64,000 nt of DNA, taken from a virus. The first letter of the stretch is position 1. The number at the start of each line of letters is the position of its first letter. Below are positions 1 through 64,000 of this stretch, piece after piece. The notes below the pieces were generated by a model. The model was given only the letters and a program-made list of their open reading frames with translations, was not told where the DNA came from and ran no database searches. Location: positions 32,001 through 96,000 of IMG/VR virus record IMGVR_UViG_3300035180_001452. The stretch is one strand, 5' to 3'. The translations under genes were made by a program, and so were the position numbers.

Positions 1-3000
1 GTTATTATATTGCCATCGACCAGCTGATACTGCTGATACTAAATCCCAAGATGGCCTGAACAATTCTCCTATAATATTTCTAGGCTCTTTACCATGAAGA
101 GCAAAGATTCCAGTATTTTGAAACATGTTGTGCTCTTTTTGTTTTTGTACTGAACTATCATATATCATATAGGAGTCTGTATCTGGAAACGGCTTCATAA
201 GTTCTATGGCATCACCTAAGGCTATTACTTGACAATACCTATCTGCTACAGGTACTTCTGATATCACACCATTAAACTTTACAGGGTACTTAGATGCATC
301 ACTATTTCCTGTATAGTAAGTTGTTCCTCTTCTTCTAGCAAACCACGTGCCATTAGGCGTGGTTGGACACCACACTATCCCAGTATGTTTTATCTTTACC
401 GGGAAGTGCTCTCCAACTTTAAGGTGTGGGGTATTACTAAAGGTTAGTATATATTCTAGACAGTTTGCTTTTCTGTTATACCGCTGGCGAAGGTTAGTCT
501 TCTTACCAGCAAGAATACAAGCAAGCTCTATAGGAACTAGTTTCTCTGGTTCTTTTTGTATTATAGAACCTTCTTCCTTATCTAGATCTTTACCAGCTAT
601 TACTCGTAGTAAAATCTCTAGCTGACCTAGCGTTAGTTCTTTTATCCAGTCTGAGGAGATTATTTTTCTAGGAGCAATTTCTAGTAGATCTTTAGAAGCA
701 GAACGACTTAAGCAGAAGAACGGAATATCCTTATACGAGCCTTTCTTTTCCGTCCATCTAGGAGGAGAGTTCTTTGTACTTGGACCTCCCTTACTAAGAG
801 ACGAGGAGATAGGCCCAAATAGTTTTTCTAGTAGATGGCTTATTCTATTACGACTTTCGTTACTTAGTCTTGCTCTCTTAGCTAGCTCAACCTGCTTTCT
901 GTCTTGGTTAGGCTTTATAGTTCCTGCTACTATAAACCATCCTACTAGTTCTACTAGCTCGTCAGAATACTTTTTATCCTTAGGTAAATCATTATTAACC
1001 GCTGCTACAGGAATACTTTCGCTAGGCAACAGCTCTTTAGACGTAGTCCACTTCCTAGCTACGGATTCATCTTTCCCGGTATCTAAATTAATAACAGGCC
1101 ACTTATGATCTAATGTAGTAAGAGAGGAGTGCTTAGGCCCATCTAGATATAGTAAATCCTCTCCTTCTACATCGTAGACGTTAACTCTAGATACTTGTTG
1201 CCACTCAGACTTTCCTGTGCTATGGTTTAGTGTAAGAACAGTGTCTCCTTCTTTTAGGTCTGTGTACTTACACCAGCCATTACTGGTTAATATTTCAGTT
1301 TCTTCATCCGCACAACCGTACCCTAGCCGTATATGTAGCCTAGCTCCTGGTCTAAGCATCATAGATCTTGCCCATTGGCTCCAACGTCTTTCTAGATCTT
1401 CTCCTATAAGTCCTGAAAGGAACTGTGATACACCACTAGTAACAGCCTCCATAGTCCACGTATTTATAGTGTTTTGTCTATCTTCAAGAGCTACACTTGT
1501 AGCGGTTGATGTGAGCTTACCGTATAAGTTTGAAAATGTTATAGTAGCTACATCTACCGGATCTTTTCTAGACTGTACTATGTCTATAGAATTTATTCCA
1601 TGGGCTCCGTACATATGATCCCATACTCTTTCTACTCCAATCCACCTACCACCATCAACTATAACTACTAAGTACGCTGGGAAAGCTCCAACTAGTCTGC
1701 TTTCATGTGACTTATTCCTAAGATCATTAAACATATTTCTAATTCTATTAGTAATATTACCTATATCATCATCGGATTCTAGTTTTATATCAAAATTATT
1801 ATCATCAGCAGATATTTCTACGTTATACTTTTTTGTATAGTCCTCAGGCATTTTAGCCATGTAGCTGTATAGCACACCATTACCACCATCAACACATCCA
1901 GGTGGAAGATCTTTCTTGAGAATTTTAGAATAGTGCTCTTCACCTTCCATTGTCCTCCACGAGCCATCTACAGGAATAAGCTCCTCTTCGTGTACATCAT
2001 ATGCATCATACTCAGAAAAAGCGGATTTTGGTATAAATGATGCTTCAAAACATAGTCTTGTTATATCATAAATCTTAATTTTTCTATTCATAAGATCATT
2101 TAGTAACTTTGTCTTATATGGTTCTGGTACTTTAGCTTTTGTTAAAACGTTATAATAACTATCATGTCTTTTCCTTTCTCCATTACTTGCACTTGGAGTA
2201 TTATGTAGAGAAGATACATTTCCTCCTTGATTCCACCAGTCTTTCATTTCTCGTATATCGTCAACATAATTCTGAGCCTCAGAAGACATATGACCTCTAG
2301 CTACTGTACCTGTTCCAGATAAATGCGCCCATAAAGCTTTTCTAACATCACCATTATACTTTTCTAGGTATCCAGCTATTCTAGCTATTCCTACAGTTAC
2401 ATTGACTATAGGATCTTCTAGATTATATATGTTATGGTTTTTACTAAACCCACTATTTACCAAAAATGATTTTACTGCATTAACATCGTCTTTATTAAGC
2501 TGCATTAAACCTATATAACCTTTTTCATTTGCAGATAAAGATCTACCGTCAGACTCTCTAAGTATTATTCCTACTATCAAACCATCATCTAGTCCTTTTA
2601 CATTATTAAAGTATCTCTGCCTAATTTCACTAATCTGATTTCGTATAGGACTAGTTATTCTATTGACTCCGCCCACATGAGCTGAAATACCTGTTGGTCT
2701 CGAATACTTAGATCTATCTACTCCATTAGCAGCTGGTACATTACTATTGCTAGATGCAGAGGCTTTATTAGCAGCTGGTACATTACTATTGCTAGATGCA
2801 GAGTCTTCATCATCATCTTGTGTATCTTCTTTATTTCTACTTCTAGCTCTAGCATCTAGTACCTTGTCATAGTACTCCTTTAGTCGCTTCTCTTGATACT
2901 TCCTAAATTTCTTATCCTTATCTTTAATATAGTCGTTAGGTGGCTCCTCCTCTTCTTCAAATTTTTTTCCGGGAGTAAGAAAGAACCTGCCTCCAAAGTC

Positions 3001-5895
3001 ATCATAGCATAATAGGCTACCAAAACCGGGGCTAGTCTCTCCAATATTAGTATCTAATAACTCCTTAGTTATTTTTCTTGGATCTTTATGTGGCGGGCAG
3101 TAAAAGTCAGGATCCACGTATCCTAATGGATCTCCTGAAATATCTAGTAAAGTTATTGTTTCTAAGTTATCTTTAGATAGATCTATATTCTTTAGCATAG
3201 AAGCTAAATAATGCTCTCCCTCTACACCTCCTGCTGCGCGTCCCGTACTATAAAAATACTTAAGTAGACTAATCCAATAGTCTAGTTTTCTATTTGAAGG
3301 AAGGTACATATCTGGGTACAGTTCTATCATACGAAGTCTAGTAGCTAGTGTAGATGATTTCCACATTCTATCTATAGGAGATTCTCCTATTTTTTCTATA
3401 AGAATGTCTTTATAGTTATTGGTAGTTTTATTTATAATCTTTTTTATATCTTCTGGAGTATTACCACTATATGGTTCAGGAACTATATCTTTATATTTAG
3501 GGTTATGCATCAATTTAACAATAACCCTATCCATTTCGTCAAACTCTTCTCTGTTTCTTTGTGCTGGTCTAAACTCCATCAGGTCTAATTGAAAACTATA
3601 TACATGTGGGTACCCTTCCATAGTAGAAATGGACAGACTAATAGGAATAAAATTGCTTACTCCTAATGTATTTAGAATAGTATTATCTATAGTCATAAAG
3701 CCTGCGTAAGGAATGTTCCAAGGTCTTGGTCTCCATTCTCTCGCAACTTTTCTTACTGTCTCTACCATATTAGTAAGCAGGTCTACATCGTCCTCACCGA
3801 CTAGAGTCCCTTGTATTGATACAAAGGCATCTCCACTACCAAGATACTGATGTTTAGGTAAAGGATCTTGTTGTACCTGCTGAGTAGCCAGGTTTGTAGT
3901 AAACTGAACCGAAATATTACTTATTACAGATTCTGGAGATAGTGTATATTCATCCATATCAGCAATACTTATTTCTGGTTCATCGCTTCTATCAATTCTC
4001 TGAGCTATATATGCCCATATAGAAGAATTTCTTGGTACTAGAAAATAAGGGGAGTTATTATAAACCGCATCTGATTTATACGTTTCTGTTTTTAACAGAT
4101 CGTATATATTTTTAGATATCGCTAACTTTTCAGAATCTTTTAGCCCACCATTAGGAAGCAGTTCTATCTGTTCAAAGGATTTATTTTTAACTGCCTCCTG
4201 TATACTTTTACTGCCTATAAGCTTATAGCTAGAATAGGCTGTTATAAGCGGGTCTTGTAAAGCCTTAATAATATTTCTAGCTAGCTTAAACTTAACTAGC
4301 GCATAGTCCTGACCATCAAGCTTTAAAGTTATTAGGTCTCGTCCATCTTCAAGTTTATATACAGAACTAGTATCAAGATCTATTATATTCGATACTATAA
4401 GAGCTATAGTAGCATCATCATCCATTATAAAGGTGTGTCCTTTAGAATCCTTCTTTTCTATATCTACTAGAGTAGGATTCTTATTAGAATATCTAGCCTC
4501 TAAAGTATCGTTATTAGGTATAAGAAATGTAGTGTCACCTGCTATAGAATCTACTGCTGGCTTGGGTCCTCTTACATTATCATTTCCATACGTGTCTTCA
4601 CACCAAGCCCTGAATAATGGCCAACACCACGAATCACCAAAGCTATCATTCTCCGGTAAATACTGCCACCAGGCAAATGGTTCAGCTATTATCCTAACTG
4701 CAACTCCTTCAGGTGTACTGTCTAAAGTTTCTAGATGGAACTCCTTTATTGCAATAGCGCTTATATTCCAGTCTTCATTAAGATATACATTCTCAATAGG
4801 AAGAAACGGAGTTCTATTGTACTGCTGCATTAAAGGTATAACTACTGAGTTATACTGATCCTGTCCTATAGCAGTAAAAGATATCTGTATTTGGGTTATG
4901 GTATTATAATCGACTGCTTTAATAGATCCTTGATTTCTTAGAATCTCTATATTATCCATACCATTATCTGTTCTAATGGCAATGGACTGCGGAGGTATCA
5001 TAAGATTAGTATATCCTATTCGAGTATAGGACTCTGGGTGTAGAAACTGCTCCTCGTCCTGTGCTAGTTCTATAGGCATTACTACATGTTTTCTTTCAGG
5101 CCTATCTTTACTAGAAGCCTGGTCACTACTAATAGAATCTAAAAACTCTTTCTCTGCTTCTACTAATATATCATTAGGGCTAGGAAACGCTGCTGAAGAG
5201 AAAGAATGTCCTGCTTTTAACATCTGATTCATTACTCTATCAATAATAGCTCTATCCTCTTCAGCAGTTCTTGTTCTACTATTTATTGGATTTTTTGCAA
5301 CAAGTATTAGTCCTAAGTTCTTTGGAGATCTATTTATAGAGCTAGTGGTTTGTATAATATCAGTAATGTCAGTACTATTAGAGTTATTGCTATTAGAACC
5401 CTTACCACTAGACCTCATATCTATTATGCTTTTAGGTGAAGAAGTCGAAGTTGATATATAGCTATCTGCTAGCTTAATCTCTACCCTACCTTTTTGTTCA
5501 ACGAGATACTTAGCTATAGTAGGACTAGATGATTTTGCTGGTAAGGTAATCTCTATACTATAGAAATTACCGGGGACTAGTTCTCTGGTCGCGTTGTAGG
5601 CTTGGTTAAGCTTAATCTTTCTTACTAAAACATTGCTACTCTTAAATAGGGATTGTTCGGGCTCGCACTCCCATATAACACCACCAAGATCTATGGGAGA
5701 GCTATTAAATATGGAATAGCTGTTATCTGATACCGATATACCAGCCCGTGGATAACTATCTATAGTAGCGCTGTCGGCTTCTATACTAAATGCGCTAGTA
5801 GCACCATTTGAATTATTATCTAGGGGATAGTCATTAATGCTAGAAACATTAAAATACCCAAACCCATCTTCTACTTTAGTTAGTAGCGCATACAC
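1..5895 (-). CDS. Large baseplate-hub/tail-associated protein with lytic transglycosylase domain and intein (partial, runs off window start)
   Basis: GTG start at 5895 behind AAAAGGG. Frame checked by hand at several points down to base 1, and the track lists no minus-strand ORF here, consistent with no internal stop. SLT motifs IILRESDG...GYIGLMQL...DPIVNV at ~2580-2330. Extein junction LRPGARLHIRLGYG/SDASKYPVKFNG. Lies downstream of the tail genes. Confidence 0.8.
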   Translation of the reverse strand, partial: MYALLTKVEDGFGYFNVSSINDYPLDNNSNGATSAFSIEADSATIDSYPRAGISVSDNSYSIFNSSPIDLGGVIWECEPEQSLFKSSNVLVRKIKLNQAYNATRELVPGNFYSIEITLPAKSSSPTIAKYLVEQKGRVEIKLADSYISTSTSSPKSIIDMRSSGKGSNSNNSNSTDITDIIQTTSSINRSPKNLGLILVAKNPINSRTRTAEEDRAIIDRVMNQMLKAGHSFSSAAFPSPNDILVEAEKEFLDSISSDQASSKDRPERKHVVMPIELAQDEEQFLHPESYTRIGYTNLMIPPQSIAIRTDNGMDNIEILRNQGSIKAVDYNTITQIQISFTAIGQDQYNSVVIPLMQQYNRTPFLPIENVYLNEDWNISAIAIKEFHLETLDSTPEGVAVRIIAEPFAWWQYLPENDSFGDSWCWPLFRAWCEDTYGNDNVRGPKPAVDSIAGDTTFLIPNNDTLEARYSNKNPTLVDIEKKDSKGHTFIMDDDATIALIVSNIIDLDTSSVYKLEDGRDLITLKLDGQDYALVKFKLARNIIKALQDPLITAYSSYKLIGSKSIQEAVKNKSFEQIELLPNGGLKDSEKLAISKNIYDLLKTETYKSDAVYNNSPYFLVPRNSSIWAYIAQRIDRSDEPEISIADMDEYTLSPESVISNISVQFTTNLATQQVQQDPLPKHQYLGSGDAFVSIQGTLVGEDDVDLLTNMVETVRKVAREWRPRPWNIPYAGFMTIDNTILNTLGVSNFIPISLSISTMEGYPHVYSFQLDLMEFRPAQRNREEFDEMDRVIVKLMHNPKYKDIVPEPYSGNTPEDIKKIINKTTNNYKDILIEKIGESPIDRMWKSSTLATRLRMIELYPDMYLPSNRKLDYWISLLKYFYSTGRAAGGVEGEHYLASMLKNIDLSKDNLETITLLDISGDPLGYVDPDFYCPPHKDPRKITKELLDTNIGETSPGFGSLLCYDDFGGRFFLTPGKKFEEEEEPPNDYIKDKDKKFRKYQEKRLKEYYDKVLDARARSRNKEDTQDDDEDSASSNSNVPAANKASASSNSNVPAANGVDRSKYSRPTGISAHVGGVNRITSPIRNQISEIRQRYFNNVKGLDDGLIVGIILRESDGRSLSANEKGYIGLMQLNKDDVNAVKSFLVNSGFSKNHNIYNLEDPIVNVTVGIARIAGYLEKYNGDVRKALWAHLSGTGTVARGHMSSEAQNYVDDIREMKDWWNQGGNVSSLHNTPSASNGERKRHDSYYNVLTKAKVPEPYKTKLLNDLMNRKIKIYDITRLCFEASFIPKSAFSEYDAYDVHEEELIPVDGSWRTMEGEEHYSKILKKDLPPGCVDGGNGVLYSYMAKMPEDYTKKYNVEISADDNNFDIKLESDDDIGNITNRIRNMFNDLRNKSHESRLVGAFPAYLVVIVDGGRWIGVERVWDHMYGAHGINSIDIVQSRKDPVDVATITFSNLYGKLTSTATSVALEDRQNTINTWTMEAVTSGVSQFLSGLIGEDLERRWSQWARSMMLRPGARLHIRLGYGCADEETEILTSNGWCKYTDLKEGDTVLTLNHSTGKSEWQQVSRVNVYDVEGEDLLYLDGPKHSSLTTLDHKWPVINLDTGKDESVARKWTTSKELLPSESIPVAAVNNDLPKDKKYSDELVELVGWFIVAGTIKPNQDRKQVELAKRARLSNESRNRISHLLEKLFGPISSSLSKGGPSTKNSPPRWTEKKGSYKDIPFFCLSRSASKDLLEIAPRKIISSDWIKELTLGQLEILLRVIAGKDLDKEEGSIIQKEPEKLVPIELACILAGKKTNLRQRYNRKANCLEYILTFSNTPHLKVGEHFPVKIKHTGIVWCPTTPNGTWFARRRGTTYYTGNSDASKYPVKFNGVISEVPVADRYCQVIALGDAIELMKPFPDTDSYMIYDSSVQKQKEHNMFQNTGIFALHGKEPRNIIGELFRPSWDLVSAVSAGRWQYNN
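304..1314 (-). mobile_element. Intein (337 aa) in baseplate-hub-like protein
   Basis: N-terminal CADEETEILTSNGW, C-terminal VWCPTTPNGTWFARRRGTTYYTGN followed by Ser+1. Degenerate LAGLIDADG-like block ELVELVGWFIVAG. Confidence 0.9.
2725..2803. repeat. Tandem duplication, 42-bp period, in linker beside the SLT domain
   Basis: ATTAGCAGCTGGTACATTACTATTGCTAGATGCAGAG at 2725 and 2767 (peptide SASSNSNVPAAN twice). Confidence 0.9.
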
Positions 5896-5911
5896 ACGAA
5901 CCCTTTTCTGA

Positions 5912-7654
5912 TTAAGCGACATTTCTCTTTAGTCTCCTAACTAATATCCTATCCAGCTTTTTTGTACTTACTGCACCGTCTGATATTTTAACATGAACAT
6001 GGCTCTTCACTGGAGATATAACCGCCTCCTGTCTATGCTCATGTACTATATCAGAATCCATAGAGGGTTCTGATACTATATTTATTTCGTTGCTTACTTC
6101 TGGCATAGGAGTATGTAATGCAGAATCTTTCTTACCATATACTTCAGGAGCCTTTACGGCTGTACTATCAAAAGCAATTCTGTTGGAATACTCCTTGCCG
6201 GAAAGCATACTTTGTATCTGTCGTTTATCTAGTTTTACTAGATTCTTTTTTTCTTTAGGACTAAGAAATACCCTTTGTTCTGTTGCACTGGAAGAACTTT
6301 TTATGGGGGAGGCACTAAGTTCTTGTGATACCTCTTTTAAGTTAATCCCTCTTTTTCTTAGCTTGGAACTTAGTCTATCAGTTCTTAGCCAGTTAGATAT
6401 CTCTCTTTTACTAACGGCATACTTATCAAATACTCTACGCATTATACTATCTAAATTTTCATAGGCAGTATTTTTATATGTAGAGGCTAACTTCATTTCT
6501 GCCAGTACGGCTGATTTTATTGGATTAGATATTCTTCTCTTAACTGTTTTGCTTACAATTCTTTCTGCATATTCAGCGGCTCTTCTAACATCAACAACTG
6601 ATGAATCTTTATATGTTCCTAGTCTATTTGCCTGCTCTCTTGACGCTGGTCCTTTCTCTCCAACCCCAGCATGGCCATATGCATGTCTACTAGATCTGTA
6701 ACTTGCATCTACAACATTTGCTATTTGGTTAAGCACTAGTCTAGTAGCACTAAAAGCCATTATATCAATAATAGGACCGCCTATTTCTTGAAATATAGGA
6801 GTTAGTTTTCGTACAGTATCTGCTCCTAACTTATTCTCTAGCTTTCCTATTGGTATAGCTTTATTGCCAATACCCTCCAATATCTTAATATCTTTTTCCC
6901 ACTCAGCAGCCTTATTAGTAAACCATGAGCTATCTAGGCTATTGCCAATCCATTTATATAAATCCGATCCTCTGCTGACAATTCCACCAGCAATATTTCT
7001 AGCAGTAGGACTTGATAGAGCAGCTCTACCAAATGCTCTAGATAAAGGATAAGATACTATCTCATGAAGAGCAAATGGTAACGATCTTATAATTCCTCCA
7101 GGACTTCTATTATCCTCTTTATAGTCTATATAAGCTCCTATAGACCTTCCTATTCCATAGTATAAACCAAATACAGGATAAGCATTAGCTGTAGTAAATA
7201 CAGATGCTAAAGATCTAGCTATAAATGGATCTCCTACAGACTGACTAAATGCAATTCCAGCTGATCCAAGTATAGGTATGCCTAATCCAATCGCTCCACC
7301 TATATTAGCATAGCTAGCAGCCTTATGAGGATCTACTCTTGACTGCTCTTCATAGGTTCCTAACCACTCTGACATGGTTCTAGAAGCAGGACCTTTTTCT
7401 CCTACACCCCAGTGACCATAGGCTAGCCTATGAGAATACTGTAAGGATGAATCTATACTAGGAAGTTCTCTTGGTACAAACTCTAATAAATATCTTAGAG
7501 GAGTCATACGTACAGGAGACTCCATACGGAAGTTACCAAGATGTGTTCCTACTATTTTCCTGGCAGACTCTGGATATGGTTGAGTATTCCAACCAATGTC
7601 TGATTTATTTATATAGGTTCCGCGTACCGACCGGTCATCAAATACACTAGCCAT
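5912..7654 (-). CDS. Hypothetical virion-associated protein with internal repeat
   Basis: 580 aa. Two copies of AYGHxGVGEKGPASR..LGTY...S.VD...AA.YA and Gly/Ala-rich hydrophobic segments. Confidence 0.6.
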   Translation of the reverse strand: MASVFDDRSVRGTYINKSDIGWNTQPYPESARKIVGTHLGNFRMESPVRMTPLRYLLEFVPRELPSIDSSLQYSHRLAYGHWGVGEKGPASRTMSEWLGTYEEQSRVDPHKAASYANIGGAIGLGIPILGSAGIAFSQSVGDPFIARSLASVFTTANAYPVFGLYYGIGRSIGAYIDYKEDNRSPGGIIRSLPFALHEIVSYPLSRAFGRAALSSPTARNIAGGIVSRGSDLYKWIGNSLDSSWFTNKAAEWEKDIKILEGIGNKAIPIGKLENKLGADTVRKLTPIFQEIGGPIIDIMAFSATRLVLNQIANVVDASYRSSRHAYGHAGVGEKGPASREQANRLGTYKDSSVVDVRRAAEYAERIVSKTVKRRISNPIKSAVLAEMKLASTYKNTAYENLDSIMRRVFDKYAVSKREISNWLRTDRLSSKLRKRGINLKEVSQELSASPIKSSSSATEQRVFLSPKEKKNLVKLDKRQIQSMLSGKEYSNRIAFDSTAVKAPEVYGKKDSALHTPMPEVSNEINIVSEPSMDSDIVHEHRQEAVISPVKSHVHVKISDGAVSTKKLDRILVRRLKRNVA

Positions 7655-7657
7655 TTT

Positions 7658-10600
7658 CTACCTCAACAGCTTTTTTGCTATTTTATTAGCTTCTTGTTTA
7701 GTAATCTTTCTTCTATCATTAGAAATGACATGGCTTTTATCTGAGGCTCCAGTAGAATGCATATCTATAGCAGCATGAACCGCATTTACTATTTCATTAG
7801 GATCTACGTTACTATCTACAACACCCTTTATTCTTCCATGTATTGATTTGTGTATAGGAACTTCCTTTCGTACTACTCTATTATCCATCTTGGGCTCATT
7901 GATTTGGTCGTCTTCTGTCAATATACTAGGAGCTGACTTACGTATGCCAATACGAGAAGACATGACTCCTAGAGTAAGTAGAGCCCCTCCTATGGCTAGT
8001 ACGCCTGAACCCTTAAGTAATCCTCGTAGTTTATTTCCTAAATTATCCATACTTGATGGCATTATTCCAGAAATAAATTTACCAAAGTCTTCTGCCTTAC
8101 CAGAATTTATTATCCATGCCTGACCCACAGCATTAGCAGACCTAGCAACAGATGGCCCCTTTGGTGCGCTATTCGCTATTGCAGCATTGGCTGCAGCAAC
8201 TGTAGCCTTAGCAACTGACGGACCGTTTTGAGTACTATTTGCTACAGCAGCACTAGCTATATTAGCCGCACCTTTATTGACAGTACCACCTACAGCAGTT
8301 CTAGTTGCTTTAGCTGTAGCTTTAGTAGCTGCTCTACCCACAGCATTACCGCCTATTGAAGTCGGTGCTCCACCAACCGCTCTTGGTTCAGCGTTACCAA
8401 AATACCTATGTACTGCTTCATAAAACATATTATTAGTATAGCTACTTTTATCTAACTCTTCTAATATTTTATCTTTTGCTTTACTTGCTAGAAGATCTCT
8501 TAGGTAGTATGACTTTCCTCCAAGAGGTACGATAGCTTCTCCAATATTTCTGGTAATACCGTTAACTTCTACTGGCTGTATACTACCTTTTGTTATTCCT
8601 TTAATAGATTCAGACATATCTTGCCAATTAAGTACTCTTTTTATTTCCTGTCTTTGTATGTCTGTAAGAAATCCACCATTAGCTCCATATCTAGATTCTT
8701 CAATATCTCTTATTAGTATCTTAGCAAGCTGTGTTTGTCCCTTAGCTCCATGAATTGATACCACCTGTCTTGGTGTTAGGTTAAGAACTGATGGTGCGTA
8801 TTCTCCAGACATAAAAGCATTAGGTATCTCTAAGCTAGAAAGTCTAAGACCTGCTTGTCTAAGTTCAGGATTGGCTTTATACATAGCTTCTTCTTCGCTA
8901 CGTATCATTTTGCTTAGCTCTGCAGGATCGTGTATTCTTTTCTGGAAGTTATTTAGGTAATCGAGCATTATACTTCTATTAACAGCTCTGCTTTTATATC
9001 CTCTTTGTTCTATTCCTTTCCACCAAAGAACTCCCTCAAACTCATTGTTAAGAGACGGGTTCGTAGCAAGCTGCTTCTCCATATTTGTCTGCATATAGCT
9101 TCTTATACCAAACGCTAAATTTCTAGTTGCGTCCATTCCAAGCTCAAGAGACACATTGTCAGGTACACCAGCAGCTTTTCTAATTAGATCTACTACACTC
9201 TTCCCTTCAAACTTAAAGTTGTTTTCTATTAGATGTCTTGATAAAATTTCCCTATATGCTACTTGATTATTTCTAAATACTCCTCCGTTCTCAAAGAACC
9301 CAATTAGGTCTTGTTCATTAGCAACTTTTCCTAGGGCTGTTCTCATTATTCCTAAAGCTTTACCGGGATCGTTTTCGTGTGCTCTATAGAAAGTTCTGAG
9401 TACGAATTCTTCGATGCCATACTTAGTAAGCTGTGGAGTTGCTAGTCTTATTCTATATGAGTTAGTTATATCTGGAGTTATGGTCCATTCATGGAAAGGC
9501 TTTTGTGCTACCTCTTTCGCAAAATTAAACAAAGCCCCTTCAGTATTCTGTGCTCCATATACCTCTTTCCAACGAAGCCTGATTAAGTGCTGGGCCTGCT
9601 CTGCATTTATACTACCAGCTTTCATTTCTTTATCTATTAGATTAAAGAATGGTCTATCATATATTTTATATTGGTTATTAAACCAATCTAAACCAGATCT
9701 ATACTGTCTACGTATTCTAGGGTCCTTAAGAAACTGCGTATCAATCCACTTTAGTCTTTCTCTAAGCTCTGGGCTATCACTACTTTCTACGTACTGTGCA
9801 AAAGCATCTCTGGTAACCTTAAGTTTTTCTTCTGGAACTTCGGCCAGTTTCATCTTCCATTCAATATCTTCAAACCCAAACTTACCAGTTCCACTCCTTT
9901 CACCAGACAGTATCTCATGTATTCTTCTATTAAATAGATCTTTAGCAATTCTATCTTCTTCTTTTGCTACTTGTGTAGTATTAAGATTAGCTTCCCTAAG
10001 ATTTTGTAGAACTGTAGATAGCTGCAGAGCATCTTCTGCAAATACTGTTCTTCTAGTGGTAGTATTTGCGTCTACTAGATCTACAGCCCACTGTTCACCC
10101 CCGGTACTTGGATCTATGCCTTTTCTAATACTTTCTACAGCTAGCATTCTATTGCTAATATCTACTGGAATGTTATTACCATACGGGTCTCTCATTCTAG
10201 TGGGGTGGCCATATAGTATTTTATCTTTAAACTCTTCTGCAGATAACTGATGCCACTTGCTAATATCAACTTTTAGATAGTCATTAACTCCCGCTTCCAT
10301 AACCTTAGCAGTTAATAAAGCATCTTCTGCACCGGTGTGAGACTGTGCTCCTTTTAGTATGCCTCTTCTTGCTGCTGCGGTAGATAAAGCCTGGAAGCCA
10401 CCTTCAGGAGCTATAGCAGACTCAAGGAACATCACGTTTATAGCTCTATTTTTATTAGCTTCTACAAACGTATTATAGGCTTTCTCCATCTCTGCTAGTC
10501 TTTTAACTAGTTGTGCAGCCTCAGGAGTTGTAGGTACTTGAGATGCTCCTGCTGCCATTTCAGCTATTTCTGCTTTTATACGATCTTGATGCTTTTTAGC

Positions 10601-13600
10601 CATCATAGCCATTTTCATAAGGTCAACGTTTTCGTTATACACAGCAATTTTAGCTGTTGGGTGCTTATTTATTATTTTAGCTGCTTCAGTTAACATTTGC
10701 ATATCAGCTTTATTCATAGCAGCTATGTCATTAACATTACCAAGTATATCTGTTGTGGCTTCTTGTATTCTACGAGTATTCTTCCACCCTCTAAAGGACT
10801 TGTCATATATAGTAGTTCCCTGTTTCTCTCCAAACTTCTTTTTAACTATACCAACATTTCCTAGTCTCGTATATCTAGGACCGTATGTTTCAATATCTAG
10901 AGCTAAGTACTCTTCTTTATTTGCTGCCACCTCTTTTAATCTAGCTAGCTGTGCTTCTGGTCCACCCTCCATAGATGAAGCTATATACGAGTCATCATTA
11001 ACTTTCCATATTGGAAGAGGGCCATCAACAGGTTTCATACCAAGTAGTCTTTCTTCATCTGTGAAAGTAGCGCTCCTCATCAGCTGATCAAAAGTCATCT
11101 TGGTAGTATAGCCTTCTTCTGTTGTAAAACCAGTTCCATATTCATCATAAACTATATGAGGAGCTGATGGGCCGTTTATATTAGCTATCTTAGCTCCAGA
11201 AGGACCCTCTTGTCCCATACCGTACTGGCCTTTTGTTTTTGCAGAAGGAAAGTCCTTTTCCCAATTTAGGGATAGCCCTTCCATAGGTACCACAAGATTC
11301 TTATCTTCTCCTGCTATTACAACTCCAGGTTTTCCAGCTACCTCTTTAGTTTCAAAGTTTTCTTTTCCTAATGTATTAATAATATTTTCTACATGGTTTA
11401 TATCCTCAACATTCCAAAAAACTTTACCGTTCTCAATACGCACACCTCCCGGTAAAGCATTACTATATCCTACGGTCTTATCTATAAATTCTAATAGCCA
11501 GTTAGCTACTTTTGTATTGTTAATATCTGATTCGTCTTCAGCATATTTAGAAGCTAGTCTTAGTGCTACAGTCTTAGCATATGCTTTTTCTTCTTCAGAT
11601 TCAGCGACTACTAAGTTACCTACTGCCTCTTCTAATAGAGGATGTTTATCATTTAAAGATTTATTCCATAATCTTGTATGTTCATTAAACCTTATCTTAT
11701 CGCTATCATTAATTTCTAACCAATTTTCTTCGTTTCCAAGCTTCATGTTATATGTTTCTAGTAAATTATTAAATTCGCTATTGTACTTATCAATTTTGGC
11801 TATAATCTCACCATACTCTTTATGTTTATCGCTTTCTATAATTTGGTTAACATACCAATCATATTGGTTATTCAACTCAGCCAATTGGGTAATATATCTA
11901 TTATTTTGTCTACGATACTTATCATATTGAGCCACAGCCTTCTTCAACTCTATTGTTTTATCTTTAAACTTATTCTTTATATCAGGATCATTATCTGTTA
12001 GAATATCCATAAATTCTATAATATGTCTATGTATACGTGGGATATTTTCACTTTCATTAAAACTAATATTATTATATATAGATGAATAGATATTATTTAC
12101 AAGTTTCCACTTCTTGTAATTTATTTCTAGTAAATCATCTAGTCCTTTTAGTATACCTTTATTCTGTGTAAGTTTTTCAGCATTATCTTTAGCTTTTTTT
12201 ATAATTTGGTTAATATACCAATCATATTGTTCACTATACCTATAGTATTGGTAAGCATAGTAATTATATTGTTTATTATACTCGTTCTGTTCGGCTATGA
12301 TATTACTTACTTCTGCTAGTTTATCTTTAAATATCCTTCTTGTAACAGAATATTTATATTCTATAGTGTCATCAAATTTTATAAGTCCTCTTTTAAGGTA
12401 CTTGTTACGTAAGCGAACTTTACTTCGGGTAAGCTTAATATTGTTAAATATAGACATTTGTATATTATTCATAGGCTCTTTAATATTTGCTATATATTCT
12501 TCCATATCTTCTACTCTAAACCCTATTATATCTTCTAGCCTATCTATAGATTTCATTATACTAACAGACTCTTCTGTATTTCTATTAGGAAGATTAAAAA
12601 TTCTTCTATGTGTTCTTTTAATACTAAGCTTAGTTCTTAGTAGAGATTTTATAGAAGCTCCTTCACCAGTAGGCCTACTTTCCATACCTACTGCTTCTAG
12701 TAAATCTTCTTTTTCCCATCCACCAGCAGCTACAGATGCGCTAAATATCTTACCATAGGCACCCATTTCTCTATAGAACAGCTGTTCGGCATTTTTTCTG
12801 TGCAGTTTTCCAGCTGTTGTAGATATTAACTTAGCTATACTCTTTGCCTCTTTACTACTAAGGTTATTAAACAAGCCTAGTAAGTGGTCTTCTATAGCTT
12901 TACTATCTGTTAAACTAACTTCCTTTGGTATAGAGTTTATAAACGTTTCTATTATAGAAGTACTTCCGCCTCTTTTCCTTATCTCTCTTAAGATTCTTTT
13001 TTTACTAGGTAGGCTAAATATAGTACGATCTATAACTTCTTGTGCATATCCACCCTTAGAGGCCGATTCAATAGCTTGCATAGCATAGTCTGTAGGATCC
13101 GCTATAGTGTCGGCAATAGTTAAGCCTTCTGTATCAGCAATCTCTTTAGATAGAGATACAGTTCCTTGGCCTGAAATAGGCTTACCTATACGAGTAAATA
13201 CATCTTCTCTTGAACCTAGCCTTCTACGAGTAATAGATGCTACTTCTTTCACAAACTTTTCGTTAAAGTTTTCTGCGGAAAACTTGGACTGGTTACTAGT
13301 TAAGGCAGCAATAATTTCTGTTGCTAGCTCTGACTGTAAATCTTCTAGTTCGTTTATATCCATAGAAGCAATAGTAGCGGGCGATATTCCAAGACTACTT
13401 AATATCTGCTCTCCTACTCTTGACTTTAGTACTTTTCTAGGGTCAATTGTTCCATTTGTGGCTACTCCTAACAGTTCATATACTCTTGAAAGATCTAGCG
13501 CTTTATCTCCTAGAGAAATGGAGGTTCTATTAAATACTTCTTTAGCACCACTAGTAAGGCTACTTATATCTGCATCAGACATATCTAAAGTCTCGCCTGC

Positions 13601-15472
13601 ATTAGACATAATCCTTAGTAGAGCTTGTGCTGGTGTTTCACCCTCATGGTTAGACATATATAATCTATATAGTGGCTTTGATACAGTTTTACCTGCTTCC
13701 TCAACTTCAGTACGAAGAGGCATAGTTACCGGAGAAAGTGTTACCTTAGGCCCTCCATCAGCTAGTGGATCAAACTCAGTTATACGCATAGCAACATTAT
13801 ATGGTCTTAATATTACTGTGTCATTTACTCCTTTAACATCCTCTAACATTGGGCCTAAAGTATTTGTATATTTTCCAAACTCGCCTATACCACCTCCTTG
13901 TGCAGCTGTTGGAAATTTGGTCAGAGCTCTTCTAATTTTATTAATATTATTCGGTGTGTGGCTCCCCCATATACCAAGGCATATCTCTTCTTCTGTTGGA
14001 GGCATACCATTAGACTGTTTATACTTTTCTATAAACTCTCTAATCATTAAGTTATTTATAGAATCATTATTAGCTATAGACCCGTTAAGATATTGAGTCA
14101 TTTTAAATCCAGGCTTATCTATTTTACCCTGTAAATAATCTCTAAACTCTCTAATTAATAAAACATTAGAACTATCCATAGGCTGCATTAGCTCGCCCTG
14201 TCTCATTACAAATTCATTCCATTCTCTAAGGTTCATATCTCTAGAAAAGCCATAAGTATAAGACTGTTCTCTTATGTCCTCACTAAAGAACTCTCCTAGA
14301 GAATCTTTACCCGCTATAGATTCGCTAAGAGATTCAGCTGTTCTAAATCCATGAATATTTGCTATTTTTCCAAACCTATCTATATCCTGTAAATACTCTC
14401 TTAACATCCTCTCTCTACTCTTGACTTCTGGATTTAACATCTCAGAAAGAGCTATAGCAGTTTTACGTACTCCCTCTCTTTTAGGGTTGAGATAACCTAT
14501 TCCAGCCCCCTGGCCTAAACCGGTATGCTGTGAGAAAAGCTGAGAGGCTTTTGAGTGCCCACCTATATATTTTCTAAACTCTTCTATTAAAGATTCAGCA
14601 TCTTGTTCTCGGCCCATCTGCTTAGCAACAGCCCTTATATCTTCAATTGCTTGGGCTACTTTGTCTGCTACTTCTGGTACATACTCTTTACCGGAGTAAA
14701 ACTCTCTGAGTATTCTTTGTGTTTTTTTAATCCTAAGAATATAGTCTCTACGTCTTCTTGCTCCTCGCTCTAGCCAGGATAGTACATCTAAAGGTTCGTT
14801 ATCAATTAATAGCCCCTCATTAAACCTAGCGTTAGGTCTATTTTTAAAAGTAACCTCTAGCTGTAGTCCATTTTCGTCTATCATTTCTGATAGAACTTTT
14901 TTTGCTATAGAACCTATTATCTTTTTTTCGTCATTATTAAGTACTGACGATACTCCTTCTATACCATATATCTTTTTAATTTCTTCTTCTAAGAAGTATC
15001 TAGATTTACGAATAAGCTCTCTTTTTTCTCGTTGCGAAAGACGTGAGGTATTATATACTAATAGTTTAGGATCAACTGGAACAGGTTCAGGCGGTGATTT
15101 AGGTACTCGCTTAGAGCGAGTAGGCTTAGCTGGAGTAGGTGGAGTAGGTGATGTAGGGGCTGGCCTAGGAGTTCCATGAGAAACTCCTACTTCATGAGCA
15201 GGACGAGGCACTTCAGGATGTGGATTTCTTAGCGCTCTATCTATAAATCCTCCAGCAGCTCTGTTAACGCTCCCTACAATATTAAGAGCACGTAGCTGTA
15301 TCCTAGCTACATACCCCTTACGTATAAGGTATACAAATGCAGCTGTATTAATCCCAGCCCAGGCAATATTCTCTATTCGCTGGATAATACCAATTTCACC
15401 GCTCTCTGTATCTTTAACGGTATCTCCAACTCTAAAGTCTCTTGGGTTTTCTGAGTAGTGCTGTTTTCTCAT
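7658..15472 (-). CDS. Giant 2604-aa protein with DEDDh 3'-5' exonuclease domain and HTH-like motif; probable internal virion protein
   Basis: ExoI LALDIETYG, ExoII AVYNENVDL, ExoIII SHTGAEDA. Also EFIEKYKQSNGMPPTEEEIC, a Pro-rich N-terminal linker and an Ala-rich C-terminus with one hydrophobic segment. Confidence 0.65.
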   Translation of the reverse strand: MRKQHYSENPRDFRVGDTVKDTESGEIGIIQRIENIAWAGINTAAFVYLIRKGYVARIQLRALNIVGSVNRAAGGFIDRALRNPHPEVPRPAHEVGVSHGTPRPAPTSPTPPTPAKPTRSKRVPKSPPEPVPVDPKLLVYNTSRLSQREKRELIRKSRYFLEEEIKKIYGIEGVSSVLNNDEKKIIGSIAKKVLSEMIDENGLQLEVTFKNRPNARFNEGLLIDNEPLDVLSWLERGARRRRDYILRIKKTQRILREFYSGKEYVPEVADKVAQAIEDIRAVAKQMGREQDAESLIEEFRKYIGGHSKASQLFSQHTGLGQGAGIGYLNPKREGVRKTAIALSEMLNPEVKSRERMLREYLQDIDRFGKIANIHGFRTAESLSESIAGKDSLGEFFSEDIREQSYTYGFSRDMNLREWNEFVMRQGELMQPMDSSNVLLIREFRDYLQGKIDKPGFKMTQYLNGSIANNDSINNLMIREFIEKYKQSNGMPPTEEEICLGIWGSHTPNNINKIRRALTKFPTAAQGGGIGEFGKYTNTLGPMLEDVKGVNDTVILRPYNVAMRITEFDPLADGGPKVTLSPVTMPLRTEVEEAGKTVSKPLYRLYMSNHEGETPAQALLRIMSNAGETLDMSDADISSLTSGAKEVFNRTSISLGDKALDLSRVYELLGVATNGTIDPRKVLKSRVGEQILSSLGISPATIASMDINELEDLQSELATEIIAALTSNQSKFSAENFNEKFVKEVASITRRRLGSREDVFTRIGKPISGQGTVSLSKEIADTEGLTIADTIADPTDYAMQAIESASKGGYAQEVIDRTIFSLPSKKRILREIRKRGGSTSIIETFINSIPKEVSLTDSKAIEDHLLGLFNNLSSKEAKSIAKLISTTAGKLHRKNAEQLFYREMGAYGKIFSASVAAGGWEKEDLLEAVGMESRPTGEGASIKSLLRTKLSIKRTHRRIFNLPNRNTEESVSIMKSIDRLEDIIGFRVEDMEEYIANIKEPMNNIQMSIFNNIKLTRSKVRLRNKYLKRGLIKFDDTIEYKYSVTRRIFKDKLAEVSNIIAEQNEYNKQYNYYAYQYYRYSEQYDWYINQIIKKAKDNAEKLTQNKGILKGLDDLLEINYKKWKLVNNIYSSIYNNISFNESENIPRIHRHIIEFMDILTDNDPDIKNKFKDKTIELKKAVAQYDKYRRQNNRYITQLAELNNQYDWYVNQIIESDKHKEYGEIIAKIDKYNSEFNNLLETYNMKLGNEENWLEINDSDKIRFNEHTRLWNKSLNDKHPLLEEAVGNLVVAESEEEKAYAKTVALRLASKYAEDESDINNTKVANWLLEFIDKTVGYSNALPGGVRIENGKVFWNVEDINHVENIINTLGKENFETKEVAGKPGVVIAGEDKNLVVPMEGLSLNWEKDFPSAKTKGQYGMGQEGPSGAKIANINGPSAPHIVYDEYGTGFTTEEGYTTKMTFDQLMRSATFTDEERLLGMKPVDGPLPIWKVNDDSYIASSMEGGPEAQLARLKEVAANKEEYLALDIETYGPRYTRLGNVGIVKKKFGEKQGTTIYDKSFRGWKNTRRIQEATTDILGNVNDIAAMNKADMQMLTEAAKIINKHPTAKIAVYNENVDLMKMAMMAKKHQDRIKAEIAEMAAGASQVPTTPEAAQLVKRLAEMEKAYNTFVEANKNRAINVMFLESAIAPEGGFQALSTAAARRGILKGAQSHTGAEDALLTAKVMEAGVNDYLKVDISKWHQLSAEEFKDKILYGHPTRMRDPYGNNIPVDISNRMLAVESIRKGIDPSTGGEQWAVDLVDANTTTRRTVFAEDALQLSTVLQNLREANLNTTQVAKEEDRIAKDLFNRRIHEILSGERSGTGKFGFEDIEWKMKLAEVPEEKLKVTRDAFAQYVESSDSPELRERLKWIDTQFLKDPRIRRQYRSGLDWFNNQYKIYDRPFFNLIDKEMKAGSINAEQAQHLIRLRWKEVYGAQNTEGALFNFAKEVAQKPFHEWTITPDITNSYRIRLATPQLTKYGIEEFVLRTFYRAHENDPGKALGIMRTALGKVANEQDLIGFFENGGVFRNNQVAYREILSRHLIENNFKFEGKSVVDLIRKAAGVPDNVSLELGMDATRNLAFGIRSYMQTNMEKQLATNPSLNNEFEGVLWWKGIEQRGYKSRAVNRSIMLDYLNNFQKRIHDPAELSKMIRSEEEAMYKANPELRQAGLRLSSLEIPNAFMSGEYAPSVLNLTPRQVVSIHGAKGQTQLAKILIRDIEESRYGANGGFLTDIQRQEIKRVLNWQDMSESIKGITKGSIQPVEVNGITRNIGEAIVPLGGKSYYLRDLLASKAKDKILEELDKSSYTNNMFYEAVHRYFGNAEPRAVGGAPTSIGGNAVGRAATKATAKATRTAVGGTVNKGAANIASAAVANSTQNGPSVAKATVAAANAAIANSAPKGPSVARSANAVGQAWIINSGKAEDFGKFISGIMPSSMDNLGNKLRGLLKGSGVLAIGGALLTLGVMSSRIGIRKSAPSILTEDDQINEPKMDNRVVRKEVPIHKSIHGRIKGVVDSNVDPNEIVNAVHAAIDMHSTGASDKSHVISNDRRKITKQEANKIAKKLLR

Positions 15473-15485
15473 GGCTTATTAATAT

Positions 15486-15530
15486 AGGCCTCTATTTGCA
15501 ATCACAATAGTGAAACGCAAATAGAGGCCT
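15486..15530. promoter_or_regulatory. 14-bp inverted repeat upstream of the giant ORF
   Basis: AGGCCTCTATTTGC...GCAAATAGAGGCCT with inner TCAC/GTGA. Terminator or stability hairpin. Confidence 0.6.
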
Positions 15531-15571
15531 TAAGTGTGTAGTACTATAAATAACTATAGGTATTACCGTGG

Positions 15572-15829
15572 TTACTCAGTATCGTATAGGTCGCTAAGTG
15601 TAATCTTCATGCTACGTAGTCTAGCTCTTCTACTTGGTAGAGGTCTGGAAGCAGCCCTCTGTAATAAGATATTTTTCCTTAGATTTTCTACGGCTTTTCT
15701 GGTTTCTTGATAAGAAGGCCTAGTAGACGGTTCCGTCTTTTCTGCTGATTCTTGTATAGGCTTTTTCCACGGTCTAGGAACCTTTTTATTAACTAGCTTG
15801 TGTAACCTATCAGCTCTTCCTCTTCTCAA
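15572..15829 (-). CDS. Small basic hypothetical protein
   Basis: 85 aa, Arg/Lys-rich, GGAG SD before TTG. Confidence 0.55.
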   Translation of the reverse strand: MRRGRADRLHKLVNKKVPRPWKKPIQESAEKTEPSTRPSYQETRKAVENLRKNILLQRAASRPLPSRRARLRSMKITLSDLYDTE

Positions 15830-15839
15830 TTGATTGCTC

Positions 15840-16052
15840 CTAGAAGGGCAGTACTTTGTTATATACCTGGTTGTCTAGCTGGGTAACGACTGCAGTAGCA
15901 ATCTCATTCTCCATTGCTCTAACAACATCAACAGATACCTTATACTTTGATGCTAAAGACTGTAGTTGCTTTTCAGGAATTCTTAAAGCTCTACCGTGTA
16001 CCCAGTCTACTAACATTGGTCTAATTGCGCTATAAACGAATTTAAGCCACAT
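15840..16052 (-). CDS. Hypothetical protein
   Basis: 70-aa ORF co-oriented with neighbours. Confidence 0.6.
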   Translation of the reverse strand: MWLKFVYSAIRPMLVDWVHGRALRIPEKQLQSLASKYKVSVDVVRAMENEIATAVVTQLDNQVYNKVLPF

Positions 16053-16132
16053 TGTTTTATGCTTTACTAAGACTCTTTATAGAGTAGTCTTAGAAGGCCG
16101 CTCCTTATCGGCCAGTCTTAACATCTATATTA

Positions 16133-17098
16133 CTAGGCAATAGCTGCTGCAGGATGTTTGAAAAACTCTTTTGTGTTAAAGGCTATAAGGTCTCTAAATA
16201 TTTCCTTAACACTACTAAGTGGTCTCTTGTCTAATGCCCATATTATGGCATTGGTTGATGATATGCCCTTCCAGGGGATATTACTTTCCTTGTCTATAAG
16301 CTGGAAAGTGAGCGGCTTCGAAAAGATCCAGGATAGATAAACTCGCCAATCTTCTCCAATGACTCCCAAACAATTAGGGTTTTCAATTAGAGCAACCTGC
16401 TCAGCAGTAGTTAGTACTTCACTACTACCCCAAATAGTACCATTAGACTCTACATATACAGAAGCAATTCCTGTCTTATGTACTTTACACCACTCCCATA
16501 CAGTATCCCGGTATTCTTCACTAGCGTCCTCTGATATGGGAAATACCATATAGTAGTCATCTCTAACAGGCTTTCCATCCTCAGCAGCTATACTAGTCCT
16601 CAATTTAGTCTTAATAGACTTTTTAGTCTTACCCCTTACATATGCGTAAGGTATCATATAAGATGGTTCAAGATAATCTGTAATGTCATAGCTAGGTCGT
16701 AGGCCCTGTAAAGCCCTAGCAAAATCAGTAGTTACTGTAGAGAATATGCCATAGATATCTCCTGGAACCCCGCCTTCTGGAGCATTTCCAAGAAACTTCA
16801 TCATATCCTCTAGCTTCTTAGCTTTCGACTCTTCTGAATAAGTATGGGCCATTTCTAGTGTTGGATCAACAGTATATACAAGGTCATAGCCAATATGTGA
16901 GGCTTCAGAAAAATCGTCTAGACTATATATGTTACTAGCTAACGAAGACTCAACTACTAGCTCTTTACACGATTCAGTAGAAACTGCCGCATCCATAAAA
17001 ACTTGGTAAGGAAAGTACTTAATAGTTTCCCTCATAGCTCCTAGAGCAGCTAGCGTTTCTACTTCTTTTCCTGGAATCTTTACTAAGATCTTGATCAC
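16133..17098 (-). CDS. Divergent glycosyltransferase family 9-like (GT-B) protein
   Basis: N-terminal KILVKIPG..ETLAALGAMRETIKYFP and C-terminal TTAEQVALIE...VIGED..VYLSWIFSKP follow the heptosyltransferase pattern. The canonical GD and DSG motifs are not conserved. Confidence 0.5.
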   Translation of the reverse strand: MIKILVKIPGKEVETLAALGAMRETIKYFPYQVFMDAAVSTESCKELVVESSLASNIYSLDDFSEASHIGYDLVYTVDPTLEMAHTYSEESKAKKLEDMMKFLGNAPEGGVPGDIYGIFSTVTTDFARALQGLRPSYDITDYLEPSYMIPYAYVRGKTKKSIKTKLRTSIAAEDGKPVRDDYYMVFPISEDASEEYRDTVWEWCKVHKTGIASVYVESNGTIWGSSEVLTTAEQVALIENPNCLGVIGEDWRVYLSWIFSKPLTFQLIDKESNIPWKGISSTNAIIWALDKRPLSSVKEIFRDLIAFNTKEFFKHPAAAIA

Positions 17099-17099
17099 T

Positions 17100-17318
17100 C
17101 TAAGCCTTCTTTCTTATTGGAGGTTTAGTCTCTACAATATATAGATCATCTGTGGCCAAACAGTTACCTGAAACTTCTATAACAGAACCGTTTACTGTAT
17201 AATCTTCTTCTGGAGCCAGGTATCTTCCATTGAAAAATACTATACAGTTACTAGCATCTACTCCCTCTGGTACTAGATATCTTCCAGGTCCCAATAGTTT
17301 TAGTTTTAATTGTAGCAT
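17100..17318 (-). CDS. Small beta-rich protein resembling a tail-fibre repeat module
   Basis: VFFNGRYLAPEEDYTVNGSVIEV; SD AAGGA. Confidence 0.55.
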   Translation of the reverse strand: MLQLKLKLLGPGRYLVPEGVDASNCIVFFNGRYLAPEEDYTVNGSVIEVSGNCLATDDLYIVETKPPIRKKA

Positions 17319-17349
17319 GTTTTATCCTTATTGCACGTTCTTCCAGAGA

Positions 17350-17361
17350 TATTATGGCACA
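17350..17361 (-). promoter_or_regulatory. Candidate extended -10 promoter TGTGCCATAATA
   Basis: Identical 12-mer at 51519-51530 and 52172-52183, each upstream of a minus-strand start. Confidence 0.6.
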
Positions 17362-17373
17362 AATTCTACTAGG

Positions 17374-20300
17374 CTATATCTTTGATGCTACCTCATTAGT
17401 TCGGTCATGAGATAGGTTAACTTCTATATTAGACTCACTACCCTTAGTAGAATTTGACATATTAAGTTCTATGGAAATATCTCTAACTCCCCTACCCTTT
17501 AGTAGGGTTTCTAGTGTTCTATGTACATCGGCTACCTCTCCATGAATTACGGGAATAGGAACCTCTCTAGTTGCTATCTTAGCATCCATAGAATTTATAG
17601 GATATATCCCCATTTCCATAGGAGTAACGCCTTCTTTCTGCGCAGTTACTACTCTAGCGTTCTCTAGGTTAAACTCTTCTTTCCATCCGGCCCAGGTATC
17701 ATCTGGAAGTTGATAATTCTTAAAGAACTCTTTTAACGATTCTTTCTGTGGTGTATCTTTTTTACGTATACCTAAGTACTGTCCTAGTACTGATTTCTGT
17801 CTCTTAGTAAGTAATGAAAAGAACTCCTTCTTCTCTCTAGGACTTCCATTAGCTACTATATCCATCGCTAGCTCTCTTTCATACCTAGGCAATCCGCCCA
17901 TCACATTATTTAACGGATCACCTGGAATAGCACCAGTTATGGTCCTTTTAGCTAGCCCTCTATATAACAAAGCTCTAGCCGCTAATGGTCCTATATCATA
18001 CTCTTTTCTATTGGACTCTACAATCTTATTTATTTCTCTATTAATTCTCTTAACTTTTTTTCTCTTCCAGTCTACGCTAGCATCAGATAACATTATAGCT
18101 CTTTTTCTATTCTCTAACTTATCCAGCTCTTTTTTAATTCTATCTCCTTCTAGATCTTTTTCATCCGCAACCTTTAGAATATCTATACCTTCCTTTTCTA
18201 AAGCGGCATCAGCGTATTGTTTAGATAGTCTGGTATACTTTACATATCTTAGTGCATCATAGTACTCTTCTATTTCTCTTCTCTTTCGTACTCTCTTTGG
18301 AATGTACTTCTCACCGGTAAACACTTCTCCTAGAACTCTTCTTATAGACATTTGAGCAGCTAGCGCTCCTCCTACTGCAGCGCCTATCTTTTTACCGCCT
18401 ACCAGTCTTCCAAATAGAGATCCTATAAACGCACCAGTAAGAGTTGCTAATATTGGATTGCGAGAAGCTATAGCATCCATAGTCGGTCTAACGTAGGTTT
18501 TTATCGGTGCTGCCCAGTCTCCTGCAGTAGTACCATATACCTGAGATCTTTTATATTCTTCGAGAGCCGATCTAACTCTTAATAGCTTAGTATGAAATGG
18601 AGTATCTAGATGAGCAAACTTTTCCCATAGTAGGCCATATAGTCTTGACAACTTACCATATCTTGCTACTATACCGGGAGCGCTGTTGTCTCCTGTCTTT
18701 TCTATACCTACGCCTGTATCTATTAGAGCTCTGTTTACATTAGTACCGCCAGCAAATACTGCTGCCCGCTTAGTTTGTAGCATATCATCAGAGATCTGGT
18801 CATCATCCTTTGTAGCCATTACGGCTCTTATCTTAGCGCCAGGTTCTATGCCAAAGGTTCTGTAGAATGCGGTTATTGAATCATCGCCCTTTTTTACTCT
18901 AATATTTTGTTCCTTAAGATACTTACGTATTCTATCTTTACTTACTCTAGTACCAGCCAATCGTATCGGATGCTCGTCCTCCTCGACTATAAAAGTATTA
19001 GCATCTAGTATAGACTTTATAGTATATTCCCTGGACTCCGTTTTTTGATTAAACCTATAGTCTCTTATTTTATATATTTTCTTCTGCTGACTTGCCCTCT
19101 TTACTGCCTCATTAACTCTTTTTTGCTTATACTCAGCTACCTCTGGAGTATCCTCCGCTATCTCTGCTCTTACATTAGCAAGCTCTGTTTTTAGTTCATT
19201 AGACCACGGAGCAACGTCAGATAGAATCTCTACTCTAGTTAAAGAACCATATCCTGATACACCGTGTATTCTTTCATAAGCCTCTCCCGGTAATCTTATC
19301 TCACCGGCAGGAATCTTAACGTAAGGATCTCCAGTCTTAAAGTTTATAAAGTAGTCTTCTCCAGGCATCCAATCAGGCATTTTGTTAGGAACTGGGTTAT
19401 ACTCATGTATATTTCTATTTCTATGTGGAATAATTCTACGCCAGAATTCTGAAAGATCACCGGGGATACCACCCAGATTTCTGTCCCAAAATCTTCTTTC
19501 GTATCCATACCCTCTATCTGCTGATTGTATTACCGGGGTGTTTATAGTCGGAGCAGTTCCTAGTGCTGTTGCTGCTACCTTTTGAGCATAGCCATAGATA
19601 CCAGCAAGATCCCAGAACTGTTCTGTTAGCTTAGTACTCTGTACCTTAAAGGACTTTGAACTAATAGCATTACTATAATCAAAGCTACTATCAACTAAGT
19701 CTCCGCCTTTTATAGGAGTCCAGGTACCAGAACCTCCGGATTGTCCTCCGCCTGCACTAGAGTACGGCCCTTCTCCTCCTGTTCCAAGTCCTGTTTGTAA
19801 AGCACCTCCTCCTTGTAGTACTTTATACTCGCCACTCTTAGTGAAGCTGACTCTAGTAGCACTTGGAGCGCCATATCTACCGCTATCAGAACCTTCCTCT
19901 ACGCCCTCTTCTAGATATTCGGGATGCATGATTCTTGTAGGTTTAAGTATCCTACCAATAGTCATATTACCTATATTACCTAGGAAAGTATCTGGGCTAA
20001 ATAAAGTACCAGTTTCTATATACGGACGATCTTCTTTGTGCTTTTCTTCCCACCAATATGGGTCTAGTAGCTTCTTTATAGGAGAAAATGGATGTGATGG
20101 TGTTGGTATAGCACTATGCCCCCAGTACTCATCACTATTTAGATCTACATTAGAGGCTTCTTGCCACTTACTCTGAGATAGCTGATACCATGACGGGGAA
20201 TAATACTGAATCTTATCTCCTACAAAAGCCTGTCTGCTATTATGAACCGCCTGTGCTATAAGGCAAAAACTTTCTCCTTCTGCTACTTCAAAGTCATACA

Positions 20301-23300
20301 CAGTCCCACTATACTTAGTTGTATCTATACTTTTTATTTGAAAATAAACATAGTCATCTGTAAATACTGTTATGCTAGTATCGCGCAAGTTTATACAGTA
20401 GGGATATACTGTGCTTTTATTTTTTACTTTATCGTCATACTGTAAGGGCTTTTCAATAGAGCACTGTATACCAAGCTGTAGACAAATCTTTTGTATAAAT
20501 AGCTGTAGTTGTCTGTTTGTTGTGCTACCGTTTATTATCCCTTCACCAGAAAAATCAGCCCCGCTCTCTAGTAAGTAGGACATTAGCATGAACAGTATAC
20601 AGTCGCTAGGCGCGTTTAACAACTCATCCGGTATTCTCTTTTCATTATCTTCTCTAAGTAAAGTCTTTATAGATTTAGCAAGAGTACTATTATATAGAGT
20701 TACTTTTAGTACTGTACCAAGATCGCTTATATCTACTTGATATTCGGTTATTTCTTTTAGTAGGCTAGATATAGTATCAGCGTGCTCTTTACTTAAAGTA
20801 AATGATATACCGGAGGGTTCTCCTTGGTCGTATATTATTATTCCGTTGGCTAGATACCATCCAAATATGGGGAATAGGTCTGTAGTTAATTCTAATGTAT
20901 CCGTGTTAGAAATAGTAATATTCTTAAGCTGCCCGGTTCCTACTGGTCTTGGATATGCTAGATACTGCCCCTCTTTTAATTCATCTGCTCTTACCCATTC
21001 CCAGGATATATAGCGCGAATAATTAGGCCGTGTTCTTTGCACTGCTACAGGAACAGGATGGTTTCCTGTTACTATAAAGCTAGCCCCATCTCCTGCATAT
21101 GTTGTTATAGAGTATACAGGCTCATCTACGCTTCTTGTAAATACGTGAGTAATAGTAGTGTCTATTCCATAGATGTTCTTTACTGTATCGCCAATAGCTA
21201 CTTTATCTGCTCTAACAGGGTTACCTTCTACCATAACTTCTACGTCTGGTAGTAAGCATCCAGTTAGCCACCATCTGCCTCTTCTTACTGGCTCTCTTCC
21301 TTCTGATAGATACTCCTGCTGTTCTTCATAGCTCCTAGGCTGCCAATAGTCCTCAACCCCAGGCATTAAATCAACAAGAGCCTTAGAGCGGTTAGTTATT
21401 CCAAGTATATCAGCGGTCCACGATCCTGCTAGTGCAGCATGCGCTCTAATATTACCAATAGCCTTATCTGGCGTAAAGCCTATTGTATTACTAGAAACAT
21501 AGTTAGCATATTTCCAGGCTTCAACTGCACCAAAAGCTGGAAGAACTCTCTTTAGAGCTAGATTTTTGTATATCGAAGCAGTATTTTGTAGGTCTGAGTC
21601 TGGAAGTCCTAGACCATACTCCGCAAGCATTTTATTAAGTCTATATGCCATGTGGTATCCAGGACCTGGGTTGACGGCTCTACCCATTCCCGGTACTGTT
21701 TCCCCATATATATAGGAGACTATAGGATTTATACTTCTGTCTTTGATCGCCTCTAGCGTAGCTCCTACATAATTACTACCAGCAGGAACTGCATATAATC
21801 TAGTTCCTACACCTTCTATACCTTCACCATTAATCCATGGAGTAGCGCCTCCATGCCATCTATTTAGTACGTCTTTTAATATGTCTCCTACATTACTACC
21901 GGGACTCCTAATGATATTAGCTATTTCTTCTGCTCTAGCGCCTTGATCTAAGAACTTATTACTTAAGTATTTTTCATTAAATAAGCCCCAGATACTAGCC
22001 ATCAGATCATTCTTAGCACTTTTAGATAGCTTAGGAATACTGTTTATATTCTCTCGCATCACATCAAATATATAGGGGGCGTCTGGATTATCGGCTATGT
22101 GAGAGAATATCTCATCATAAAATACTTCTCTAATCTTATCGAACCCTGCTACTGGATCCGATTCTCCTAACAGTCCGCTAAGATTAATTATACTAGGACT
22201 TGGATTCTTTAGTATCCCTTGAGATAACAGTCCTATATCATTTTGTACAAATCGTCTAGCATTAATTTTAGTATGTAGCCCACTAAATATTCCTGCTGAT
22301 GCTCTATCAAAAAATCTAACGTTGTGTAGAATTTCTCCTCCTACTGCAGCATCTATTTCTCTTAGCGCAGTAGCGAGAGACTCATCAGAAAAACCTTCAT
22401 TAATAAGACCTATAAATCCTGGATGAAGATTGCTGTGCTTTATTATTTCTGGGCTAAATATCTGGCTAGGTTTAATACCTTTAGGTATAGAGGTATACTT
22501 ACGTACTGTTCCAAGAATATTTTCTATATCATCTATGCTATTACTTCCCTGCATAACTCTATTTAGTGAGTTTACTGGGTTGCTCGCATACTTATCTGCA
22601 TTAGGCCATAGCCATTTTCCTATAGCGCTCCAGGCTTTTCCAAATTTAGACGGCTCCCCCTGCCTATCTAGGCCCATAACATCCATTATTTGGCCTAGTG
22701 TATTGTAACCTACCCACTTTCTTAGATTACCTTTTTGTGAATAATAAAGATTTGGGTTAGATCTTATGCGAGAAAACTCCTGCATAAGTCCAAATCTAGC
22801 ATCTTTAATATTCCATTTATTAATTTCATCTGGAAATGGAACAGAACCTACTACTCTATTTCCACCTTCTCCTACCTCTTCCGTTCCAAATATTCTATTA
22901 CCAACATAGTATACGTCTCTAAGAAGTTCGCCTTTATTATTAAATAGCTTAGAACGTAGTTTTTGTGGTGCAGCCTCATAAATTTCTCTTTGTAGGCTTC
23001 CAGCTCCTAGAGTACCAGCAAAGTCTTTTGCTCCCCCTCTTAACCAAGGCATGAACTTAAATGGCATTAGACCACCAAGTCCTGGAGCTACTGGTACAAT
23101 GAAATTATTAGATAGTATATTAAACCCGGCCTCTGCCATATTCATAAGAGGCCCTAGATTAAAAGCTGACTCTCCTGTGCTTACTATATCAGTAGGCAGA
23201 TTTTCTATAATGCTTCTTATAGCTAAAGTGTCTATACTCTTAGTAGTTGCTTTTACTGCGTGCTCTTCAGCTAGTGCTAAAGAATAGGCAGCTTTTGCAG

Positions 23301-24153
23301 CCATAATATCCGCTTTAGTTAGACCCTTCATACGATGCTGAAGAACTTTTATAAACACTTCTTCGCCAGCGCTTGGAGAAGAATAGAAATTGTTTCTAAT
23401 AGTAGGATGTCTTAATATTCCTTCTATCTCAGGTAGAACGCCCTTAGAGGTTAATTCTCCTAGTCTCAGCCGTTTTATTCCGAAGGCTCCGAGAATTCCA
23501 CCTGTTTTATTACCAGTAGCAATTTCTTTAAGATGAGCGGCAAATAGTTTATTAGCTTCTAGGAACGCTTGTCCAGGAACTACATGTACGAAGTTACTAG
23601 CTTTAATCCTGGCTTCTTCTACGTCTACTAGCAGCTGTTGTTGATTATGTGCCCTTGCTTGGGTTAGCTTAGAAATAACGTTCTTTCTATAGAACGGACT
23701 TGATAGTACCTTATCTGTAGTCAGGCTACTCAAGATATCTTGAGATGTACCACTAGCATTAAATAGTAACCTTGCTTCTTCTTCAGACCACCCTTTAGAA
23801 ACAAGGTGCCTCATGCCTATAGCTCTCATAGACTGCTTAGGTAAGTCTATACCTACAAGTCTATTAAAGCTACGAAACGCTACCCCTAATCTACTTTCTT
23901 CTATAGCTAGTCTAGAAGCCTGTTGTATAGGAACTTCTCCGGCACGTACATTTCTTAGGGTACCAGAGTATACTCTTCTTTCAACAAACTTACCTAGTCT
24001 CTGAGCTCCTCTAATTACTTGATTTCCTATATACCGTCTAATATTAGGAGCAGCTAAAAAAACACCAAGACCAATAGCTCCAGCGGCTCCTAAGGCCCAC
24101 CTGGTGCGTGATTGATCTTGGTCTCTATCCTGATAACTTCTAAAGTTTGCCAT
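17374..24153 (-). CDS. Tape-measure-like giant tail protein with intein and degenerate SNase (thermonuclease)-like domain
   Basis: 2259 aa, directly downstream of the tail chaperones, with Gly/Ala-rich hydrophobic segments. KSILDANTF...PIRLAG...NVNRALIDTG resembles the SNase fold. Confidence 0.6.
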   Translation of the reverse strand: MANFRSYQDRDQDQSRTRWALGAAGAIGLGVFLAAPNIRRYIGNQVIRGAQRLGKFVERRVYSGTLRNVRAGEVPIQQASRLAIEESRLGVAFRSFNRLVGIDLPKQSMRAIGMRHLVSKGWSEEEARLLFNASGTSQDILSSLTTDKVLSSPFYRKNVISKLTQARAHNQQQLLVDVEEARIKASNFVHVVPGQAFLEANKLFAAHLKEIATGNKTGGILGAFGIKRLRLGELTSKGVLPEIEGILRHPTIRNNFYSSPSAGEEVFIKVLQHRMKGLTKADIMAAKAAYSLALAEEHAVKATTKSIDTLAIRSIIENLPTDIVSTGESAFNLGPLMNMAEAGFNILSNNFIVPVAPGLGGLMPFKFMPWLRGGAKDFAGTLGAGSLQREIYEAAPQKLRSKLFNNKGELLRDVYYVGNRIFGTEEVGEGGNRVVGSVPFPDEINKWNIKDARFGLMQEFSRIRSNPNLYYSQKGNLRKWVGYNTLGQIMDVMGLDRQGEPSKFGKAWSAIGKWLWPNADKYASNPVNSLNRVMQGSNSIDDIENILGTVRKYTSIPKGIKPSQIFSPEIIKHSNLHPGFIGLINEGFSDESLATALREIDAAVGGEILHNVRFFDRASAGIFSGLHTKINARRFVQNDIGLLSQGILKNPSPSIINLSGLLGESDPVAGFDKIREVFYDEIFSHIADNPDAPYIFDVMRENINSIPKLSKSAKNDLMASIWGLFNEKYLSNKFLDQGARAEEIANIIRSPGSNVGDILKDVLNRWHGGATPWINGEGIEGVGTRLYAVPAGSNYVGATLEAIKDRSINPIVSYIYGETVPGMGRAVNPGPGYHMAYRLNKMLAEYGLGLPDSDLQNTASIYKNLALKRVLPAFGAVEAWKYANYVSSNTIGFTPDKAIGNIRAHAALAGSWTADILGITNRSKALVDLMPGVEDYWQPRSYEEQQEYLSEGREPVRRGRWWLTGCLLPDVEVMVEGNPVRADKVAIGDTVKNIYGIDTTITHVFTRSVDEPVYSITTYAGDGASFIVTGNHPVPVAVQRTRPNYSRYISWEWVRADELKEGQYLAYPRPVGTGQLKNITISNTDTLELTTDLFPIFGWYLANGIIIYDQGEPSGISFTLSKEHADTISSLLKEITEYQVDISDLGTVLKVTLYNSTLAKSIKTLLREDNEKRIPDELLNAPSDCILFMLMSYLLESGADFSGEGIINGSTTNRQLQLFIQKICLQLGIQCSIEKPLQYDDKVKNKSTVYPYCINLRDTSITVFTDDYVYFQIKSIDTTKYSGTVYDFEVAEGESFCLIAQAVHNSRQAFVGDKIQYYSPSWYQLSQSKWQEASNVDLNSDEYWGHSAIPTPSHPFSPIKKLLDPYWWEEKHKEDRPYIETGTLFSPDTFLGNIGNMTIGRILKPTRIMHPEYLEEGVEEGSDSGRYGAPSATRVSFTKSGEYKVLQGGGALQTGLGTGGEGPYSSAGGGQSGGSGTWTPIKGGDLVDSSFDYSNAISSKSFKVQSTKLTEQFWDLAGIYGYAQKVAATALGTAPTINTPVIQSADRGYGYERRFWDRNLGGIPGDLSEFWRRIIPHRNRNIHEYNPVPNKMPDWMPGEDYFINFKTGDPYVKIPAGEIRLPGEAYERIHGVSGYGSLTRVEILSDVAPWSNELKTELANVRAEIAEDTPEVAEYKQKRVNEAVKRASQQKKIYKIRDYRFNQKTESREYTIKSILDANTFIVEEDEHPIRLAGTRVSKDRIRKYLKEQNIRVKKGDDSITAFYRTFGIEPGAKIRAVMATKDDDQISDDMLQTKRAAVFAGGTNVNRALIDTGVGIEKTGDNSAPGIVARYGKLSRLYGLLWEKFAHLDTPFHTKLLRVRSALEEYKRSQVYGTTAGDWAAPIKTYVRPTMDAIASRNPILATLTGAFIGSLFGRLVGGKKIGAAVGGALAAQMSIRRVLGEVFTGEKYIPKRVRKRREIEEYYDALRYVKYTRLSKQYADAALEKEGIDILKVADEKDLEGDRIKKELDKLENRKRAIMLSDASVDWKRKKVKRINREINKIVESNRKEYDIGPLAARALLYRGLAKRTITGAIPGDPLNNVMGGLPRYERELAMDIVANGSPREKKEFFSLLTKRQKSVLGQYLGIRKKDTPQKESLKEFFKNYQLPDDTWAGWKEEFNLENARVVTAQKEGVTPMEMGIYPINSMDAKIATREVPIPVIHGEVADVHRTLETLLKGRGVRDISIELNMSNSTKGSESNIEVNLSHDRTNEVASKI
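20239..21258 (-). mobile_element. Intein (340 aa) in tape-measure-like protein
   Basis: CLLPDVEV start, block B VTGNHP, end VYDFEV..ESF...AVHN/S. Degenerate LAGLIDADG block IFGWYLANG. Confidence 0.93.
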
Positions 24154-24158
24154 AATTA

Positions 24159-24767
24159 CTATCTACTTATTACGGAACTATGCTCTTCCTCCCATTGTCT
24201 TAACTTGTGCTCAGGAATTTCTCCGGGTCCTACTAGAATAGGAGGAACAACTCGTCCACTTGGATTATTAGGAGCAGGAGGTACCGGCTTTTTATTTGAC
24301 CTACGTTCAAACGGGTTCATGGTTATAAACTTATCTACGTCTAGCCCATACATAGAAGCTGCTAATAACTGTGCTGCTCCGGCAGACTTAAACCAATCTA
24401 TAGGATCCATATTCCTTATCTGGTCTAAAGGTAGATGAAGTACTCCCATCATTAATATTTCTAGTTTGCCAGAGGATGAGATTATCCATTCTTCTACTTC
24501 TTCTTGTAGAAGTTCGGTACCCTCTTCCGTCATACCAGAGGCTTCTAGAATCTTTCTTGCTAGTGTGGTTGGTATTCCAGCCAGACAGTTGTCTAAATCT
24601 ATATCTGGATAGACTACACAAGCTCTACAAAGAGAGTCTTCTATATCTACCTGAAATTCACACCTAAGGGCTTCTTCTAGCTCTGCACGAGTAGCTCCAC
24701 GGTATTTATATAATGTACCAAGAACCTCTGTTTTGTAGACACGGGGCATGTATTTTAATCCGTACAA
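24159..24767 (-). CDS. Putative tail assembly chaperone
   Basis: CVVYP...AGIPTTLARKILEASG domain shared with the upstream gene. Lies between tube and tape-measure-like genes. Start may be ATG 24749. Confidence 0.6.
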   Translation of the reverse strand: MYGLKYMPRVYKTEVLGTLYKYRGATRAELEEALRCEFQVDIEDSLCRACVVYPDIDLDNCLAGIPTTLARKILEASGMTEEGTELLQEEVEEWIISSSGKLEILMMGVLHLPLDQIRNMDPIDWFKSAGAAQLLAASMYGLDVDKFITMNPFERRSNKKPVPPAPNNPSGRVVPPILVGPGEIPEHKLRQWEEEHSSVISR

Positions 24768-24815
24768 GTTATGGGCCAGCCCCTATCATAATAGATAGGG
24801 GCGACCAAATATTAT

Positions 24816-25484
24816 TTATAGCTCTTCTACTTTGCTAGGATCCGAGAACCCAGAAAGTAGCATAATCTGTGCGGCCAGTATTGTAGGAACTCCTGCGCCA
24901 GTAGCAGACCAGTCTACATTCTCTGGCCAGATAAGACATCTCTTGACGCCCTCTACCTCTCCGTCCATTTCTCTTGGTAGCTTTTGTAAACTAGAGTACT
25001 CGGGTCTTAGCATGGGTCTAATAACATAGGTGCTATTACCAATAGTAACAGCTCTCATTGGGTAAGAATACTTTTTCTTTAGGGTTTCTTTGTCCTTATC
25101 TGTTAGTACCTGTACAGTAGGCATCTCTGTAAGATCTTCAACATCTAGATCCTCAAAGTCATTCATACCAGATGCATCTAGATAAGACTTTTCCTGGATA
25201 TGCTTAGCTAATGTTGGAATAGCCCCGGCAGGAAGCGTAGCCCAATCTGGTGGGGCTAGCTGAGGCCACAATAAAGCATAGTCTACGATCTTTTCTTCTA
25301 TGTCCGATAGCCTTACTCCCTGTCCATTCTCATCAATCCATCTTTGAATCTTAGCGTACTCTTCCCTATTTATATAGGTAAATACAAAATCCTGCCCAAA
25401 TAACGTTTTCTTATACAGAGGCCTATTTGAAACCTGTTCTTTTAAGCTTGCAATGATCTCCTCTGTAAGTTCCTGTCTAGTCAT
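24816..25484 (-). CDS. Putative tail assembly chaperone (two tandem domains)
   Basis: Two copies of R.EY...L(L/I)WP...AG..PT.LA..I...S. Confidence 0.6.
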   Translation of the reverse strand: MTRQELTEEIIASLKEQVSNRPLYKKTLFGQDFVFTYINREEYAKIQRWIDENGQGVRLSDIEEKIVDYALLWPQLAPPDWATLPAGAIPTLAKHIQEKSYLDASGMNDFEDLDVEDLTEMPTVQVLTDKDKETLKKKYSYPMRAVTIGNSTYVIRPMLRPEYSSLQKLPREMDGEVEGVKRCLIWPENVDWSATGAGVPTILAAQIMLLSGFSDPSKVEEL

Positions 25485-25517
25485 ACTTAATCCTTTCTAT
25501 TGATAATATTGTGAACT

Positions 25518-26375
25518 TTAAGGTAAGTCAATACTCTTACCAGTTTCCGGAATAAGGTCTCTAGCTATAAAGCTATATATTTCTAGTATATTTCTACCGC
25601 TGTCGTCTATGGACTTACCTGCTACATTGATCTGAACCCCATCCAATGCCTCAATAGTTCCCGCAGTCTTTGATGGAAGGCCTGTTCCTATCTTACCAAA
25701 TACTGCTCTCTCATCAATATTTAGTTTAATATCACCGTACTTTATATATATGGTAATCCCATCGCTGCCTACATCATATAGTGGAGAGTTAGTATTTCTA
25801 GCAGAGGTTTCTACTGACCTATCTTCAGCCCCCCAAAACTTTTCTATATTCTTCTGTCTGATCTCATCTAAGATAGCGTAGTTAAACCCACCAGTACTGT
25901 TGTGTCTTGACGCTCCTAATATCTCCTCTGGCGTGGAAGGAAACTGTGATATTATAGAAGACTTCATCTTATTACTTGTTCTTACGTCTTCTTTAGAGGA
26001 GCCGGCTTTTATATTTTTAAGTTCTTTCAGTACTAGTGGAATATAAAACGATCGCTTGAAGTTAATACTAAATGATCCTTGAATAATCCTACTTCCTCTA
26101 GCTACTGATCTATATGTATAATCTCCATAAGAATATAATGGCAGAGTATTTTCAGACACCTGATACTGTATATTTACAATATCATCTATATACATATCAT
26201 TAAAAAATATAGAAACATCGACACCTGACCAATAGGCCGAGTTAAACTCATCTACAACAGTTTGGTATTCTCGGTCATTAGTCTTAGAATAAAGATATGG
26301 AGCAGTCTGAACTCTTTCGCTGCGGGATGTTTTAAATAGTCTAGATAGAGTAGAGGGGACAGATGTTGGTAGCAT
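25518..26375 (-). CDS. Tail tube-like protein (paralog 3)
   Basis: WSGVDV...RGSRIIQGSFSINF...YSFIARD, shared with the other two tube-like genes. Confidence 0.65.
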   Translation of the reverse strand: MLPTSVPSTLSRLFKTSRSERVQTAPYLYSKTNDREYQTVVDEFNSAYWSGVDVSIFFNDMYIDDIVNIQYQVSENTLPLYSYGDYTYRSVARGSRIIQGSFSINFKRSFYIPLVLKELKNIKAGSSKEDVRTSNKMKSSIISQFPSTPEEILGASRHNSTGGFNYAILDEIRQKNIEKFWGAEDRSVETSARNTNSPLYDVGSDGITIYIKYGDIKLNIDERAVFGKIGTGLPSKTAGTIEALDGVQINVAGKSIDDSGRNILEIYSFIARDLIPETGKSIDLP

Positions 26376-26394
26376 TATATTATTTATTCCTTAC

Positions 26395-27273
26395 TTACCA
26401 TAGAGTAACAGGAGTAGCTCCTCCTGTACCGTCATCTATTGGTGTTGCTAGAGGAGGAGGCCCCCATGCCCAAACATTAGGGTTGGGTTGAGGAGACGAG
26501 GGGTATTGGGAAGGATCTGTATTTGATGTCACTCCAGGAGGCAGAGGAGTTTGCCCAGTCATACTAATAGCAGTATTAGTAGGATCTAGAATAGGCACAC
26601 TACTTTGTGAAGTGTTAGAAAAGTGACTACTATCTATTGGTTCCAAATCCTCTTTTTCTCTTCTCTTTGAGTCTATAGCTCCTGTATCAGGCATAATATC
26701 AAGAGGTTGAAACGGTATTCTATCAACTGCCATATAGGAGTAGGTTTCCATAACAGAGATATTATCTAGAGAGTACGTTTCTCCTTCATCTAAGATACTT
26801 ACTCCCAATACCCCAGTATAAGACACTGTACCTGCTTCATTAACAAATGTAACGCTTACGTCAAATGGAGGAAGCTCGTCTGGTAAGAACATCTCTAATG
26901 GCCTATTAGAGCTTCCTCTAGGATCAAGAGGCTTAGGATTTTTATCTCTGTCTTCAGTAGCCATTACCATTCTATGCCATACAGTTCTATCAAACGAGGA
27001 GAATACCATAGTACCACCACAGGTTCTATGCCCTGCTGTAAATCCTCTAACTCTTATTTTACCTAGTGCTGTTACCGGGAACTTGTCTCTATGCGTAGAG
27101 ATAGAGAGCATGTTTAGAGTGCCAAGAGTATAGCTTTTTCTTCCTGGAAGAACCACATAAGCGACTATATCTACTCCAGAGAACACCTTAGCAGTAGAAT
27201 AATCATCTTCTGCAACATATCTATCTAGCATCTTTTCGTTGCTTACAAACATGTACTTATTAGTTTCAGCCAT
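26395..27273 (-). CDS. Tail tube-like protein (paralog 2)
   Basis: FSGVDIVA...GHRTCGGTMVF...DELPPFDVSVTFVNE.G; Pro-rich tail. Confidence 0.7.
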   Translation of the reverse strand: MAETNKYMFVSNEKMLDRYVAEDDYSTAKVFSGVDIVAYVVLPGRKSYTLGTLNMLSISTHRDKFPVTALGKIRVRGFTAGHRTCGGTMVFSSFDRTVWHRMVMATEDRDKNPKPLDPRGSSNRPLEMFLPDELPPFDVSVTFVNEAGTVSYTGVLGVSILDEGETYSLDNISVMETYSYMAVDRIPFQPLDIMPDTGAIDSKRREKEDLEPIDSSHFSNTSQSSVPILDPTNTAISMTGQTPLPPGVTSNTDPSQYPSSPQPNPNVWAWGPPPLATPIDDGTGGATPVTLW

Positions 27274-27313
27274 CTTATTCTTCCAACGAAGCCGTGCTTC
27301 TCATTATAAGATA

Positions 27314-28093
27314 TTAGCCCTTAGTTGCTTCGACCTGTCTAATGGTCCAGAAGTCAGAGCATAGATCCGGGCTGGTTATGTAGGCATAGGGCATCATGAA
27401 GTACCCTGCCAGTCCCCACTTTGCACCCCAAGAATTTCTAACGATAAACATTTTCTTACTATCATCATATCCAACAGCCATAACCGCATGCCCGCCAACA
27501 AGGCCTTCGGTTGGGCCAGGCATTGGTAAGATACCGGTCTTAGCAACAGCATCAGACTCAAAGCTTTCGTATACTGACATTCCAAAAACAAATGGGTATC
27601 CTTCTACAAGACATGACTTTAGATGATCTAAATCCTGTACTATAGATAGATACTTAATAACAAGATGCTTTAAGCCGTCTGTATATGCAGATTTGGTAGG
27701 CTTTCTTGCAAACTTCTGAATATCATAAGGCATAAACTTTTCGTGGCATGCTCCCTTTGAAGCCATAGCCTTCATTGTATCTCTAAGGCTTGCACCACTA
27801 TCTTGTGAGGCTGTATTCTCTAATACTCGAGTATTGTAATATACGAATAGTCTGGAGGGCAGATAATCCCCAAGACTAGATTTATCCTGTACAAATTCGT
27901 ATAATGCACTACCAGCGTTAGCTGTACAGCTCCCAAGGTCTCCCTGGTCATATACAGGAGGACACACAGGTCTAAGATCAACTACTCCCGGTAGTGTTTT
28001 CTTAGGCGCTGCATCTTTTAATGGGAAATACTTAAAGTCACGATGGTCTGGTAAATCTGGCGTCCATCCATAGCGAGCTATTTTACGAACCAT
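27314..28093 (-). CDS. Papain-like cysteine peptidase (C1A)
   Basis: DQGDLGSC (Gln/Cys), GGHAV (His), RNSWG (Asn). ATG 28093 behind GGGAGG. Confidence 0.93.
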   Translation of the reverse strand: MVRKIARYGWTPDLPDHRDFKYFPLKDAAPKKTLPGVVDLRPVCPPVYDQGDLGSCTANAGSALYEFVQDKSSLGDYLPSRLFVYYNTRVLENTASQDSGASLRDTMKAMASKGACHEKFMPYDIQKFARKPTKSAYTDGLKHLVIKYLSIVQDLDHLKSCLVEGYPFVFGMSVYESFESDAVAKTGILPMPGPTEGLVGGHAVMAVGYDDSKKMFIVRNSWGAKWGLAGYFMMPYAYITSPDLCSDFWTIRQVEATKG

Positions 28094-28135
28094 TGCACCC
28101 TCCCGAAAAATACAGTACAAATTTAGGAATCATTT

Positions 28136-28147
28136 TATTATAGCATA
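28136..28147 (-). promoter_or_regulatory. Extended -10 promoter TGCTATAAT for the peptidase
   Basis: Perfect TGnTATAAT about 45 nt upstream of the ATG. Confidence 0.65.
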
Positions 28148-28151
28148 AAAT

Positions 28152-28180
28152 AGGGGGAGAGCATTACCTGCCCTCCCCCT
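28152..28180 (-). terminator. Rho-independent terminator after tail tube gene
   Basis: AGGGGGAGGGCA-GGTAA-TGCTCTCCCCCT followed by ATTTTAT on the minus strand. Confidence 0.7.
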
Positions 28181-28194
28181 TTATTACTTAAGTG

Positions 28195-28989
28195 TTAGGC
28201 GGGAATCCTATCTCCAGCAGAATCGTTCCAAGACGTATTAGGATCGTTTGGATTGAGAATACTATCAAGAGGACTTACCGCTCTTGCTACAAACGTAAAT
28301 GCAGCTTCTGAGTTTAGATCGTCTAGAGTATACCCCCATCCTTCATTAACGAGCTGTACATTATGGATAGCAGTATATGCTACCTGTCCTAGCTCATTTA
28401 CCATTGTTATGGTAACATCGAATGGAGGAACCTGGTCAGAGTATCTTACTCTTCGAGTAGCAACTAAGGCGTAGGTTTCAGCAAGCTCTCTAGCAATTGC
28501 ATTATATATTCCTGCATCATCAGTTAGAGATACCCTTGTAGAATTTACATTGCCACCTGCTCCAAACTGAGAAGCTAGGCTCTGAACATTGACGGTCTGA
28601 GACTGTAGGTTATTTAGTTTTATATTATTAGGAATTTGAAAATAGTCTATGTCACCAATAAAGTTAACATTCTGGTCTAGTAACTTAGACATCTTCAAGA
28701 TAGCATGCTTATCGAACTGAGTGAATACAAGGTTACCGGCTATAGCGCGCTTACCTTTAACAAAGGCCTTTGGGTTAGGATCTCCCATTACAAAGACAGG
28801 CATTACCTCTCTAGTAATGGAAACCGTAATACCCTGTAAGCTAGCCACTCTCTTGTGCCCCATATAAGCAACAATGTCTGCACCAGAGAATGCACTAAAC
28901 GTCTTCTCAGCCTCCTCAAAAGATTGCTTAGCTTTAGGATTGTTCTGAATGGTATTATAAATTGAGCCACCAGCTCCGATCTGTCCCAT
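28195..28989 (-). CDS. Major tail tube protein
   Basis: Immediately after the sheath, strong SD AAGGAG. FSGADIVA...GKRAIAGNLVF...DQVPPFDVTI. Confidence 0.75.
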   Translation of the reverse strand: MGQIGAGGSIYNTIQNNPKAKQSFEEAEKTFSAFSGADIVAYMGHKRVASLQGITVSITREVMPVFVMGDPNPKAFVKGKRAIAGNLVFTQFDKHAILKMSKLLDQNVNFIGDIDYFQIPNNIKLNNLQSQTVNVQSLASQFGAGGNVNSTRVSLTDDAGIYNAIARELAETYALVATRRVRYSDQVPPFDVTITMVNELGQVAYTAIHNVQLVNEGWGYTLDDLNSEAAFTFVARAVSPLDSILNPNDPNTSWNDSAGDRIPA

Positions 28990-29002
28990 ATTTTATCTCC
29001 TT

Positions 29003-30697
29003 TTAAGCCGTTATGTTAACAACGACCTTTACGTACTTAATCTGAAGAGCCGGTCTTAAGAACAGAGTAACTGTAATCTGTCCTAGAAGAGTTTCTACTG
29101 GGTCGGAACTAATAGAGAACTTAAAGCCATTCCCGTCTCCTCCAAGCAGAGCTCCTGCATCAACTAGTCTTTGTAAGGCAGAGCCTAGCTGAGTACGCAT
29201 AGCCGTTCTCGCTTCAATACTGTTAGGCTCTCCAATGAATGGATACATAACAGCCTTAGTCATAACAGCAGCAAGATTAGCGATTCTGAGAACCTGTAGA
29301 GTTCTAAAGTCAGAGGTTCTTGCAGAACAGGTATTATCTGCTACGACAACAGGTCTGTTAACAACATTATTTGTCTTAAATGTTACATAAGCAGCCTGTC
29401 CATAGTCACCTGTAGAATCGTCTCTACCAATACCCTGGTTAAGTAGCTCATGAATGGTCTTTGTAAAGTTACCATTAAGAAGCTTAACTGTACCTAAGGC
29501 CTTATTAGTTGTAGCAGACTGAGAAGGAAGATTTGTTATCATTCCTGCGTATACTGCGGCACCATTTTCAATATAGTACCCAATCTCTTTCTGGGTAAGA
29601 ATTAAATCAGGCCCCGCAACAACACTAATAAATCTACCAATATCTACAGGTGCGGTCTCGTCTGGATCATTATAGTAAAATCCCTGATTCATAAAGTACC
29701 CGAACTTAAGCTGCTTAGAGTTAGCATCATAGTACCCAGACGTAGTGCTTAGTAGAGAAGCCTGTGCATAAGCAGCTAAGTCAGCAGGGCTCTTAAGACC
29801 AGTTGGTCGTAGTCCTATAACACCGTGGCATGGACTAGTTTCCTTGCTTACTGTGTATAGGAACTTAGCAAAGTCCTGTGCTACAGTAGTAGTAGTATTT
29901 CCTTGGACAGCCTCATCATCCGCATAAATACCTACTAATACTGCTACATCAAACTCAGTAGTAGCGAGGGTATCAAACGTACCAAATGGCTGTGTTAGAA
30001 GCGTATAGTATCCGTTCTTGCTAGATGCAAAGTCTTCACCAGCAGCAGAGGTACCGTTTGTTCCAGCTACAGTGCCAGATAGCGCAACTGTACCAGACTT
30101 AATACTACTAGCTGGGCTAGTTACATTAGCTGCAGGTATAGTCATTACGATACTTCTGTTTCTATTATCATTGTTGATAGTAGATACAACATCTCCTAGA
30201 GTTTTAGTTGTATCAAATGCCCAGGAGATAGTACCTCCCTTGCTAGTAGGCTGATTAAGAGTAATTGTACATCCAGTAGCGCCTGTGGTAGCAACAGCAG
30301 TAACCGAGTTATATACTCGACCTGGGTTAGCAGCAATAATATTAATTACAGTCTGCCAAGCTCCAGTAACCTGAGCTGTTTTACCTCCGACTCTAACACA
30401 AATGATATTACCACCACCACCCTGTAAAGCCTCATTTACTGCTTTAGTAAGGTTGTTATCCGCATATGCACCATCTGCGGTTCCCGTCTGGGGATTGATA
30501 TAATCACCAGTATAGGTTAGTGGACCAAAAATGTCCTCAGCGTCCGAAAGATTTCTAATGAATATTGGCGAGTTAACAGGACCATCAAGAGCATTACCAA
30601 TAATCAGTAGCCTTTCAGTAACAGGAATCATAACAGCAGGAACTAGCCCACCATCCCTATAAGTAAAGATAACCCCCGGTAGTTTTTGATTTGCCAT
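29003..30697 (-). CDS. Tail sheath protein
   Basis: N-terminal LPGV, LLIIGNALDGPVN, C-terminal FIGEPN...ITVTLFLRPALQIKYVKVVV typical of contractile sheaths. Confidence 0.88.
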   Translation of the reverse strand: MANQKLPGVIFTYRDGGLVPAVMIPVTERLLIIGNALDGPVNSPIFIRNLSDAEDIFGPLTYTGDYINPQTGTADGAYADNNLTKAVNEALQGGGGNIICVRVGGKTAQVTGAWQTVINIIAANPGRVYNSVTAVATTGATGCTITLNQPTSKGGTISWAFDTTKTLGDVVSTINNDNRNRSIVMTIPAANVTSPASSIKSGTVALSGTVAGTNGTSAAGEDFASSKNGYYTLLTQPFGTFDTLATTEFDVAVLVGIYADDEAVQGNTTTTVAQDFAKFLYTVSKETSPCHGVIGLRPTGLKSPADLAAYAQASLLSTTSGYYDANSKQLKFGYFMNQGFYYNDPDETAPVDIGRFISVVAGPDLILTQKEIGYYIENGAAVYAGMITNLPSQSATTNKALGTVKLLNGNFTKTIHELLNQGIGRDDSTGDYGQAAYVTFKTNNVVNRPVVVADNTCSARTSDFRTLQVLRIANLAAVMTKAVMYPFIGEPNSIEARTAMRTQLGSALQRLVDAGALLGGDGNGFKFSISSDPVETLLGQITVTLFLRPALQIKYVKVVVNITA

Positions 30698-30730
30698 AAC
30701 TATTTCCTCCAGTCAGTTGAAGGTAGTCCT

Positions 30731-31645
30731 TTATGTAGGACTAGTCTTTGTAGCAGGAAACTTGAGTCCTATATCTCTATAGAAGTAAGTCACATAATAC
30801 ACCTCTCCAGGTAGTGGATGTTTTCCTCGTGGCAGCCATTCTATATACGAGGCACCATCCGGTATAGATAGAGTAATCTTAAAATCAACCCCTTCTAAGT
30901 ATTGAGTACCGGAAGATGATATACTACTGTACTCAAGTTTGTACTCTTTGGTAATAGACCATACACTAGATATCCAGTTCTTAGCCAGTCTATCTTTAGT
31001 AAGAACATCGCTTCTAACTACTGACTCGTTCTCAACCATATGGTTTGCTTCTATCCCAAGTTGTGTCCATATGGACTGGATAATTGGTACGGACTTAACG
31101 AATTTCCTCTCAAGAATACATCTAAAGCGTAGAGTTCTTTTGTATATTTCTTGAGATACAGCTCTTTCTAGCTCTTTATCTACTAGCTGCTCATCAAATA
31201 TCCATTCACTTACTCCTAGCTCTCTTAGTATAGGAGTTATGTGAAACATGAGTTCATCGAACTCTTCAGTTAGATCATTAGTAGACTCGTTATCTATATC
31301 ATAAATATCGAACTGATATATTATTGTCATCCACTGAGCGTATTGATCATAAGTTATAGTAGGATCTTCTTCGTCTGGAACAGTTCCTCTTAGCCTAGGC
31401 TTATTGATTTCTAGACCATCTCTACCAGGAACTCTTCTATATATACTCCATACTATAGTAGGCGTACCTACATTTTCTCGTGGGTGGGATTGTGTGAATA
31501 CAACTCCCTTATCTGCCCAGTTAGCTTCTATTAGGTCCCATATAGCTATAGGTAGACTATATGGAGTTAGCGGTAAATGCTTATTAAGGTCAAAGTGCAG
31601 TTCTACATTGGCCGATGAACTTAATATATTGGTTATATTAGGCAT
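30731..31645 (-). CDS. Putative tail terminator/neck protein
   Basis: Position before the sheath; IYQFDIY strand; C-terminal YLEGVDF...PGEVYYVTY beta module. Confidence 0.5.
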   Translation of the reverse strand: MPNITNILSSSANVELHFDLNKHLPLTPYSLPIAIWDLIEANWADKGVVFTQSHPRENVGTPTIVWSIYRRVPGRDGLEINKPRLRGTVPDEEDPTITYDQYAQWMTIIYQFDIYDIDNESTNDLTEEFDELMFHITPILRELGVSEWIFDEQLVDKELERAVSQEIYKRTLRFRCILERKFVKSVPIIQSIWTQLGIEANHMVENESVVRSDVLTKDRLAKNWISSVWSITKEYKLEYSSISSSGTQYLEGVDFKITLSIPDGASYIEWLPRGKHPLPGEVYYVTYFYRDIGLKFPATKTSPT

Positions 31646-33089
31646 TCTCTGGCCTCCTGCTTATTAAGTTCATCTGTATGTATTGAGTTTCGCCATATAC
31701 TATAACATACACAGTTATAATTATATAGTAAGTCCCTATCTCGCATGTATATTGTATATCTCTAACATTGTCTAAATCTTCTAGAGCTTCACCAGTGATA
31801 TCATATACTCTATCAGGCAGTATTCCCTGCTCCCCTATAATGTACTCAAAAGCTGATCCTATTCTATTAGCTATATCTATTTTTACTTTAGTTATTAGAG
31901 GATTCTCTCCATTAGTTGGACAGCTTCTCCATGGAGAAAGATTACTAATAATGTACTTATTAAATACACAGTACTTATTCCCAAGAGAGTGCAGCTGATC
32001 AGTACTCCATATAGGAGATATGTCATATAGAGAAGTACTCTTGTTAGTTGGAGCAGAAGTATTTGCTAGCCATAGCCCAGCAAATACATAGGATAATGGT
32101 ATCCATGCTGGATTAACTGGACTTGCTATATCTGCCCCCCAACCTGGAACATAAAATAGCTTATTACTATTAAACGGTAGCGAGTTTAAGAATGCCTCTA
32201 GGTCTTCAGCAGAAGCACCTCTTAGTGACCATGGAGCGGATGCTATCAAACATGCTGGACCAGCATACTCTCCCTGTGATTCTATAAATCCTAGCGCAGA
32301 ATTAACTACTTCAGAAGGAGGACTACCAGCAATTACTATCATTCCTACGCTATCTAGATCCATGGAGTCTAAAGCGTTACATACACTCCAAGAATTTACT
32401 GTACCATTAGCCCCACCACTAGTAGCATAAGTACCACTAGGAATAGCAGGATTAAATACAGAGTAGGCCATTAGAGGATGCTTATTAGTATAGTGATCTT
32501 TATTAATCTGGTCCACTAAAAGATTAGCTGGCTGATGTATATCATACGATATACCGGAGGGCGGTGCGTAGTCAGAGGTATAGACTATTGTGAGAGTATC
32601 ATTATCAACTATTACAGGGATGTCGTTGTACTTTTCTCCTGAGTACTCTGCTTCTAGCTTTAGCCCCCCAATGATAACATTCGCTTTAGTACCTGGCACT
32701 CTATATAGATAGGGCATATCTGCCCCTTGGTTTAAGACTGTGTGCATTGCCAGTACGATATTGTCATCGTTAGGTACTCTTACATAGCTAAATATATAGC
32801 TACCGCTAGCTCCAGGCTGACCAAACGTAACATAGGTACCAGAGGCTTGCACTCTTAACATGTATAGAGGATCTCTATATATCCTACTACCTACCTTCTT
32901 ATATACATCAATTAGTCCGCCCCATATAGGATATTTTGTAGAGGCTGATGCTTGATCAGACTGAAGAGTATAGTACTCTGTTTGCTTCCAACCAAAAACT
33001 GTTTCTGCGTCATTAGGGGTTTCTGGTAGAAACAGAGTACCATCTGGTCCATCGTCTGCGGTACCAATTATTACGAGAGGAACAAACAT
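31638..33089 (-). CDS. Second, divergent sheath-like protein
   Basis: LVIIGTADDGP...AETVFG, Y.GEKYN and C-terminal IIGE...ITVYVIVYGE parallel the sheath. Confidence 0.65.
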   Translation of the reverse strand: MFVPLVIIGTADDGPDGTLFLPETPNDAETVFGWKQTEYYTLQSDQASASTKYPIWGGLIDVYKKVGSRIYRDPLYMLRVQASGTYVTFGQPGASGSYIFSYVRVPNDDNIVLAMHTVLNQGADMPYLYRVPGTKANVIIGGLKLEAEYSGEKYNDIPVIVDNDTLTIVYTSDYAPPSGISYDIHQPANLLVDQINKDHYTNKHPLMAYSVFNPAIPSGTYATSGGANGTVNSWSVCNALDSMDLDSVGMIVIAGSPPSEVVNSALGFIESQGEYAGPACLIASAPWSLRGASAEDLEAFLNSLPFNSNKLFYVPGWGADIASPVNPAWIPLSYVFAGLWLANTSAPTNKSTSLYDISPIWSTDQLHSLGNKYCVFNKYIISNLSPWRSCPTNGENPLITKVKIDIANRIGSAFEYIIGEQGILPDRVYDITGEALEDLDNVRDIQYTCEIGTYYIIITVYVIVYGETQYIQMNLISRRPENA

Positions 33090-33118
33090 TATTTAACTTC
33101 TCTCTTTAGCGGTATATT

Positions 33119-33703
33119 CTATATAACCTTTTTAGAAACCCAAACGTCACCAAGGTCTTTAAGCCATTTCTCTTGATCGCCTATTGTAAAGTTATAGGTA
33201 TCGCAGCCACAACCAAAGAACGTAACTTCATCTTCTCTAAATGCTATTGGCTCATCTATCTGGAATGCGTTAACTATGGATATTGGCTTTCCATATAGCT
33301 CTACATCTCTCCAGTCTACATCCCACTCTACTTCTAGATAAAGATCCTTGCTTTTTGGGTAGTAGTATCTAGGGGTATATATAATAGTTTTGAACTTAGC
33401 TAGATAGCCGAACTCTTCCATAGGAGATTGTGCATCTGATGCTCTTACTACTCTTCTAACTGCATGCTTTTCATACTGTACTTTGTATCCCATACCGAAG
33501 GTAGCTGGGTCATCAGTATCAGGAGACATGCTATGAGGATCATACGAAGTAGAGCTAGGGTATCTAGGGTCCCTTCTTACATAGACCATCCAGTTTGGTC
33601 TTTTATCAATAAACTTATTAAACCCTGTGCGTAATGAAGTAGAGTCGTTTAGATTAAAAATATTATTCTTAGTATAGGAGGTTAGATTGAATATATCGCT
33701 CAT
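33119..33703 (-). CDS. Putative head closure/neck protein
   Basis: Synteny only; degenerate DPATFGMGY knuckle. Confidence 0.45.
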   Translation of the reverse strand: MSDIFNLTSYTKNNIFNLNDSTSLRTGFNKFIDKRPNWMVYVRRDPRYPSSTSYDPHSMSPDTDDPATFGMGYKVQYEKHAVRRVVRASDAQSPMEEFGYLAKFKTIIYTPRYYYPKSKDLYLEVEWDVDWRDVELYGKPISIVNAFQIDEPIAFREDEVTFFGCGCDTYNFTIGDQEKWLKDLGDVWVSKKVI

Positions 33704-35262
33704 TAAATATTATCCCTCCTAAAGGAGTTCCAAGAGTAGTCAGTTGACTTCTGCCAGACCGGCCATCTCTCAGACTTTCTAGTAGAACGAACTCTAGCTC
33801 TATGCCTGGAGAATTCAGATATCCACTGTAGAGCCATTTGTTTCTGTCTTTTTATTTCATCCTCAAGGCTTCTTAGCAGATTAACACCATGCTGCTCTTG
33901 GTAGTCTCCCAGCCTTTTCATGCTATCAGCAGTATCGAGTAGTTCGTAGTACTTCATAGTAAGAAGTCTGACAGCCGTCTCACACTCGACCCATCGCTCC
34001 ATAGCATAGCTTAGTAGGAAGGTTTGAGCTCTTACTTGTTCTTCAGTAGGTCCCCCAATCAGTGGGTTATAGTAAAGAATCCAATGTCTATTAACATCCA
34101 GGGATACTCTAAATATTTGGAAGTTTAGAATATCGTCCGGTATACCAATTAGAAACTGTCCAAAGTTAGCTCTTAGTACATTAGACCCCATATATAGTGG
34201 AGAGTATCTGGAAGTAAAGTATCTTGTTACAGTTTCTTGTAAGTAATTACCTGAGTAATCACCAACACCTGTAGTTATATATAAGGTATATCTGCTATTT
34301 ACAATAATAGGATCTTCAGGGTATATGTATAAAGTTCTTCCAGTAACCGAAAGGTTCAGAGTTACTCTAAACTTATCTGAAGTAGGCCAACCGTCAACTG
34401 ATTCTCTGGTCATATAGACTGTATCTGGCGTAACAGTACTTGGATCTATATCCCCGGAGAGTATGAACACCATAGACGGGAAGTCTAGTTGGTTACTTAA
34501 ACCATTTTCAAACCCAGAAGTAGCGTCTACTTGAAACGTAACAGCATCTGGATATGTCTGTCTAGTAGAAGGACTGGGTTGAAGGAACGTTCCATAGTAC
34601 CATACGAATGGGTCAGACCACTGCCCAACAGAACTACCAGCACTAGTTATAAACTCGCCACGAACTCTCCAGAAATAATGCTTACTAGGAGTTAGTGATA
34701 CGCCAGGCATTGCACTACTATCTGTAGTTAAAGTAGACCACCCATTAGAAGCTACAGATTTAAAGGCTATTGTATCATCTAGCTCTACTCTATAGAAGAT
34801 AGTCCCGGTAGAACCGCTTGTTGATACAGATATTGGATTCCATATAAAAGGACCAACACTAGAGGTAGAAGTAAAATTAGCAGGCTCAAGTAGTTCAACT
34901 TGTGGAACGTCAGTTTGAGATACTGTAAATACAAAGCTTCTATTAGCTGAAGCTTCTCTTCCTTCTACAGATTGTATGGTCTTGAGAACTGTAACTTGAT
35001 AGGTGCTGCCTGGATTTAGATCTTGTGCGGGCTCGAACTCAAGTATTTTTTGAGAGTAGTTTATAAACTTTACGCCTATAGTACTATCAGACGATTCTTC
35101 AACAAGTATTATCTGTTGGTTTAGCTTTTCATCGGAGTTTATCAGATCTACTAGAAGCTCTATATTAAACCTAATAATTATACTAGGTCTTACACTAACA
35201 AATGGTGTAAGTATATTAGGTTCAAAGCTTATAGGAGATGGGAAGAAATCGTTTAGTCTCAC
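33703..35262 (-). CDS. Virion protein with Ig-like/FnIII domains and probable C-terminal head-tail adaptor
   Basis: FEPAQDLNPGSTYQVTV, YFWRVRG...GQWS, IYPEDPIIVNSRYTLYI; follows the capsid gene. Confidence 0.7.
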   Translation of the reverse strand: MRLNDFFPSPISFEPNILTPFVSVRPSIIIRFNIELLVDLINSDEKLNQQIILVEESSDSTIGVKFINYSQKILEFEPAQDLNPGSTYQVTVLKTIQSVEGREASANRSFVFTVSQTDVPQVELLEPANFTSTSSVGPFIWNPISVSTSGSTGTIFYRVELDDTIAFKSVASNGWSTLTTDSSAMPGVSLTPSKHYFWRVRGEFITSAGSSVGQWSDPFVWYYGTFLQPSPSTRQTYPDAVTFQVDATSGFENGLSNQLDFPSMVFILSGDIDPSTVTPDTVYMTRESVDGWPTSDKFRVTLNLSVTGRTLYIYPEDPIIVNSRYTLYITTGVGDYSGNYLQETVTRYFTSRYSPLYMGSNVLRANFGQFLIGIPDDILNFQIFRVSLDVNRHWILYYNPLIGGPTEEQVRAQTFLLSYAMERWVECETAVRLLTMKYYELLDTADSMKRLGDYQEQHGVNLLRSLEDEIKRQKQMALQWISEFSRHRARVRSTRKSERWPVWQKSTDYSWNSFRRDNI

Positions 35263-35290
35263 GGTATACTCCGAGTACTCCGATAGTATG

Positions 35291-35320
35291 TAGGGGGCCT
35301 ACTGGCCCGTAGGCCCCCTA
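35291..35320 (-). terminator. 12-bp hairpin after major capsid gene (terminator or stabiliser)
   Basis: TAGGGGGCCTAC-TGGCCC-GTAGGCCCCCTA; no clear U-tract. Confidence 0.55.
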
Positions 35321-35327
35321 TAAGGAC

Positions 35328-36482
35328 TTAGGAAGGCGTTACATTAAGGTATGTATTAATTGGCGACCAGTTCTGCTCAAGTCTCACATTAGAGATAACA
35401 GCAGCGGATCGCCCGCCATTAAGCGTACCAACCCCATACCTCTCGCGAACCTTTAGATTAAGGATATCTCTGCGAGGATCCTTAAACTCTTCGGTCTCCA
35501 TGGGGTCCCTCTGAAGGATAAGTACGCTATGATTCCTATCCACAATATAGATGTCAGTAATATTAGTTGCAGGAAGTGACGATGCAGGACCAGTAGTAAA
35601 GGTTCCGTTTAGTGTAAATGGAACGAATGGTGATACCTGATAGGCAACGTTCCAAGGAACATTAACTGTCTGATCAAAGTCAGGCTTGCTAGTCCAGACG
35701 GACTGGCCAATCTGACCCTGCGTGTACATAATATTACGTAGGATAGGATCCTTAGCAAATACCGCCCAAGCTAGCGGGTGCATGATAATATCCGTTGGGA
35801 TATATTCATGAGAAACTAGAGCGCCCATAGCATCGATGAAATCATCAAACGTTGCGCTGAAGTTTCTTGCCTGGGAGTAAGACTTGCCATTAGTCCACAT
35901 AGTAGAATCGGTAGAGCTGTTGTCAAATACCTTGTGCCCATGTGCCTGGAACTCAAGGAAGATCTTCTCTTCCTTTCGTCTCATCATAGCAAAGCCAGCA
36001 GCTTCGACATATAGCGCTAGAAGATCCCACATAGAATCCTTAATAAGATCCTCTGAGAGTGAGATCATGGTACCAACCTTGTTGACCTTGATCTCAGTCA
36101 GATGCTCGGTGAAGGCAGGTAGCTGCTCTCTGTATTCACCTACATCTGTCATATCGAAGGCCCTGATAGCGCCCATTACTGGAAACTCAATAGACCTTAC
36201 GTTATCGACCTGAATAGTTCTGGCAAGTAGTGCCTGGCCAATCATAAGCGGCTCTTTTGGCCTAAGCAGTACGTCAGAAATAACCTTTGGGAATAGAATA
36301 GAAACGTCAGCTGCTCTTAAAGCCTCTTCCATAGGAATACGAGGACCTCGATAAGAGCCGTCCGTCTTCATCATATTTTCTAAAACTTCTACATTTTTAG
36401 CAAACTCTACCGGGTTGAAGTCACTAGCGGTGCCGGGCTTCTTGGTATGTTGCTCTAGAATTTCAGCAAATTTAAGGGACAT
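35328..36482 (-). CDS. Major capsid protein (HK97-like)
   Basis: 384 aa. KVGTMISLSEDLIKDS, PTDIIMHPLAW, LKVRERYGVG; downstream of protease and decoration genes. Confidence 0.88.
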   Translation of the reverse strand: MSLKFAEILEQHTKKPGTASDFNPVEFAKNVEVLENMMKTDGSYRGPRIPMEEALRAADVSILFPKVISDVLLRPKEPLMIGQALLARTIQVDNVRSIEFPVMGAIRAFDMTDVGEYREQLPAFTEHLTEIKVNKVGTMISLSEDLIKDSMWDLLALYVEAAGFAMMRRKEEKIFLEFQAHGHKVFDNSSTDSTMWTNGKSYSQARNFSATFDDFIDAMGALVSHEYIPTDIIMHPLAWAVFAKDPILRNIMYTQGQIGQSVWTSKPDFDQTVNVPWNVAYQVSPFVPFTLNGTFTTGPASSLPATNITDIYIVDRNHSVLILQRDPMETEEFKDPRRDILNLKVRERYGVGTLNGGRSAAVISNVRLEQNWSPINTYLNVTPS

Positions 36483-36557
36483 AGAAGAATCTCCTTATCT
36501 GTTAACCAAATCAGATTGGGGAGGGGAGGGTTAATCCACTCCCCTCTCTAGTTGGTA

Positions 36558-37814
36558 TTAGTAGATAATACACCGTAGAGATCCGACAACACCGGCAACC
36601 TCTAGGTTTGCAGGGGTTCCAGGAACTCCAGAGTATCGACCATCGGTAAGACCAATGATACCAGCGTTAAACAGACGACCATCCCTATACGAAGTTTCGT
36701 AGCTGTAGCTTACAGTTACAGAGTTTACAGTTACGTTGCTAGCAAAGTATAGATCGCCAGTTACCGGGTTGACATTGTAGTACTGACCCATGGTATAGTC
36801 TACAAATGGCATGTCAGCAGTAGAGAGCGGAGTGCTTGTAAGTGTTGTTACTGTTCCGTCTGGAGCAACTAGAGTACCGGTTACGGTTACAACGATAGAC
36901 TTCCATGGTGCGATTGGCTTGTTAGCTAGTCTATACCAGGACCCTGAGGTTATAGTAGCGGGAGTCTCATTAGTTACATCCGTAGTAGGAACTCTTAGTA
37001 GCTGCGGAGGATATTCCCAAGCAAGGAAGTTATCAGTCACCCACTCTAGCCAGCCACTTAGATGATGTGCTGCAGAGATAGGCTCTACTCTAACTACTTC
37101 TCCTGCGATCTGGTCAGCCGACTGCCCAAACTCGTATACAAGTGCGGTAGCTGATCCAGGAATGGTAGCAACCCAACACCCGAAGGTAGGATTCCATGCT
37201 ACCGATACAGTACTACCATCAACAAGAGTTGTACCATTCCAAGCTACAATAACTCTTGGAGTAAATGCAGGAAGGTTAGCTGCTGATAGCTGTACCGTAG
37301 CCGAAGCTGAAGAAGTCTTTAGATATAGCTTCTTCTCCATCCACTTTACAATCTTACCTTTGTCATTAGGAACCGCAGTAGTGCTAGTAGCAGAGCCATA
37401 GTAGGCAGTAATTTTATCACCACCAGCAGGTACACCATATGCGCCATTAACTGAAGCGACATAAGGTACCTCAATAAATTCCTCTCTGCTCATAGAAGGC
37501 ATCCACTGAACCTTCTCTTCCCACTGCCGGAAGATATTAGTTTCAGTATAGCCTGCAGGCTTGTTACTCACACCATCAGCAATGGTGAGTACAGCCTGCC
37601 CGGTATAAGAGGTTGTATCTGGCCTCACAGCAAGAATTCTACCACGAGGAATTACAATCTGATCGCTTGAAGGATATCGAGGATCGGTTCCTAGTGGAAC
37701 AAGATTAGGATCAACCACCCAGGATTCTGCAGGGGAGTTCATGCCGGAGATTTTAACACCCGGAGTCCAAACTCTACCAGCAAAGGGCTGAGAACCTATT
37801 AATTGTCCTGCCAT
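36558..37814 (-). CDS. Putative head decoration/minor capsid protein
   Basis: IVIPRGRILA; beta- and Thr-rich; between protease and capsid; SD AAGGAG. Confidence 0.6.
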   Translation of the reverse strand: MAGQLIGSQPFAGRVWTPGVKISGMNSPAESWVVDPNLVPLGTDPRYPSSDQIVIPRGRILAVRPDTTSYTGQAVLTIADGVSNKPAGYTETNIFRQWEEKVQWMPSMSREEFIEVPYVASVNGAYGVPAGGDKITAYYGSATSTTAVPNDKGKIVKWMEKKLYLKTSSASATVQLSAANLPAFTPRVIVAWNGTTLVDGSTVSVAWNPTFGCWVATIPGSATALVYEFGQSADQIAGEVVRVEPISAAHHLSGWLEWVTDNFLAWEYPPQLLRVPTTDVTNETPATITSGSWYRLANKPIAPWKSIVVTVTGTLVAPDGTVTTLTSTPLSTADMPFVDYTMGQYYNVNPVTGDLYFASNVTVNSVTVSYSYETSYRDGRLFNAGIIGLTDGRYSGVPGTPANLEVAGVVGSLRCIIY

Positions 37815-37843
37815 AGTTATTTCTCCTTATTATTCGGCTAGTC

Positions 37844-39508
37844 CTAGATATTGCTAGAGGACTGCATTTCCTTAAGTCTTTTTTCTAGTTTCTTTGGATC
37901 TAGTCCAAAGTGTACATAGACAGAATCTTCTTCTACCTCAGTCACTTCTCCTACCTTACCCAACTGCTTAGGAGCTACTTCCGTTTCATCGGTTTTGATT
38001 ACCGGACTCTTTACCTTTTCTATGGCCTCGATGCTAACTGGAGCACTTCCATTGAACTCTAATAGCAGGTCAGATAGAGAGTCTTCTAAGGATTGTGTAG
38101 TCCTCTTAGAGAAATCTTTTATACAATCGTCTAAGGACCTTTCTCGAATAGCTGGTTTATTAAGTACCTTAGATAGGATAGCAACCTCACTAGCTAGTCT
38201 TAGGTGAGCCTGTACTCCTACCTCCATACATTTTTCATTTAGAGCCTCTATCTGCTCATCTAGTTTATGATCTTCTTTATGAGCAGCTTTAGCTAGCTTC
38301 TTATTCTTCTTTCTGGCCTTATCCATACTGGTAGAGAGCTCCATAGTATGCTGCTCTAAAGCTTCAATCAGAGCATAGAGCACTGGATAAGTTGACTCGT
38401 CTAGTGGAACGCGTACCGGCTGCCTGGTACTATTCTTTTCGAGAGTCTCTATAATATGATCGGCTTTCTTAAGGCTCTCGGGTACATCGACCTTTTCTTC
38501 CTTACAGTAGCCAATCAAACTAGCATACAACCTATTCTTATAGTCCTGTGGAATATTAGAAGACTCTACAGTCGCATAAATAGGCTTAACGCTATTCTTA
38601 CTTAGAGTAAGTAGAGGATATTCTACGTTCTTCTTTTCATCCTTAAAAACTATAAGACATGACTTCTGTGTAACTTTAGGTTCTTCTGTAGTAGTTACTT
38701 TGGTTTCAGGTACCTTAGTCTCAACTACAGGCTCTGTGTTAGTAGCTTGCGTATTTTTCACTGGAATACTCCACATTCTCTTGAGATTGTTAAAATCGGA
38801 TGCGTGCTCCTTAAGAATGATCTCACCCTTATTACTACTCTCCCCACCTAAGATTTTAATATCTTCTACTTGAACCTGTTTATTAATTACTCTTGCATCA
38901 GTATCACTAGGTACTATCACGAAAGACACCTCATGAAATCTCACAGGACCTACTATATAGTAACATTCCTTAAGTCTTCCATCTATAAAGTAGGTCTGAC
39001 CTTTAACATGGTCACATCCGTCTTCTAAATAAGGGCTACCATTACAGATAGAGCAGGTAACACTTTCCGTTTCAACCCCAATAGAAACCGTTAAGAATCG
39101 TTCAGTAAGAATCATTTCGATAGCAGTAGGATCTGTAATAGCCGGTATTACTGAAACATATCCACCACTACCATTACTTCCTGGAACAAATTTAGCATAT
39201 TTCGCCCTACCATAAACAGGGCTGCTCTCACTCCCTAATAATCCAGTAGCTGTTGCATGATCCTGTATTATTGGAATAGGATAGGGGTATAGTATTGAAT
39301 AGACTCCAGTACCCTCAGCTTCATTACCTATTAAGCTTTCTGATGGATAGAAGGTTTTATTCCTTGTTACTTTATCAGCAGTAATAGCTCTTATCTCAGG
39401 ATAAAGGACGCTTGGTATATCCCCGCCAAATGCCTCCATAACACGCTTTTCTAGAGTATCCTTACCAGGGCTAAGTACAACGGATTCTACTAGTCTAATT
39501 CTTCCCAT
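37844..39508 (-). CDS. Prohead protease with C-terminal scaffold-like region
   Basis: IIQDH, FLTVSIG, CSIC...CDH, HEVSFVIVPSD; coiled-coil C-terminus. Confidence 0.82.
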   Translation of the reverse strand: MGRIRLVESVVLSPGKDTLEKRVMEAFGGDIPSVLYPEIRAITADKVTRNKTFYPSESLIGNEAEGTGVYSILYPYPIPIIQDHATATGLLGSESSPVYGRAKYAKFVPGSNGSGGYVSVIPAITDPTAIEMILTERFLTVSIGVETESVTCSICNGSPYLEDGCDHVKGQTYFIDGRLKECYYIVGPVRFHEVSFVIVPSDTDARVINKQVQVEDIKILGGESSNKGEIILKEHASDFNNLKRMWSIPVKNTQATNTEPVVETKVPETKVTTTEEPKVTQKSCLIVFKDEKKNVEYPLLTLSKNSVKPIYATVESSNIPQDYKNRLYASLIGYCKEEKVDVPESLKKADHIIETLEKNSTRQPVRVPLDESTYPVLYALIEALEQHTMELSTSMDKARKKNKKLAKAAHKEDHKLDEQIEALNEKCMEVGVQAHLRLASEVAILSKVLNKPAIRERSLDDCIKDFSKRTTQSLEDSLSDLLLEFNGSAPVSIEAIEKVKSPVIKTDETEVAPKQLGKVGEVTEVEEDSVYVHFGLDPKKLEKRLKEMQSSSNI

Positions 39509-39510
39509 AG

Positions 39511-39846
39511 TTAGCTCCCTATTTCTTTTTGATCAGCTAACTTATTTTCTCTTAGCTTCTCTTCTGCTTCTCTAATCCTAGCAGTCAGTCTTTCATTAAT
39601 CATTTCCAGCTTTAGATTCTTTCTCCTTTCTTCTAGAAGCTCATTGTATAGCTGCACTTTTTCTATTCTGCTTGATCTGACTTCAGCCCACAGTTCTTCA
39701 GTAAGTTTTGCTCGGTCGTCTATTTCTCTTATTTCGACAGTGGCGTCATCACTTTTCTGTCTGTCTTTTTTACTAATCCAATGGCCCAGGAGGAAGACTA
39801 GTAGTCCGCTTATTACTGACGCTAGAAATGGTAGATACTCCTTCAT
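39511..39846 (-). CDS. Membrane-anchored coiled-coil protein (holin-like candidate)
   Basis: One N-terminal TM segment followed by a charged coiled coil. Confidence 0.5.
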   Translation of the reverse strand: MKEYLPFLASVISGLLVFLLGHWISKKDRQKSDDATVEIREIDDRAKLTEELWAEVRSSRIEKVQLYNELLEERRKNLKLEMINERLTARIREAEEKLRENKLADQKEIGS

Positions 39847-40261
39847 TTACATTATTTCTCCTCTGGCTTCTAGACAGTATGCCTGTAAGTCTTAGGTATA
39901 CTAGAGCAGAAGATAGAGCGAAGGTTGAGGATAATATAGCAAATATATCATGAGTCTTTCCAATAACTACTGTTAGATATGACCATATAACGCAAGATAG
40001 TAGACTCGCTAATCTTCTGTAATTTACCTTGTCCCCCATCATACCTATAATATGAAATATACCGAGAATACAAACTGCTACTGATAGTATTCTATAGTCT
40101 ACCGAAGTTTCTATTGCCTTATATCCGGCATCATCTACATTAGGTAGATTAATTAAAAATACTACTCCAAGTATTACTTTAGCTAAAATAGACTGCAGCT
40201 CGGCAATCTCTATATCATATCTATACAGTAGATTCCAGATTAAGTTCATAAAGCCTCTCAT
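39773..40261 (-). CDS. Multi-pass membrane protein (holin-like candidate)
   Basis: About four hydrophobic segments; ATGA overlap with the portal stop. Confidence 0.5.
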   Translation of the reverse strand: MRGFMNLIWNLLYRYDIEIAELQSILAKVILGVVFLINLPNVDDAGYKAIETSVDYRILSVAVCILGIFHIIGMMGDKVNYRRLASLLSCVIWSYLTVVIGKTHDIFAILSSTFALSSALVYLRLTGILSRSQRRNNVNEGVSTISSVSNKRTTSLPPGPLD

Positions 40262-42048
40262 TTCTCTCCTTCCATTAGAACCAGTAAGACTGGTCTCTCG
40301 TTTGAGAGTCTAGCATTAACTCTTATATATCCTGTAGTTTCGTTATTAGATAGAACATCATTGACTATCATATTACATAAAGGTAGGATATACGAATCGT
40401 TGCTAATATTACCAAATGCTTTAGCTCTTAGATCAGAGGCCTTTATAGTTCCTTCTTTTATTCCTGGAATGAGAGAGACTACGGTTTCACACATATTGCC
40501 AAAGGCTTCTATATTACTCGAGTAGTTCTCAACTGACATCTTCTGGGCAGTAGGAGCTCCAGCTTTAGCTAATGGACCGGTAGTTTTATTCGAGGGGGAT
40601 ATAATATTCTTTGTTTGCTTCTTGTCTTTAGTAATACTTTTGGCAGCTACTTTTCCAGAGGACTTAGGTGCAGCTACCATATCTTTAATTTCCCCGTCCT
40701 TAAGATCTATCGGATCCATACCAATCTTAGAAGCTACTAACTGAGGTATCTGTACCTGGTGAACGTAGTAGTCTTTCCAATTGGCCTCATCCGATCTACC
40801 CAGTGCCTGTCTAAGTTCCTCCGAGCTAATAGCATTCATGGTCCACAGGTTTAGAGCATGGGTCTGTTCTTTAATCTGGCGCTCAACTTCGATCTCGTGC
40901 CAGCCAAGAACTACCTGATCCTCTGGGTTATTCCACGGGTCAAACCCACCTTCTATTAACAGCTCATTAAATATGTACATAGTAATGTAGTGGGTTAAAA
41001 GTAATTGGTACATCTTAGCACGATTGTGCATTTGTGTGGTAAGGGCATCTGCGGTACCGGCAGGAGCACCAACGTTCTCCCCCATAACCAGCTCTGATAC
41101 TCCAAGACCTGAGAATACTCTCTGCTTAAAAAGTTTTAGATATCCTTCTGCTCTAATGGCTTGAGATTCAGCTCCAACAACCTGAATCTTATGTCCTGGG
41201 GGAGTTATTATAAAACCATCTGGGGCAGTAGTTTGGAAATTACGTATAGCATCGTCTATATCTTCCTGCCTACCCTCACCCGTCCCGGTAATGTCTGGAA
41301 CCTGTTGATGAATAATAGGATTAAGATGCTTATATATAAGCTTGAGAACATTCTCCTCTGCCTGTCTTAGAGCTCTAATGTCCTCAATAACAGATACTAC
41401 CGGAGGGATTCCCCATATGCCGCCAGCTTCCTTACAGTAGGTAAAGTGTAAAATATCTTCTGGCTTAAATGTTTTTGTAACGTTCCTTACTTTTTGTATC
41501 CAGTAGGCTATATCACCATTTTCATTTAGCTGGGGAGCCATCTGATGTGCGGGTAGATTAAAATACGCTCCTACTGGAGGCTTGCCCTCATACCCTTTTA
41601 GAGATAGCCCTGGAATAGGATCTGGGCTATTAGTTCTTACAGTTACCAAGAAGCAGTTACCATATTTTACAAAGTCTCGTATGGCATTTTCTAGTATAAG
41701 CTCCCAGGGTTCTCCACTAGCAAAGCCCATAATCTTTAATCTTTTTTCTATATAAGCTTTAGGAGCTGGTTGACCTTCTAGCTTCCATCCTTCTTTTATA
41801 ATTATTTCGATATATTTATCGATGCCTTGTCTAATATAGCTGTCTACAAGATAGGCATTTCTTACAGCTTCTATATCAAAAGGAGGAGCTGTACCAACTT
41901 GCTGAGCTCTAAGCCCTGATCCAACTTGATAGTTTAAAACTGGATTGGCTACTCTCTTTATATTAGTAGATTTCTTTTGTACGTTCTTACTACTATTAAG
42001 AGCCTGTATTCCAGTTCTTGTTGGTAGCTTTATGTTAAAAGATGCCAT
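40258..42048 (-). CDS. Portal protein
   Basis: D.YIRQGIDK, RDFVKYGNCF, EDILHF...GIP, RVFSGLGVS; between terminase and protease. Confidence 0.88.
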   Translation of the reverse strand: MASFNIKLPTRTGIQALNSSKNVQKKSTNIKRVANPVLNYQVGSGLRAQQVGTAPPFDIEAVRNAYLVDSYIRQGIDKYIEIIIKEGWKLEGQPAPKAYIEKRLKIMGFASGEPWELILENAIRDFVKYGNCFLVTVRTNSPDPIPGLSLKGYEGKPPVGAYFNLPAHQMAPQLNENGDIAYWIQKVRNVTKTFKPEDILHFTYCKEAGGIWGIPPVVSVIEDIRALRQAEENVLKLIYKHLNPIIHQQVPDITGTGEGRQEDIDDAIRNFQTTAPDGFIITPPGHKIQVVGAESQAIRAEGYLKLFKQRVFSGLGVSELVMGENVGAPAGTADALTTQMHNRAKMYQLLLTHYITMYIFNELLIEGGFDPWNNPEDQVVLGWHEIEVERQIKEQTHALNLWTMNAISSEELRQALGRSDEANWKDYYVHQVQIPQLVASKIGMDPIDLKDGEIKDMVAAPKSSGKVAAKSITKDKKQTKNIISPSNKTTGPLAKAGAPTAQKMSVENYSSNIEAFGNMCETVVSLIPGIKEGTIKASDLRAKAFGNISNDSYILPLCNMIVNDVLSNNETTGYIRVNARLSNERPVLLVLMEGEK

Positions 42049-42051
42049 AGT

Positions 42052-42498
42052 TTATTCCTTTTTTGAAAGGGCTTGATCGAGCACTATTTTCAGACTTATA
42101 GCATCTACTGGGTCGTTCCAGTATATAGGTACTAAAGGTAAACCAATTTCTTTACATGTAAGACGTAACGTACTTTCAGCTTCATTAGCTGCTTCCCATG
42201 CACGCTTGTTCTTACAATACTTTCTACATGTTTCCCAAGAACCTACTTCTGGGCCATATACTTGAACAGCTAGGGGAAGATCTGTAAATATTATAGTAAT
42301 AGGAGGATGCACGCTAGAAGAAATGTACCAGCTCCACTTACCGTCTATAACATAGGGTTCGCTGGAGTCAAGGAGTGTAAGGAGAGTTTCTATAACTAGT
42401 CTACACCTATTCTTGTAATCACTTTTAATATGGAGACCTCCTAGTATATACAACCATACTATATCAGATAGCCACCATATAAGCCTTCTAAGAACCAT
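42052..42498 (-). CDS. Degenerate Vsr/DUF559-like endonuclease-fold protein
   Basis: LAVQVYGPE...CKEIGLPLVPIYWND; catalytic residues appear substituted. Confidence 0.4.
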   Translation of the reverse strand: MVLRRLIWWLSDIVWLYILGGLHIKSDYKNRCRLVIETLLTLLDSSEPYVIDGKWSWYISSSVHPPITIIFTDLPLAVQVYGPEVGSWETCRKYCKNKRAWEAANEAESTLRLTCKEIGLPLVPIYWNDPVDAISLKIVLDQALSKKE

Positions 42499-42605
42499 AT
42501 CCTGCCCTTTCTACCGCCATCCCTTGGCCACTGGTAGTTGACCAACTCTATAAAGATTCGCTCATACCGCCTTTCTCGGCAGAGAAGTTTGGTAAGGCGG
42601 CAGGG

Positions 42606-43802
42606 TTATTTACTCTTAGCCAATCTACCTTTTACGTACTGTACCATTTGCTCATCGAGGCTACCAGAACTCAGTATAGTATCTAGAGACTCGAGAATTA
42701 TATCCAAGGTTGCTAGATGCTTATTCATGGTAACATTTTTATCGGCTAAATCAACTAGAAGGCCTCTTACTTCATACTTTTTATATATCTCTTTCTGTAG
42801 CTCATATATTTTTGATACGTAATCAAATCTAAGATTTCGTGCTTCCTCTATTATTATTCCAATAAGTTCATCAAAAGCATCGCAATCAGGATCATTTATT
42901 AAATCCACAACATTGGTTAGTAGATTTATTAGCGGATCATTAAGCTTGCTTTGTAGCTGTCCTACTACAGAAGCTACCTCTTCTAATGCTTTAATAGCTA
43001 ATAGTTGAACGAACCTGTTTAACAAATTCCTTCTAGTAGATTTCCAGTTAACCTTATCCTTAAGTACAGAGTATCTAATGATAGCACGAGCAGCTCTAAT
43101 AGTATTAATGAAGTCTTGCTTAGATGATGCTATGCTAGATAGTGAAGAAGAAGGTATTATACCTGAGTTATATTTACTACCATACATGTTATGTAGCATT
43201 CTGGCAATCTTTCTGATTGCACACTCAGGCAACTTCTTCTTAGCTCTATCTAACGCCATTTTAATCCTATCTCTAAGAGTTTGAGCCTGGTACAGGTTAT
43301 CACGATGAACATCTCTTATCTCAGGTAATATATTAGGCCTATTAACAGAATTAGCTAAATAAGATAAGGAGTTTTCTAATTCTTGCTTTACTTCTAGTAG
43401 AGTTCCATACAGTATTCCCAGTATAGAGTTTCCATTGTTCCAATGGTGCTCCTCGTACTGTACAACCATATCTGGCCATATAGTATTACCGGTGAGTAAC
43501 CAATTCTGTATATCTGCTATAGTAAACTGTTCCTGCTCTACTATATCTTTGTACTCATCTGGAACCGGAACTACTACATTAGAAAGTTCTGCATTAGCCT
43601 CATTTATAAGGCCGTTCCATTCTTCTATCTCTGAAGTAAGCTCGTCTACCAGGCTATCTATAGGAGATTCATTATTAACAGATTCCTGATTAATAAATTC
43701 CTGTCCTGAAGCTGGTTGCTCAACAGAACTATCCTCAGGTAAAAGAACCTCCGGGATCGTTTCCTTAAGTACTCTCTTCTTAGTAATCTTATCTAAGGAC
43801 AT
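42606..43802 (-). CDS. Hypothetical helical protein
   Basis: 398 aa between terminase and portal; SD AAGGA. Confidence 0.65.
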   Translation of the reverse strand: MSLDKITKKRVLKETIPEVLLPEDSSVEQPASGQEFINQESVNNESPIDSLVDELTSEIEEWNGLINEANAELSNVVVPVPDEYKDIVEQEQFTIADIQNWLLTGNTIWPDMVVQYEEHHWNNGNSILGILYGTLLEVKQELENSLSYLANSVNRPNILPEIRDVHRDNLYQAQTLRDRIKMALDRAKKKLPECAIRKIARMLHNMYGSKYNSGIIPSSSLSSIASSKQDFINTIRAARAIIRYSVLKDKVNWKSTRRNLLNRFVQLLAIKALEEVASVVGQLQSKLNDPLINLLTNVVDLINDPDCDAFDELIGIIIEEARNLRFDYVSKIYELQKEIYKKYEVRGLLVDLADKNVTMNKHLATLDIILESLDTILSSGSLDEQMVQYVKGRLAKSK

Positions 43803-43812
43803 CCGCGTTCCT

Positions 43813-46338
43813 TTAGAATTTAGTTCTTTCTGGCTCTTTGCCTAAGAAGCTACCACGTCCAAGATTTTTATATACTCTTTTATCTGTAAAGGCGGCCTGC
43901 ATATTATCAAACAGCTCTCTATTAGAAGCTATAGTTATCTTACTTGGAACAACTTTTGGAGCTGGCATAGAGTAGCTGATAGAAGCAGGTATAAATTTTG
44001 TATTATCTGAATGATTAGAGTATATTGCATAACAGGCTAGACCACAGGCATCTATTATATGCTCATTAGATCTAGTTGTTTTTATAGTATTGGCTCCGGC
44101 TTCTATAACTTTGTAATTTCTTAACTGAGTTTCAAATGTTCTATCGTAGGTACTGAACTCGAAGTTCTTATCCTCAAACAGTTTAAATAAAGTATTAAGC
44201 ATTACTGCTTTAAACTGTTTCTTTATCGGAGTTCCGTCTATAGGATCTTTAATGGTTACGTTCTCATTAAAGTTAAATCCCTTTAGCTTTTCATATAACT
44301 TAGAACCTGGATTATTCTTACCGTAAATCTTTAGCTGTTCTACAGCATGCTCTCCATATCCACGATCTACATAGATATAATCTGGAGCAAAAGCATCGTT
44401 TAGAGCAATGATTCTTTCTACTCCGGTAGTAAGTGTATACTCTCCGCGAGGAACCTCTTCTCTATAGATAACCTTATACTTTGGTTGTCCTGGTAGCCAT
44501 TCTACTATACATATATTTACACCGGCCTGATACTTATCCCAGTCAACTCCCATTGCTCTATATACACCAGATCTTATAGAGCCTTTATCCATATATCTAT
44601 AATTACCCATAGCAGCATCTATGTCAGAGTTCTTAAAGGCATTCATACCGGAGTCTAGAAACTCTGCTAGCTGCTCAGTAATCCACTCTACCTCAGTAGA
44701 TAGCGCCTTTCTTTCATTTACTTCTTGCTCTGTATAGTCTGGGTTCTCTGTAATAGGTACATGAATCTGGTGCCACTCACCGGTAGTATCATGGCAGTTA
44801 TGTACTGAGAATCCATTAGCTACATAGCTATGGCTTTGGGTCTCGAAGTTGTATACTTTACCGGAGTAATTCTTTATAGAGGAGGATAGTACTTTTACAT
44901 AGAAGTAGCCGTCTTTAATAATGTCACTACTTTTACCTAGGTAATAGGCTGTATCAGTCTTGTATACTGAGCATGCGATTCCACTACGTAGCATTACCTG
45001 CTGTATCTGATCGCACAGTTCTTTAGAAGTAGTATAAGTCTTTTTATACGCTCTTATAGTTGCCTTTGCATGCTTAGATAAGAATATGGCAGGATGTATT
45101 TTATCATCCTTACCTAGATATTCCATTAAATCTTTAAACCACTGGGAGTATACAAGTACTACTGTCTTGGAGTCTACTACCTTCATCTTTACCAGGACAT
45201 CTTGAAACAGCTTGGATACTATATAATATACATCCTGTATCTGTTTCACCTCACCGGTAAACACAACTCCTTCTGTAGTAGACTTACCTATAGAAAGGTA
45301 GTATCCTAGTAGCTTAGCTAAATAGTGTCTATAGTCCTGATCGCTAGAGTTATACTTATCTACGGTCTCTATAATTTTACTATTAGCTACAGCTGGATAC
45401 TCCATAGGAATATCCTGTTCCTTTACTATACAAAAGCCTACTCTATCACCGGGAGATATTTCTTTTATGGGGACATATCCCTTATCAGTCCAGACTGGAT
45501 GTTCTGAGGTTGCTACTAAGGAATGAGGAGTAGAGGAAACTATTAAGGAGATTAGATTATCGGAGGACTCATGCACAAAGGTCTTTACTACAGTATCTAG
45601 AGAACCATCTCCGGCAATAACCACGTCACCAACTTTAATATCTTCTATATTCCTTACAGCACTATTGCCTATAGTAACAGAAGTCCCCGGTAAGAAGCAC
45701 CACTGATAATATCTACCATGCTGTTCTGTTGGAGTACTTGCTGCAAAAGTTCTTATTACCTTACCATCGCTAGTCTTATACTTATCTCCTAGGATGATTG
45801 GGTTTAAAGCTTTAAAGTCTCCTTCAGCTAGATAGGCAGCTTCATCAATAATAACAAGATTAGCCCCCTTTCCTCTTAGTGCCGCTCCTTCCCTTTTAGA
45901 TGCTGCTCCAGTAGTCTTACCTTTTATAGTAGATCCATTCTTAAACTTTATTGCGTGAGGACTTTTTGTTTTCTCGGCAAGTGCATCAAGTACTACTGGT
46001 GTAGAATTTATAAATGACTCAATAGTTTCAAACAGCTCAGATACCTTATCATCGTCAGGGCAGGCTATTAGTACGTCATAGTACTTATGTACCATACATG
46101 CCCATAATGCAAGAATAGCTAAGGAATAAGACTTACCAGCTCTACGATGTACTCTGATTACAACTCTCTTTTCATTAGAGCCTAGTATCAATCTTTCTAC
46201 GTAGTTAGCAACGAACGGCTCTCCAGACTCTGGATCTTTAAGTATTGCTTCAGCCCAGAGTAAAGGGCTTTCTAGAATCTTAGCTATTTTTGATAGGTCT
46301 GATTGCTGATACATAGAGGTTAAGTATAGGCCAGCCAC
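43813..46338 (-). CDS. terL: Terminase large subunit with intein
   Basis: Walker A RRAGKS, Walker B LVIIDEAA, coupling motif ASTP, nuclease motifs GVDWD, YVDRG and EHIIDA. Confidence 0.93.
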   Translation of the reverse strand: MAGLYLTSMYQQSDLSKIAKILESPLLWAEAILKDPESGEPFVANYVERLILGSNEKRVVIRVHRRAGKSYSLAILALWACMVHKYYDVLIACPDDDKVSELFETIESFINSTPVVLDALAEKTKSPHAIKFKNGSTIKGKTTGAASKREGAALRGKGANLVIIDEAAYLAEGDFKALNPIILGDKYKTSDGKVIRTFAASTPTEQHGRYYQWCFLPGTSVTIGNSAVRNIEDIKVGDVVIAGDGSLDTVVKTFVHESSDNLISLIVSSTPHSLVATSEHPVWTDKGYVPIKEISPGDRVGFCIVKEQDIPMEYPAVANSKIIETVDKYNSSDQDYRHYLAKLLGYYLSIGKSTTEGVVFTGEVKQIQDVYYIVSKLFQDVLVKMKVVDSKTVVLVYSQWFKDLMEYLGKDDKIHPAIFLSKHAKATIRAYKKTYTTSKELCDQIQQVMLRSGIACSVYKTDTAYYLGKSSDIIKDGYFYVKVLSSSIKNYSGKVYNFETQSHSYVANGFSVHNCHDTTGEWHQIHVPITENPDYTEQEVNERKALSTEVEWITEQLAEFLDSGMNAFKNSDIDAAMGNYRYMDKGSIRSGVYRAMGVDWDKYQAGVNICIVEWLPGQPKYKVIYREEVPRGEYTLTTGVERIIALNDAFAPDYIYVDRGYGEHAVEQLKIYGKNNPGSKLYEKLKGFNFNENVTIKDPIDGTPIKKQFKAVMLNTLFKLFEDKNFEFSTYDRTFETQLRNYKVIEAGANTIKTTRSNEHIIDACGLACYAIYSNHSDNTKFIPASISYSMPAPKVVPSKITIASNRELFDNMQAAFTDKRVYKNLGRGSFLGKEPERTKF
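44797..45699 (-). mobile_element. Intein (301 aa) in terminase
   Basis: CFLPGTSV start, ATSEHPV, end VYNFET..HSYVANGFSVHN/C. Degenerate block LLGYYLSIG. Confidence 0.93.
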
Positions 46339-46374
46339 TTATTACTATAAGATAAATGGCTGGCCTATTAGTTT

Positions 46375-46638
46375 TTACTTCGGGCTCTGATTGTATGAAT
46401 CGTAATTAGTAGGCATAGGAATCTTGCCCGCACTCATTGGCTTCTTCCTATTACCGCCATCATTAGCTGGTACACCAGGACCGCCCTTACCATCTCCTGC
46501 ACCGTAGGTAGTCTTATACGTAGGAGGAACTGGAACCTTCTTAGCGATCGGTGGAACTCTTGGTGAATTGGAAGTACCGCTATTCCCACCACCATTTGCT
46601 GCGCTGCCGGCAGGGGCTCTCTTATCTACCTTTGCCAT
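46375..46638 (-). CDS. Small Gly/Pro-rich disordered protein
   Basis: 87 aa, SD AAGGAG. Confidence 0.7.
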   Translation of the reverse strand: MAKVDKRAPAGSAANGGGNSGTSNSPRVPPIAKKVPVPPTYKTTYGAGDGKGGPGVPANDGGNRKKPMSAGKIPMPTNYDSYNQSPK

Positions 46639-46768
46639 GCTTTATCTCCTTTAAACTATCTTCCATCATACCCTCTAGCAAACGTGCTAGTCTTACTACT
46701 AATGGTAACTCGTAAGTTCTACTATTTGCTACGCTATCGGCAAGGGTTCTCTTATCTACCTTTGCCAT
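46622..46768 (-). pseudogene. Decayed partial duplicate (48-codon ORF MAKVDKRTLADSVANS...)
   Basis: CTCTTATCTACCTTTGCCATGCTTTATCTCCTT occurs at ~46619 and ~46749; flanks are diverged copies of the adjacent gene ends. Confidence 0.6.
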
Positions 46769-46805
46769 GCTTTATCTCCTTCTAGTCTTACTACAGTTAT
46801 ACTAC

Positions 46806-47234
46806 CTATCTTCTACTATACCTTCTAGCAAACGCACCAGCCTCACTACCAATCATATTTCTTGCGCCTGATATAGCACTCATTCCTCTTTGCTGTTCTC
46901 TCCATGTCCAGTCTGAGTGTTCAAATCTTTGAGAAAATGGAGTAGCTGCCAATCGAATATTATCGTTTCTCTCTCTAGCCATACCAACACCATAGGACAT
47001 TAGAAATGGTGAGGCAAGAAGCAGAGAAACCCCAGTCATAGCTATAGTTGGGTTAGCTGTACCTAATATTAAAAGATAGGTCCAGTTATTTTTAATAGCA
47101 GATGTAGCACCTGCCCACAGAACAGACCTATTTTCTCTTCTAGCGTTATCTATATCTTCTCTAATTGCACCATAAGAAAATAGTAGCTGTCCAGGAAAGT
47201 CTCTAAACCCCTTAGCAAATGTTGATATATGCAT
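46806..47234 (-). CDS. Hypothetical protein with hydrophobic segment
   Basis: 142-aa ORF. Confidence 0.65.
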   Translation of the reverse strand: MHISTFAKGFRDFPGQLLFSYGAIREDIDNARRENRSVLWAGATSAIKNNWTYLLILGTANPTIAMTGVSLLLASPFLMSYGVGMARERNDNIRLAATPFSQRFEHSDWTWREQQRGMSAISGARNMIGSEAGAFARRYSRR

Positions 47235-47287
47235 AAGACATAGTACCTTTATCGTATTTATTATAAATACGAATAATAATAGGTAGC

Positions 47288-47893
47288 TTATCTATTATTA
47301 TAATACATGGATAAAGCAAGATCGCCATCAGCACCCATATCATTTGAGCTATTACTATATACAGGGACACGTCTATCATGCCCTCCAGGACCATTCATAG
47401 CACCAAGAGCACCTATAGCTCCAACAGCCATGCCGCCATAAACTAGTCTTTTTCTAAGAGTAGGGTTTAGTACAAGCATCTCTCTACTCGCTTCTCTTCT
47501 TTTTAGGAAGTCTTTAAGCGGTTCGTCTTCTTTTCGAAATGCAAGACCAAGCCTTTCTAATGTTTCCTTAGACGCCCCCATTCTTTCAGCAGCAAGTATG
47601 TGTGGGTTTTCTATTACTTTGAACAGTCCTTCTCCACCCATACCCCAGTGGTAAAACACCTTAGCAGCAGTCTTTCCACTTTCCCATGTTCTAGTTGCTA
47701 GGTTAACAGCATTTGGCCATGCTATATTTTCTATACCCGAGCGAATAAGAGAAGGAGCCTTCTTAGCTACAACTGCTGCTTTTTTCAGTGCAGCTTTTTG
47801 GAGCTTCTCACTAAGCTCTGTTCGGGCTTTTGCAAATGTTATTTCTGGGGCAATTCTATACCTGTAAAGGTCATATAGGAATCTAAACAACAC
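47288..47893 (-). CDS. Hypothetical protein
   Basis: 201 aa, SD GGAGG, Gly-rich hydrophobic C-terminus. Confidence 0.65.
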   Translation of the reverse strand: MLFRFLYDLYRYRIAPEITFAKARTELSEKLQKAALKKAAVVAKKAPSLIRSGIENIAWPNAVNLATRTWESGKTAAKVFYHWGMGGEGLFKVIENPHILAAERMGASKETLERLGLAFRKEDEPLKDFLKRREASREMLVLNPTLRKRLVYGGMAVGAIGALGAMNGPGGHDRRVPVYSNSSNDMGADGDLALSMYYNNR

Positions 47894-47977
47894 TAGCCTC
47901 CTGAAGCAACAGCGCTATTACTTTGTTATACTTAGAATATTTTAGTTCTTATACTAAGCTTGAACTATGTAATATGA

Positions 47978-48772
47978 CTACATAATACTTTCTGGGTCAC
48001 TCGCTGAATATCTTCCAGTTCCCTCGAATACAGATCCATATCCTACCATCTCTGGATCAGCTGACCCTCTTGCTATACTTTTTGCCGCTGCTGCTGCTGC
48101 TCTTCTTCTTGCTTTTTTTCCTCCTCCCGCAATTCCTGGCCGTTCTAGGTCATTTAATGCATATTTTCCTACTACATTTCCTGCTGCACGTCCTGGCCGT
48201 TCTGGGTCATTTAATGCATATTTTCCTACTCTATTTCCTGTTCCTAGTACAGTTTCTGACATTTCTCCTACTTCTCTCATCATACTAGCCTTTGCTTTAT
48301 TCGATACCACTCTATTGACAGCTCCTTCTTCTAGTCCTAGAGGACCAACGTTACGTAGCATGCTCCAAATTGATCCACCTGCTAGGAGGCCTGCAACACC
48401 ACCGGCTCCAATTCTTTCCCACCCAGGACGGTTTTTATCAAGTGCAACTCTAGCACTCATATAGCCCCCAAGCTGTGAGCCAGCTAGTGCTCCTACTCTA
48501 AGGGCTTTACCCCAACCGTTAGTACCGCCCCACCAGTTAGTAGCCATATTCTGTGCTGCATCTCGTAAGTAGTCCTTCATATGATATCCTACGGCTGATG
48601 GATACATAGATAGACCCTTCCTAGCCATAACCTTTCCTAAGCCCCTAAGACTAGGCATAGTAGCAAGCCTAACGCCTGTGCGTCTTAATATTCCAGCCAT
48701 TACAATACTTCTTGAATTAGCAATATCTTCAAATCCTATGTCCTTTAATAGGCCAGCTAAACTAAATGCCAT
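47978..48772 (-). CDS. Gly/Ala-rich hypothetical protein with 19-aa tandem repeat
   Basis: GN.VGKYALND.ERPG twice (57-bp period, ~48135-48240); SD GAGGTG. Confidence 0.7.
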   Translation of the reverse strand: MAFSLAGLLKDIGFEDIANSRSIVMAGILRRTGVRLATMPSLRGLGKVMARKGLSMYPSAVGYHMKDYLRDAAQNMATNWWGGTNGWGKALRVGALAGSQLGGYMSARVALDKNRPGWERIGAGGVAGLLAGGSIWSMLRNVGPLGLEEGAVNRVVSNKAKASMMREVGEMSETVLGTGNRVGKYALNDPERPGRAAGNVVGKYALNDLERPGIAGGGKKARRRAAAAAAKSIARGSADPEMVGYGSVFEGTGRYSASDPESIM

Positions 48773-48785
48773 TATAGCACCTCTT

Positions 48786-48877
48786 CCGTAGTTGTTCCAA
48801 CTACGGCTAACGTAGTTTTATAAACTACGGCTACGTATTTATTCTAGCCGCATTTATACTAAATGCGGTAAATACGG
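48786..48877. repeat. Cluster of 9-3-9 palindromes
   Basis: CCGTAGTTG-TTC-CAACTACGG, ACGTAGTTT-TAT-AAACTACGG, CCGCATTTA-TAC-TAAATGCGG. Confidence 0.8.
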
Positions 48878-49039
48878 TTTACGATAGATCTGCTAAATCT
48901 GGATCTACCTTTACTATATGTGTGGTTTTTATATTACCTAAAGCTTTACTGGGATCTTTAACTATAGTTGGTTTACTTGGGGATTTCTTATTAACGGAGG
49001 AATCTTTCTTTACTGCGTGCGTTGTTGGTCTTGCAGCTT

Positions 49040-49783
49040 TCATAATTCTAGTCTCCCCATTCTTTGTTCAGTAGGGTTATTAGTATCTTCCAGCTTCTTA
49101 GCATACTCAAGTAAATCTGCCATCTGGTTACTAACATCAGCTTTTCTTTGCTGCTTAGCTTCTGCATCAACCTTAGCTTGTCTAGAGGCTACTAGTAGCT
49201 GGTAGATCTTATGTATATCCTGTCTAAGTCTTCTCTGTGCTTCTAATAACTGATTAGGCTGTCTAGTATCATGCTTAAGACCGGTCTTAGAATCTGTACC
49301 AACAACCATAGTTTCTACCGGGGATTCTCTCCTGATCAGCTTGTCACATCTACCCATAAGAATCTGTAGTCTAACCAGATCGTTCACCATCTGGATATCT
49401 ACATAATCCGTTGGGGTAATAGACAGATCGTTGATATATCCAGCAAAGTGTCTGAATGCATCAACTACCTCAATAGGACAGCCTACTCCTAGCCATCTCT
49501 TAACTAAACCATTACTTACTAATGGACAAATGTCTGCGAAGGGACAGCTATCACCTTTACAAACTATAGGTAATTCCTTATATATAGTTAACTGTTCTTC
49601 AACAGCACTTATCTCTTCAGCAGTCCATCCGTCAAGATACCAGATCTTTCTTCTAAGAGATAGCACATTGGGAGGAGAAAACAGATATTTCCCCTCCGAG
49701 TCTTTCTCATCAAACTTATCGTAGTCCACATTCATGGACCCTAATATTCTTTTCTTCTTTCCCTCATTATCATTATCACTCAT
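49040..49783 (-). CDS. Cys-cluster protein, possible terminase small subunit
   Basis: CKGDSCPFADICP...CPIE followed by helical coiled coil; upstream of terL. Start taken at MSDND. Confidence 0.4.
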   Translation of the reverse strand: MSDNDNEGKKKRILGSMNVDYDKFDEKDSEGKYLFSPPNVLSLRRKIWYLDGWTAEEISAVEEQLTIYKELPIVCKGDSCPFADICPLVSNGLVKRWLGVGCPIEVVDAFRHFAGYINDLSITPTDYVDIQMVNDLVRLQILMGRCDKLIRRESPVETMVVGTDSKTGLKHDTRQPNQLLEAQRRLRQDIHKIYQLLVASRQAKVDAEAKQQRKADVSNQMADLLEYAKKLEDTNNPTEQRMGRLEL

Positions 49784-49816
49784 AAGTATACATCCATTAA
49801 TCCTAATTATCAATAA

Positions 49817-50089
49817 TTATTTTCTATGCTCATCAACGTCTTTTCGATTTTTATAATATTCTTTCTGGTAGCAGATTTTGCAAAGACCATTACCTTTGTG
49901 TGGAACATCATCTCTCTTACATCTAATACACCTATCATAGTTTCTAGCCCAGCCTATTCTAGGTATATACTCACACTTAATACCGTACTGGTCTCTAGCA
50001 TAACAGGCTACACATAAACCTCTAGCGTGATGAGGCCAGGTAACATCCCCACATCCCTGGCATCGTGAATATTTTCTACTCCACTTCAT
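49817..50089 (-). CDS. Tandem zinc-finger protein
   Basis: Two W.R.Y..C..C......H...GLC..CY repeats. Confidence 0.75.
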   Translation of the reverse strand: MKWSRKYSRCQGCGDVTWPHHARGLCVACYARDQYGIKCEYIPRIGWARNYDRCIRCKRDDVPHKGNGLCKICYQKEYYKNRKDVDEHRK

Positions 50090-50520
50090 TAGCTAGAGGA
50101 ATCCTTTGGCATGAGATTCTCTGACTTTACATAAGAAGATAGTTTCTTTAAATCATAGTCGCATCTTCTTAAAGTTATTACAGTTATCTCAGTACCCATA
50201 TGAATATCTCTTCTATACTCAGGGTGCATCTTTCTTAAGGAGCGTATAGTATCTCCTTTTGTTTTAAACCCTGGCTTCTGTCTAGCTAGGTCAGTTGGCT
50301 CCAGATCTCCTATGCAGCATTTCTTCACGCTTACTACTTCTGCAATACCAAAGTGTGTGGGGACTTCACCGGGATCTCCTATCGTTATCTGAATAGGTTC
50401 TAGTATAGATACTTGAGGAGCCATAGAGCTAAGACTAAATATAGAGTGGAGGGGCTTCTTCTTAATATCCTCTAGCGAGTTACGAAACCAGTGTATTCTT
50501 TTAATTCTGCTGTTGTTCAT
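50089..50520 (-). CDS. ASCH/PUA-like domain protein
   Basis: AEVVSVKK..IGDL...DLARQ.PG......L..MHP....TEITVI; ATG behind GGAGG. Confidence 0.55.
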   Translation of the reverse strand: MNNSRIKRIHWFRNSLEDIKKKPLHSIFSLSSMAPQVSILEPIQITIGDPGEVPTHFGIAEVVSVKKCCIGDLEPTDLARQKPGFKTKGDTIRSLRKMHPEYRRDIHMGTEITVITLRRCDYDLKKLSSYVKSENLMPKDSSS

Positions 50521-50559
50521 CACTCCCTCCAAAGCCGTGCTTATTATAACCGTGTTTAC

Positions 50560-50627
50560 CGTATTTATTCTAGCCGCATTTATTCTAAATGCGGTAGCCG
50601 CATTTATATTAAATGCGGTAAATACGG
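50560..50627. repeat. Tandem CCGCATTTA-NNN-TAAATGCGG palindromes, 24-bp period
   Basis: Copies at 50574 and 50598, flanked by CCGTATTTA and TAAATACGG. Confidence 0.85.
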
Positions 50628-50722
50628 TTAAAAATAAACACGATAAATAATACAGCTCCTAGCTACACTAACCATATACGGGTAGTGTAGCTAGAAGCTA
50701 GAAGATTGACCTGTGTACGGCC

Positions 50723-51466
50723 TTATTTTACAGTAGGAACTCCACCACTATCTTTAATACAAACACCTGTAGTTATAATTCCTTGAGTATTATTAACAGT
50801 TCCACCTGTAGTTGTAGCAGCTGTAGCCGTATCTACACTAGATGCGGTAGCCGCATCTATAGCGGTATTGGGTGTTTCTATAGTAATCAGACTCTTAATA
50901 TATTCTTGAGCGCATGATAGAGAGCACAGAACCCTTCTCTTCCTCTTATACCCAATAGTTACAGCTTCTTCTATCTTCTTACCACACTGCGCGCACGTGA
51001 TACCAGCAGCTATATCCTTCGCGAGCTTAGCTGACTTTACTTCATCAATCAGTTTAGTACAGCTCCACTTATTATCATGAGCCTTCTTAAGCCATGTTAT
51101 TGGATCTTCTACACTAGCACAAATTCTGTAGTGAGTCCATGTTACCGGTAGATGTCTGATAGCCTCATCCTCAAATGTCTTGGCAACCCATCTATACTGA
51201 AGGAATGTACTTCTCGCTTCTCCAGTCTTAGTAAGGAACTGATCTATGATATCTGACTTACCCTTCTCTTCCTTTTCTTTATTATGTAGATCGGTTATTA
51301 AAGAAGCAATGTCACCTCTAAGCCAGTTATCTTCTACCTCAGCTTTTAGAATAGCAGAATACTGGTTGACATACTCTTCAAGTTCCATTATGCTTCCTTT
51401 CTTGTTTATACTATCCACAGACTCAGTATTTATTCTAAATATAGTGTGTATATAAGATGCGTCCAT
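50723..51466 (-). CDS. LmbU-like HTH DNA-binding protein with C-terminal zinc ribbon
   Basis: NWLRGD, TFLQYRWVAKTF, TWTHYR, WLKKAHDNKWS; CAQC...CSLSC. Alternative start MELEE at 51388. Confidence 0.55.
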   Translation of the reverse strand: MDASYIHTIFRINTESVDSINKKGSIMELEEYVNQYSAILKAEVEDNWLRGDIASLITDLHNKEKEEKGKSDIIDQFLTKTGEARSTFLQYRWVAKTFEDEAIRHLPVTWTHYRICASVEDPITWLKKAHDNKWSCTKLIDEVKSAKLAKDIAAGITCAQCGKKIEEAVTIGYKRKRRVLCSLSCAQEYIKSLITIETPNTAIDAATASSVDTATAATTTGGTVNNTQGIITTGVCIKDSGGVPTVK

Positions 51467-51495
51467 TTGAACTTCCTTATACTTCCATATTTATC

Positions 51496-52122
51496 CTAAA
51501 TACGGGACACTTCTATCTTATTATGGCACAAACTACGTATGTCCCACAAGGCTGATTTAGGAGTCACCCAGCATATGTCTCTTCGGAGTTTAATCCCCGG
51601 TACACTCTCAGCAGCTTCATAATGTTTATTATTGATACTACCTAGTTTTAAGAATTCCTTTACAGGTAACCATCCAAGGAATTTTATGTCTTGGAATGTG
51701 TACCCTTGAATTATTACCGGGTGAGTTTCTGATGGCGATGGGGTCGCATTCATACTAGGTACGGTGGTCTTACAGACTGTAGGTATTACCTGTACAGCTA
51801 CAACTACATCAGAGCTACTAGCATTATCTAAACAATCCTTAGGTATCCAAATGGATTTAGGTAGCGCTACTGATTTAACTATAAGTTTTCTACCGTCAGG
51901 TAGAACCCCGTCCGGTTTAGACCTATCTCCTCTCTTCCCATACAAGTTCCAATCCATAGTAGCGTTTAAATACTTTTGGCAAGCATACTCTGCATAAACC
52001 CCCATTACATGCTTTATTAAAGGTGGCCATCCTCTAGATATGGTCTGGTTAGTTTTTGGTTTATTCCTTTTAATCGCCATATCTACACAGAATTTAATAT
52101 CTTCTTCTGTAAACTCAATCAT
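51496..52122 (-). CDS. PD-(D/E)XK nuclease-fold protein
   Basis: GVYAEYAC...PDGVL.DG...IVKS. Confidence 0.45.
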   Translation of the reverse strand: MIEFTEEDIKFCVDMAIKRNKPKTNQTISRGWPPLIKHVMGVYAEYACQKYLNATMDWNLYGKRGDRSKPDGVLPDGRKLIVKSVALPKSIWIPKDCLDNASSSDVVVAVQVIPTVCKTTVPSMNATPSPSETHPVIIQGYTFQDIKFLGWLPVKEFLKLGSINNKHYEAAESVPGIKLRRDICWVTPKSALWDIRSLCHNKIEVSRI

Positions 52123-52288
52123 TAATATATCCTTGTTTATTACACGGACTAGGTCTTACTAAACTCTACATTATTATGGCACACTCAGATTATCTTGTAT
52201 AGCAGGGTTTAGCATAAATACGGACATAGTTTATCAGGCCAGAAACCAATCCTGCCTCTAGGTACTATATTACCTAGATGATCTAGGG

Positions 52289-52329
52289 GGTGTGTCTCAA
52301 ATTTACCCACGGTAAGTTTGAGATGTGCC
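52289..52329 (+). promoter_or_regulatory. 19-bp leader hairpin at start of the plus-strand array
   Basis: GGTGTGTCTCAAATTTACC-CAC-GGTAAGTTTGAGATGTGCC, fully paired only if five G-U pairs are allowed. Confidence 0.7.
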
Positions 52330-52377
52330 AGCGAGTGCTCTGGGGACATGAGCCCCTGCACTCAGAAAGGTAAGAGA

Positions 52378-52725
52378 ATGTCCAAGGTTAAGGAGTGGTT
52401 GGAGAAGCTTGCGGGGCTTTTGGCCCCAAAGGCGAGGATCGTGGAGAGCACGGCTACCGGTGACGATCAGACCGGCATCGTCACTGTCGCCCTTATCCAG
52501 GGCGATGCGCGCATCGAGATGGCGGTCAGCTATGACCGCCAGAATTTCCGGGTTGGCTTCTCCGTCAAGAAGGCGGAGGGCTACCCGGTCTCTTCTGGAA
52601 GCGTTACCTTCGAGAACAACTGGTACGAGGTTCATCTCGAGAATATTCTCGAGATGAAGTTCAAAAGTGCATCGATGATCCCGTGGGGGATCATCGGGGC
52701 TGAGATCGAGAAGGCTATCAGGTAG
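52378..52725 (+). CDS. Cassette protein, family 1
   Basis: ATG after repeat B and SD; C-terminal SMIPWGIIGAEIEKAIR. Confidence 0.8.
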   Translation: MSKVKEWLEKLAGLLAPKARIVESTATGDDQTGIVTVALIQGDARIEMAVSYDRQNFRVGFSVKKAEGYPVSSGSVTFENNWYEVHLENILEMKFKSASMIPWGIIGAEIEKAIR

Positions 52726-52820
52726 CCTTCTCGATCACCAAGGAGGAGGGGCTAACGCCCCTCCTTCTTGGGCTGAGTGCTTAGGGGACATGAGCCCCTG
52801 CACTCGGAAAGGAAAAGGAA

Positions 52821-53186
52821 ATGGAGTTGAAGATTGAGAAGTTTCTGCGCCTGGTGACGGGGCTTCTCCTGCCCCCCGACACGGTCTGTGTCGAGGAGAC
52901 CGTGCTCGGTACTGACGAGTCGGGCATCGTGGGGTACATGTTCCAGATTGGCGAGGTCAACCTGGACGTTGCACTCACGAACAACCGGGACGAGTGGACG
53001 TTCACCCTTGATACTATCAAGGGAGGTCGGAAGATCCTGATGGTCACCGTCTTGTACCAGCACGCGTGGTACAGCATGTCTATCCGGGCCAAGGACGTGG
53101 AGACGACCCGGAAGTTCCGGGATGCCTCGAGCATTCCCTGGGACGAGGTCGGGAAGGAGATCGGCAAGGCCCTCTCTGACATCTAG
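52821..53186 (+). CDS. Cassette protein, family 1
   Basis: RKFRDASSIPWDEVGKEIGKAL; paralog of 55329. Confidence 0.82.
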   Translation: MELKIEKFLRLVTGLLLPPDTVCVEETVLGTDESGIVGYMFQIGEVNLDVALTNNRDEWTFTLDTIKGGRKILMVTVLYQHAWYSMSIRAKDVETTRKFRDASSIPWDEVGKEIGKALSDI

Positions 53187-53279
53187 AGAGGGCCTGGGCC
53201 TAAGGAGGAGGGGCTAACGCCCCTCCTTCTTGGGCTGAGCCAGAAGAATGTACCTCTGGCTTGGGAGGAGGTGAATAAA

Positions 53280-53417
53280 ATGGTGGGCCTCGTTGTGGTG
53301 GTAGTAGTTGTGGCGGGCCTGGTTAAGCTCCTCGAGTCGGTTCGTGAGGAGCAAAACCGTGCCCTCACCTTCTCCTTTATGGAGATCATGAAGGAGGAGA
53401 AGGAGGAGGAGAAGTAA
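53280..53417 (+). CDS. 45-aa membrane peptide (not in ORF track)
   Basis: SD GGAGGTGA; MVGLVVVVVVVAGLVKLL...MKEEKEEEK. Confidence 0.75.
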   Translation: MVGLVVVVVVVAGLVKLLESVREEQNRALTFSFMEIMKEEKEEEK

Positions 53418-53514
53418 TTCTCCTCCTCCAGCCTAAGGAGGAGGGGCTAACGCCCCTCCTTCTTGGGCTGAGTGTTTAGAGGACATGAGCCTCTGCACTC
53501 AGAAAGGTAGGAAG

Positions 53515-53982
53515 ATGAAGCCTAGCAAGAAGATCCTTGCTGGGTTCCAGGTCCTCTTTGGATCTGGGATCCAGCAGGGGGTGACCCCAGAAGTTTGGGT
53601 CACTACCAGCAAGCGGACTTTTAAGATGGTCCGCTGTGACATCGGAACCCCCGTTGTGGGGGTCATCACCCGCAGCGGCTGGCAGGTTGCCGCTATCCAG
53701 TCCGAGGAGAAGTATGTCTGGCTCGCTCCTGGCGAGAGCGAGCCAAGGATCGGGTCTCTCGTCAAGCTCCTTCAGGAGTTCTTGAAGGATAAGGGTGATG
53801 GCGTGTTCGACATCATCCTTGCCTTCAAGAAGGAGGTCGAGGAGACCAAGGCTAGCAAGAAGGATGATGAGACCTTTATCGACCTGCTTTATAAGCAGGC
53901 CGAGATGGTCTCCTCAACCATCTCGAGCACGTACTCCAGCGTGGTGGAGTACGTTACCAACATCCCCAAGATTTTCTCGTAG
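53515..53982 (+). CDS. Cassette protein, family 2
   Basis: LAGFQVLFG...GW...VWLAP.ESEP; paralog of 56946 and 58831. Confidence 0.82.
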   Translation: MKPSKKILAGFQVLFGSGIQQGVTPEVWVTTSKRTFKMVRCDIGTPVVGVITRSGWQVAAIQSEEKYVWLAPGESEPRIGSLVKLLQEFLKDKGDGVFDIILAFKKEVEETKASKKDDETFIDLLYKQAEMVSSTISSTYSSVVEYVTNIPKIFS

Positions 53983-54067
53983 GGGATGTTGGTAGCCTGA
54001 GGAGGAGGGGCTAACGCCCCTCCTTCTTAGGCTGAGTGTTTAGAGGACACGAGCCTCTGCACTCAGA

Positions 54068-54205
54068 AAGGCAGTGCAATGACTTGACTGCCTTGGATCG
54101 CTGATCGCTAGGCTAGTTAATGCTTTAGGGGCAGTATTAACTAGCTAGAGTGCAGCCTTGGTATTAAAGTGTGGCTGCAATAGGGCTAACGCCCTTCCTT
54201 TTTAT
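54068..54205 (+). ncRNA. Element C copy 1: ~140-nt structured non-coding unit (ncRNA or promoter module)
   Basis: Stems AAGGCAGT/ACTGCCTT, CTAGTTAATGCT/AGTATTAACTAG, TGCAGCC/GGCTGCA and AGGGC-TAAC-GCCCT, then TCCTTTTT. Confidence 0.55.
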
Positions 54206-54255
54206 GCTGAGTGCTTAGAGGACATGAGCCTCTGCACTCAGAAAGGAAGAAGAAG

Positions 54256-54666
54256 ATGAAGTTGTTGATCCGGCTGTTCACGATGTATCTTGACTTCCTC
54301 CTTAAGAATTCAATGGAGGTAGTTAAGATGGAGGTAGTGGGCGGTAGCTTTGACATCGATTCCGTTCAGGATGGTGTCAGGCTCTCTGTTTCTGCAAAGC
54401 TTACCCAGGAAGGTATGCTTTTGCAGTATGTGTTGGGTTTTAAGGAAAGATACCTAGTAACGACACGTTTGGCAGGTAATAGTGGATATGGACATAAGTC
54501 AATGGTGGCAAGGAAGCCACATGAGAAGAGAAAGATCCGTCTGGAGAGTCGGCTCCTCCAGACGGAGGATGAGGTCGTTCGGTTCCTCCAGCCAGGGGGA
54601 ACCGATGAGGTTTCCGTTGAGGATGCTATGAAGATTCATAGCATCCTTATCTGGCTGGATGAGTAG
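54256..54666 (+). CDS. Cassette protein, family 3
   Basis: MKLLIRLF...LQTEDEVVRFLQP; paralog of 56422. Confidence 0.82.
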   Translation: MKLLIRLFTMYLDFLLKNSMEVVKMEVVGGSFDIDSVQDGVRLSVSAKLTQEGMLLQYVLGFKERYLVTTRLAGNSGYGHKSMVARKPHEKRKIRLESRLLQTEDEVVRFLQPGGTDEVSVEDAMKIHSILIWLDE

Positions 54667-54763
54667 TTTCGACCAGCCAGCTTGAGAGGGAGGGGCTAAC
54701 GCCCCTCCTTCTTGGGCTGAGCACTCTGGGGACATGAGCCCCTGTGCTTGAAAGGAGACAGCG

Positions 54764-55183
54764 ATGCTATATGCTATCGCTGAGGCGTACCGAAGCATCT
54801 TCGGTGCGCCCGTCCACGAGACAATCGTGGACGGTATCCTCCACCAGGCTTTTCTGGTGGGGGATGGTGTGGTGGAGCTTTCGTTCCACCATACCATGGA
54901 CAAGATGATGATGTCTATGGTCTTGTCCATTGTTCCGGCCTCGGTCGAGGTCGGATATGATGTTATCCTCAAGGACAACATCGTGACTTTCCGTCTTGCC
55001 CTTTCCAAGGGCGAGCTTGACTCTGAGGAAGTTGCGCTTAGCGCGCAGCTTCCTTGTGGGGTGCACCCCATCAAGGTGTTCCTTCCTGGGAAGGAGGGAC
55101 CTGTTCCCTCCTTCCTCAACCTCAGTGAGGAGCAGCACATGCTCCTCAAGGAGTGGACTAAGAAGTTGATGGGGAGCATGTAG
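54764..55183 (+). CDS. Cassette protein, singleton
   Basis: SD AAGGAG after a B variant. Confidence 0.78.
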   Translation: MLYAIAEAYRSIFGAPVHETIVDGILHQAFLVGDGVVELSFHHTMDKMMMSMVLSIVPASVEVGYDVILKDNIVTFRLALSKGELDSEEVALSAQLPCGVHPIKVFLPGKEGPVPSFLNLSEEQHMLLKEWTKKLMGSM

Positions 55184-55328
55184 TGGTTTTGTATTACCGG
55201 GAAATGAGCTCACATCCCGGTAATACAGACGTAGCTAACTACTAGACTAAGGAGGAGGGGCTAACGCCCCTCCTTCTTGGTCTGAGTGCTTAGGGGACAT
55301 GAGCCCCTGCACTTGGAAGGAGAAGGAA

Positions 55329-55649
55329 ATGGAGTTGAATATCGAGCAGATGATGTACAATCTGATTGCGGCCCTGCTTCCCGGAAACATTTCCGGGATC
55401 GATCGGACGCTCCAGATCAATGTCAAGACCATTGATTTGGCGCTCGGAGAGTTCGGTCTCGAGGGGATGCTTACTCTGGAAATCGTTGAGAATGACAACA
55501 AGCTCGTTAAGGTTGTTATTCGATACGAGGAGGGTGAGTACACTCTTGGCATCCGGACCAAGGAGATGCATACGATCCGGAAGTTCCGGGATATCTCGGT
55601 GATCCCCTGGAACACCATCACGGATGAGATCGAGGAGGCTATCAAGTAG
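55329..55649 (+). CDS. Cassette protein, family 1
   Basis: RKFRDISVIPWNTITDEIEEAIK. Confidence 0.82.
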   Translation: MELNIEQMMYNLIAALLPGNISGIDRTLQINVKTIDLALGEFGLEGMLTLEIVENDNKLVKVVIRYEEGEYTLGIRTKEMHTIRKFRDISVIPWNTITDEIEEAIK

Positions 55650-55741
55650 CCTTCTCGACCCCTAAGGAGGAGGGGCTAACGCCCCTCCTTCTTGGGCTGA
55701 GCCAGAAGAATGTATCTCTGGCTGGAGAGGAGGTGAATAAG

Positions 55742-55900
55742 ATGGATGTTCTCGCTGCTCTTCTGTCAGTCGTGGTTTTCGTAGCAGTAATGCTACGAGT
55801 ACTCGGCTGTGCTCAGGAGGAGCATAAGCGGGTGATTACCAGCTCCTTCATCGAGGTTTGCAAGGCGATGAGGGAGGCGGAGGAGGCGGAGGAGAAATAA
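55742..55900 (+). CDS. 52-aa membrane peptide (not in ORF track), paralog of 53280
   Basis: SD GGAGGTGA; MDVLAALLSVVVFVAVML...EAEEK. Confidence 0.75.
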   Translation: MDVLAALLSVVVFVAVMLRVLGCAQEEHKRVITSSFIEVCKAMREAEEAEEK

Positions 55901-55991
55901 TCTCCTCTAGCCTGAGGAGGAGGGGCTAACGCCCCTCCTTCTTGGGCTGAGCCAGAAGAATGTACCTCTGGCTGGAGAGGAGGTGAATAAG

Positions 55992-56147
55992 ATGACCGTC
56001 AAGATTTTCGATGGCTTTAATGCCGTGGTCGATGATGATGGCACCATCATCGGGTTCTATACGGACCCGGGTGTTCTCATCGACCTTTGCCTTGACGAGG
56101 CTAATAATATTATTGGCTTCGTCAAGGCCAAGGAGGAGGAGAAGTAA
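55992..56147 (+). CDS. 51-aa acidic peptide (not in ORF track)
   Basis: SD GGAGGTGA; MTVKIFDGFNAVVDDDG...KAKEEEK. Confidence 0.72.
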   Translation: MTVKIFDGFNAVVDDDGTIIGFYTDPGVLIDLCLDEANNIIGFVKAKEEEK

Positions 56148-56233
56148 TTCTCCTCCTCCAGCCTGAGGAGGAGGGGCTAACGCCCCTCCTTCTTGGGCTG
56201 AGTGTTTAGAGGACACGAGCCTCTGCACTCAGA

Positions 56234-56371
56234 AAGGCAGTGCAATGACTTGACTGCCTTGGATTGCTAGTTGCCAAGCTAGTTAATGCTAAGGGGCTAG
56301 TATTAACTAGCTTGAGTGCAGCCCTAGTACTAACGTGTGGCTGCAATAGGGCTAACGCCCTTCCTTTTTAT
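56234..56371 (+). ncRNA. Element C copy 2
   Basis: Same four stems; outer pair changed to CAAGCTAG/CTAGCTTG. Confidence 0.55.
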
Positions 56372-56421
56372 ACTGAGTGCTTAGAGGACATGAGCCTCTG
56401 CACTCAGAAAGGAAGAAGAAG

Positions 56422-56847
56422 ATGAAGCTGTTGGTCCGGCTGTTCGTGATGTACTTGGATTTTCTCCGCAGCGGCTTCGCGGAGGTTACCAAGCTTGAAG
56501 CTGGTGAGGAGGGCTTCAAGCTCGAGGCGGTGGATGCTTACGGAGGGATTGTTCTTACGACCTCTTTTGAGGTCGTTCCGACAGGGGTTGTCCTTCAGTA
56601 TGTTCTTCTTTACGAATCGCGCAACTATCTCATAACAACGCGATTCGTTGGGAATGACGGATGGTCGTTCAAGTCAATGACGGCAACAAAGTCAAATCCG
56701 TCTGAGACTAGAAAGATCCGTCTAGAGACTCGCACCCTCCAGACGGAGGATGAGGTCGTTCGGTTCCTTCAACCAGAAGGGACCGATGAGGTTTCTGTCG
56801 AGGATGCTATGAAGATTCATAGCATTCTCGCGTGGCTGGTCGAGTAG
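56422..56847 (+). CDS. Cassette protein, family 3
   Basis: Paralog of 54256. Confidence 0.82.
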   Translation: MKLLVRLFVMYLDFLRSGFAEVTKLEAGEEGFKLEAVDAYGGIVLTTSFEVVPTGVVLQYVLLYESRNYLITTRFVGNDGWSFKSMTATKSNPSETRKIRLETRTLQTEDEVVRFLQPEGTDEVSVEDAMKIHSILAWLVE

Positions 56848-56945
56848 TTTCGACCAGCCAGCCTAAGGAGGAGGGGCTAACGCCCCTCCTTCTTGGGCTG
56901 AGTGTTTAGAGGACATGAGCCTCTGCACTCAGAAAGGGGAGGCAT

Positions 56946-57398
56946 ATGACGCCTCGCGAGAAGTACCTCGCGGGGTTCCAGGTCCTCTTTGGACCTGGAA
57001 TTCCACGGGGTGTCACCCCCGAGGTCCGCATTGCCGTTGGTAAGCGGACCAGCACGATGGTGCGATGCACCATCGGGACCCCCATTGTGGGGGTCATCGT
57101 CCGCGAGGGCTGGATGGTCGCAAAGATCCAGCCTGAGGAGAAGTATGTCTGGCTCGCTCCTAATGAGAGCGAGCCAAGCGTTGGTTCTCTCACTCAGCTC
57201 CTTCAGGGGTTCCTGAAGGACAAGGGGTGCGTGTTCGATCTCCTTCTTGAGTTCAAGAAGGAGATCGAGGAGTCCAAGGAGGATGTCACCTTCCTTGACT
57301 TGATGTACAAGCAGCTCGAGATGGTTGGTGATACCATCTCGAGCACGTACTCCACTATGCTGGAGTACGTTACCAACATCCCCAAGATTTTCTCGTAG
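56946..57398 (+). CDS. Cassette protein, family 2
   Basis: Paralog of 53515; SD GGGGAGG. Confidence 0.82.
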   Translation: MTPREKYLAGFQVLFGPGIPRGVTPEVRIAVGKRTSTMVRCTIGTPIVGVIVREGWMVAKIQPEEKYVWLAPNESEPSVGSLTQLLQGFLKDKGCVFDLLLEFKKEIEESKEDVTFLDLMYKQLEMVGDTISSTYSTMLEYVTNIPKIFS

Positions 57399-57524
57399 GG
57401 GATGTTGGTAGCCTGAGGAGGAGGGGCTAACGCCCCTCCTTCTTGGGCTGAGGAGATATTAGTATCTCCTCTTATTACTTTGGTATTACCGGGAATGTGA
57501 GACACTCTCCGGTAATAAGAAAGG

Positions 57525-57660
57525 AGTGGTAGAATGACTTGACTACCTAGTGACATCCGTAGCTAGGCTAGTTAATGCTAGGGGGCTAGTATTAACTAGC
57601 CAGAATGCAGCCCTAGTATTAACGTGTGGCTGCAATAGGGCTAACGCCCTTCCTTTTTAT
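57525..57660 (+). ncRNA. Element C copy 3 (first stem diverged)
   Basis: ATGACTTGACT...CTAGTTAATGCTA/TAGTATTAACTAG...GTGTGGCTGCAATAGGGCTAACGCCCTTCCTTTTT. Confidence 0.5.
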
Positions 57661-57710
57661 ACTGAGTGTTTAGAGGACATGAGCCTCTGCACTCAGAAAG
57701 GCAGGAGAAG

Positions 57711-58079
57711 ATGAAGTTTGACGTTGTGGAAATGCTGGCATGGTTTGCCAGCATGTTGGGCGTATCCGCTGATACGTCCAACATCGAGACCGGGATCTCT
57801 TCTCGGTCTAAGTATGCCTCCATCGATAAGACTATCGATGGGATTGCCTTCTCAATGAAGGCATCAGTGGCTCTGGACGGAGAGTGGTGTATTCTCGGCA
57901 TGGTGGCCGAGAACAAGGAGGGTAGCTGTGCTACCCTCTCGGTCTGTGTCGACCGTGACGTTACGGTCGGGATGGAGGATGGCAATGGTGTTTACACCGT
58001 TGCCATCTACGAGTCGGCTGCTGATGTTCCGTGGGAGGATATCAGCGACAAGGCTAACAAGGTCATCTCTAGCCTGTAG
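57711..58079 (+). CDS. Cassette protein, family 1-related
   Basis: MKFDVVEMLAWFA...ADVPWEDISDKANKVI. Confidence 0.8.
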   Translation: MKFDVVEMLAWFASMLGVSADTSNIETGISSRSKYASIDKTIDGIAFSMKASVALDGEWCILGMVAENKEGSCATLSVCVDRDVTVGMEDGNGVYTVAIYESAADVPWEDISDKANKVISSL

Positions 58080-58176
58080 AGGTGGCTTTGGCCTGAGGAG
58101 GAGGGGCTAACGCCCCTCCTTCTTAGGCTGAGTGTTTAGAGGACATGAGCCTCTGCACTCAGAAAGGCAGGAGAAG

Positions 58177-58560
58177 ATGATGTTTGATGTTGTGGAGATG
58201 CTGGCATGGTTTGCTGGCATTCTCCTGCCTGACGCGTACTACCGCGCGTCAGGCGTGGCAACCGGTAAGTCTGATGATTCTTGCTACGCTGAGACTGGTT
58301 ATCTCAGCAGCAAGAATAGCGGACTTGCGATCGGTGTGAAGTGCACCTCCTCGTTCGACAATAGCTGGTGGATTCTCGGCTTGGTAGCCGAGAATCTGGA
58401 TGGGGAGTTCTTCACGCTGTCCCTGTCATTTGACAGGGGGACTGTCACGTACTCGGTGGAGGATAAGGGGCTTTATTCCTCCTATGAGTATGACAACATC
58501 ACTGATGTTCAGTGGGATGTTGTCATTAATGAGACCATTAAGGCCCTCTCTAGGATGTAG
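58177..58560 (+). CDS. Cassette protein, family 1-related
   Basis: MMFDVVEMLAWFA...TDVQWDVVINETIKAL; tandem paralog of 57711. Confidence 0.8.
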   Translation: MMFDVVEMLAWFAGILLPDAYYRASGVATGKSDDSCYAETGYLSSKNSGLAIGVKCTSSFDNSWWILGLVAENLDGEFFTLSLSFDRGTVTYSVEDKGLYSSYEYDNITDVQWDVVINETIKALSRM

Positions 58561-58644
58561 AGAGGGCCTGAGCCTGAGGAGGAGGGGCTAACGCCCCTCC
58601 TTCTTGGGCTGAGTGTTTAGAGGACATGAGCCTCTGCACTCAAG

Positions 58645-58782
58645 GAGGCAGTGCAATGACTTGACTGCCTTGGATTGCTAGTTGTTAAGCTAGTTAATAC
58701 TTTAGGGGCAGTATTAACTAGCTAGAATGCGGTTCTAGTGTTAAAGTGTGGCTGCAATAGGGCTAACGCCCTTCCTTTTTAT
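58645..58782 (+). ncRNA. Element C copy 4
   Basis: Same architecture; third stem TGCGGTT/GGCTGCA retained through G-U pairs. Confidence 0.5.
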
Positions 58783-58830
58783 ACTGAGCATTCTGGGGAC
58801 ATGAGCCCCTGTGCTTGAAAGGGGAGGCAT

Positions 58831-59223
58831 ATGACGCCTCGCGAGAAGTATCTTGCGGGATTCTGGGCGTTGTTTGAGCCCGTAATTCCCGCAGCCCTCC
58901 GGACGGTAGTCCGGAGGACCGTCCGGCTTAGTAAAAGCCGTCAAACGTTTGAGACTGCTCTCGTAGTAGTCTCAATCGAAGTCGGTGGGCGAACCCTTAG
59001 GATGGTTCGACAGCCGATCAAGGACTCCCAAACGGGAGTCCTTGCGAGCAGTGGCTGGAAGATCGCTTGGGTTTTCCAGCCAGATCCAGAGAATGGAACG
59101 TATGTTCCATTTCCCGAGGGCCGGTGCGTTTGGCTGGCCCCGGGATCCGACCAGCCCAAGATCGGGTTGGTCGGGGACCTTCTCCGGGAGGCGTACGGAC
59201 TCCCGGAGAGGATCAACCGGTAG
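58831..59223 (+). CDS. Cassette protein, family 2 (divergent)
   Basis: MTPREKYLAGF...SGWKIA...VWLAPGSDQPKIG. Confidence 0.8.
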   Translation: MTPREKYLAGFWALFEPVIPAALRTVVRRTVRLSKSRQTFETALVVVSIEVGGRTLRMVRQPIKDSQTGVLASSGWKIAWVFQPDPENGTYVPFPEGRCVWLAPGSDQPKIGLVGDLLREAYGLPERINR

Positions 59224-59349
59224 CTTTGTATAAGGAGGAGAAGGCTAGTATTTTCTCCTCCTTATACTACGACTGGTGATTTTTTTACCGGGAGGTGTGT
59301 TCCGTCAGCTTATGCGTAAGTATAGGCTCGGATCACATCTCCCGGTAGA

Positions 59350-59491
59350 AAGGCAAAAGTAAAAATGACCTGACTACCTATTGGTAGCTGGCGCTAGATT
59401 AGTTAATACTTTAGGGGTAGTATTAACTATCTAGTGTATAGCTCTAATATTAAGGTGTGGCTGCAATAGGGCTAACGCCCTTCCTTTTTAT
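59350..59491 (+). ncRNA. Element C copy 5 (most diverged)
   Basis: CTAGATTAGTTAATACT/AGTATTAACTATCTAG; identical 3' end. Confidence 0.5.
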
Positions 59492-59540
59492 ATTGAGTGC
59501 TTAGAGGACATGAGCCTCTGCACTCAGAAAGGAGATGTAG

Positions 59541-59945
59541 ATGATTGCGGGTGTCTTGGTCGGGCTCATCGAGCAGCTGCTGCTCGGTGACTTCAGCATC
59601 TTAGGGCGGTATGTGCTTGGTAACCCTAAGATGCACGAGTGCTGTCACAAGACATTGGTTGTTGATGGTGCCGCTGTGTTGGTCACCGTTGCCGTGTCCG
59701 GTTTTGGTCACGGTATCGTGACCGTCTCCTCTAGCTCCTCTAGCGGTACCTATGGTGCTCGGTCTGTGGAGGTAGTGGGCATCATGGGACTCCCGGATCA
59801 TACCTGGGCCGTCAACGGGCATACCGTTGATGGTGGGAGGCTGATCTCAGTGGAGGAGGTCGTTGGAAAGGTTGGTGTTGGTGGAAGCTTCGCGTGGAAG
59901 GGCGTATGCAAGGAGGTGGTGGACCTCTACCTTAAGTTGAGGTAG
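59541..59945 (+). CDS. Cassette protein, singleton (Val/Gly-rich)
   Basis: SD AAGGAG after repeat B; ends in a stop-codon hairpin. Confidence 0.75.
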   Translation: MIAGVLVGLIEQLLLGDFSILGRYVLGNPKMHECCHKTLVVDGAAVLVTVAVSGFGHGIVTVSSSSSSGTYGARSVEVVGIMGLPDHTWAVNGHTVDGGRLISVEEVVGKVGVGGSFAWKGVCKEVVDLYLKLR

Positions 59946-60578
59946 AGGTCCAGCCTGAGGAGGAGGGGCTAATGCCCCTCCTTCTTGGGCTGTCTGAGGG
60001 CTAAAAGTTTGTTACTACTCTCTGACAAATGTCTACATGTTTAGGGGCTAACGCCCCTCTTTTTAGTGCTGGGGTATAGTACTATACCCTAGGAGGATGT
60101 TACATGGTACGTCCAGATGGCATCCGATTCGGGGCCTTCGGCCCCTGTTGCTATGCCGGGCATACCATGACGGCAATCTTCTTTACTACAAAGACTACCG
60201 GTAGGGTGCAATCCTGCCTGTACTTTTAGTAATAGCCTATACTCAAGTAAACAGTACCGGGAAGTGTGCACACTCTCCGGTATATCAGTCATAGCTACGC
60301 TATGGTATCAGTAGCAGCTACACTAGAGCTTTAGCCGGTAGGTTTCAGTCGCAGCTAGGCTATGATCTTTTGGTGAAAGTGGCCACCATAGGGCAAAAAG
60401 TGCCACATTTTTGGGCCGAAAATGGACAAAAATGGGCCAAAACATGGATGGGTACTTTTGGGGCTATGGGAGCCACTTATCCAATAGCCTATAGCTACTT
60501 TACCTGGGTAAACAATACTCACCCTGCGGTAAGGGTGTTTACATATAGTGCACAGTTGGTAGACTACCAGAGAGGAGG

Positions 60579-61016
60579 ATGGATATGGTAGTCAGAGTCC
60601 TCTTGGGGAGGACGACAAACCCCAGGAGGGGGCTGGATACTACGGTCAAGTCAGGAAACGGACTTGGCCGTACGTTCGCTCCCTCCTGGGAGCTGGTCCT
60701 GGGATTCAAGAACTACCAGGACCAGCAGGCGGGCAGGGTAGCTCGCTTCCCAGGGTATAATCCTATATCCTGGGAAGAATACTCCCTTTTCTACCGGGAG
60801 ATGTTGAACAGTCTCCCGGTAGACGGTAAGGGGATCCCGTACGCTGTGCGGGATCTTTACAACTTCGGAAAGGAGCAGCCCGGTAACGTGCTGCTTCTAC
60901 GTTGCTACTGCTCGGTAGCAACCCCGTGCTGTCACAACCAGCTAATCATTGATTGGCTGGTTGGGAGGTGGCCGAAGGCCTTCGGCCTCCTCCAGGATAG
61001 CCTCCCCGGTATCTAG
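60579..61016 (+). CDS. DUF488-like protein
   Basis: FAPSWELV...ISWEEY..FY..ML...LLRCYC.....CH; SD GAGGAGG (start possibly 60585). Confidence 0.65.
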   Translation: MDMVVRVLLGRTTNPRRGLDTTVKSGNGLGRTFAPSWELVLGFKNYQDQQAGRVARFPGYNPISWEEYSLFYREMLNSLPVDGKGIPYAVRDLYNFGKEQPGNVLLLRCYCSVATPCCHNQLIIDWLVGRWPKAFGLLQDSLPGI

Positions 61017-61166
61017 TATATCGGGGAGAAAGCCAAGCAGGACGTGGTGCGTTCGATACTACGTCCTGCTTGGCACTACTCAAGTATACCATCGGAATAC
61101 CTTTTGCTCTGATCCTGATGGTGAAACTAGCCTTGCACATGAGAGCGAGGCAGAGAGGAGAGAGAA

Positions 61167-61847
61167 GTGAATAGTATGGATCGGGAAGAGGTGTGGCGTA
61201 CCTGCCCACCGTGGCTAAGAAACGCTGCCCTGGCTATAGCCAGGGGATATGACCACGGATGGTCGCGATCGACAGCCGTTCCGTCAGCTCCTTACTTTTG
61301 GGAGTATGACGACCCATTTCCTTCTCTCAGTGAGATTGAAGAAGGGACACCAGAGGGACCCCTTGGCAAGGGGATCACACAGCCTGATATCTCGTTCGAA
61401 GATGGGCGATACTTTGCCCGACATAGAACGGGAACTGGTAGGGTCTTTATAGAAGTTGCGGTAGACCCTACGAATGATTGTGACCTTTCTTATACGGTCA
61501 TTGTCTCCAGACCCAGTGGAGAAATCGCCTCTGGTACCAAGGTTGGTAATGAGGTATACGTGACTGCAGATCGGGCAGTTTGGGGGACTCGCCATGAGGA
61601 CGCTTGGGAGAAGGCGTGGAAAGCTCTTGGGATTCCTGCTCCCAAGTTCCCCAGCAAGGTTCTTAGGACCATTGAGAAGAACCTTGTTGTAGATGGTAAG
61701 GGACTGAAAGTCGATCCCTTGCGCTGTAGGGTTACGGTACTCCCTACAGCAGTGCTCTCAGTAGAGGACCTTCTAAGCCTTAGGAGGGCTGAGAAGGTCG
61801 AGATAGTTGATATTGTCGGTCAGAGCTATGACCTCACTATCAGCTGA
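61167..61847 (+). CDS. Hypothetical protein, tandem paralog 1
   Basis: Clearly similar to 61897-62568 throughout (APYFWEYDD..PSL.EIEEGTPEGPLGKGIT). Confidence 0.82.
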   Translation: MNSMDREEVWRTCPPWLRNAALAIARGYDHGWSRSTAVPSAPYFWEYDDPFPSLSEIEEGTPEGPLGKGITQPDISFEDGRYFARHRTGTGRVFIEVAVDPTNDCDLSYTVIVSRPSGEIASGTKVGNEVYVTADRAVWGTRHEDAWEKAWKALGIPAPKFPSKVLRTIEKNLVVDGKGLKVDPLRCRVTVLPTAVLSVEDLLSLRRAEKVEIVDIVGQSYDLTIS

Positions 61848-61896
61848 AGTCGTAACAGCCTTGCACATGAGAGCGAGGCAGAGAGGAGAAAACAGC

Positions 61897-62568
61897 ATGA
61901 GCCGGGAAGAGGTGTGGCAATCGATGCCGGTGTCTTTGCGGAATACTGCGCTGGGAATCGCCCGTGCCTATGGGCACGGGTGGGCGTGGTCAACAGTAGT
62001 GCCAGCTGCTCCCTACTTTTGGGAGTACGATGACGTTGTTCCTTCCCTCGAGGAAATCGAGGAAGGAACACCGGAGGGTCCCCTCGGGAAGGGGATCACT
62101 GGGCCAGATATATCGTTCAGGGATGGACGATACTTCGTCTTCCATAAGACTGGGACCGGTAGAGTCACTATCGAGGTCTCAGTGGATCCAGTATCAGATC
62201 CGGGGACAACCTACGAGGTAGTAGTATCCCGCCCCAATGGGGATAGCGCGGTCGGTATTCGGGATGGGAAGAGAACCGAGGATAACGTACGGACGTTCGC
62301 GGATTGGTCCATCTGGGGAATTCGCCACGAGAACGCCTGGAAGAAGGCGTGGGTGGCTCTCGGGATTCCTGCTCCCGAGTTCCCTGGAAAGCTCCTTGAG
62401 AAGGAGCTTGTTGTGAGTGGAAACCTGGAGGGTGATCCTCTGTACTCCAAGGTTAAGATCCTCCCCAAATCGGTTCTTTCTGTGGAGGATCTTTTGCGGC
62501 TCAGAAGGGCTGCATCGGTAGAGATAGTTGATGAGGTAGGGCAGGTCTACCCCCTGATCATCGGGTAG
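61897..62568 (+). CDS. Hypothetical protein, tandem paralog 2
   Basis: ATG behind the same leader and GAGGAG SD. Confidence 0.82.
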   Translation: MSREEVWQSMPVSLRNTALGIARAYGHGWAWSTVVPAAPYFWEYDDVVPSLEEIEEGTPEGPLGKGITGPDISFRDGRYFVFHKTGTGRVTIEVSVDPVSDPGTTYEVVVSRPNGDSAVGIRDGKRTEDNVRTFADWSIWGIRHENAWKKAWVALGIPAPEFPGKLLEKELVVSGNLEGDPLYSKVKILPKSVLSVEDLLRLRRAASVEIVDEVGQVYPLIIG

Positions 62569-62670
62569 AACCGCCACAGAGGAGAGGGAGATCACACCCT
62601 CCCTCTCTTCTGAATACAGGATCTAGGTGTGAACAACACCCCCCGCGCCTAGCGGGGAAAGGAGAGAACA

Positions 62671-63384
62671 GTGGGATTTCTGAAGATCGCTGAGCTGCCC
62701 GAATGGGCAGTATCAGCAGTACGATCCATGGTGGATCGGAGCATTGACCGAAGGGTTTTTGTACTTTCCGGGGATGAGATCCTCGGAAAGGTCGAGGAAG
62801 ACGAATATGCAGTACCAGGCAGTCCGAGTCTGTCTGGTACGATCTCCCTGATGACTGGGGAGGTCTTGGAGTTTAACAACTCCCCGGTGTATCTAGCCAC
62901 GCAACTGGAGCGTGGCTCCCGTGGTATTAATCCTGTCTGCCGGGCAATCGTGCATTGCCCGGTGTCCGAAACCCCTGCGCGGTTTGCTATCGTGCAGGGG
63001 CGCTTTGGAGCGTTCCCCGCTACCATGGGGATACGTTCCAAAAGCGTTGTAGAGTTGATCGAGGCGAAACCCGCCTCGATCCCAAAGCTCGCTCAGGCTC
63101 GAGGTCTTGATGTTAAGGAACTCGAGGAGCGAGTTGCATTCCTCCGCTCCTACGCTGTTAAGAGCGGAGATTTTTGGAACTGGAGAGGCGTCCGCCTCTC
63201 TAACAGTTCCTCTTCTATTCTTGCACAGCTCGGAAATGCTGTGCAGGGAATCTCCATTGTGTCGAGGGATGGGACTGAGTACCCATTCCTCGCCCCGGTC
63301 AACGCCACATCCGTCACCGCCTCCCCGTTCGAGGCGGTTACTCCGCTTGCAGTTTCCGTTACAGTTCCGGAGGTTATCGGATAA
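62671..63384 (+). CDS. Hypothetical protein
   Basis: SD AAGGAG preceded by CCCCGC/GCGGGG hairpin. Confidence 0.75.
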   Translation: MGFLKIAELPEWAVSAVRSMVDRSIDRRVFVLSGDEILGKVEEDEYAVPGSPSLSGTISLMTGEVLEFNNSPVYLATQLERGSRGINPVCRAIVHCPVSETPARFAIVQGRFGAFPATMGIRSKSVVELIEAKPASIPKLAQARGLDVKELEERVAFLRSYAVKSGDFWNWRGVRLSNSSSSILAQLGNAVQGISIVSRDGTEYPFLAPVNATSVTASPFEAVTPLAVSVTVPEVIG

Positions 63385-63412
63385 CCTCCAGTACAGCTAG
63401 AGGGAGGTGCTC

Positions 63413-64000
63413 ATGGATGAGCATCTCCCTCCATTCTCACTACGTTGTACGTTGAAGGAGAATGGGATGAAGGCTGTCTTTGTACAGCAGCCTCGGCTGC
63501 TGGAAAGGGTTGGAAACGTGTTCACCGTGCGGGTGGACACGGATATGACGGGGACCGTTCTCCACCAGGTGTCGCATCCGGAAGAGCAGCCTGTTTTCAG
63601 GCTGCTTGGCAGCCGCATTAAAGTACCGGATCTTCGGGCATTCTACATGCCCGAGCGGACACTTTGGAACGCGAATGGTGTTAGAGGCACTATTCGCGTG
63701 GTAGACTTACCGGAACCGCTTCGCATCATCGATTCGGTGATAGGCGATGCGAAGAATGGTAAGAACTCTGCCTTTAGGGCAGACTCTATGCTCCCGTACA
63801 TCTCTAGGATGTTGCAAGTCGAGGTGTCCCATACCCAGGTAAATGCGCCTGGGATTATGGGCTTCGCGATGGGAGCTGACGGGCAGCTCTCTAGCCGGGA
63901 AGTTGCAATATCCTCCAGAATGGCGGTACGGCTTCTTAGGGTCATTTCCACCCTGCACTGGGACTGGGTGGAATGGCTGGTAAGCCGTACCCCGGAACCT
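63413..64000 (+). CDS. Hypothetical protein (partial, runs off window end)
   Basis: SD GGAGGTG, MDEHLPPFSLRC..., open to the end of the window. Confidence 0.7.
   Translation, partial: MDEHLPPFSLRCTLKENGMKAVFVQQPRLLERVGNVFTVRVDTDMTGTVLHQVSHPEEQPVFRLLGSRIKVPDLRAFYMPERTLWNANGVRGTIRVVDLPEPLRIIDSVIGDAKNGKNSAFRADSMLPYISRMLQVEVSHTQVNAPGIMGFAMGADGQLSSREVAISSRMAVRLLRVISTLHWDWVEWLVSRTPEP

Follow-up and report, generated by a model that had tools for sequence, protein, structure and literature searches.

A near-identical three-hairpin spacer links 15 small genes of unassigned function in an uncultured phage

The gene array lies in a 64,000-nt window (the whole stretch of DNA analysed) of a contig of 122,380 bp (~79% complete), which originates from an uncultured phage in microbial-mat metagenomes and is assigned to a myovirus of 122 kb or more. 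Positions 52,289-60,066, within a GC-rich island of this AT-rich genome, contain 15 small ORFans, all on the plus strand, along with five non-coding (C) units of 141 nt. The count of genes and units in the initial annotation is confirmed, and a Shine-Dalgarno sequence (SD) precedes the ATG in all 15 ORFs (45-155 aa). The island also codes for a beta'-like RNA polymerase subunit, which resembles multisubunit-type enzymes and not the N4 type, and the polymerase genes are located 3' of the array on the same strand. The portal protein is closest to those of 0305phi8-36-type and Moorella phages (~36%), indicating that the phage is not T4-like. Mis-assembly of the array was excluded, because the transition from AT-rich DNA to the GC-rich array is spanned by a second, independent contig, and because the read depth of the unique array genes equals that of the flanks.

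The junctions between genes follow one order: a gene-specific hairpin that encloses the stop codon (S), hairpin A, a leader hairpin (B or D), SD and ATG. This three-hairpin grammar, predicted at nearly every junction, held in the minimum free energy folds of all 15 junctions, where S, A and B/D form separate neighbouring hairpins; the exceptions are the g14/g15 junction, which lacks a full A, and the ends of g6 and g14, which are atypical. At the eight simple junctions, 91-98 nt separate the stop codon from the ATG that follows.

All features of the array are on the plus strand, and the leader and every junction end in an SD. The array leader (52130-52377) runs from an AT-rich divergent intergenic region through a 19-bp hairpin (~52290-52330) to the first B (52325-52369). 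It precedes g1 (52378-52725; 115 aa, family F1), which has no match in Pfam or PHROG. Junction 1 (52726-52820) consists of the 3' arm of S, A (stem 52736-52773) and B, and leads to g2 (52821-53186; 121 aa, F1), which is predicted to fold into a meander of seven strands with one helix before and one after it (pLDDT 90.2). Junction 2 (53187-53279; S, A and a D leader) is followed by g3 (53280-53417; 45 aa, F2), with a hydrophobic N-terminus, and junction 3 (53418-53514; S, A, B) by g4 (53515-53982; 155 aa, F3). The composite junction 4 (53983-54255) contains S, A, B, the first C unit (C1, 54065-54205, ending in an A' copy and a T-run) and another B, ahead of g5 (54256-54666; 136 aa, F4). Junction 5 (54667-54763) has S, A and a variant of B in which the lower stem is compensated, and g6 (54764-55183; 139 aa) is a singleton. 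In junction 6 (55184-55328), an ACCGGGA...TCCCGGT hairpin (55196-55221) replaces S, followed by A and B. Next come g7 (55329-55649; 106 aa, F1), junction 7 (55650-55741; S, A, D), g8 (55742-55900; 52 aa, F2), junction 8 (55901-55991; S, A, D) and g9 (55992-56147; 51 aa, a singleton within the window).

The second half of the array begins with the composite junction 9 (56148-56421), in which S, A and B precede C2 (56231-56371) and another B; g10 (56422-56847; 141 aa, F4), junction 10 (56848-56945; S, A, B) and g11 (56946-57398; 150 aa, F3) follow. In junction 11 (57399-57710), also composite, S and A are followed by two further hairpins, one terminator-like (57450-57471) and one of the ACCGGGA type (57488-57513), and then by C3 (57520-57660) and B. 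The two F1b genes, g12 (57711-58079; 122 aa) and g13 (58177-58560; 127 aa), flank junction 12 (58080-58176; S with three G-U pairs, A, B). The composite junction 13 (58561-58830; S, A, B, C4 at 58642-58782, B) leads to g14 (58831-59223; 130 aa), a distant F3 member, and the atypical junction 14 (59224-59540), with a long hairpin right after the stop codon, an ACCGGGA-type hairpin (59287-59346), C5 (59351-59491) and B, leads to the singleton g15 (59541-59945; 134 aa). The array end (59946-60066) starts with the hairpin S of g15 and the last A, which has its core at 59965-59978 and the loop UAAU; next come a spacer hairpin and a terminator-like hairpin of A type, with a short stem and a T-run behind it (60043-60058). 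All five C units are of equal length when measured from the chosen anchor.

No Pfam or PHROG family, no convincing structural relative and no relatives beyond this phage group were found for the array proteins. Some are related to each other, with 60% identity between g10 and g5 (F4; 80-97% in the DNA of the 3' half) and 69% between g11 and g4 (F3), and diverged pairs share 24-40% protein identity. Between paralogue pairs, junctions are 87-100% identical vs 30-60% inside the genes, and the paralogues are mosaics in which identity falls off progressively with distance from the module into the gene.

Hairpin A is a near-invariant 17-bp hairpin with a UAAC loop. A search with its 14-mer core (at most two mismatches) yielded 20 matches, all on the plus strand within 52748-60057 (7.3 kb), whereas shuffled sequences gave 0.19 matches on average and never more than 2; no further copies were found outside the array in the whole 122,380-bp contig. 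Its 17 pairs are formed in 97.5% of 357 cells, with three positions mostly G-U. As A hardly varies (29 of 42 columns are invariant in an alignment of 31 copies, drawn from the window and from four metagenome fragments), its covariation is statistically weak, with one compensatory cell, a number reached by 142 of 500 shuffles. The near-invariance could stem from a protein-binding sequence or recent spread instead of structure.

Hairpin B, the core of which occurs 15 times, provides the compensatory changes: 95.7% of its 13 pairs are formed (15-49% in slid controls), and three pairs are changed on both sides (21 cells), which none of the 500 shuffles matched. Its ACAUGAG loop is intact in 26 of 29 copies. 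The D core occurs three times in the array, and 10 other two-mismatch matches elsewhere in the contig lack the matching context. S, scored as at least nine contiguous pairs with a loop of at most 8 nt, was detected in 9 of the 15 array genes, in 2 of 82 crude genes of at least 100 aa outside the island and in 2 of 6 other island genes. When loops of up to 14 nt are allowed, 11 of the 15 array genes have at least nine pairs and 13 have at least seven; g6 and g14 have a different hairpin just 3' of the stop codon in place of S. The S stems contain 28 G-U vs 9 A-C oppositions. The compensatory changes in B, together with stems that in every case accept G-U but seldom A-C, identify the plus-strand RNA as the folding molecule and show that selection on structure is strand-specific. 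The array elements are genuine structured repeats that have no matches in Rfam and are absent from RNA catalogues.

Related sequences comprised four short fragments (L010, L011, L012 and L013) from two metagenome projects and unitig-like contigs, and cassette orders were read from these short sequences. In the four fragments, and in minor variants from the same samples, other genes are joined by the same modules, and the breakpoints are at the modules, as the initial annotation had anticipated; cassette order and content in the relatives are not fixed. L010 is 88.7% identical to the array leader over 194 nt of DNA, but at the protein level its first gene shares just 35.5% identity, and the next two genes have no match. 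L013 lacks g13, the g12 module leading directly into a C unit; L012 and L013 have different cassette orders and encode novel 75-77-aa proteins. Orthologues range from 93.5% (L012) to 56% (L013) identity for g6, 66-68% for the g9 copies of L012 and L013, 82% for g12 in L013 and 90% for g14 in L011 and L013; between genomes whose orthologous genes are 56-94% identical, the modules are ~95-100% identical. The novel cassettes have their own S, unrelated in sequence, and 21 of 31 cassettes have S of at least 9 bp. Contigs from the same samples diverge from the window 4-9 nt 5' of start codons (52373/4, 52812, 55325) and rejoin it 10-14 nt 3' of stop codons (58567/70, 53200).

Since related phages keep the spacer and swap the genes, the spacer probably punctuates mRNA and marks the sites of gene exchange. 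We give about an even chance to the explanation that the modules act as RNA-level punctuation of a polycistronic early transcript and serve as homologous-recombination points for gene shuffling; as part of it, and with the same evenly balanced confidence, the array may be the hypervariable accessory ('ORFan') part of an early, plus-strand, GC-rich region. The 91-98-nt intergenic spacer would act first in the plus-strand RNA. There, S is proposed to close the 3' end of each message; A would be a sequence-specific punctuation point, most likely a putative site of dsRNA endonucleolytic processing and less likely an attenuator; and B or D would form a 5' hairpin immediately before the unpaired SD. 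Against processing at A, its stem of 17-18 bp is at the lower edge of the length that RNase III needs, and an RNase III gene is absent from the contig. Each gene could be released as, or act like, an insulated single-gene message, structured and presumably protected at both ends, and the short-stem A' copies with a U-run that end the five C units and the array may be true intrinsic terminators or attenuators. In DNA, the A-B/D module could be a preferred site of homologous recombination, being a direct repeat of ~80 nt with ~95% identity, and the phage carries a recombinase gene of the RecA family (G000:C1:114286-114954; E 1.8e-19, above the cut-off). Cassettes, with their own S, would be deleted, duplicated, replaced or converted at the modules, and exchange bounded by modules would keep each newcomer correctly expressed. 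The interpretation in the initial annotation is, as a whole, partly supported; its putative 'anti-defence or host-takeover library' is pure analogy.

An unlikely alternative that nevertheless has to be reckoned with is that the modules are true units of the PeSL (promoter-early stem-loop) type, each cassette being its own transcription unit, with A (together with S) terminating upstream transcription, an unrecognised promoter in or beside the leader hairpin and no processing. According to PMC2839356, PeSLs pack a G-run/C-run stem-loop terminator, promoter, SD and start into ~100 bp. In the array, the A' copies score as terminator-like (the only other element to do so is the last hairpin) and are trailed by TATACT, TATGCT or TATATT, similar to a -10 box; since the island codes for its own RNA polymerase-like subunit, promoters may be of an unrecognised, non-sigma-70 type, and could be hidden in B or C units. 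Against this, sigma-70-type sites are not in excess (8 promoter-like sites vs 8.1 expected) and none is within a junction; full A lacks a U-run and does not score as a terminator; only ~45 nt separate A from the SD, nearly all paired as B; and the G-U pairs of B favour RNA or the non-template strand. These G-U-compatible changes of the plus strand, which in the template strand would give A-C mismatches, also count against B (and D) being DNA hairpins read by a phage RNA polymerase, with the loop ACATGAG as the recognition element. Early promoters of phage N4 are hairpin promoters of this kind, the loop is conserved on three different stems immediately 5' of the ribosome-binding site (17 sites, all within the island), and the beta'-like polymerase gene shares the island; however, the family resemblance of the enzyme is not to the N4 type and, with its genes downstream on the same strand, it could not transcribe the array first unless packaged, making this explanation highly improbable.

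Ordinary tandem duplication would attribute the likeness of the junctions to recent duplication and gene conversion, the hairpins being incidental terminator remnants without a special role. The genes do form few paralogue families, junction identity extends into the gene ends, and leader subtype tracks gene family, so the pattern is partly plain tandem duplication of leader and gene. As the whole explanation, duplication is improbable: the modules are far more alike across genomes than the orthologous genes, unrelated novel cassettes share the grammar including an S of their own, B pairing is preserved through double changes, and neutral junctions would no longer be identical between paralogues as old as those with 24-40% protein identity. 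It is also most improbable that S, A or both are attC-like folded sites for a dedicated recombinase, whose gene would lie in the host or in the portion of the phage genome beyond the contig. Each cassette has its own hairpin immediately 3' of or over the stop codon, like attC, cassette content differs among relatives and the contig is ~79% complete, but in this contig a profile search gave no matches to Phage_integrase, Resolvase, Y1_Tnp or RVT_1. The ~79%-complete contig contains no integrase, resolvase, reverse transcriptase, IS200 transposase or RNase III gene, extending the initial report of no integrase or reverse transcriptase gene; of the recombinase or reverse transcriptase sought elsewhere in the genome, the RecA-family gene is what was found. 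Furthermore, the stems are short and near-perfect, without the extrahelical bases and unpaired centre of attC; no GTTRRRY core is present at the boundaries, GTTAGCC, the reverse complement of the A-loop region, failing at one R position; the plus (coding) strand folds better; and the mosaic paralogues, with identity fading from modules into genes, look like products of homologous exchange.

Among known systems, integrons combine attC sites and IntI with promoterless cassettes. The array resembles them in having promoterless single-gene cassettes in one orientation, each ORF with a folded element of its own at the 3' end, and in varying in content among relatives, but differs in the lack of an integrase in the contig, of a core-site motif and of extrahelical bases, in the extra invariant hairpin and leader between cassettes and in the better folding of the coding strand. 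Phage T7 has RNase III processing sites between its early genes. In T7 and SP82, each genome has few such sites, which contain internal loops and are not known to be near-identical or to be accompanied by a stop-codon hairpin of their own or by a conserved leader hairpin on the 5' side, whereas the array sites are many and near-identical, with a stop-codon hairpin and a conserved leader hairpin. The likeness lies in intercistronic hairpins within a co-directional early gene block and in the idea of cutting into single-gene messages with a protective 3' hairpin, a cutting demonstrated in those phages and putative here. The presence of RNase III sites in SP82 early mRNA is cited in a passage of PMC4838370.

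Among described systems, the PeSLs of T4-type phages come closest to the array, and the designation 'candidate new system' in the initial annotation was too strong: Arbiol et al. 2010 (PMC2839356) and Comeau et al. 2014 (PMC4122927) already describe PeSLs as conserved modules with a regulatory role that lie on either side of ORFans and bring about their shuffling, by recombination in T4-type phages according to the former. The array modules differ from PeSLs in the lack of a sigma-70-type promoter; in having three ordered hairpins instead of one, with S gene-specific and enclosing the stop codon; in an A core identical in nearly all copies, whereas PeSLs align mainly on the promoter boxes; and in a host phage that is not T4-like. 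The two systems share repeated composite modules of ~100 bp between small ORFans in a hyperplastic early-expressed region (early expression being predicted here), modules that span from the upstream stop codon to the next SD and start and hold a G-run/C-run stem-loop, insertions, deletions and replacements between related phages that fall at the modules, and homologous recombination between modules as the proposed mechanism.

The array, at 52,289-60,066 of the window, forms the first 7.8 kb of a 14.7-kb GC-rich block (window ~52,280 to ~66,950, contig ~98,950), in which all genes lie on the plus strand. G+C content is 51-56% in this block and 34-45% in the remainder of the 122,380-bp contig, which is classed as linear in IMG/VR and estimated by CheckV to be ~79% complete. 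The left edge of the block is sharp and lies at a divergent intergenic region. Virion genes are encoded on the minus strand to the left of the array, among them those for the large terminase (43813-46338), portal (40258-42048) and tail sheath (29003-30697); the portal shares ~36% identity with its counterparts in Moorella phage MTATph1 and in phages of the Bacillus phage 0305phi8-36 type. Two paralogous GC-rich genes of the block (61167-61847 and 61807-62568), 64% identical to each other, are both related (29% identity, E = 2e-30) to an AT-rich gene located just outside it (8041-8730 of L001, the stretch running past window position 64,000), so that, by content, the block belongs to the phage lineage.

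ORF, repeat and fold analysis bore out the 15 small plus-strand genes and five non-coding units recognized in the initial annotation. The 15 ORFs (g1-g15) encode proteins of 45-155 aa, and each starts with an ATG preceded by a purine-rich Shine-Dalgarno (SD) site. Minimum-free-energy folds, computed for every junction, contain three separate, neighboring hairpins. In the first, gene-specific hairpin (S), the 5' arm consists of the final 4-5 codons of the gene, and the stop codon sits in the loop or in the 3' arm. The second (A) is a hairpin of 17-18 bp with a UAAC loop and, in 31 copies, GGGGC/GCCCC in the stem. The third is a leader hairpin, either B, a two-storey structure with an ACAUGAG loop, or D, of 7 bp; the unpaired SD and the ATG follow. 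The 20 copies of the A core lie between 52,748 and 60,057 and share the plus-strand orientation (shuffle mean, 0.19), with no further copy outside the array in the whole contig; B is represented by 15 copies of its core, and D leaders appear three times in the array. Eight junctions are 91-98 nt long and six others are composite, a non-coding unit being present in five of these six. The order of elements proposed initially thus applies to most junctions, the exceptions being the atypical ends of g6 and g14, where other hairpins, not stop-enclosing ones, follow the stop codon, and the g14/g15 junction, which lacks a full A. Stop-enclosing stems are specific to the array region. Stems of 9 or more contiguous pairs, with loops no longer than 8 nt, were detected in 9 of the 15 array genes; the corresponding numbers are 2 of 6 for the remaining genes of the block and 2 of 82 for crudely delineated genes elsewhere in the contig; in a shuffled control of the 30 nt after the stop, at least 9 pairs formed in 8% of the trials.

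To which molecule these folds belong was assessed from alignments. That of A comprises 31 full copies, of which the window supplies 14 and four metagenome fragments 17, with 10 copies of a short-stem variant followed by a T-run (A') left out. Of its 42 columns, 29 are invariant, and pairing holds in 97.5% of 357 cells; ten pairs are constant, one shows a compensatory change, and three positions are mostly G-U, the formal covariation being weak because A hardly varies. The alignment of B (29 copies, 15 from the window and 14 from relatives, with D-type and other leaders left out) has 95.7% of its cells paired, compared with 15-49% in slid controls. Three pairs of B are changed on both sides (UA/CG, GC/AU and AU/GC; 21 cells), a result reached by none of 500 shuffles, and three further pairs alternate between Watson-Crick and G-U. 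In the S stems of 31 cassettes, there are 315 Watson-Crick pairs, 28 G-U pairs and 9 A-C oppositions; given that a plus-strand G-U pair corresponds to A-C on the other strand, this asymmetry points to folding of the plus strand. Altogether, the evidence points to plus-strand RNA (or plus-strand single-stranded DNA) as the folding molecule, rather than to a double-stranded palindrome bound by a protein. An origin of S as palindromic scars of the 'P-nucleotide' type was rejected in view of the loops of 3-14 nt and the G-U pairs, and a CRISPR-like nature of the repeats was rejected because the supposed spacers are SD-led genes. No Rfam family was matched at the gathering score over the whole window, and the matches below threshold numbered only 11, mostly to miRNA precursors, that is, generic hairpins; this places the elements outside the Rfam families.

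Mis-assembly, which would dispose of the array, was ruled out by comparing the contigs of four public DNA runs with window positions 51,000-64,000. A 3,449-nt contig of run X1 matches 51,000-52,373 without differences and extends past the shift in base composition as far as the first B hairpin. Sequencing depth is 91-118 in the unique parts of array genes and 72-86 in the flanks, and these comparable values indicate that the array genes are present once each in the same genome as the flanks. Breaks in the contigs fall at the repeats, as expected of short-word assemblies, and no listed piece covers the whole stretch. Among the sequencing runs listed as containing the stretch, none is an RNA run, a result that has no bearing on expression.

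The five non-coding units (C units; 54065-54205, 56231-56371, 57520-57660, 58642-58782 and 59351-59491) have a constant length of 141 nt from the anchor used, and each folds into three hairpins followed by A'. All five A' copies, as well as a hairpin at 60043-60058, score as terminator-like (GC-rich hairpin directly followed by a U-run), with stems of only 5-6 bp, and none of the 14 full A copies was listed in the intrinsic-terminator scan; only A', with its U-run, looks like a terminator. Each C unit opens with an SD-led, two-codon frame, ATG-ACY-TGA, present in nine of nine copies including those of relatives, with a single ACC in place of ACT, and AUG is found in the loop of B, in that of D and in that of the first hairpin of the C unit. 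A -10-box-like TATGCT, TATACT or TATATT comes after the T-run of A' (54196-54210 and four other copies), in a position from which transcription would begin at the base of B; it has no visible -35 partner. Inverted repeats of the ACCGGGA...TCCCGGT type are present six times in the GC-rich block (55196-55221, 57488-57513, 59287-59346, 60256-60281, 60793-60820 and L001 6622-6642), two of them inside genes, with one doubtful copy elsewhere, and the contig contains 40 occurrences of the 8-mer TACCGGGA, counted together with its complement. The ~500 bp past the array (60060-60580) lack a convincing ORF; several hairpins are present there, as is a series of GGGC(C)AAAA-like repeats. The 145-aa ORF at 60579-61016 ends in a stop-enclosing hairpin; its product is weakly similar, below the cut-off, to DUF488-N3a (E = 3.4e-4; 21.3 bits, cut-off 27). 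A third kind of stem, with the same ACAUGAG loop, precedes both GC-rich paralogs at 61167-61847 and 61807-62568.

The array proteins fall into four paralogous families and three singletons. Family F1 consists of g1, g2 and g7 (24-31% identity), with g12 and g13 (40% identical to each other) as distant members; F2 consists of g3 and g8; F3, of g4 and g11 (69%) together with g14 (31-36%); and F4, of g5 and g10 (60%). Aligned paralog pairs are 87-100% identical in DNA sequence at the junctions and 30-60% within the genes, identity recovering at the following junction; g5 and g10, which are 80-97% identical over the entire 3' half, are mosaics. The leader subtype tracks the gene family, which implies that leader and gene have also been duplicated together. 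Comparison of the array proteins with Pfam and PHROGs yielded nothing below E = 0.02. For g11, only three outside relatives were found among 5.8 billion clusters, and the F1 profile retrieved seven matches from 1.84 billion representatives, all to small proteins of the same kind except for a weak one in a 1617-aa protein. For g10 and g11, nothing usable came from a protein atlas. The structural model of g2 (pLDDT 90.2) shows a helix, a seven-strand meander and another helix. Comparison with PDB and BFVD by Foldseek returned nothing at E <= 0.001; a resemblance to bilin reductases was discarded, the best VIA Z of 8.9 being at the background level.

The search for relatives with an exact 21-mer of A identified, in metagenomes, four short fragments in which the elements follow the same grammar (L010-L013), plus an unrelated contig, the 66-kb L014, which contains a single A-like match and was dropped as it shows no tblastx similarity to this phage. 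Fragment L010 starts with an array leader of 88.7% DNA identity, followed by a gene 35.5% identical to g1 and two genes without a match; L011 carries a gene 40% identical to g13, then C, g14 and C. In L012, a novel 77-aa gene is followed by g3-like and g9-like genes, g6 (93.5%), a 90-aa gene, a g8-like gene and a C unit; in L013, the order is g9-like, g6-like (56%), a novel 75-aa gene, g9-like, C, g12 (82%), C, g14 (90%) and C, with g13 missing. Each novel cassette of the relatives has its own S of unrelated sequence. Within the sequencing runs, alternative contigs leave the window sequence 4-9 nt ahead of start codons (52373/4, 52812 and 55325) and rejoin it 10-14 nt past stop codons (53200 and 58567/70) or exactly at the start codon at 57711; in one such variant, a g12/g13-like gene follows the first leader, at a depth of 32-42 compared with ~86 for the main form. 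Thus, samples differ in cassette content, as do variants inside a single sample, and A together with the leader stays constant; instead of the fixed order and content that would have spoken against exchangeable cassettes, the relatives carry different cassettes, with breakpoints at the modules (A plus B or D). Outside these fragments, megablast of the array against 50,697 phage records gave no match, the B-hairpin pattern was not found in IMG/VR, nor the A pattern in GTDB genome contigs, and F3 protein-based locus searches in IMG/VR and metagenomes yielded no confirmed locus. An exact 20-mer of A occurs once in each of eight IMG/VR viral contigs (L002-L009), in three flank types; these were judged to be unrelated look-alikes, given that in each of them the hairpin stands alone among other genes, resembles a terminator and is not part of an array.

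The initial annotation found neither an integrase nor a reverse transcriptase in the window, and this extends to the whole 122-kb contig (~79% complete), where no match to Phage_integrase (PF00589), Resolvase, Y1_Tnp (PF01797), RVT_1 or Ribonuclease_3 was detected. The contig does contain one RecA-family recombinase gene (G000:C1:114286-114954, L015; E = 1.8e-19, above the Pfam cut-off). Past the array, a 522-aa beta'-like ORF starts at window position 63407 (L001 4407-5975) and is followed by an ORF of 647 aa (L001 5917-7860); neither has a Pfam or PDB sequence match. The 522-aa protein has eight relatives with invariant RYPNA and GDxDGD motifs. Although its model is poor overall (pLDDT 59.6), all 50 of the 50 Foldseek matches listed are RNA polymerase beta' subunits (E from 3.7e-5), including those of the non-virion enzymes of phages AR9 and phiKZ, so that, judging by the predicted structure, the phage very probably encodes its own RNA polymerase directly downstream of the array. 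A sigma-70-type scan of 51500-64000 gave 8 promoter-like sites, with 8.1 expected from shuffles, and no sigma-70-like -35/-10 promoter in any A-B/D module; promoters of another type than the one scanned may be present. A motif common to the array leader and the post-array region was rejected as a promoter, being exact only at 52248 and 60210, too few sites; the post-array 10-mer at 60210 is shared only with the array leader (52248).

The anatomy of the array best fits RNA punctuation. S would close each message, A would be a conserved double-stranded signal in the transcript, and B or D would provide a 5' hairpin ahead of a free ribosome-binding site. That two hairpins accompany A is most readily understood if A itself is removed or occupied, as it would be on cleavage by an endonuclease with double-strand or sequence specificity; S and B would then remain as end structures. 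The near-invariance of A, loop included, exceeds the needs of pairing alone, a hint that its sequence is recognized. As direct repeats of ~80 nt and 95% identity, the modules could serve as substrates for RecA-type recombination by the phage, which would explain the g13 deletion, the replacements, the mosaics and the population variants. It is possible, if on balance improbable, that the module is a dedicated, portable 'expression-and-exchange socket', at which a sequence-specific endoribonuclease or an RNA-binding protein acting on A cuts the early transcript and yields single-gene messages capped by S and B, and S-bearing genes are swapped by RecA-type recombination. The recognizer of the invariant A would then be a phage or host protein, and any gene gaining an S could be swapped between co-infecting phages.

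Such a socket would feed a library of host-takeover or counter-defense genes situated next to the phage's own RNA polymerase genes; functions of this kind usually lie among the accessory genes that phages turn over fastest. The module has no sigma-70-type promoter and is purely RNA-structured, with three separable parts, one of which has to be devised anew by each gene that arrives. Should A prove to be a processing site, it could be used as a compact, portable insulator for synthetic operons, probably also at high temperature. Because variants coexist in the same samples, the array also lends itself to a simple test of the role of intergenic repeats as drivers of gene flow among phages in nature.

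Among known systems, the socket, if real, would be an integrase-free functional equivalent of the integron, from which the array differs in that no IntI-type tyrosine recombinase (PF00589), which in integrons comes with an attI site beside the array, is encoded in the 122-kb contig (~79% complete). The attC site is an imperfect R''/L''-L'/R' palindrome that contains extrahelical bases and places its GTTRRRY core at the cassette boundary, whereas the stems of the array are near-perfect, and the only GTT-containing 7-mer (reverse complement, in the loop region of A) fails the RRR rule. Unlike REP/BIME elements with their RAYT, the array has no IS200-like Y1 transposase (PF01797) in the contig. 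An RNase III site has a double-stranded stem of about two helical turns, and its cleavage leaves processed 5'-monophosphate and 3' ends; as a candidate site of this kind, A offers 17-18 bp, with S and B abutting. In phage T7, processing of messages leaves end structures, by a logic resembling the proposed cutting at A. The same processing logic is reported for the early messages of SP82 (cited in PMC4838370). Gene exchange with expression maintained has been described mainly for T4-type phages, by way of PeSLs (PMC2839356, PMC4122927), which have been proposed to mediate gene shuffling by recombination (PMC2839356). The module resembles a PeSL in having, in an intergenic position, a stable stem-loop with a G-run and a C-run (A), in lying directly upstream of ORFans in a plastic region, and in that the cassettes of relatives differ at these elements. 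Terminator and promoter activity in reporters, and mini-circles, are further features of PeSLs. Because it lacks the sigma-70 promoter, the defining PeSL feature, and differs in architecture, it is a variant of the PeSL kind rather than a PeSL, and the array would represent an unusually clean second solution to the problem of combining exchange with expression, in an unrelated, uncultured phage.

What the first reader, a model, noticed from the sequence alone, without database searches (positions are those of the whole stretch)
52333..61879. ACAUGAG loop displayed on three different stems directly before ribosome-binding sites
Seen: the loop ACAYGAG sits in B with inner stem AGAGG/CCTCT or GGGG/CCCC and outer stem GAGTGY/GCACTC, which flips to GAGCAY/GTGCTT at 54718 and 58785. 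It reappears in an unrelated stem, GCCTTGC-ACATGAGA-GCGAGGC, at 61130 and 61858, outside the A array. Each copy is immediately followed by an SD-like purine run. Inference: a conserved loop on interchangeable stems suggests an operator for an RNA-binding protein that coordinates translation or stability of at least 14 genes.
Basis: partly seen in the sequence, partly recalled or inferred. Interest (0 to 1): 0.8.

Follow-up and report, generated by a model that had tools for sequence, protein, structure and literature searches.

The report
Conserved-loop leader hairpin of phage cassettes
An uncultured phage from microbial mats puts the same small RNA hairpin, always showing the loop ACAUGAG, just before the ribosome-binding site of some 14 small genes, which probably marks them for shared control, but what reads the loop is unknown.

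Summary
ACAYGAG occurs 23 times in the window against 10.5 expected. Fifteen copies cap one 35-nt hairpin family (B, 52331-59527). Two cap an unrelated 7-bp stem (61130-61151, 61858-61879). One lies by chance inside a coding sequence.

B is a real structure of the sense strand. In 30 copies, 15 of them from four related metagenome contigs, 93% of cells pair and three pairs show two-sided compensatory changes. All interior wobbles are G.U on the + strand. B ends 12-14 nt before the start codon and leaves the Shine-Dalgarno run free.

Each B variant travels with its downstream gene across shuffled arrays, so B is the leader of a cassette: B, SD, ORF, then 3' hairpin A.

Inside family B the loop is no better conserved than the stems (Fisher p 0.41). 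The case for a loop-specific reader rests on one independent event, the second stem. The chance of that is about 0.002-0.005, and its hairpin+SD block is 33/33 identical where the coding sequence is 66.5% identical.

No Rfam family, paper or candidate binder was found, and no RNA data. A protein-read operator or processing hairpin is my leading reading (0.4). Rivals are a passive 5' cap or insulator, a promoter for the phage's own RNA polymerase, and a recombination site.

The parts
52331..52365 (+). B hairpin, first cassette (GCGAGTGC-TC-TGGGG-ACATGAG-CCCCT-GCACTCAG). It has no A hairpin upstream and is preceded by a 14-bp AU-rich hairpin. Leads gene 52378-52725.
   Evidence: 54.6 bits
52773..52807 (+). 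B hairpin, GGGG/CCCC inner stem; leads gene 52821-53186
   Evidence: (-19.9 kcal/mol, z -5.1)
53468..53502 (+). B hairpin, GAGG/CCTC inner stem; leads gene 53515-53982
   Evidence: (-17.1 kcal/mol, z -4.3)
54032..54066 (+). B hairpin with loop ACACGAG; leads a non-coding C element (minigene ATG ACT TGA)
54207..54241 (+). B hairpin; leads gene 54256-54666
   Evidence: 62.8 bits
54717..54751 (+). B hairpin, outer stem flipped to GAGCAC/GTGCTT; leads gene 54764-55183
   Evidence: (-14.5 kcal/mol)
55282..55316 (+). B hairpin; leads gene 55329-55649
56198..56232 (+). B hairpin with loop ACACGAG; leads a C element
56373..56407 (+). B hairpin; leads gene 56422-56847
56898..56932 (+). B hairpin; leads gene 56946-57398
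57662..57696 (+). B hairpin; leads gene 57711-58079
58128..58162 (+). B hairpin; leads gene 58177-58560
58609..58643 (+). B hairpin (loop ACATGAG); leads a C element
58784..58818 (+). B hairpin, outer stem GAGCAT/GTGCTT; leads gene 58831-59223
59493..59527 (+). B hairpin, last of the array; leads gene 59541-59945
61130..61151 (+). Second, unrelated stem GCCTTGC/GCGAGGC (one interior U.G) with loop ACATGAGA; leads the 223-aa gene 61176-61847 (or GTG at 61167)
   Evidence: -12.4 kcal/mol, z -4.2; minus strand -8.8; no hit to the B model
61858..61879 (+). Second copy of the unrelated stem, 10 nt after the stop of the preceding gene; leads the paralogue 61897-62568
   Evidence: 33/33 identical block

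Best explanation
The ACAUGAG hairpin is a cis-acting RNA element in the 5' leader of the small-gene cassettes of a GC-rich island in this phage. It folds in the sense transcript and stops 12-17 nt before the start codon, so the Shine-Dalgarno run stays single-stranded right at its foot. It presents a fixed heptaloop, which can also be drawn as a bulged A, a C-G pair and an AUGA tetraloop.

I think a sequence-specific RNA-binding protein or endoribonuclease, of phage or host, reads that loop. Sitting next to the ribosome-binding site, it would set translation and/or define the 5' end and the stability of all marked messages together: 14 genes and 3 minigene elements.

Shown: the structure, its strand, its position, its linkage to the downstream gene, and the reuse of the loop on an unrelated stem.

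Inferred: that the region is transcribed through, that a factor binds, and what binding does.
For: - Structure: in 30 copies (15 distinct) 93.3% of cells pair, against at most 50% for slid partners. Three pairs change on both sides (6-30 UA/CG, 7-29 GC/AU, 13-25 AU/GC), and 0 of 500 shuffles reach the covariation score.
- Sense strand: the 9 interior wobble cells (3-33, 8-28) are G.U on the + strand, and there are no interior C.A cells. The + strand folds better than the - strand in 4 of 4 hairpins tested.
- Position: the stem ends 12-14 nt before the start in 12 of 12 gene-leading B copies. The SD is unpaired in the folds of whole spacers.
- Cassette linkage: the GAGCAY variant precedes the same two gene families in the window and in contigs L023, L024 and L025, although the order of cassettes differs.
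- Loop reuse: the same heptamer caps an unrelated stem that the B covariance model does not find (E > 10). Among about 29 other hairpin families of the island, the chance of one such coincidence is 0.002-0.005.
- Constraint on the second stem: its hairpin+SD block is 33/33 identical while the upstream sequence is unrelated (6/29) and the coding sequence is 66.5% identical. P is about 1e-6.
- Island-specific: six paralogues of the 223-aa family outside the GC-rich island lack the hairpin. No comparable site exists elsewhere in the record.
- The geometry matches known translational operators such as the T4 gp43 hairpin next to the ribosome-binding site (PMC3014915, passages read).
Against: - No binder was found. 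Array and island proteins have no informative Pfam or PHROG family.
- The 223-aa protein, modelled at pLDDT 86, matches no solved fold at E <= 0.001.
- Inside family B the loop is not more conserved than the stems (Fisher p 0.41).
- Leaders are homogenised by recombination: 88/88 identical beside 61.9% in the coding sequence. Conservation alone therefore does not show selection on the loop.
- The loop-specific case rests on one independent event, because the two copies of the second stem are paralogous.
- Three B copies precede elements with only a two-codon minigene, which is odd for a translational operator.
- No transcript evidence of any kind.
- The relatives are close, so there is little evolutionary depth.
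Confidence: 0.4

Rival explanations
1. Passive 5' cap and insulator. The array is made as long transcripts and cut between or within the long A duplex and B. B then protects the new 5' end and keeps the SD free of upstream context, so that shuffled cassettes express alike. The loop has no reader. It is kept by concerted evolution and by intrinsic stability, and the second stem received the hairpin top by descent or patch conversion.
For: - A is a 15-19-bp perfect duplex directly abutting B, a length suited to RNase III.
- Every cassette ends in A and begins with B.
- Whole leaders are identical between cassettes whose coding sequences are 61.9% identical, with the switch about 30 nt into the coding sequence. 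That is a mark of recombination.
- The loop is not more conserved than the stems inside B.
- Other island genes carry different hairpins at the same place, for example CCCCGC-GCCTA-GCGGGG before 62671 and the GCCAGA...TCTGGC hairpin before three small genes.
Against: - It does not explain why an unrelated stem carries exactly the same heptamer (chance 0.002-0.005).
- It does not explain why that block is 33/33 identical between diverged paralogues.
- A 7-nt loop is not a known extra-stable loop (recalled, not tested).
- No cleavage data.
Confidence: 0.27
2. Promoter slot. B, or A plus B, is the promoter of each cassette for the phage's own small two-subunit RNA polymerase encoded at the end of the island. 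It would be recognised as DNA, perhaps as an extruded hairpin as with N4 virion RNA polymerase. The module A+B+SD would then be the counterpart of the T4-type terminator/promoter cassettes (PeSLs).
For: - B occupies exactly the place that the sigma-70 promoter has in PeSLs, between a G/C stem-loop and the SD (PMC2839356, abstract and passages; PMC4122927, abstract only).
- No sigma-70-like promoter is enriched in the array: 7 found against 6.7 expected, and none in the modules.
- A' hairpins with a T run look like true terminators, so units after them need a start.
- B also precedes the non-coding C elements, which would then be small RNAs with their own start and terminator.
- A polymerase with the HQGDCDGDRIG metal motif is encoded in the same island, and its own genes lack B.
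- N4 shows that a hairpin with conserved loop bases and free stem bases can be a promoter (PMC4496689, passages).
Against: - Interior G.U pairs make the hairpin better on the sense, non-template strand. The template strand would carry C.A mismatches in 9 cells. N4 uses the template-strand hairpin.
- 13 bp plus a 7-nt loop is far from the N4 form of a 5-7-bp stem and 3-nt loop.
- The second copy of the second stem lies 10 nt after a stop codon with no terminator before it.
- No virion polymerase was recognised among the giant proteins.
- Nothing is known of what this polymerase family recognises.
Confidence: 0.17
3. Recombination signal only. A and B are the homology patches, or sites for a dedicated recombinase in the manner of folded integron attC sites, that shuffle cassettes. 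They would have no role in expression.
For: - Cassette order and content differ between the window and contigs L023-L025.
- In the same samples, alternative sequence follows the first B just after its SD, as loose ends and joints at repeats in runs X1, X3 and X5.
- Identity drops sharply about 30 nt into the coding sequence.
Against: - Joints at repeats are also what assembly graphs give.
- The fixed 12-14-nt distance to the start, the free SD, the sense-strand wobbles and the second stem before two unshuffled paralogues all point to an RNA role.
- No integrase-like gene was seen next to the array among the proteins searched.
- Shuffling by plain homologous recombination is compatible with any of the other readings.
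Confidence: 0.08
4. Antitermination element. The B RNA, alone (put-like) or with a small protein (N/boxB-like), modifies the polymerase so that it reads through the next A hairpin.
For: - B lies upstream of every A or A' hairpin in the array.
- Hairpins with a conserved loop on a variable stem are how boxB sites look (recalled).
Against: - The second stem has no terminator-like hairpin after the first paralogue.
- The tight coupling to the SD is not needed for antitermination.
- The loop is 7 nt, not a GNRA-like pentaloop.
- No boxA-like partner was looked for.
Confidence: 0.05

Closest known systems
PeSLs, the promoter-early stem-loop cassettes of T4-type phages (PMC2839356, abstract and passages read; PMC4122927, abstract read)
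   Same: A short composite motif is repeated in the spacers of a variable region full of small genes of unknown function. It includes a G/C stem-loop after each gene, then a leader ending in the SD. The repeats serve as exchange points, so cassette content differs between close relatives.
   Different: PeSLs carry a strong sigma-70-like promoter with an AT-rich upstream part. Here that place is taken by a 35-nt covarying hairpin with a fixed loop, and no sigma-70-like promoter is found. The phage is not shown to be T4-like. The array lies in a GC-rich island (52-55% against 36-43%).
Translational operator hairpins read by a protein: T4/RB69 gp43 operator (PMC3014915, passages read); MS2 and PP7 coat-protein operators and the thrS operator (recalled)
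   Same: A small hairpin at or next to the ribosome-binding site whose loop bases, rather than its stem sequence, carry the specificity.
   Different: The known operators stand before one gene, usually the binder's own or one target. Here there are 17 copies before unrelated genes, and no binder is known. The letters ACAUGAG also occur in the laboratory MS2 hairpin, but in its stem (recalled; only listed a paper on MS2/PP7 scaffolds among 217 papers holding the heptamer, and I did not open it). I take that as coincidence.
RNase III processing hairpins between the early genes of phage T7 (R0.3 to R1.3; recalled, no paper read here)
   Same: Repeated hairpins between co-directional early genes of a phage. 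They cut a long transcript into stable messages with structured ends.
   Different: RNase III reads duplex length and shape, not a terminal loop. B has only 13 pairs. The long perfect duplex here is A, not B.
Hairpin promoters of N4 virion RNA polymerase (PMC4496689, passages read)
   Same: A hairpin in which conserved loop and stem bases are read and the other stem bases need only pair. It stands before the early genes of a phage that brings its own polymerase.
   Different: N4 has a 5-7-bp stem and a 3-nt loop, uses the template strand, has 3 copies and uses a T7-like enzyme. Here there are 13 bp and a 7-nt loop, the sense strand folds better, there are 17 copies, and the phage polymerase is of the double-psi-barrel kind.

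Membership tests
PeSL (T4-type promoter-early stem-loop cassette) | Composite motif repeated in the spacers of a variable region of small genes | tested here: met
   15 A+B modules in 7.7 kb; the same modules occur in 4 related contigs
PeSL (T4-type promoter-early stem-loop cassette) | Strong sigma-70-like -35/-10 promoter with an AT-rich upstream part | tested here: not met
   7 promoter-like sites against 6.7 expected in 51900-64000; none in the A-B modules
PeSL (T4-type promoter-early stem-loop cassette) | G/C stem-loop acting as terminator | tested here: inconclusive
   The A hairpin (GGGGC-UAAC-GCCCC core, 15-19 bp) is present. Only the A' form has a free T run. Termination is not testable here.
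PeSL (T4-type promoter-early stem-loop cassette) | Mediates modular shuffling between relatives | tested here: met
   Different cassette order in L023-L025. Leader 88/88 identical beside a coding sequence at 61.9%. Alternative sequence follows the first B in runs X1 and X3.
Protein-read translational operator hairpin | Hairpin at or next to the ribosome-binding site | tested here: met
   The stem ends 12-14 nt (B) or 15-17 nt (second stem) before the start, and the SD lies directly at its foot
Protein-read translational operator hairpin | Specificity in loop bases, stem free to vary | tested here: inconclusive
   The same heptamer caps two unrelated stems (chance 0.002-0.005). Within B the loop is not more conserved than the stems.
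Protein-read translational operator hairpin | A cognate RNA-binding protein | tested here: not met
   No RNA-binding family in the 21 different window and island proteins searched in Pfam (plus PHROGs); no fold match for the 223-aa protein
N4-type hairpin promoter | 5-7-bp stem with 3-nt loop centred at -11 | tested here: not met
   13 pairs with a 2-nt bulge and a 7-nt loop; feature taken from PMC4496689
N4-type hairpin promoter | Hairpin formed by the template strand | tested here: not met
   Interior wobbles are G.U on the sense strand only; the - strand folds worse in 4 of 4
N4-type hairpin promoter | Transcripts start a fixed distance downstream | not testable with these tools
   No RNA run holds the stretch
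T7-type RNase III site | About two turns of duplex, often with an internal loop, between cistrons | tested here: inconclusive
   B has 13 pairs; the neighbouring A has 15-19
T7-type RNase III site | Cleavage by RNase III | not testable with these tools
   Needs an enzyme assay or RNA ends
Any Rfam family | Score at or above the gathering threshold | tested here: not met
   0 matches in the window. At E <= 1 in 52100-63500 there were only 9 sub-threshold matches (8 microRNA families and naRNA4), none on B.

The most novel reading that the evidence does not exclude
The hairpin is a standard 'socket' read by one dedicated factor. Either a sequence-specific RNA-binding or RNA-cutting protein gives every shuffled cassette the same context-free expression and one common switch, which would be a natural counterpart of the engineered Csy4 or MS2 insulator parts. 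Or it is a new kind of hairpin promoter for the phage's minimal two-barrel RNA polymerase. Either way, a phage would run a private expression system, with its own signals, polymerase and base composition, for a freely exchangeable set of small genes.
Probability: 0.3. Interest if true: 0.8.

Novelty: new variant of a known kind. Interest (0 to 1): 0.55.

Why it matters
Arrays of small, fast-changing early genes are where phages keep much of their host-takeover and anti-defence repertoire, and how such genes are switched together is known for very few phages. Here the control signal is unusually legible: one hairpin, one loop, 17 places, all inside a GC-rich island that also encodes a very small RNA polymerase. 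If a reader of the loop exists, it would be a compact, orthogonal RNA-protein pair, possibly from a hot-spring setting (that habitat rests on only a small share of the stretch in two runs), of the kind used as tools (MS2, PP7, Csy4). If the hairpin is instead the polymerase's promoter, it would give the first recognition signal for that polymerase family. If it is only a 5' cap, it is still a clear natural case of insulated, exchangeable expression cassettes.

Tried and rejected
- Loop AUG as a start codon: rejected. The loop AUG is in frame with the gene in 4 of 15 window copies that have an AUG, and in 5 of 14 such copies in relatives, which is about the one third expected by chance. The G-run lies only 2-3 nt before it. 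Gene callers nevertheless use it (165-aa P0001).
- AUG shown in many different loops: about 5 of about 30 hairpin families. This is not convincing and was seen after the fact.
- Kissing partner: the complement CTCRTGT does not occur on the + strand of the island.
- More copies elsewhere:
  - The covariance model R1 finds only the 15 B copies in the window with filters off.
  - The scan of the whole record found exact ACATGAG with at least 4 flanking pairs at five other places (window 31246, 78138, 65355-, 84576-, and -6906-). None of these is a hairpin before an SD. At 78138 the AUG is itself a predicted start.
- Relatives:
  - Protein-based scans found none (viral contigs; metagenome contigs; genome contigs).
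  - The B core in viral contigs gave 3 chance hits without the outer stem.
  - The A pattern gave one single hit.
  - The second stem gave none.
  - The B pattern in genome contigs gave none.
  - blastn against the phage collection gave no match.
  - Only the A pattern in metagenome contigs gave four related arrays.
- Sequencing runs: no RNA holder listed. The X5 contigs gave no cover of L009 9511-15850.
- Binder search: no RNA-binding family or fold was found.
- Host: not identified; no tRNA genes.
- Literature: the heptamer occurs in 217 papers. The 15 listed are unrelated uses, and none is a loop motif (listing only).
- Assembly chimera for the GC-rich island: rejected. One 28-kb contig of run X2 crosses the right border and a 5.5-kb contig crosses the left border, at equal depth. 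These runs may be the window's own source.

Full report
**What the window is.** The window is bases 32001-96000 of a 122,380-bp virus record that CheckV rates 79% complete. It is a tailed phage. Terminase, portal, major head and tail proteins lie on the - strand up to 52122. From about 52200 all genes run on the + strand.

The stretch from window 52.2 kb to about 67 kb is a GC-rich island, 52-55% against 36-43% elsewhere. The island holds:
- the array of small genes;
- a 145-aa gene;
- two 223-aa paralogues;
- a 237-aa gene;
I checked only that the first carries HQGDCDGDRIG.

The island ends at a strong terminator. It is not an assembly chimera. Contigs of independent assemblies cross both borders at equal depth, although those runs may be the window's own source. 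The runs that hold the stretch are labelled microbial mat and sediment, and hot-spring runs hold a small share.

**The observation.** ACAYGAG is over-represented: 23 matches against 10.5 +/- 3.3 expected.
- Fifteen copies cap the hairpin CTGAGTGY-TT-AGRGG-ACAYGAG-CCYCT-GCACTCAG.
- Two cap GCCTTGC-ACATGAGA-GCGAGGC.
- One lies in a coding sequence by chance.

All 17 hairpins run straight into a purine-rich SD. The start codon follows 12-14 nt after the stem for B and 15-17 nt for the second stem. Twelve B copies lead genes. Three lead a roughly 140-nt non-coding element that opens with an SD and the minigene ATG-ACT-TGA.

**Is the hairpin real, and in which strand?** Scanning metagenome contigs for the neighbouring repeat A, without constraining B, returned four short contigs with related arrays. 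These hold 15 more B copies.

On all 30 copies (15 distinct sequences):
- 93.3% of cells pair, against 16-50% when partners are slid;
- three pairs change on both sides;
- no shuffle out of 500 reaches the covariation score.

The interior departures from Watson-Crick pairing are all G.U on the + strand (9 cells), with no interior C.A. The + strand folds better than the - strand in all four hairpins tested, for example -12.4 against -8.8 kcal/mol for the second stem. So the constraint is on the sense strand, that is the transcript or, less likely, the non-template DNA strand.

**To which unit does it belong?** The GAGCAY form of the outer stem precedes the same two gene families in the window and in L023, L024 and L025, although cassette order differs between them. 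In the best pair, the leader (A+B+SD) is 88/88 identical between L025 and L024. The first 30 nt of the coding sequence are 29/30 identical, and the rest is 61.9% identical.

The unit is therefore B, SD, ORF and 3' hairpin A, and the leaders are exchange points. In the same samples, alternative sequence follows the first B just after its SD. This is the logic of the PeSL cassettes of T4-type phages (PMC2839356, PMC4122927). The difference is that the place of their sigma-70 promoter is taken by B, and no sigma-70-like promoter is found.

**Is the loop special?** Inside family B, no. Two of 7 loop columns vary against 14 of 28 other columns (Fisher p 0.41). With leaders homogenised by recombination, identity of the loop among B copies says little.

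The loop variants are ACACGAG (2 copies, both before minigene elements) and ACAUAAG (1 copy, in a relative).

The argument comes from the second stem.
- It shares nothing with B but the heptamer. The covariance model of B finds all 15 B copies at 53-63 bits and does not find the second stem at E <= 10.
- Among about 29 other hairpin families predicted in the island's spacers, the chance that one carries this exact heptamer in its loop is 0.002-0.005.
- Its two copies stand before paralogues. The duplicated unit begins exactly at the hairpin. The 33 nt of hairpin plus SD are identical, whereas the coding sequence is 66.5% identical (P about 1e-6).
- Six further paralogues of that family outside the island have no such hairpin.

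The loop is thus reused and held fixed in a second context, at the same place relative to the SD. That is one independent event, not three.

**How it most likely works.** The data fix an RNA hairpin at the 5' edge of the ribosome-binding site, with the SD left free. This is where known operators sit, such as the T4 gp43 hairpin (PMC3014915, passages). A bound protein there would meet the 30S platform.

I therefore rank first a protein-read hairpin, acting as a translational operator or as the mark for a sequence-specific endonuclease, at 0.4. Its weak points are these:
- No reader was found.
- The 223-aa protein, which would be the natural autoregulator, was modelled at pLDDT 86 and has no solved look-alike.
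- Three copies lead only a two-codon minigene.

**Rivals.**
- *Passive 5' cap or insulator after cutting of a long transcript (0.27).* The neighbouring A hairpin is a 15-19-bp perfect duplex that abuts B without a linker, which would be a good RNase III substrate. Other island genes carry other hairpins at the same place. This reading does not explain the reused heptamer.
- *Promoter for the island's own polymerase (0.17).* It fits the PeSL slot, the lack of host-type promoters, the true terminators (A') before some B copies, and the non-coding units that begin with B. Against it are the sense-strand wobbles and the distance from the only known hairpin promoters, those of N4 (PMC4496689, passages).
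- *Recombination site only (0.08).*
- *Antitermination site (0.05).*

Shuffling by homologous recombination at the leaders is compatible with all of these readings.

**Known or new.** Rfam has nothing. The papers that hold the heptamer use it otherwise (listing only). The hairpin occurs in none of 185,579 species genomes, and in IMG/VR only as 3 chance hits without the outer stem. It is a new variant of a known kind: a repeated regulatory leader of phage gene cassettes.

**Limits.**
- There is no RNA evidence.
- The relatives are close (73-94% nucleotide identity in cassettes).
- The host is unknown.
- Supplements were not read.

Noticed in passing
window 52200-64000 and on to about 67000 (L009 1200-15900): A GC-rich island of about 15 kb (52-55% GC against 36-43% in the rest of the record). 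It holds the array, the 223-aa pair and the small two-subunit RNA polymerase, and it ends at a strong terminator. Both borders are crossed by independent contigs at equal depth.
   Followed up: partly
window 52738-52772 and 19 further copies to 60058: Repeat A is a 15-19-bp perfect duplex in which an SD-like arm (AAGGAGGAGGGG) pairs with an anti-SD-like arm (CCCCUCCUUCUU). It is capped by UAAC, the same four letters as the core of the T4/RB69 gp43 operator loop (PMC3014915). It abuts B with no linker.
   Followed up: partly
window 53236-53265, 55696-55725, 55946-55975; also L024, L025: A different hairpin, GCCAGA-AGAAYGTAYC-TCTGGC, takes the place of B before three very small genes (45-52 aa) that end in glutamate/lysine-rich tails.
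   Followed up: partly
window 54067-54200, 56233-56366, 57520-57655, 58644-58777, 59350-59486: Five copies of a structured non-coding element. Each opens with an SD and the minigene ATG-ACY-TGA held in a hairpin loop, and ends in a terminator-like hairpin with a T run (A'). It could be a small RNA or an attenuator leader.
   Followed up: no
window 55188-55226, 57478-57516, 59284-59352, 60253-60290; 78125-78145: Hairpins built on TACCGGGA...TCCCGGTA stand after stop codons. The copy after gene 54764 shows a compensatory A-U to G-C change in contig L025.
   Followed up: partly
window 52173-52181, 51520-51528, 17351-17359, 16242-16250 (- strand): TGCCATAAT stands before - strand (structural) operons: 5 copies on the - strand and 1 on the + strand in the whole record. 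It looks like an extended -10 element.
   Followed up: partly
window 61176-62568 and 67041-71437: The 223-aa family has eight full or partial paralogues in a row, two GC-rich and six AT-rich (29-67% identity). Outside this phage only three homologues were found. The AlphaFold model (pLDDT 86) has no solved look-alike.
   Followed up: partly
window 53485-53982 and other array genes: Automatic gene calls start several array genes at the AUG inside the hairpin loop (for example the 165-aa P0001 instead of 155 aa). The true starts are the SD-led AUGs 30 nt downstream.
   Followed up: yes
window 59946-60578: About 630 nt with no convincing gene lie between the array and gene 60579. The stretch is full of short hairpins and has repeated GGGCC-AAAA-type words around 60390-60450.
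   Followed up: no
L009 1375, 2188, 3759 and other repeat edges: In the same samples, other contigs continue with different cassettes after the same leader, and a roughly 90% relative in a hot-spring run shows other cassette joints. The array differs between co-existing strains.
   Followed up: partly

Follow-up and report, generated by a model that had tools for sequence, protein, structure and literature searches.

A repeated cUAACg hairpin behind small phage genes as a likely transcript-end and stability signal

Repeat A, a hairpin with a cUAACg loop that stands behind the genes of a phage array, most probably signals transcript ends and stabilizes the RNA, and doubles as a point at which genes are swapped. 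Judging from sequence, we think it rather probable that it acts at the mRNA level, as a terminator, attenuator, or stabilizer hairpin within an intergenic cassette resembling the promoter-early stem-loop (PeSL) cassettes, and that its copies are homogenized by recombination.

The array lies in the window, a 64,000-nucleotide stretch of IMG/VR record IMGVR_UViG_3300035180_001452 (positions 32,001 to 96,000 of that record), and its Repeat A copies were compared against the whole phage contig of 122,380 bp. The phage is uncultured and jumbo type, from mat and hot-spring samples. Its capsid protein shows 31 to 36% identity to that of the Bacillus phage 0305phi8-36 group, and the phage is not T4 type. 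The array itself is a run of about 8 kb of small, co-oriented ORFan genes in a GC-rich island of distinct composition, 13 to 15 points above the rest of the genome in GC; the island also encodes a β′-like protein with a DCDGD motif.

The core of Repeat A, GGGCTAACGCCC, was matched 20 times at ≤1 mismatch, always on the + strand, between positions 52749 and 60056 of the window, compared to 0.19 on average and at most 2 in shuffled sequence (0 of 100 shuffles reached 20). Nineteen cores are exact and are the only exact ones in the contig, with none on the reverse strand and none in a backwards control; the core at 59966 has a TAAT loop, and apart from it the core and the 3′ arm are invariant in sequence. 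All 20 copies point the same way as the genes, share a core hairpin of 5 to 6 bp, and fall into 14 long and 6 short copies. The long stems have 18 to 21 pairs in 12 copies and 15 or 16 in the other 2, with folding energies of −31.8 to −36.6 kcal/mol; their purine 5′ arm pairs with the pyrimidine tail (CUCCUUCUU) and pulls it into the stem. The short stems have 5 to 6 bp (AGGGC/GCCCT in five, AGGGGC/GCCCCT in one). A terminator-like T-run was called in 6 of 6 short copies and in 0 of 14 long ones. The preliminary description had reported 20 copies, a core invariant but for one TAAT loop (in the copy at 59952), and a U-tract behind short but not full copies, and all three observations are borne out.

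The long copies, all on the + strand, are placed as follows. The first (52738..52771; 15-bp stem, UAAC loop) lies behind the stop of the gene at 52378-52725, the second (53197..53236; 18 bp) behind the gene at 52821-53186, the third (53429..53470; 19 bp) behind a mini membrane gene at 53280-53417, and the fourth (53993..54034; 19 bp, with a CTGAGG/CTTAGG variant) behind the gene at 53515-53982. The fifth (54678..54719; 19 bp), whose 5′ arm AGCTTGAGAGGG keeps a G-U pair, follows the gene at 54256-54666. The sixth (55243..55284; 19 bp) stands 60 nt past the gene at 54764-55183 and is preceded by a TACCGGG hairpin. The seventh (55661..55696; 16 bp) lies behind the gene at 55329-55649, the eighth (55908..55949; 19 bp) behind another mini membrane gene (55742-55900), the ninth (56159..56200; 19 bp) behind the gene at 55992-56147, the tenth (56859..56900; 19 bp) behind that at 56422-56847, and the eleventh (57409..57450; 19 bp) behind that at 56946-57398. 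The twelfth (58087..58132; 21 bp) and thirteenth (58571..58610; 18 bp) follow the genes at 57711-58079 and 58177-58560, and the fourteenth (59952..59991; 18 bp, UAAU loop) follows the last array gene, 59541-59945. Five short copies, likewise on the + strand, are terminal in noncoding units: 54182..54205 (AGGGC-UAAC-GCCCU followed by UCCUUUUUAU) in 54066-54206, and, each with its T-run, 56348..56371 in 56232-56372, 57637..57660 in 57521-57661, 58759..58782 in 58643-58783, and 59468..59491 in 59350-59492. The sixth short copy (60043..60068, + strand; AGGGGC-UAAC-GCCCCU followed by CUUUUUAG) marks the array end.

The modules around the genes are laid out with fixed spacing in the order Repeat A, second hairpin, ribosome-binding site, and next ATG. 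Thirteen of the 14 long stems begin 6 to 12 nt past the stop codon, and wherever a cassette follows, the next ATG comes 57 to 61 nt after the core. The second hairpin, in the 5′ untranslated region (UTR), is present in 15 copies on the + strand (52330..59538; CUGAGUGY..RGG-ACAUGAG-CCY..GCACUCAG) and starts immediately at the base of Repeat A, upstream of the Shine-Dalgarno (SD) sequence; in three further modules the hairpin is a different one (GAGCCAGA..UCUGGCU). A third, gene-specific hairpin in the module encloses the stop codon, and at long copy 10 the three abutting hairpins of the full module fold at −82.8 kcal/mol (z, −9.6). The array head (52290..52377, + strand) consists of a TTTACCCACGGTAA block, common to the relative phage, and then the first 5′ UTR hairpin and SD. 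The first array gene has no Repeat A upstream, and the last two copies (59952 and 60045) have no cassette downstream; these data indicate that Repeat A is a 3′-end rather than a 5′ element.

This layout also bears on an earlier suggestion, that Repeat A is a hairpin promoter of the N4 virion RNA polymerase type; together with its variant, a promoter used by a minimal polymerase of the phage itself and starting at GGGCUGAG behind the hairpin, we hold it to be very improbable. The core hairpin in all 20 copies, the next purines 13 to 15 nt downstream (the first base of the 5′ UTR hairpin), the β′-like protein of the island, and modules devoid of σ70-like promoters (7 sites compared to 5.4 expected, 0 inside modules) would suit such a promoter. 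However, the first cassette is whole even with no hairpin before it, the last two copies stand in front of nothing that could be expressed, the loop is of 4 rather than 3 nt on stems of 15 to 21 bp, the G-U pairs lie on the nontemplate strand, and the relative's copies end in plain U-tails. Moreover, a search of the contig found no virion RNA polymerase and no T7-like or second DxDGD polymerase.

The pairing of Repeat A is kept in the RNA sense. Three variants cited in the preliminary description, at 53994 and 58090 (CTGAGG...CTTAGGCT) and at 55244 (AGACT...GGTCT), are all present. The within-phage set comprises 22 long copies in 15 distinct rows, and 98.1% of its cells are paired. Distinct stem variants number 13: the pair is kept in 8, two of the other 5 compensate for each other, and the remaining 3 make the outer stem shorter in two copies. 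Only one pair in one cell is changed on both sides (C-G to A-U, at 55244), a count reached by 72 of 500 shuffles; all other variants are transitions on one side that leave a G-U pair. As to the compensatory changes claimed earlier, covariation within the phage is weak and falls short of significance. In a larger alignment that adds the relative and the short forms, two-sided changes affect 7 pairs and 28 cells, and neither this number of cells nor the covariation score was equaled in any of 500 shuffles; these double changes stem from about three lineages only. Non-Watson-Crick pairs are G-U in 7 columns and A-C in 0, so that the + strand folds better than the − strand (−35.3 versus −27.6 kcal/mol); the hairpin is therefore strand specific and on the sense strand, as the earlier RNA reading had it. 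Its sequence is also conserved beyond pairing needs, which a protein-binding site would fit too.

The relative, contig G001, encodes a β′-like protein (RNA polymerase) 45 to 47% identical to that of this phage. It has seven Repeat A-like copies, all on the + strand and confined to the region upstream of its polymerase genes, which keep the cUAACg loop on an altered stem in the same layout. Five of the seven start 0 to 13 nt past a stop codon, and the two behind noncoding stretches have shorter stems; the tails read UUUCCUC or UUUUUUC. The rule of long and short copies holds in both phages.

Cassettes are mosaic, with junctions in the modules: the related contigs L019 and L018 have the same modules in a different cassette order with one extra gene, and Logan contigs from two runs part from the window at a distance of 1 to 9 nt to a start or stop codon of a cassette and carry other genes beyond that point. 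Such mosaicism and such contig breaks, together with near-identical copies beside saturated coding divergence (hairpin pairwise identity of 93%; adjacent coding DNA, 50% compared to 48.5% when shuffled), are what a selfish or purely recombinational DNA repeat, tolerated between genes without an RNA function, would produce. We nevertheless consider that explanation quite unlikely. The shared orientation of all copies, the fixed distances to stop and start codons, wobble pairs that are G-U only, stem changes that preserve pairing in so distant a relative, and the long-versus-short rule all point to selection on the transcript.

A site-specific mechanism, in which Repeat A is an integron- or REP-like single-stranded DNA site where a site-specific recombinase or Y1 transposase cuts and rejoins the hairpin and so moves cassettes, is given a very low probability. 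Co-oriented, promoter-less-looking cassettes each ended by a hairpin, content that varies between relatives, and a composition unlike the rest of the genome recall such systems. The AAC/GTT core triplets of the attC consensus are absent; moreover, the stems are perfect, without extrahelical bases, and the G-U pattern suits RNA over DNA. No tyrosine recombinase was found in the phage contig searched for it (G000), and no serine recombinase or Y1 transposase was found in G000 or G001, both of them incomplete contigs. Homologous recombination over 40 to 100 identical bases would suffice.

Returning to the transcript-end reading, the very stable stem, closed by its GNRA-like cUAACg tetraloop, would form on the mRNA right after the stop codon. 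It is of the intrinsic-terminator type, with a U-run on the short copies and the last copy, and would most likely act as a leaky terminator or attenuator. The hairpin would also block 3′ exonucleases and insulate one cistron from the hairpin-capped 5′ UTR of the next, and it is possibly a processing site, an RNase III-type cutting point between cistrons. At the DNA level, the roughly 40 to 100 nt of near-identical sequence would offer homology for recombination, which would shuffle, delete, and duplicate cassettes and may keep the copies uniform.

Like an intrinsic (Rho-independent) terminator, Repeat A is a GC-rich, gene-oriented hairpin past the stop codon; the short, array-end, and relative's copies have U-runs, and the 5′ purine arm and pyrimidine tail pair as an A-tract and U-tract do. 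It differs in that the tail of the 14 long copies, CUCCUUCUUGGGCU (5 U in the first 9), is fully paired and in that 19 copies sit within one co-oriented array. With a d'Aubenton-Carafa-type terminator score, short copies scored −25.3 and −9.4 and retain only some −4 to −6 kcal/mol at 65°C, and the top 8 bp of a long stem with UUCUU scored +11.9. A division of labor in which short copies terminate and long ones do not is unsupported by these scores. Were each of the 14 long and 5 internal short copies to stop part of the transcription, little would reach the cassettes distant from a lone head promoter. The modules lack σ70-like promoters, and transcription of distal cassettes counts against a terminator reading.

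RNase III processing sites occur in phage early polycistronic mRNA, as in the T7 early region, and RNase III processing of SP82 early mRNA was reportedly described by Panganiban and Whiteley in 1983 (cited in PMC4838370). Repeat A resembles such sites in being a conserved double-stranded stem between small cistrons that precede a phage RNA polymerase gene, and both ends made by a cut, the 3′ and the 5′, would be left with a hairpin. It is, however, a perfect helix of 18 to 21 bp with a tetraloop rather than a bulged helix of at least 20 bp, and neither incomplete phage contig (79% and 65%) encodes an RNase III or a double-stranded RNA-binding domain; a cutting site here is a predicted one.

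With the PeSL cassettes described for T4-type phages (Arbiol et al. 2010, PMC2839356; Comeau et al. 2014, PMC4122927), the modules share a conserved composite some 100 nt long that separates small ORFan genes of a plastic region, a stem-loop right behind the upstream gene, an SD and start codon at the 3′ end, and relatives that vary by insertion, deletion, or replacement of cassettes with junctions in the modules. The module here differs in having a second RNA hairpin in place of a σ70 consensus promoter or AT-rich UP region; its stem is far longer (15 to 21 bp) and its UAAC loop invariant, the stop codon is enclosed in a third hairpin, and the phage is not T4 type, with an island richer in GC than its genome.

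The cUAACg loop and upper stem could instead be the binding site of a dedicated protein, which we consider unlikely. An N-like antiterminator (boxB type) would let polymerase run through the hairpin-studded array, and a hairpin-specific endoribonuclease would cut one long transcript into mRNAs of a single gene each, capped by hairpins. Over the two phages, 26 of 27 copies have the same loop and closing pair, and sequence conservation beyond pairing needs favors such a site; the 5′ UTR hairpin begins at the Repeat A foot as if a cut made a protected 5′ end, and transcription past about 19 hairpins would require antitermination or processing. The antitermination idea also gains one literature link, since the φ21 boxB loop is CUAACC and its N-bound UAAC adopts the known GNRA-like UMAC fold (PMC12550061). 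Nevertheless, that boxB is a hexaloop on a short stem, found with boxA at one or two sites per phage near early promoters, whereas Repeat A has 20 copies, stands behind every gene, and is absent from the head. No N-like protein was among those identified, and Pfam and PHROGs found no RNA-binding or nuclease domain in 18 island, flanking, and polymerase proteins. Furthermore, the identical 20-nt hairpin occurs singly, as a terminator-like element in intergenic position beside T-rich flanks, in eight unrelated viral contigs, which also speaks for the kinship of Repeat A with terminators; with UAAC being a known GNRA-like loop, generic stability can explain the loop.

The 12-mer core recurs in tandem repeats of many bacteria, in keeping with a merely favored stable loop. 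At least 120 bacterial loci have two cores 40 to 70 nt apart; 42 of those listed had at least two close intercore segments, and in 37 of these 42 the segments are ≥70% identical, as in tandem whole-unit repeats rather than repeat-spacer arrays. A CRISPR-repeat mimic, an RNA anti-CRISPR-like decoy, was another earlier proposal; apart from that suggestion, only the presence of a repeated small hairpin in a phage speaks for it, and these bacterial loci make it scarcely credible, as does the copy-to-copy spacing of 79 to 709 nt, filled with genes.

A search for the 12-nt core GGGCTAACGCCC at no more than one mismatch returned 20 copies, all on the + strand between 52749 and 60056, where 0.19 were expected. 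Nineteen are exact, and exact copies occur nowhere else in the whole contig; likewise, all 14 of the contig's cUAACg tetraloop hairpins with at least 6 pairs lie inside the array. These counts bear out the preliminary description, which had reported a 20-copy hairpin with an invariant core and one exception. The copies of this repeat, Repeat A, take two forms. Fourteen are long, with the consensus AGCCURAGGAGGAGGGGC-UAAC-GCCCCUCCUUCUURGGCU; stems of 18 to 21 pairs were found in 12 of them and of 15 to 16 pairs in 2, with predicted folding energies of −31.8 to −36.6 kcal/mol at 37°C and, for the consensus, of −20.1 kcal/mol at 65°C. The other six are short, with 5 to 6 pairs followed by UCCUUUUUAU or CUUUUUAG. 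Our scan classed all six short copies and none of the 14 long ones as terminator-like, in agreement with the earlier remark that a T-tract stands behind short but not long copies. Between copies, hairpin identity is 93%; the coding DNA 30 to 90 nt upstream of the hairpin is 50% identical, versus 48.5% for shuffled sequence.

Stem pairing was evaluated across 22 long copies (15 distinct rows) from this phage and two near relatives, in which 98.1% of cells are paired. A change on both sides affects one pair in one copy and was matched by 72 of 500 shuffles. The other stem variants are transitions on one side of a pair, in which the pair persists as G-U. Of 13 distinct stem variants, 8 leave the pair intact, 2 offset one another, and the remaining 3, found in two copies, shorten the outer stem. 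Thus, the earlier claim of compensatory changes was right in that pairing is mostly kept, G-U pairs included, but overstated the window, where double change is confined to a single pair. The most distinct signal concerns the strand. Among the non-Watson-Crick pairs, G-U occupies seven columns and A-C no column, so folding of the sense strand is more favourable by 7.7 kcal/mol than that of the antisense strand; such strand-specific pairing fits an mRNA structure.

A distant relative, IMG/VR contig G001 (117,564 bp), has a beta'-like protein 45 to 47% identical to that of the window and, just upstream of its putative polymerase genes, seven copies of GAGGAUUGGGAGGGUC-UAAC-GACCCUCCCUUUCCUC, all seven on the + strand and none elsewhere in the contig. 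These hairpins share the loop and closing C-G pair of the window's copies, on a different stem that still pairs. When the copies are aligned jointly, 28 cells at 7 pairs are changed on both sides, compared with 10.7 ± 2.5 cells in shuffles, the double changes representing about three independent lineages. None of 500 shuffles reached the cell count or the covariation score. Real support for the Repeat A stem comes from these changed, still-pairing stems of the relative.

The long stem begins 6 to 12 nt past a stop codon in 13 of 14 cases and is displaced by another hairpin in the 14th. Wherever a cassette comes next, its ATG lies 57 to 61 nt beyond the core, and all 20 copies of Repeat A lie on the + strand, in the same orientation as the array genes. 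Both ends of the array are informative. Ahead of the first gene (ATG at 52378) stand a 5'UTR hairpin and a Shine-Dalgarno sequence (SD), whereas Repeat A is absent there. After the last gene (59541-59945) comes a long copy with a UAAU loop and, 79 nt beyond, a short copy with a U-run, with no cassette behind either. By this layout, Repeat A is a 3'-end element and not a 5' element. The arrangement in G001 is the same: five of seven copies start 0 to 13 nt past a stop codon, some of the genes concerned have a stop-codon hairpin, the two shorter-stem copies come after noncoding stretches, and a second hairpin follows each copy, with an SD and ATG behind it. Copy tails there (UUUCCUC, UUUUCUC, UUUUCUU, or UUUUUUC) are terminator-like. 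Altogether, Repeat A is probably a hairpin that works at the mRNA level, at transcript ends, as intrinsic terminators do, and that is set in a module resembling the promoter-early stem-loop (PeSL) cassettes of T4-type phages.

The layout at the array head and end speaks against any promoter at the hairpin, including one with its start at GGGCUGAG. N4-type promoter hairpins have 5 to 7 bp and a 3-nt loop and lie upstream of early transcription units. The N4-type hairpin promoter proposed earlier does not agree with a 4-nt loop, stems of 15 to 21 bp, a first gene lacking the hairpin, and two last copies lacking a gene behind them. No virion RNA polymerase was found in the 79%-complete contig, where the giant proteins gave only SLT and intein domains and one DxDGD motif is present.

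Directly 3' of Repeat A stands a second hairpin, CUGAGUGY-UU-AGRGG-ACAUGAG-CCYCU-GCACUCAG, followed by AGAAAGG and the ATG. This 5'UTR hairpin, with its invariant ACAUGAG loop directly before the SD, occurs in 15 copies at 52330-59538 and is replaced by another hairpin in three window modules. It displays true compensatory changes (3 pairs, 18 cells; reached by none of 500 shuffles), and its variants go with the downstream gene family. The pattern had no match in IMG/VR. A comparable ACATGAG loop, carried by a different stem (GCCTTGC...GCGAGGC), was seen at 61120-61150 and 61850-61880, before the paralog genes at 61167 and 61897. The third element of the module is gene specific: in most + strand genes, the last codons and the bases just past the gene form a hairpin of 9 to 12 bp that encloses the stop codon (for example, at 56833-56860, 53158-53186, and 59917-59951, and at 3004-3030 of L021, the array locus of G001). 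For one full module of three abutting hairpins, the predicted energy was −82.8 kcal/mol, with a z score of −9.6. Sequestration of the SD by the anti-SD-like 3' arm of Repeat A (CCUCCUUCUU) was rejected, since its register does not fit the AGAAAGG SD.

Modules recur 14 to 20 times and separate small genes of 45 to 155 aa that belong to diverged paralog families. For ten island proteins, no Pfam or PHROG family was found above the curated cut-off; the sole match, weak and below cut-off, concerned the gene at 60579, outside the array. The ESM Atlas returned nothing above chance level for the cassette proteins. Five internal short copies each close a conserved noncoding unit of ~135 nt (54066-54206, 56232-56372, 57521-57661, 58643-58783, and 59350-59492) that starts with an SD and a two-codon ATG-ACN-TGA. 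The unit also has three conserved hairpins besides the short Repeat A with its U-run, and three further copies are present in the near-relative metagenome contigs L018 and L019. It resembles a small RNA or an attenuator of the leader type. Another hairpin, TACCGGGA...TCCCGGTA, also recurs in and just past the array (55195-55228, 57487-57520, 59286-59347, 60255-60288, and 60792-60821), and CACCGGG elements resembling it were noted in L021 at ~5170 and ~5745. Both arrays are headed by a TTTRCCCACGGTAA block, ~70 nt before the first ATG (window 52296-52322; L021 2735-2760), and this block may act as the array's start signal. The window's copy of the block falls within the loop region of a hairpin of 11 bp, CUCAAAUUUAC...GUAAGUUUGAG.

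In the proposed mechanism, the Repeat A hairpin would form behind the terminating ribosome and attenuate or end transcription to an extent set by its tail. It would also shield the upstream message from 3' exonucleases and insulate the boundary to the next cistron, itself 5'-capped by a hairpin, and might mark a site of RNase III-type cutting. The identical 40 to 100 nt could serve as homology for cassette exchange and for keeping the copies uniform. According to PMC2839356, exchange and uniformity through module homology have been demonstrated experimentally for PeSLs. A d'Aubenton-Carafa-type terminator score, serving as a rough guide only, was −25.3 and −9.4 for short copies, which makes them look weak, and +11.9, a terminator-like value, for the upper 8 bp of a long copy with UUCUU; short stems at 65°C were predicted at about −4 to −6 kcal/mol. 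With scores this mixed and short stems this weak at 65°C, a rule by which short copies stop transcription and long ones do not is unproven. The RNase III-site comparison gave a helix of 15 to 21 bp, borderline in length for about two turns, with abutting hairpins on both sides. Neither RNase III nor a dsRBD was found in the window's whole contig or in G001, both incomplete.

A sigma-70-like scan found 7 sites versus 5.4 expected, none in a module and none between Repeat A and the SD, and by eye no convincing promoter was seen at the array head. Some 19 serial hairpins with no sigma-70-like promoter in the modules leave distal transcription unexplained, which keeps a rival alive: that the invariant cUAACg loop is recognized by a dedicated protein, an antiterminator or an endonuclease. 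We regard this as unlikely. The protein, phage or host encoded and missed by every domain search, might be either a boxB/N-style antiterminator reloaded after each gene or a Cas6-like hairpin endonuclease. If so, a long early transcript would be diced into single-gene mRNAs, each beginning with an ACAUGAG-loop hairpin and ending in a stop-codon hairpin, and the phage would have an "operon-dicing" grammar conserved across a deep lineage with a putative minimal RNA polymerase. boxB/nut sites, however, number one or two, near early promoters, and come with an N-type ARM protein; here, 20 copies stand one after each gene, with none at the array head, and an N-like protein was sought by Pfam and PHROGs and none was found.

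The constancy of the loop may have a simpler explanation. UAAC is a UMAC loop with a GNRA-like fold, found in rRNA and the phi21 boxB hairpin according to PMC12550061. The cUAACg loop is also not special to these phages. The 20-mer GGAGGGGCUAACGCCCCUCC / GGAGGGGCTAACGCCCCTCC occurs exactly once, between genes, in each of eight other IMG/VR contigs, where it forms a lone hairpin bordered on either side by T-rich sequence, in surroundings unrelated to the window. In a scan of one genome per bacterial species, two cores 40 to 70 nt apart were found at at least 120 loci, and most of the loci listed are in Bacteroidota and Planctomycetota assemblies. There the 12-mer lies in tandem units of 22, 39, 52 to 55, 57, or 64 nt, commonly 52 to 55. 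Being widespread and GNRA-like, a generally favourable loop is enough to explain the constancy, though a specific binder may exist.

The bacterial loci also bear on the suggestion of a CRISPR-repeat-like decoy. Among the 42 listed loci with at least two close inter-core segments, the segments are at least 70% identical in 37, so these are whole-unit tandem repeats and not CRISPR arrays, and the suggestion gains no support from the loci listed. A T-rich tail follows 165 of 419 cores in the listed loci, and six of the loci gave no Rfam family. This tandem core repeat may be an undescribed widespread repeat or a small-RNA array.

Integron attC sites are imperfect palindromes with R''/R' cores RYYYAAC/GTTRRRY and extrahelical bases. 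An attC identity was rejected for Repeat A, whose stem foot, GCCTRAG...CTTRGGC, contains no AAC or GTT and whose stems have no bulges. In the incomplete contig of the window, no tyrosine recombinase (PF00589) was detected, with a positive control matched in 14 of 14 genomes; neither a Y1 transposase (PF01797, the RAYT partner of REP/BIME elements) nor a serine recombinase was detected in this contig or in G001, both incomplete. Across 51000-64000, Rfam gave eight weak microRNA/sRNA look-alikes, all under the gathering score, and hence no twister, hammerhead, or other ribozyme; no tRNA was found either.

Near relatives carry the same modules around other genes. L019 (3052 nt) and L018 (1656 nt) share Repeat A, the 5'UTR hairpins, and the noncoding units with the window; their cassettes, however, stand in another order, with one gene that the window does not have and one window gene missing. 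Their blastn similarity blocks with the window (73 to 92%) both start and stop in modules. Moreover, Logan contigs from two runs match the window to within 1 to 9 nt of cassette start or stop codons and then enter other genes, departing at 52374, 53187, 54758, and 58567-58570; since Logan contigs break at repeats, they reveal modules adjoining other genes and not single molecules. Homologues of family C proteins in metagenomes are 67 to 70% identical for the full-length form and 34 to 35% for the short form. Neither a family C protein nor the 208-aa neighbour had a match in IMG/VR, and a blastn search with the array found nothing in 50,697 phage records. In L021, a run of ~21-nt TTCAAATCTSRAATTCAGTACT repeats was observed at 2539-2700, just ahead of the array head, together with nine GAGTTACAAGTAACTC palindromes clustered at 98-281, 1603-1819, and 9128-9149.

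The PeSL cassettes of T4-type phages are the closest known system. Both have a conserved composite intergenic module that flanks ORFans within a variable region; in both, a stem-loop follows the upstream gene, an SD closes the module, and indel or replacement junctions between relatives fall in modules, as in the L019/L018 comparisons and at the Logan contig ends. They differ in that PeSLs contain a sigma-70 promoter and an AT-rich upstream region, whereas no sigma-70 promoter lies in the module here; here, moreover, the RNA grammar of the module comprises three hairpins and an invariant UAAC loop, and the module sits in a GC-rich island beside a putative minimal polymerase and has kept the same arrangement on both sides of a deep split within an unrelated group of phages. 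The array displays with unusual clarity accessory genes as exchangeable units under a fixed RNA grammar, in the order stop-codon hairpin, long UAAC hairpin, 5'UTR hairpin, SD. Because this grammar is kept between phages whose polymerase proteins are 45 to 47% identical, it seems to reflect selection for a regulatory design rather than a mere remnant of duplication. It makes a good system for the study of transcription, read-through, and mRNA stability in phages of apparently thermal habitats, and the long and short forms (the long hairpin very stable by calculation, with −20 kcal/mol at 65°C, the short one possibly a terminator) are naturally matched candidate parts for thermophile expression tools.

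The window spans bases 32001-96000 of a linear contig of 122,380 bp, rated 79% complete. Its − strand encodes terminase, portal, capsid, and tail proteins plus three giant proteins, in which SLT and intein were the only domains found (Pfam domain search; coding regions at 17374-24153 and 1-5922, − strand). An intein splicing domain occupies residues 992-1305 of the 2259-aa protein, an SLT lytic transglycosylase domain is present in a giant protein of at least 1974 aa, and the 2604-aa protein gave no Pfam domain. The capsid protein is 31 to 36% identical to those of the 0305phi8-36-group Bacillus jumbo phages and Moorella phage MTATph1. Its sole IMG/VR match, a 10,918-nt contig from another record that stops short of the array, encodes its first 60 residues at 98% identity, which points to a near-identical phage in another data set. 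DNA runs that contain the stretch are labelled as microbial mat, sediment, and hot-springs metagenomes, and from these labels the habitat of the phage appears to be thermal.

At ~52200 the coding strand switches and GC rises from ~39%, the genome level, to 52 to 55%, staying high until ~67000 (genome 84200-99000). A good sigma-70-like promoter with an extended −10 (TATACA, 17 nt, TG-C-CATAAT) was noted at this divergent junction, at 52201-52173 on the − strand and facing leftward, and TGCCATAAT precedes structural genes at five − strand positions. A paralog family with the signature EEVW..CP..NTAL.IAR.Y.HGW has members both inside the island (61167 and 61897) and outside it (67041-71728), indicating that the island is not simply foreign DNA. 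GC-biased conversion through frequent recombination is one possible cause of the island.

Beyond the array lie the putative polymerase genes, encoding a 522-aa protein with HQGDCDGD and its 647-aa neighbour (63407-64975 and 64917-66860, running past the window end; 3407-6860 in the polymerase-gene stretch L020). No Pfam family was assigned to the two proteins and neither had a match in 50,697 phage records, nor did tblastn with the beta'-like protein find a match among phage records. The DCDGD of the 522-aa protein is the contig's sole DxDGD motif, and a two-protein beta'-like profile searched against IMG/VR matched only L021, at the same 45 to 47% identity. A second sigma-70-like site (TTTACA, 16 nt, TAGACT with TG) was observed at 60538-60565, ahead of the operon that reaches the polymerase genes.
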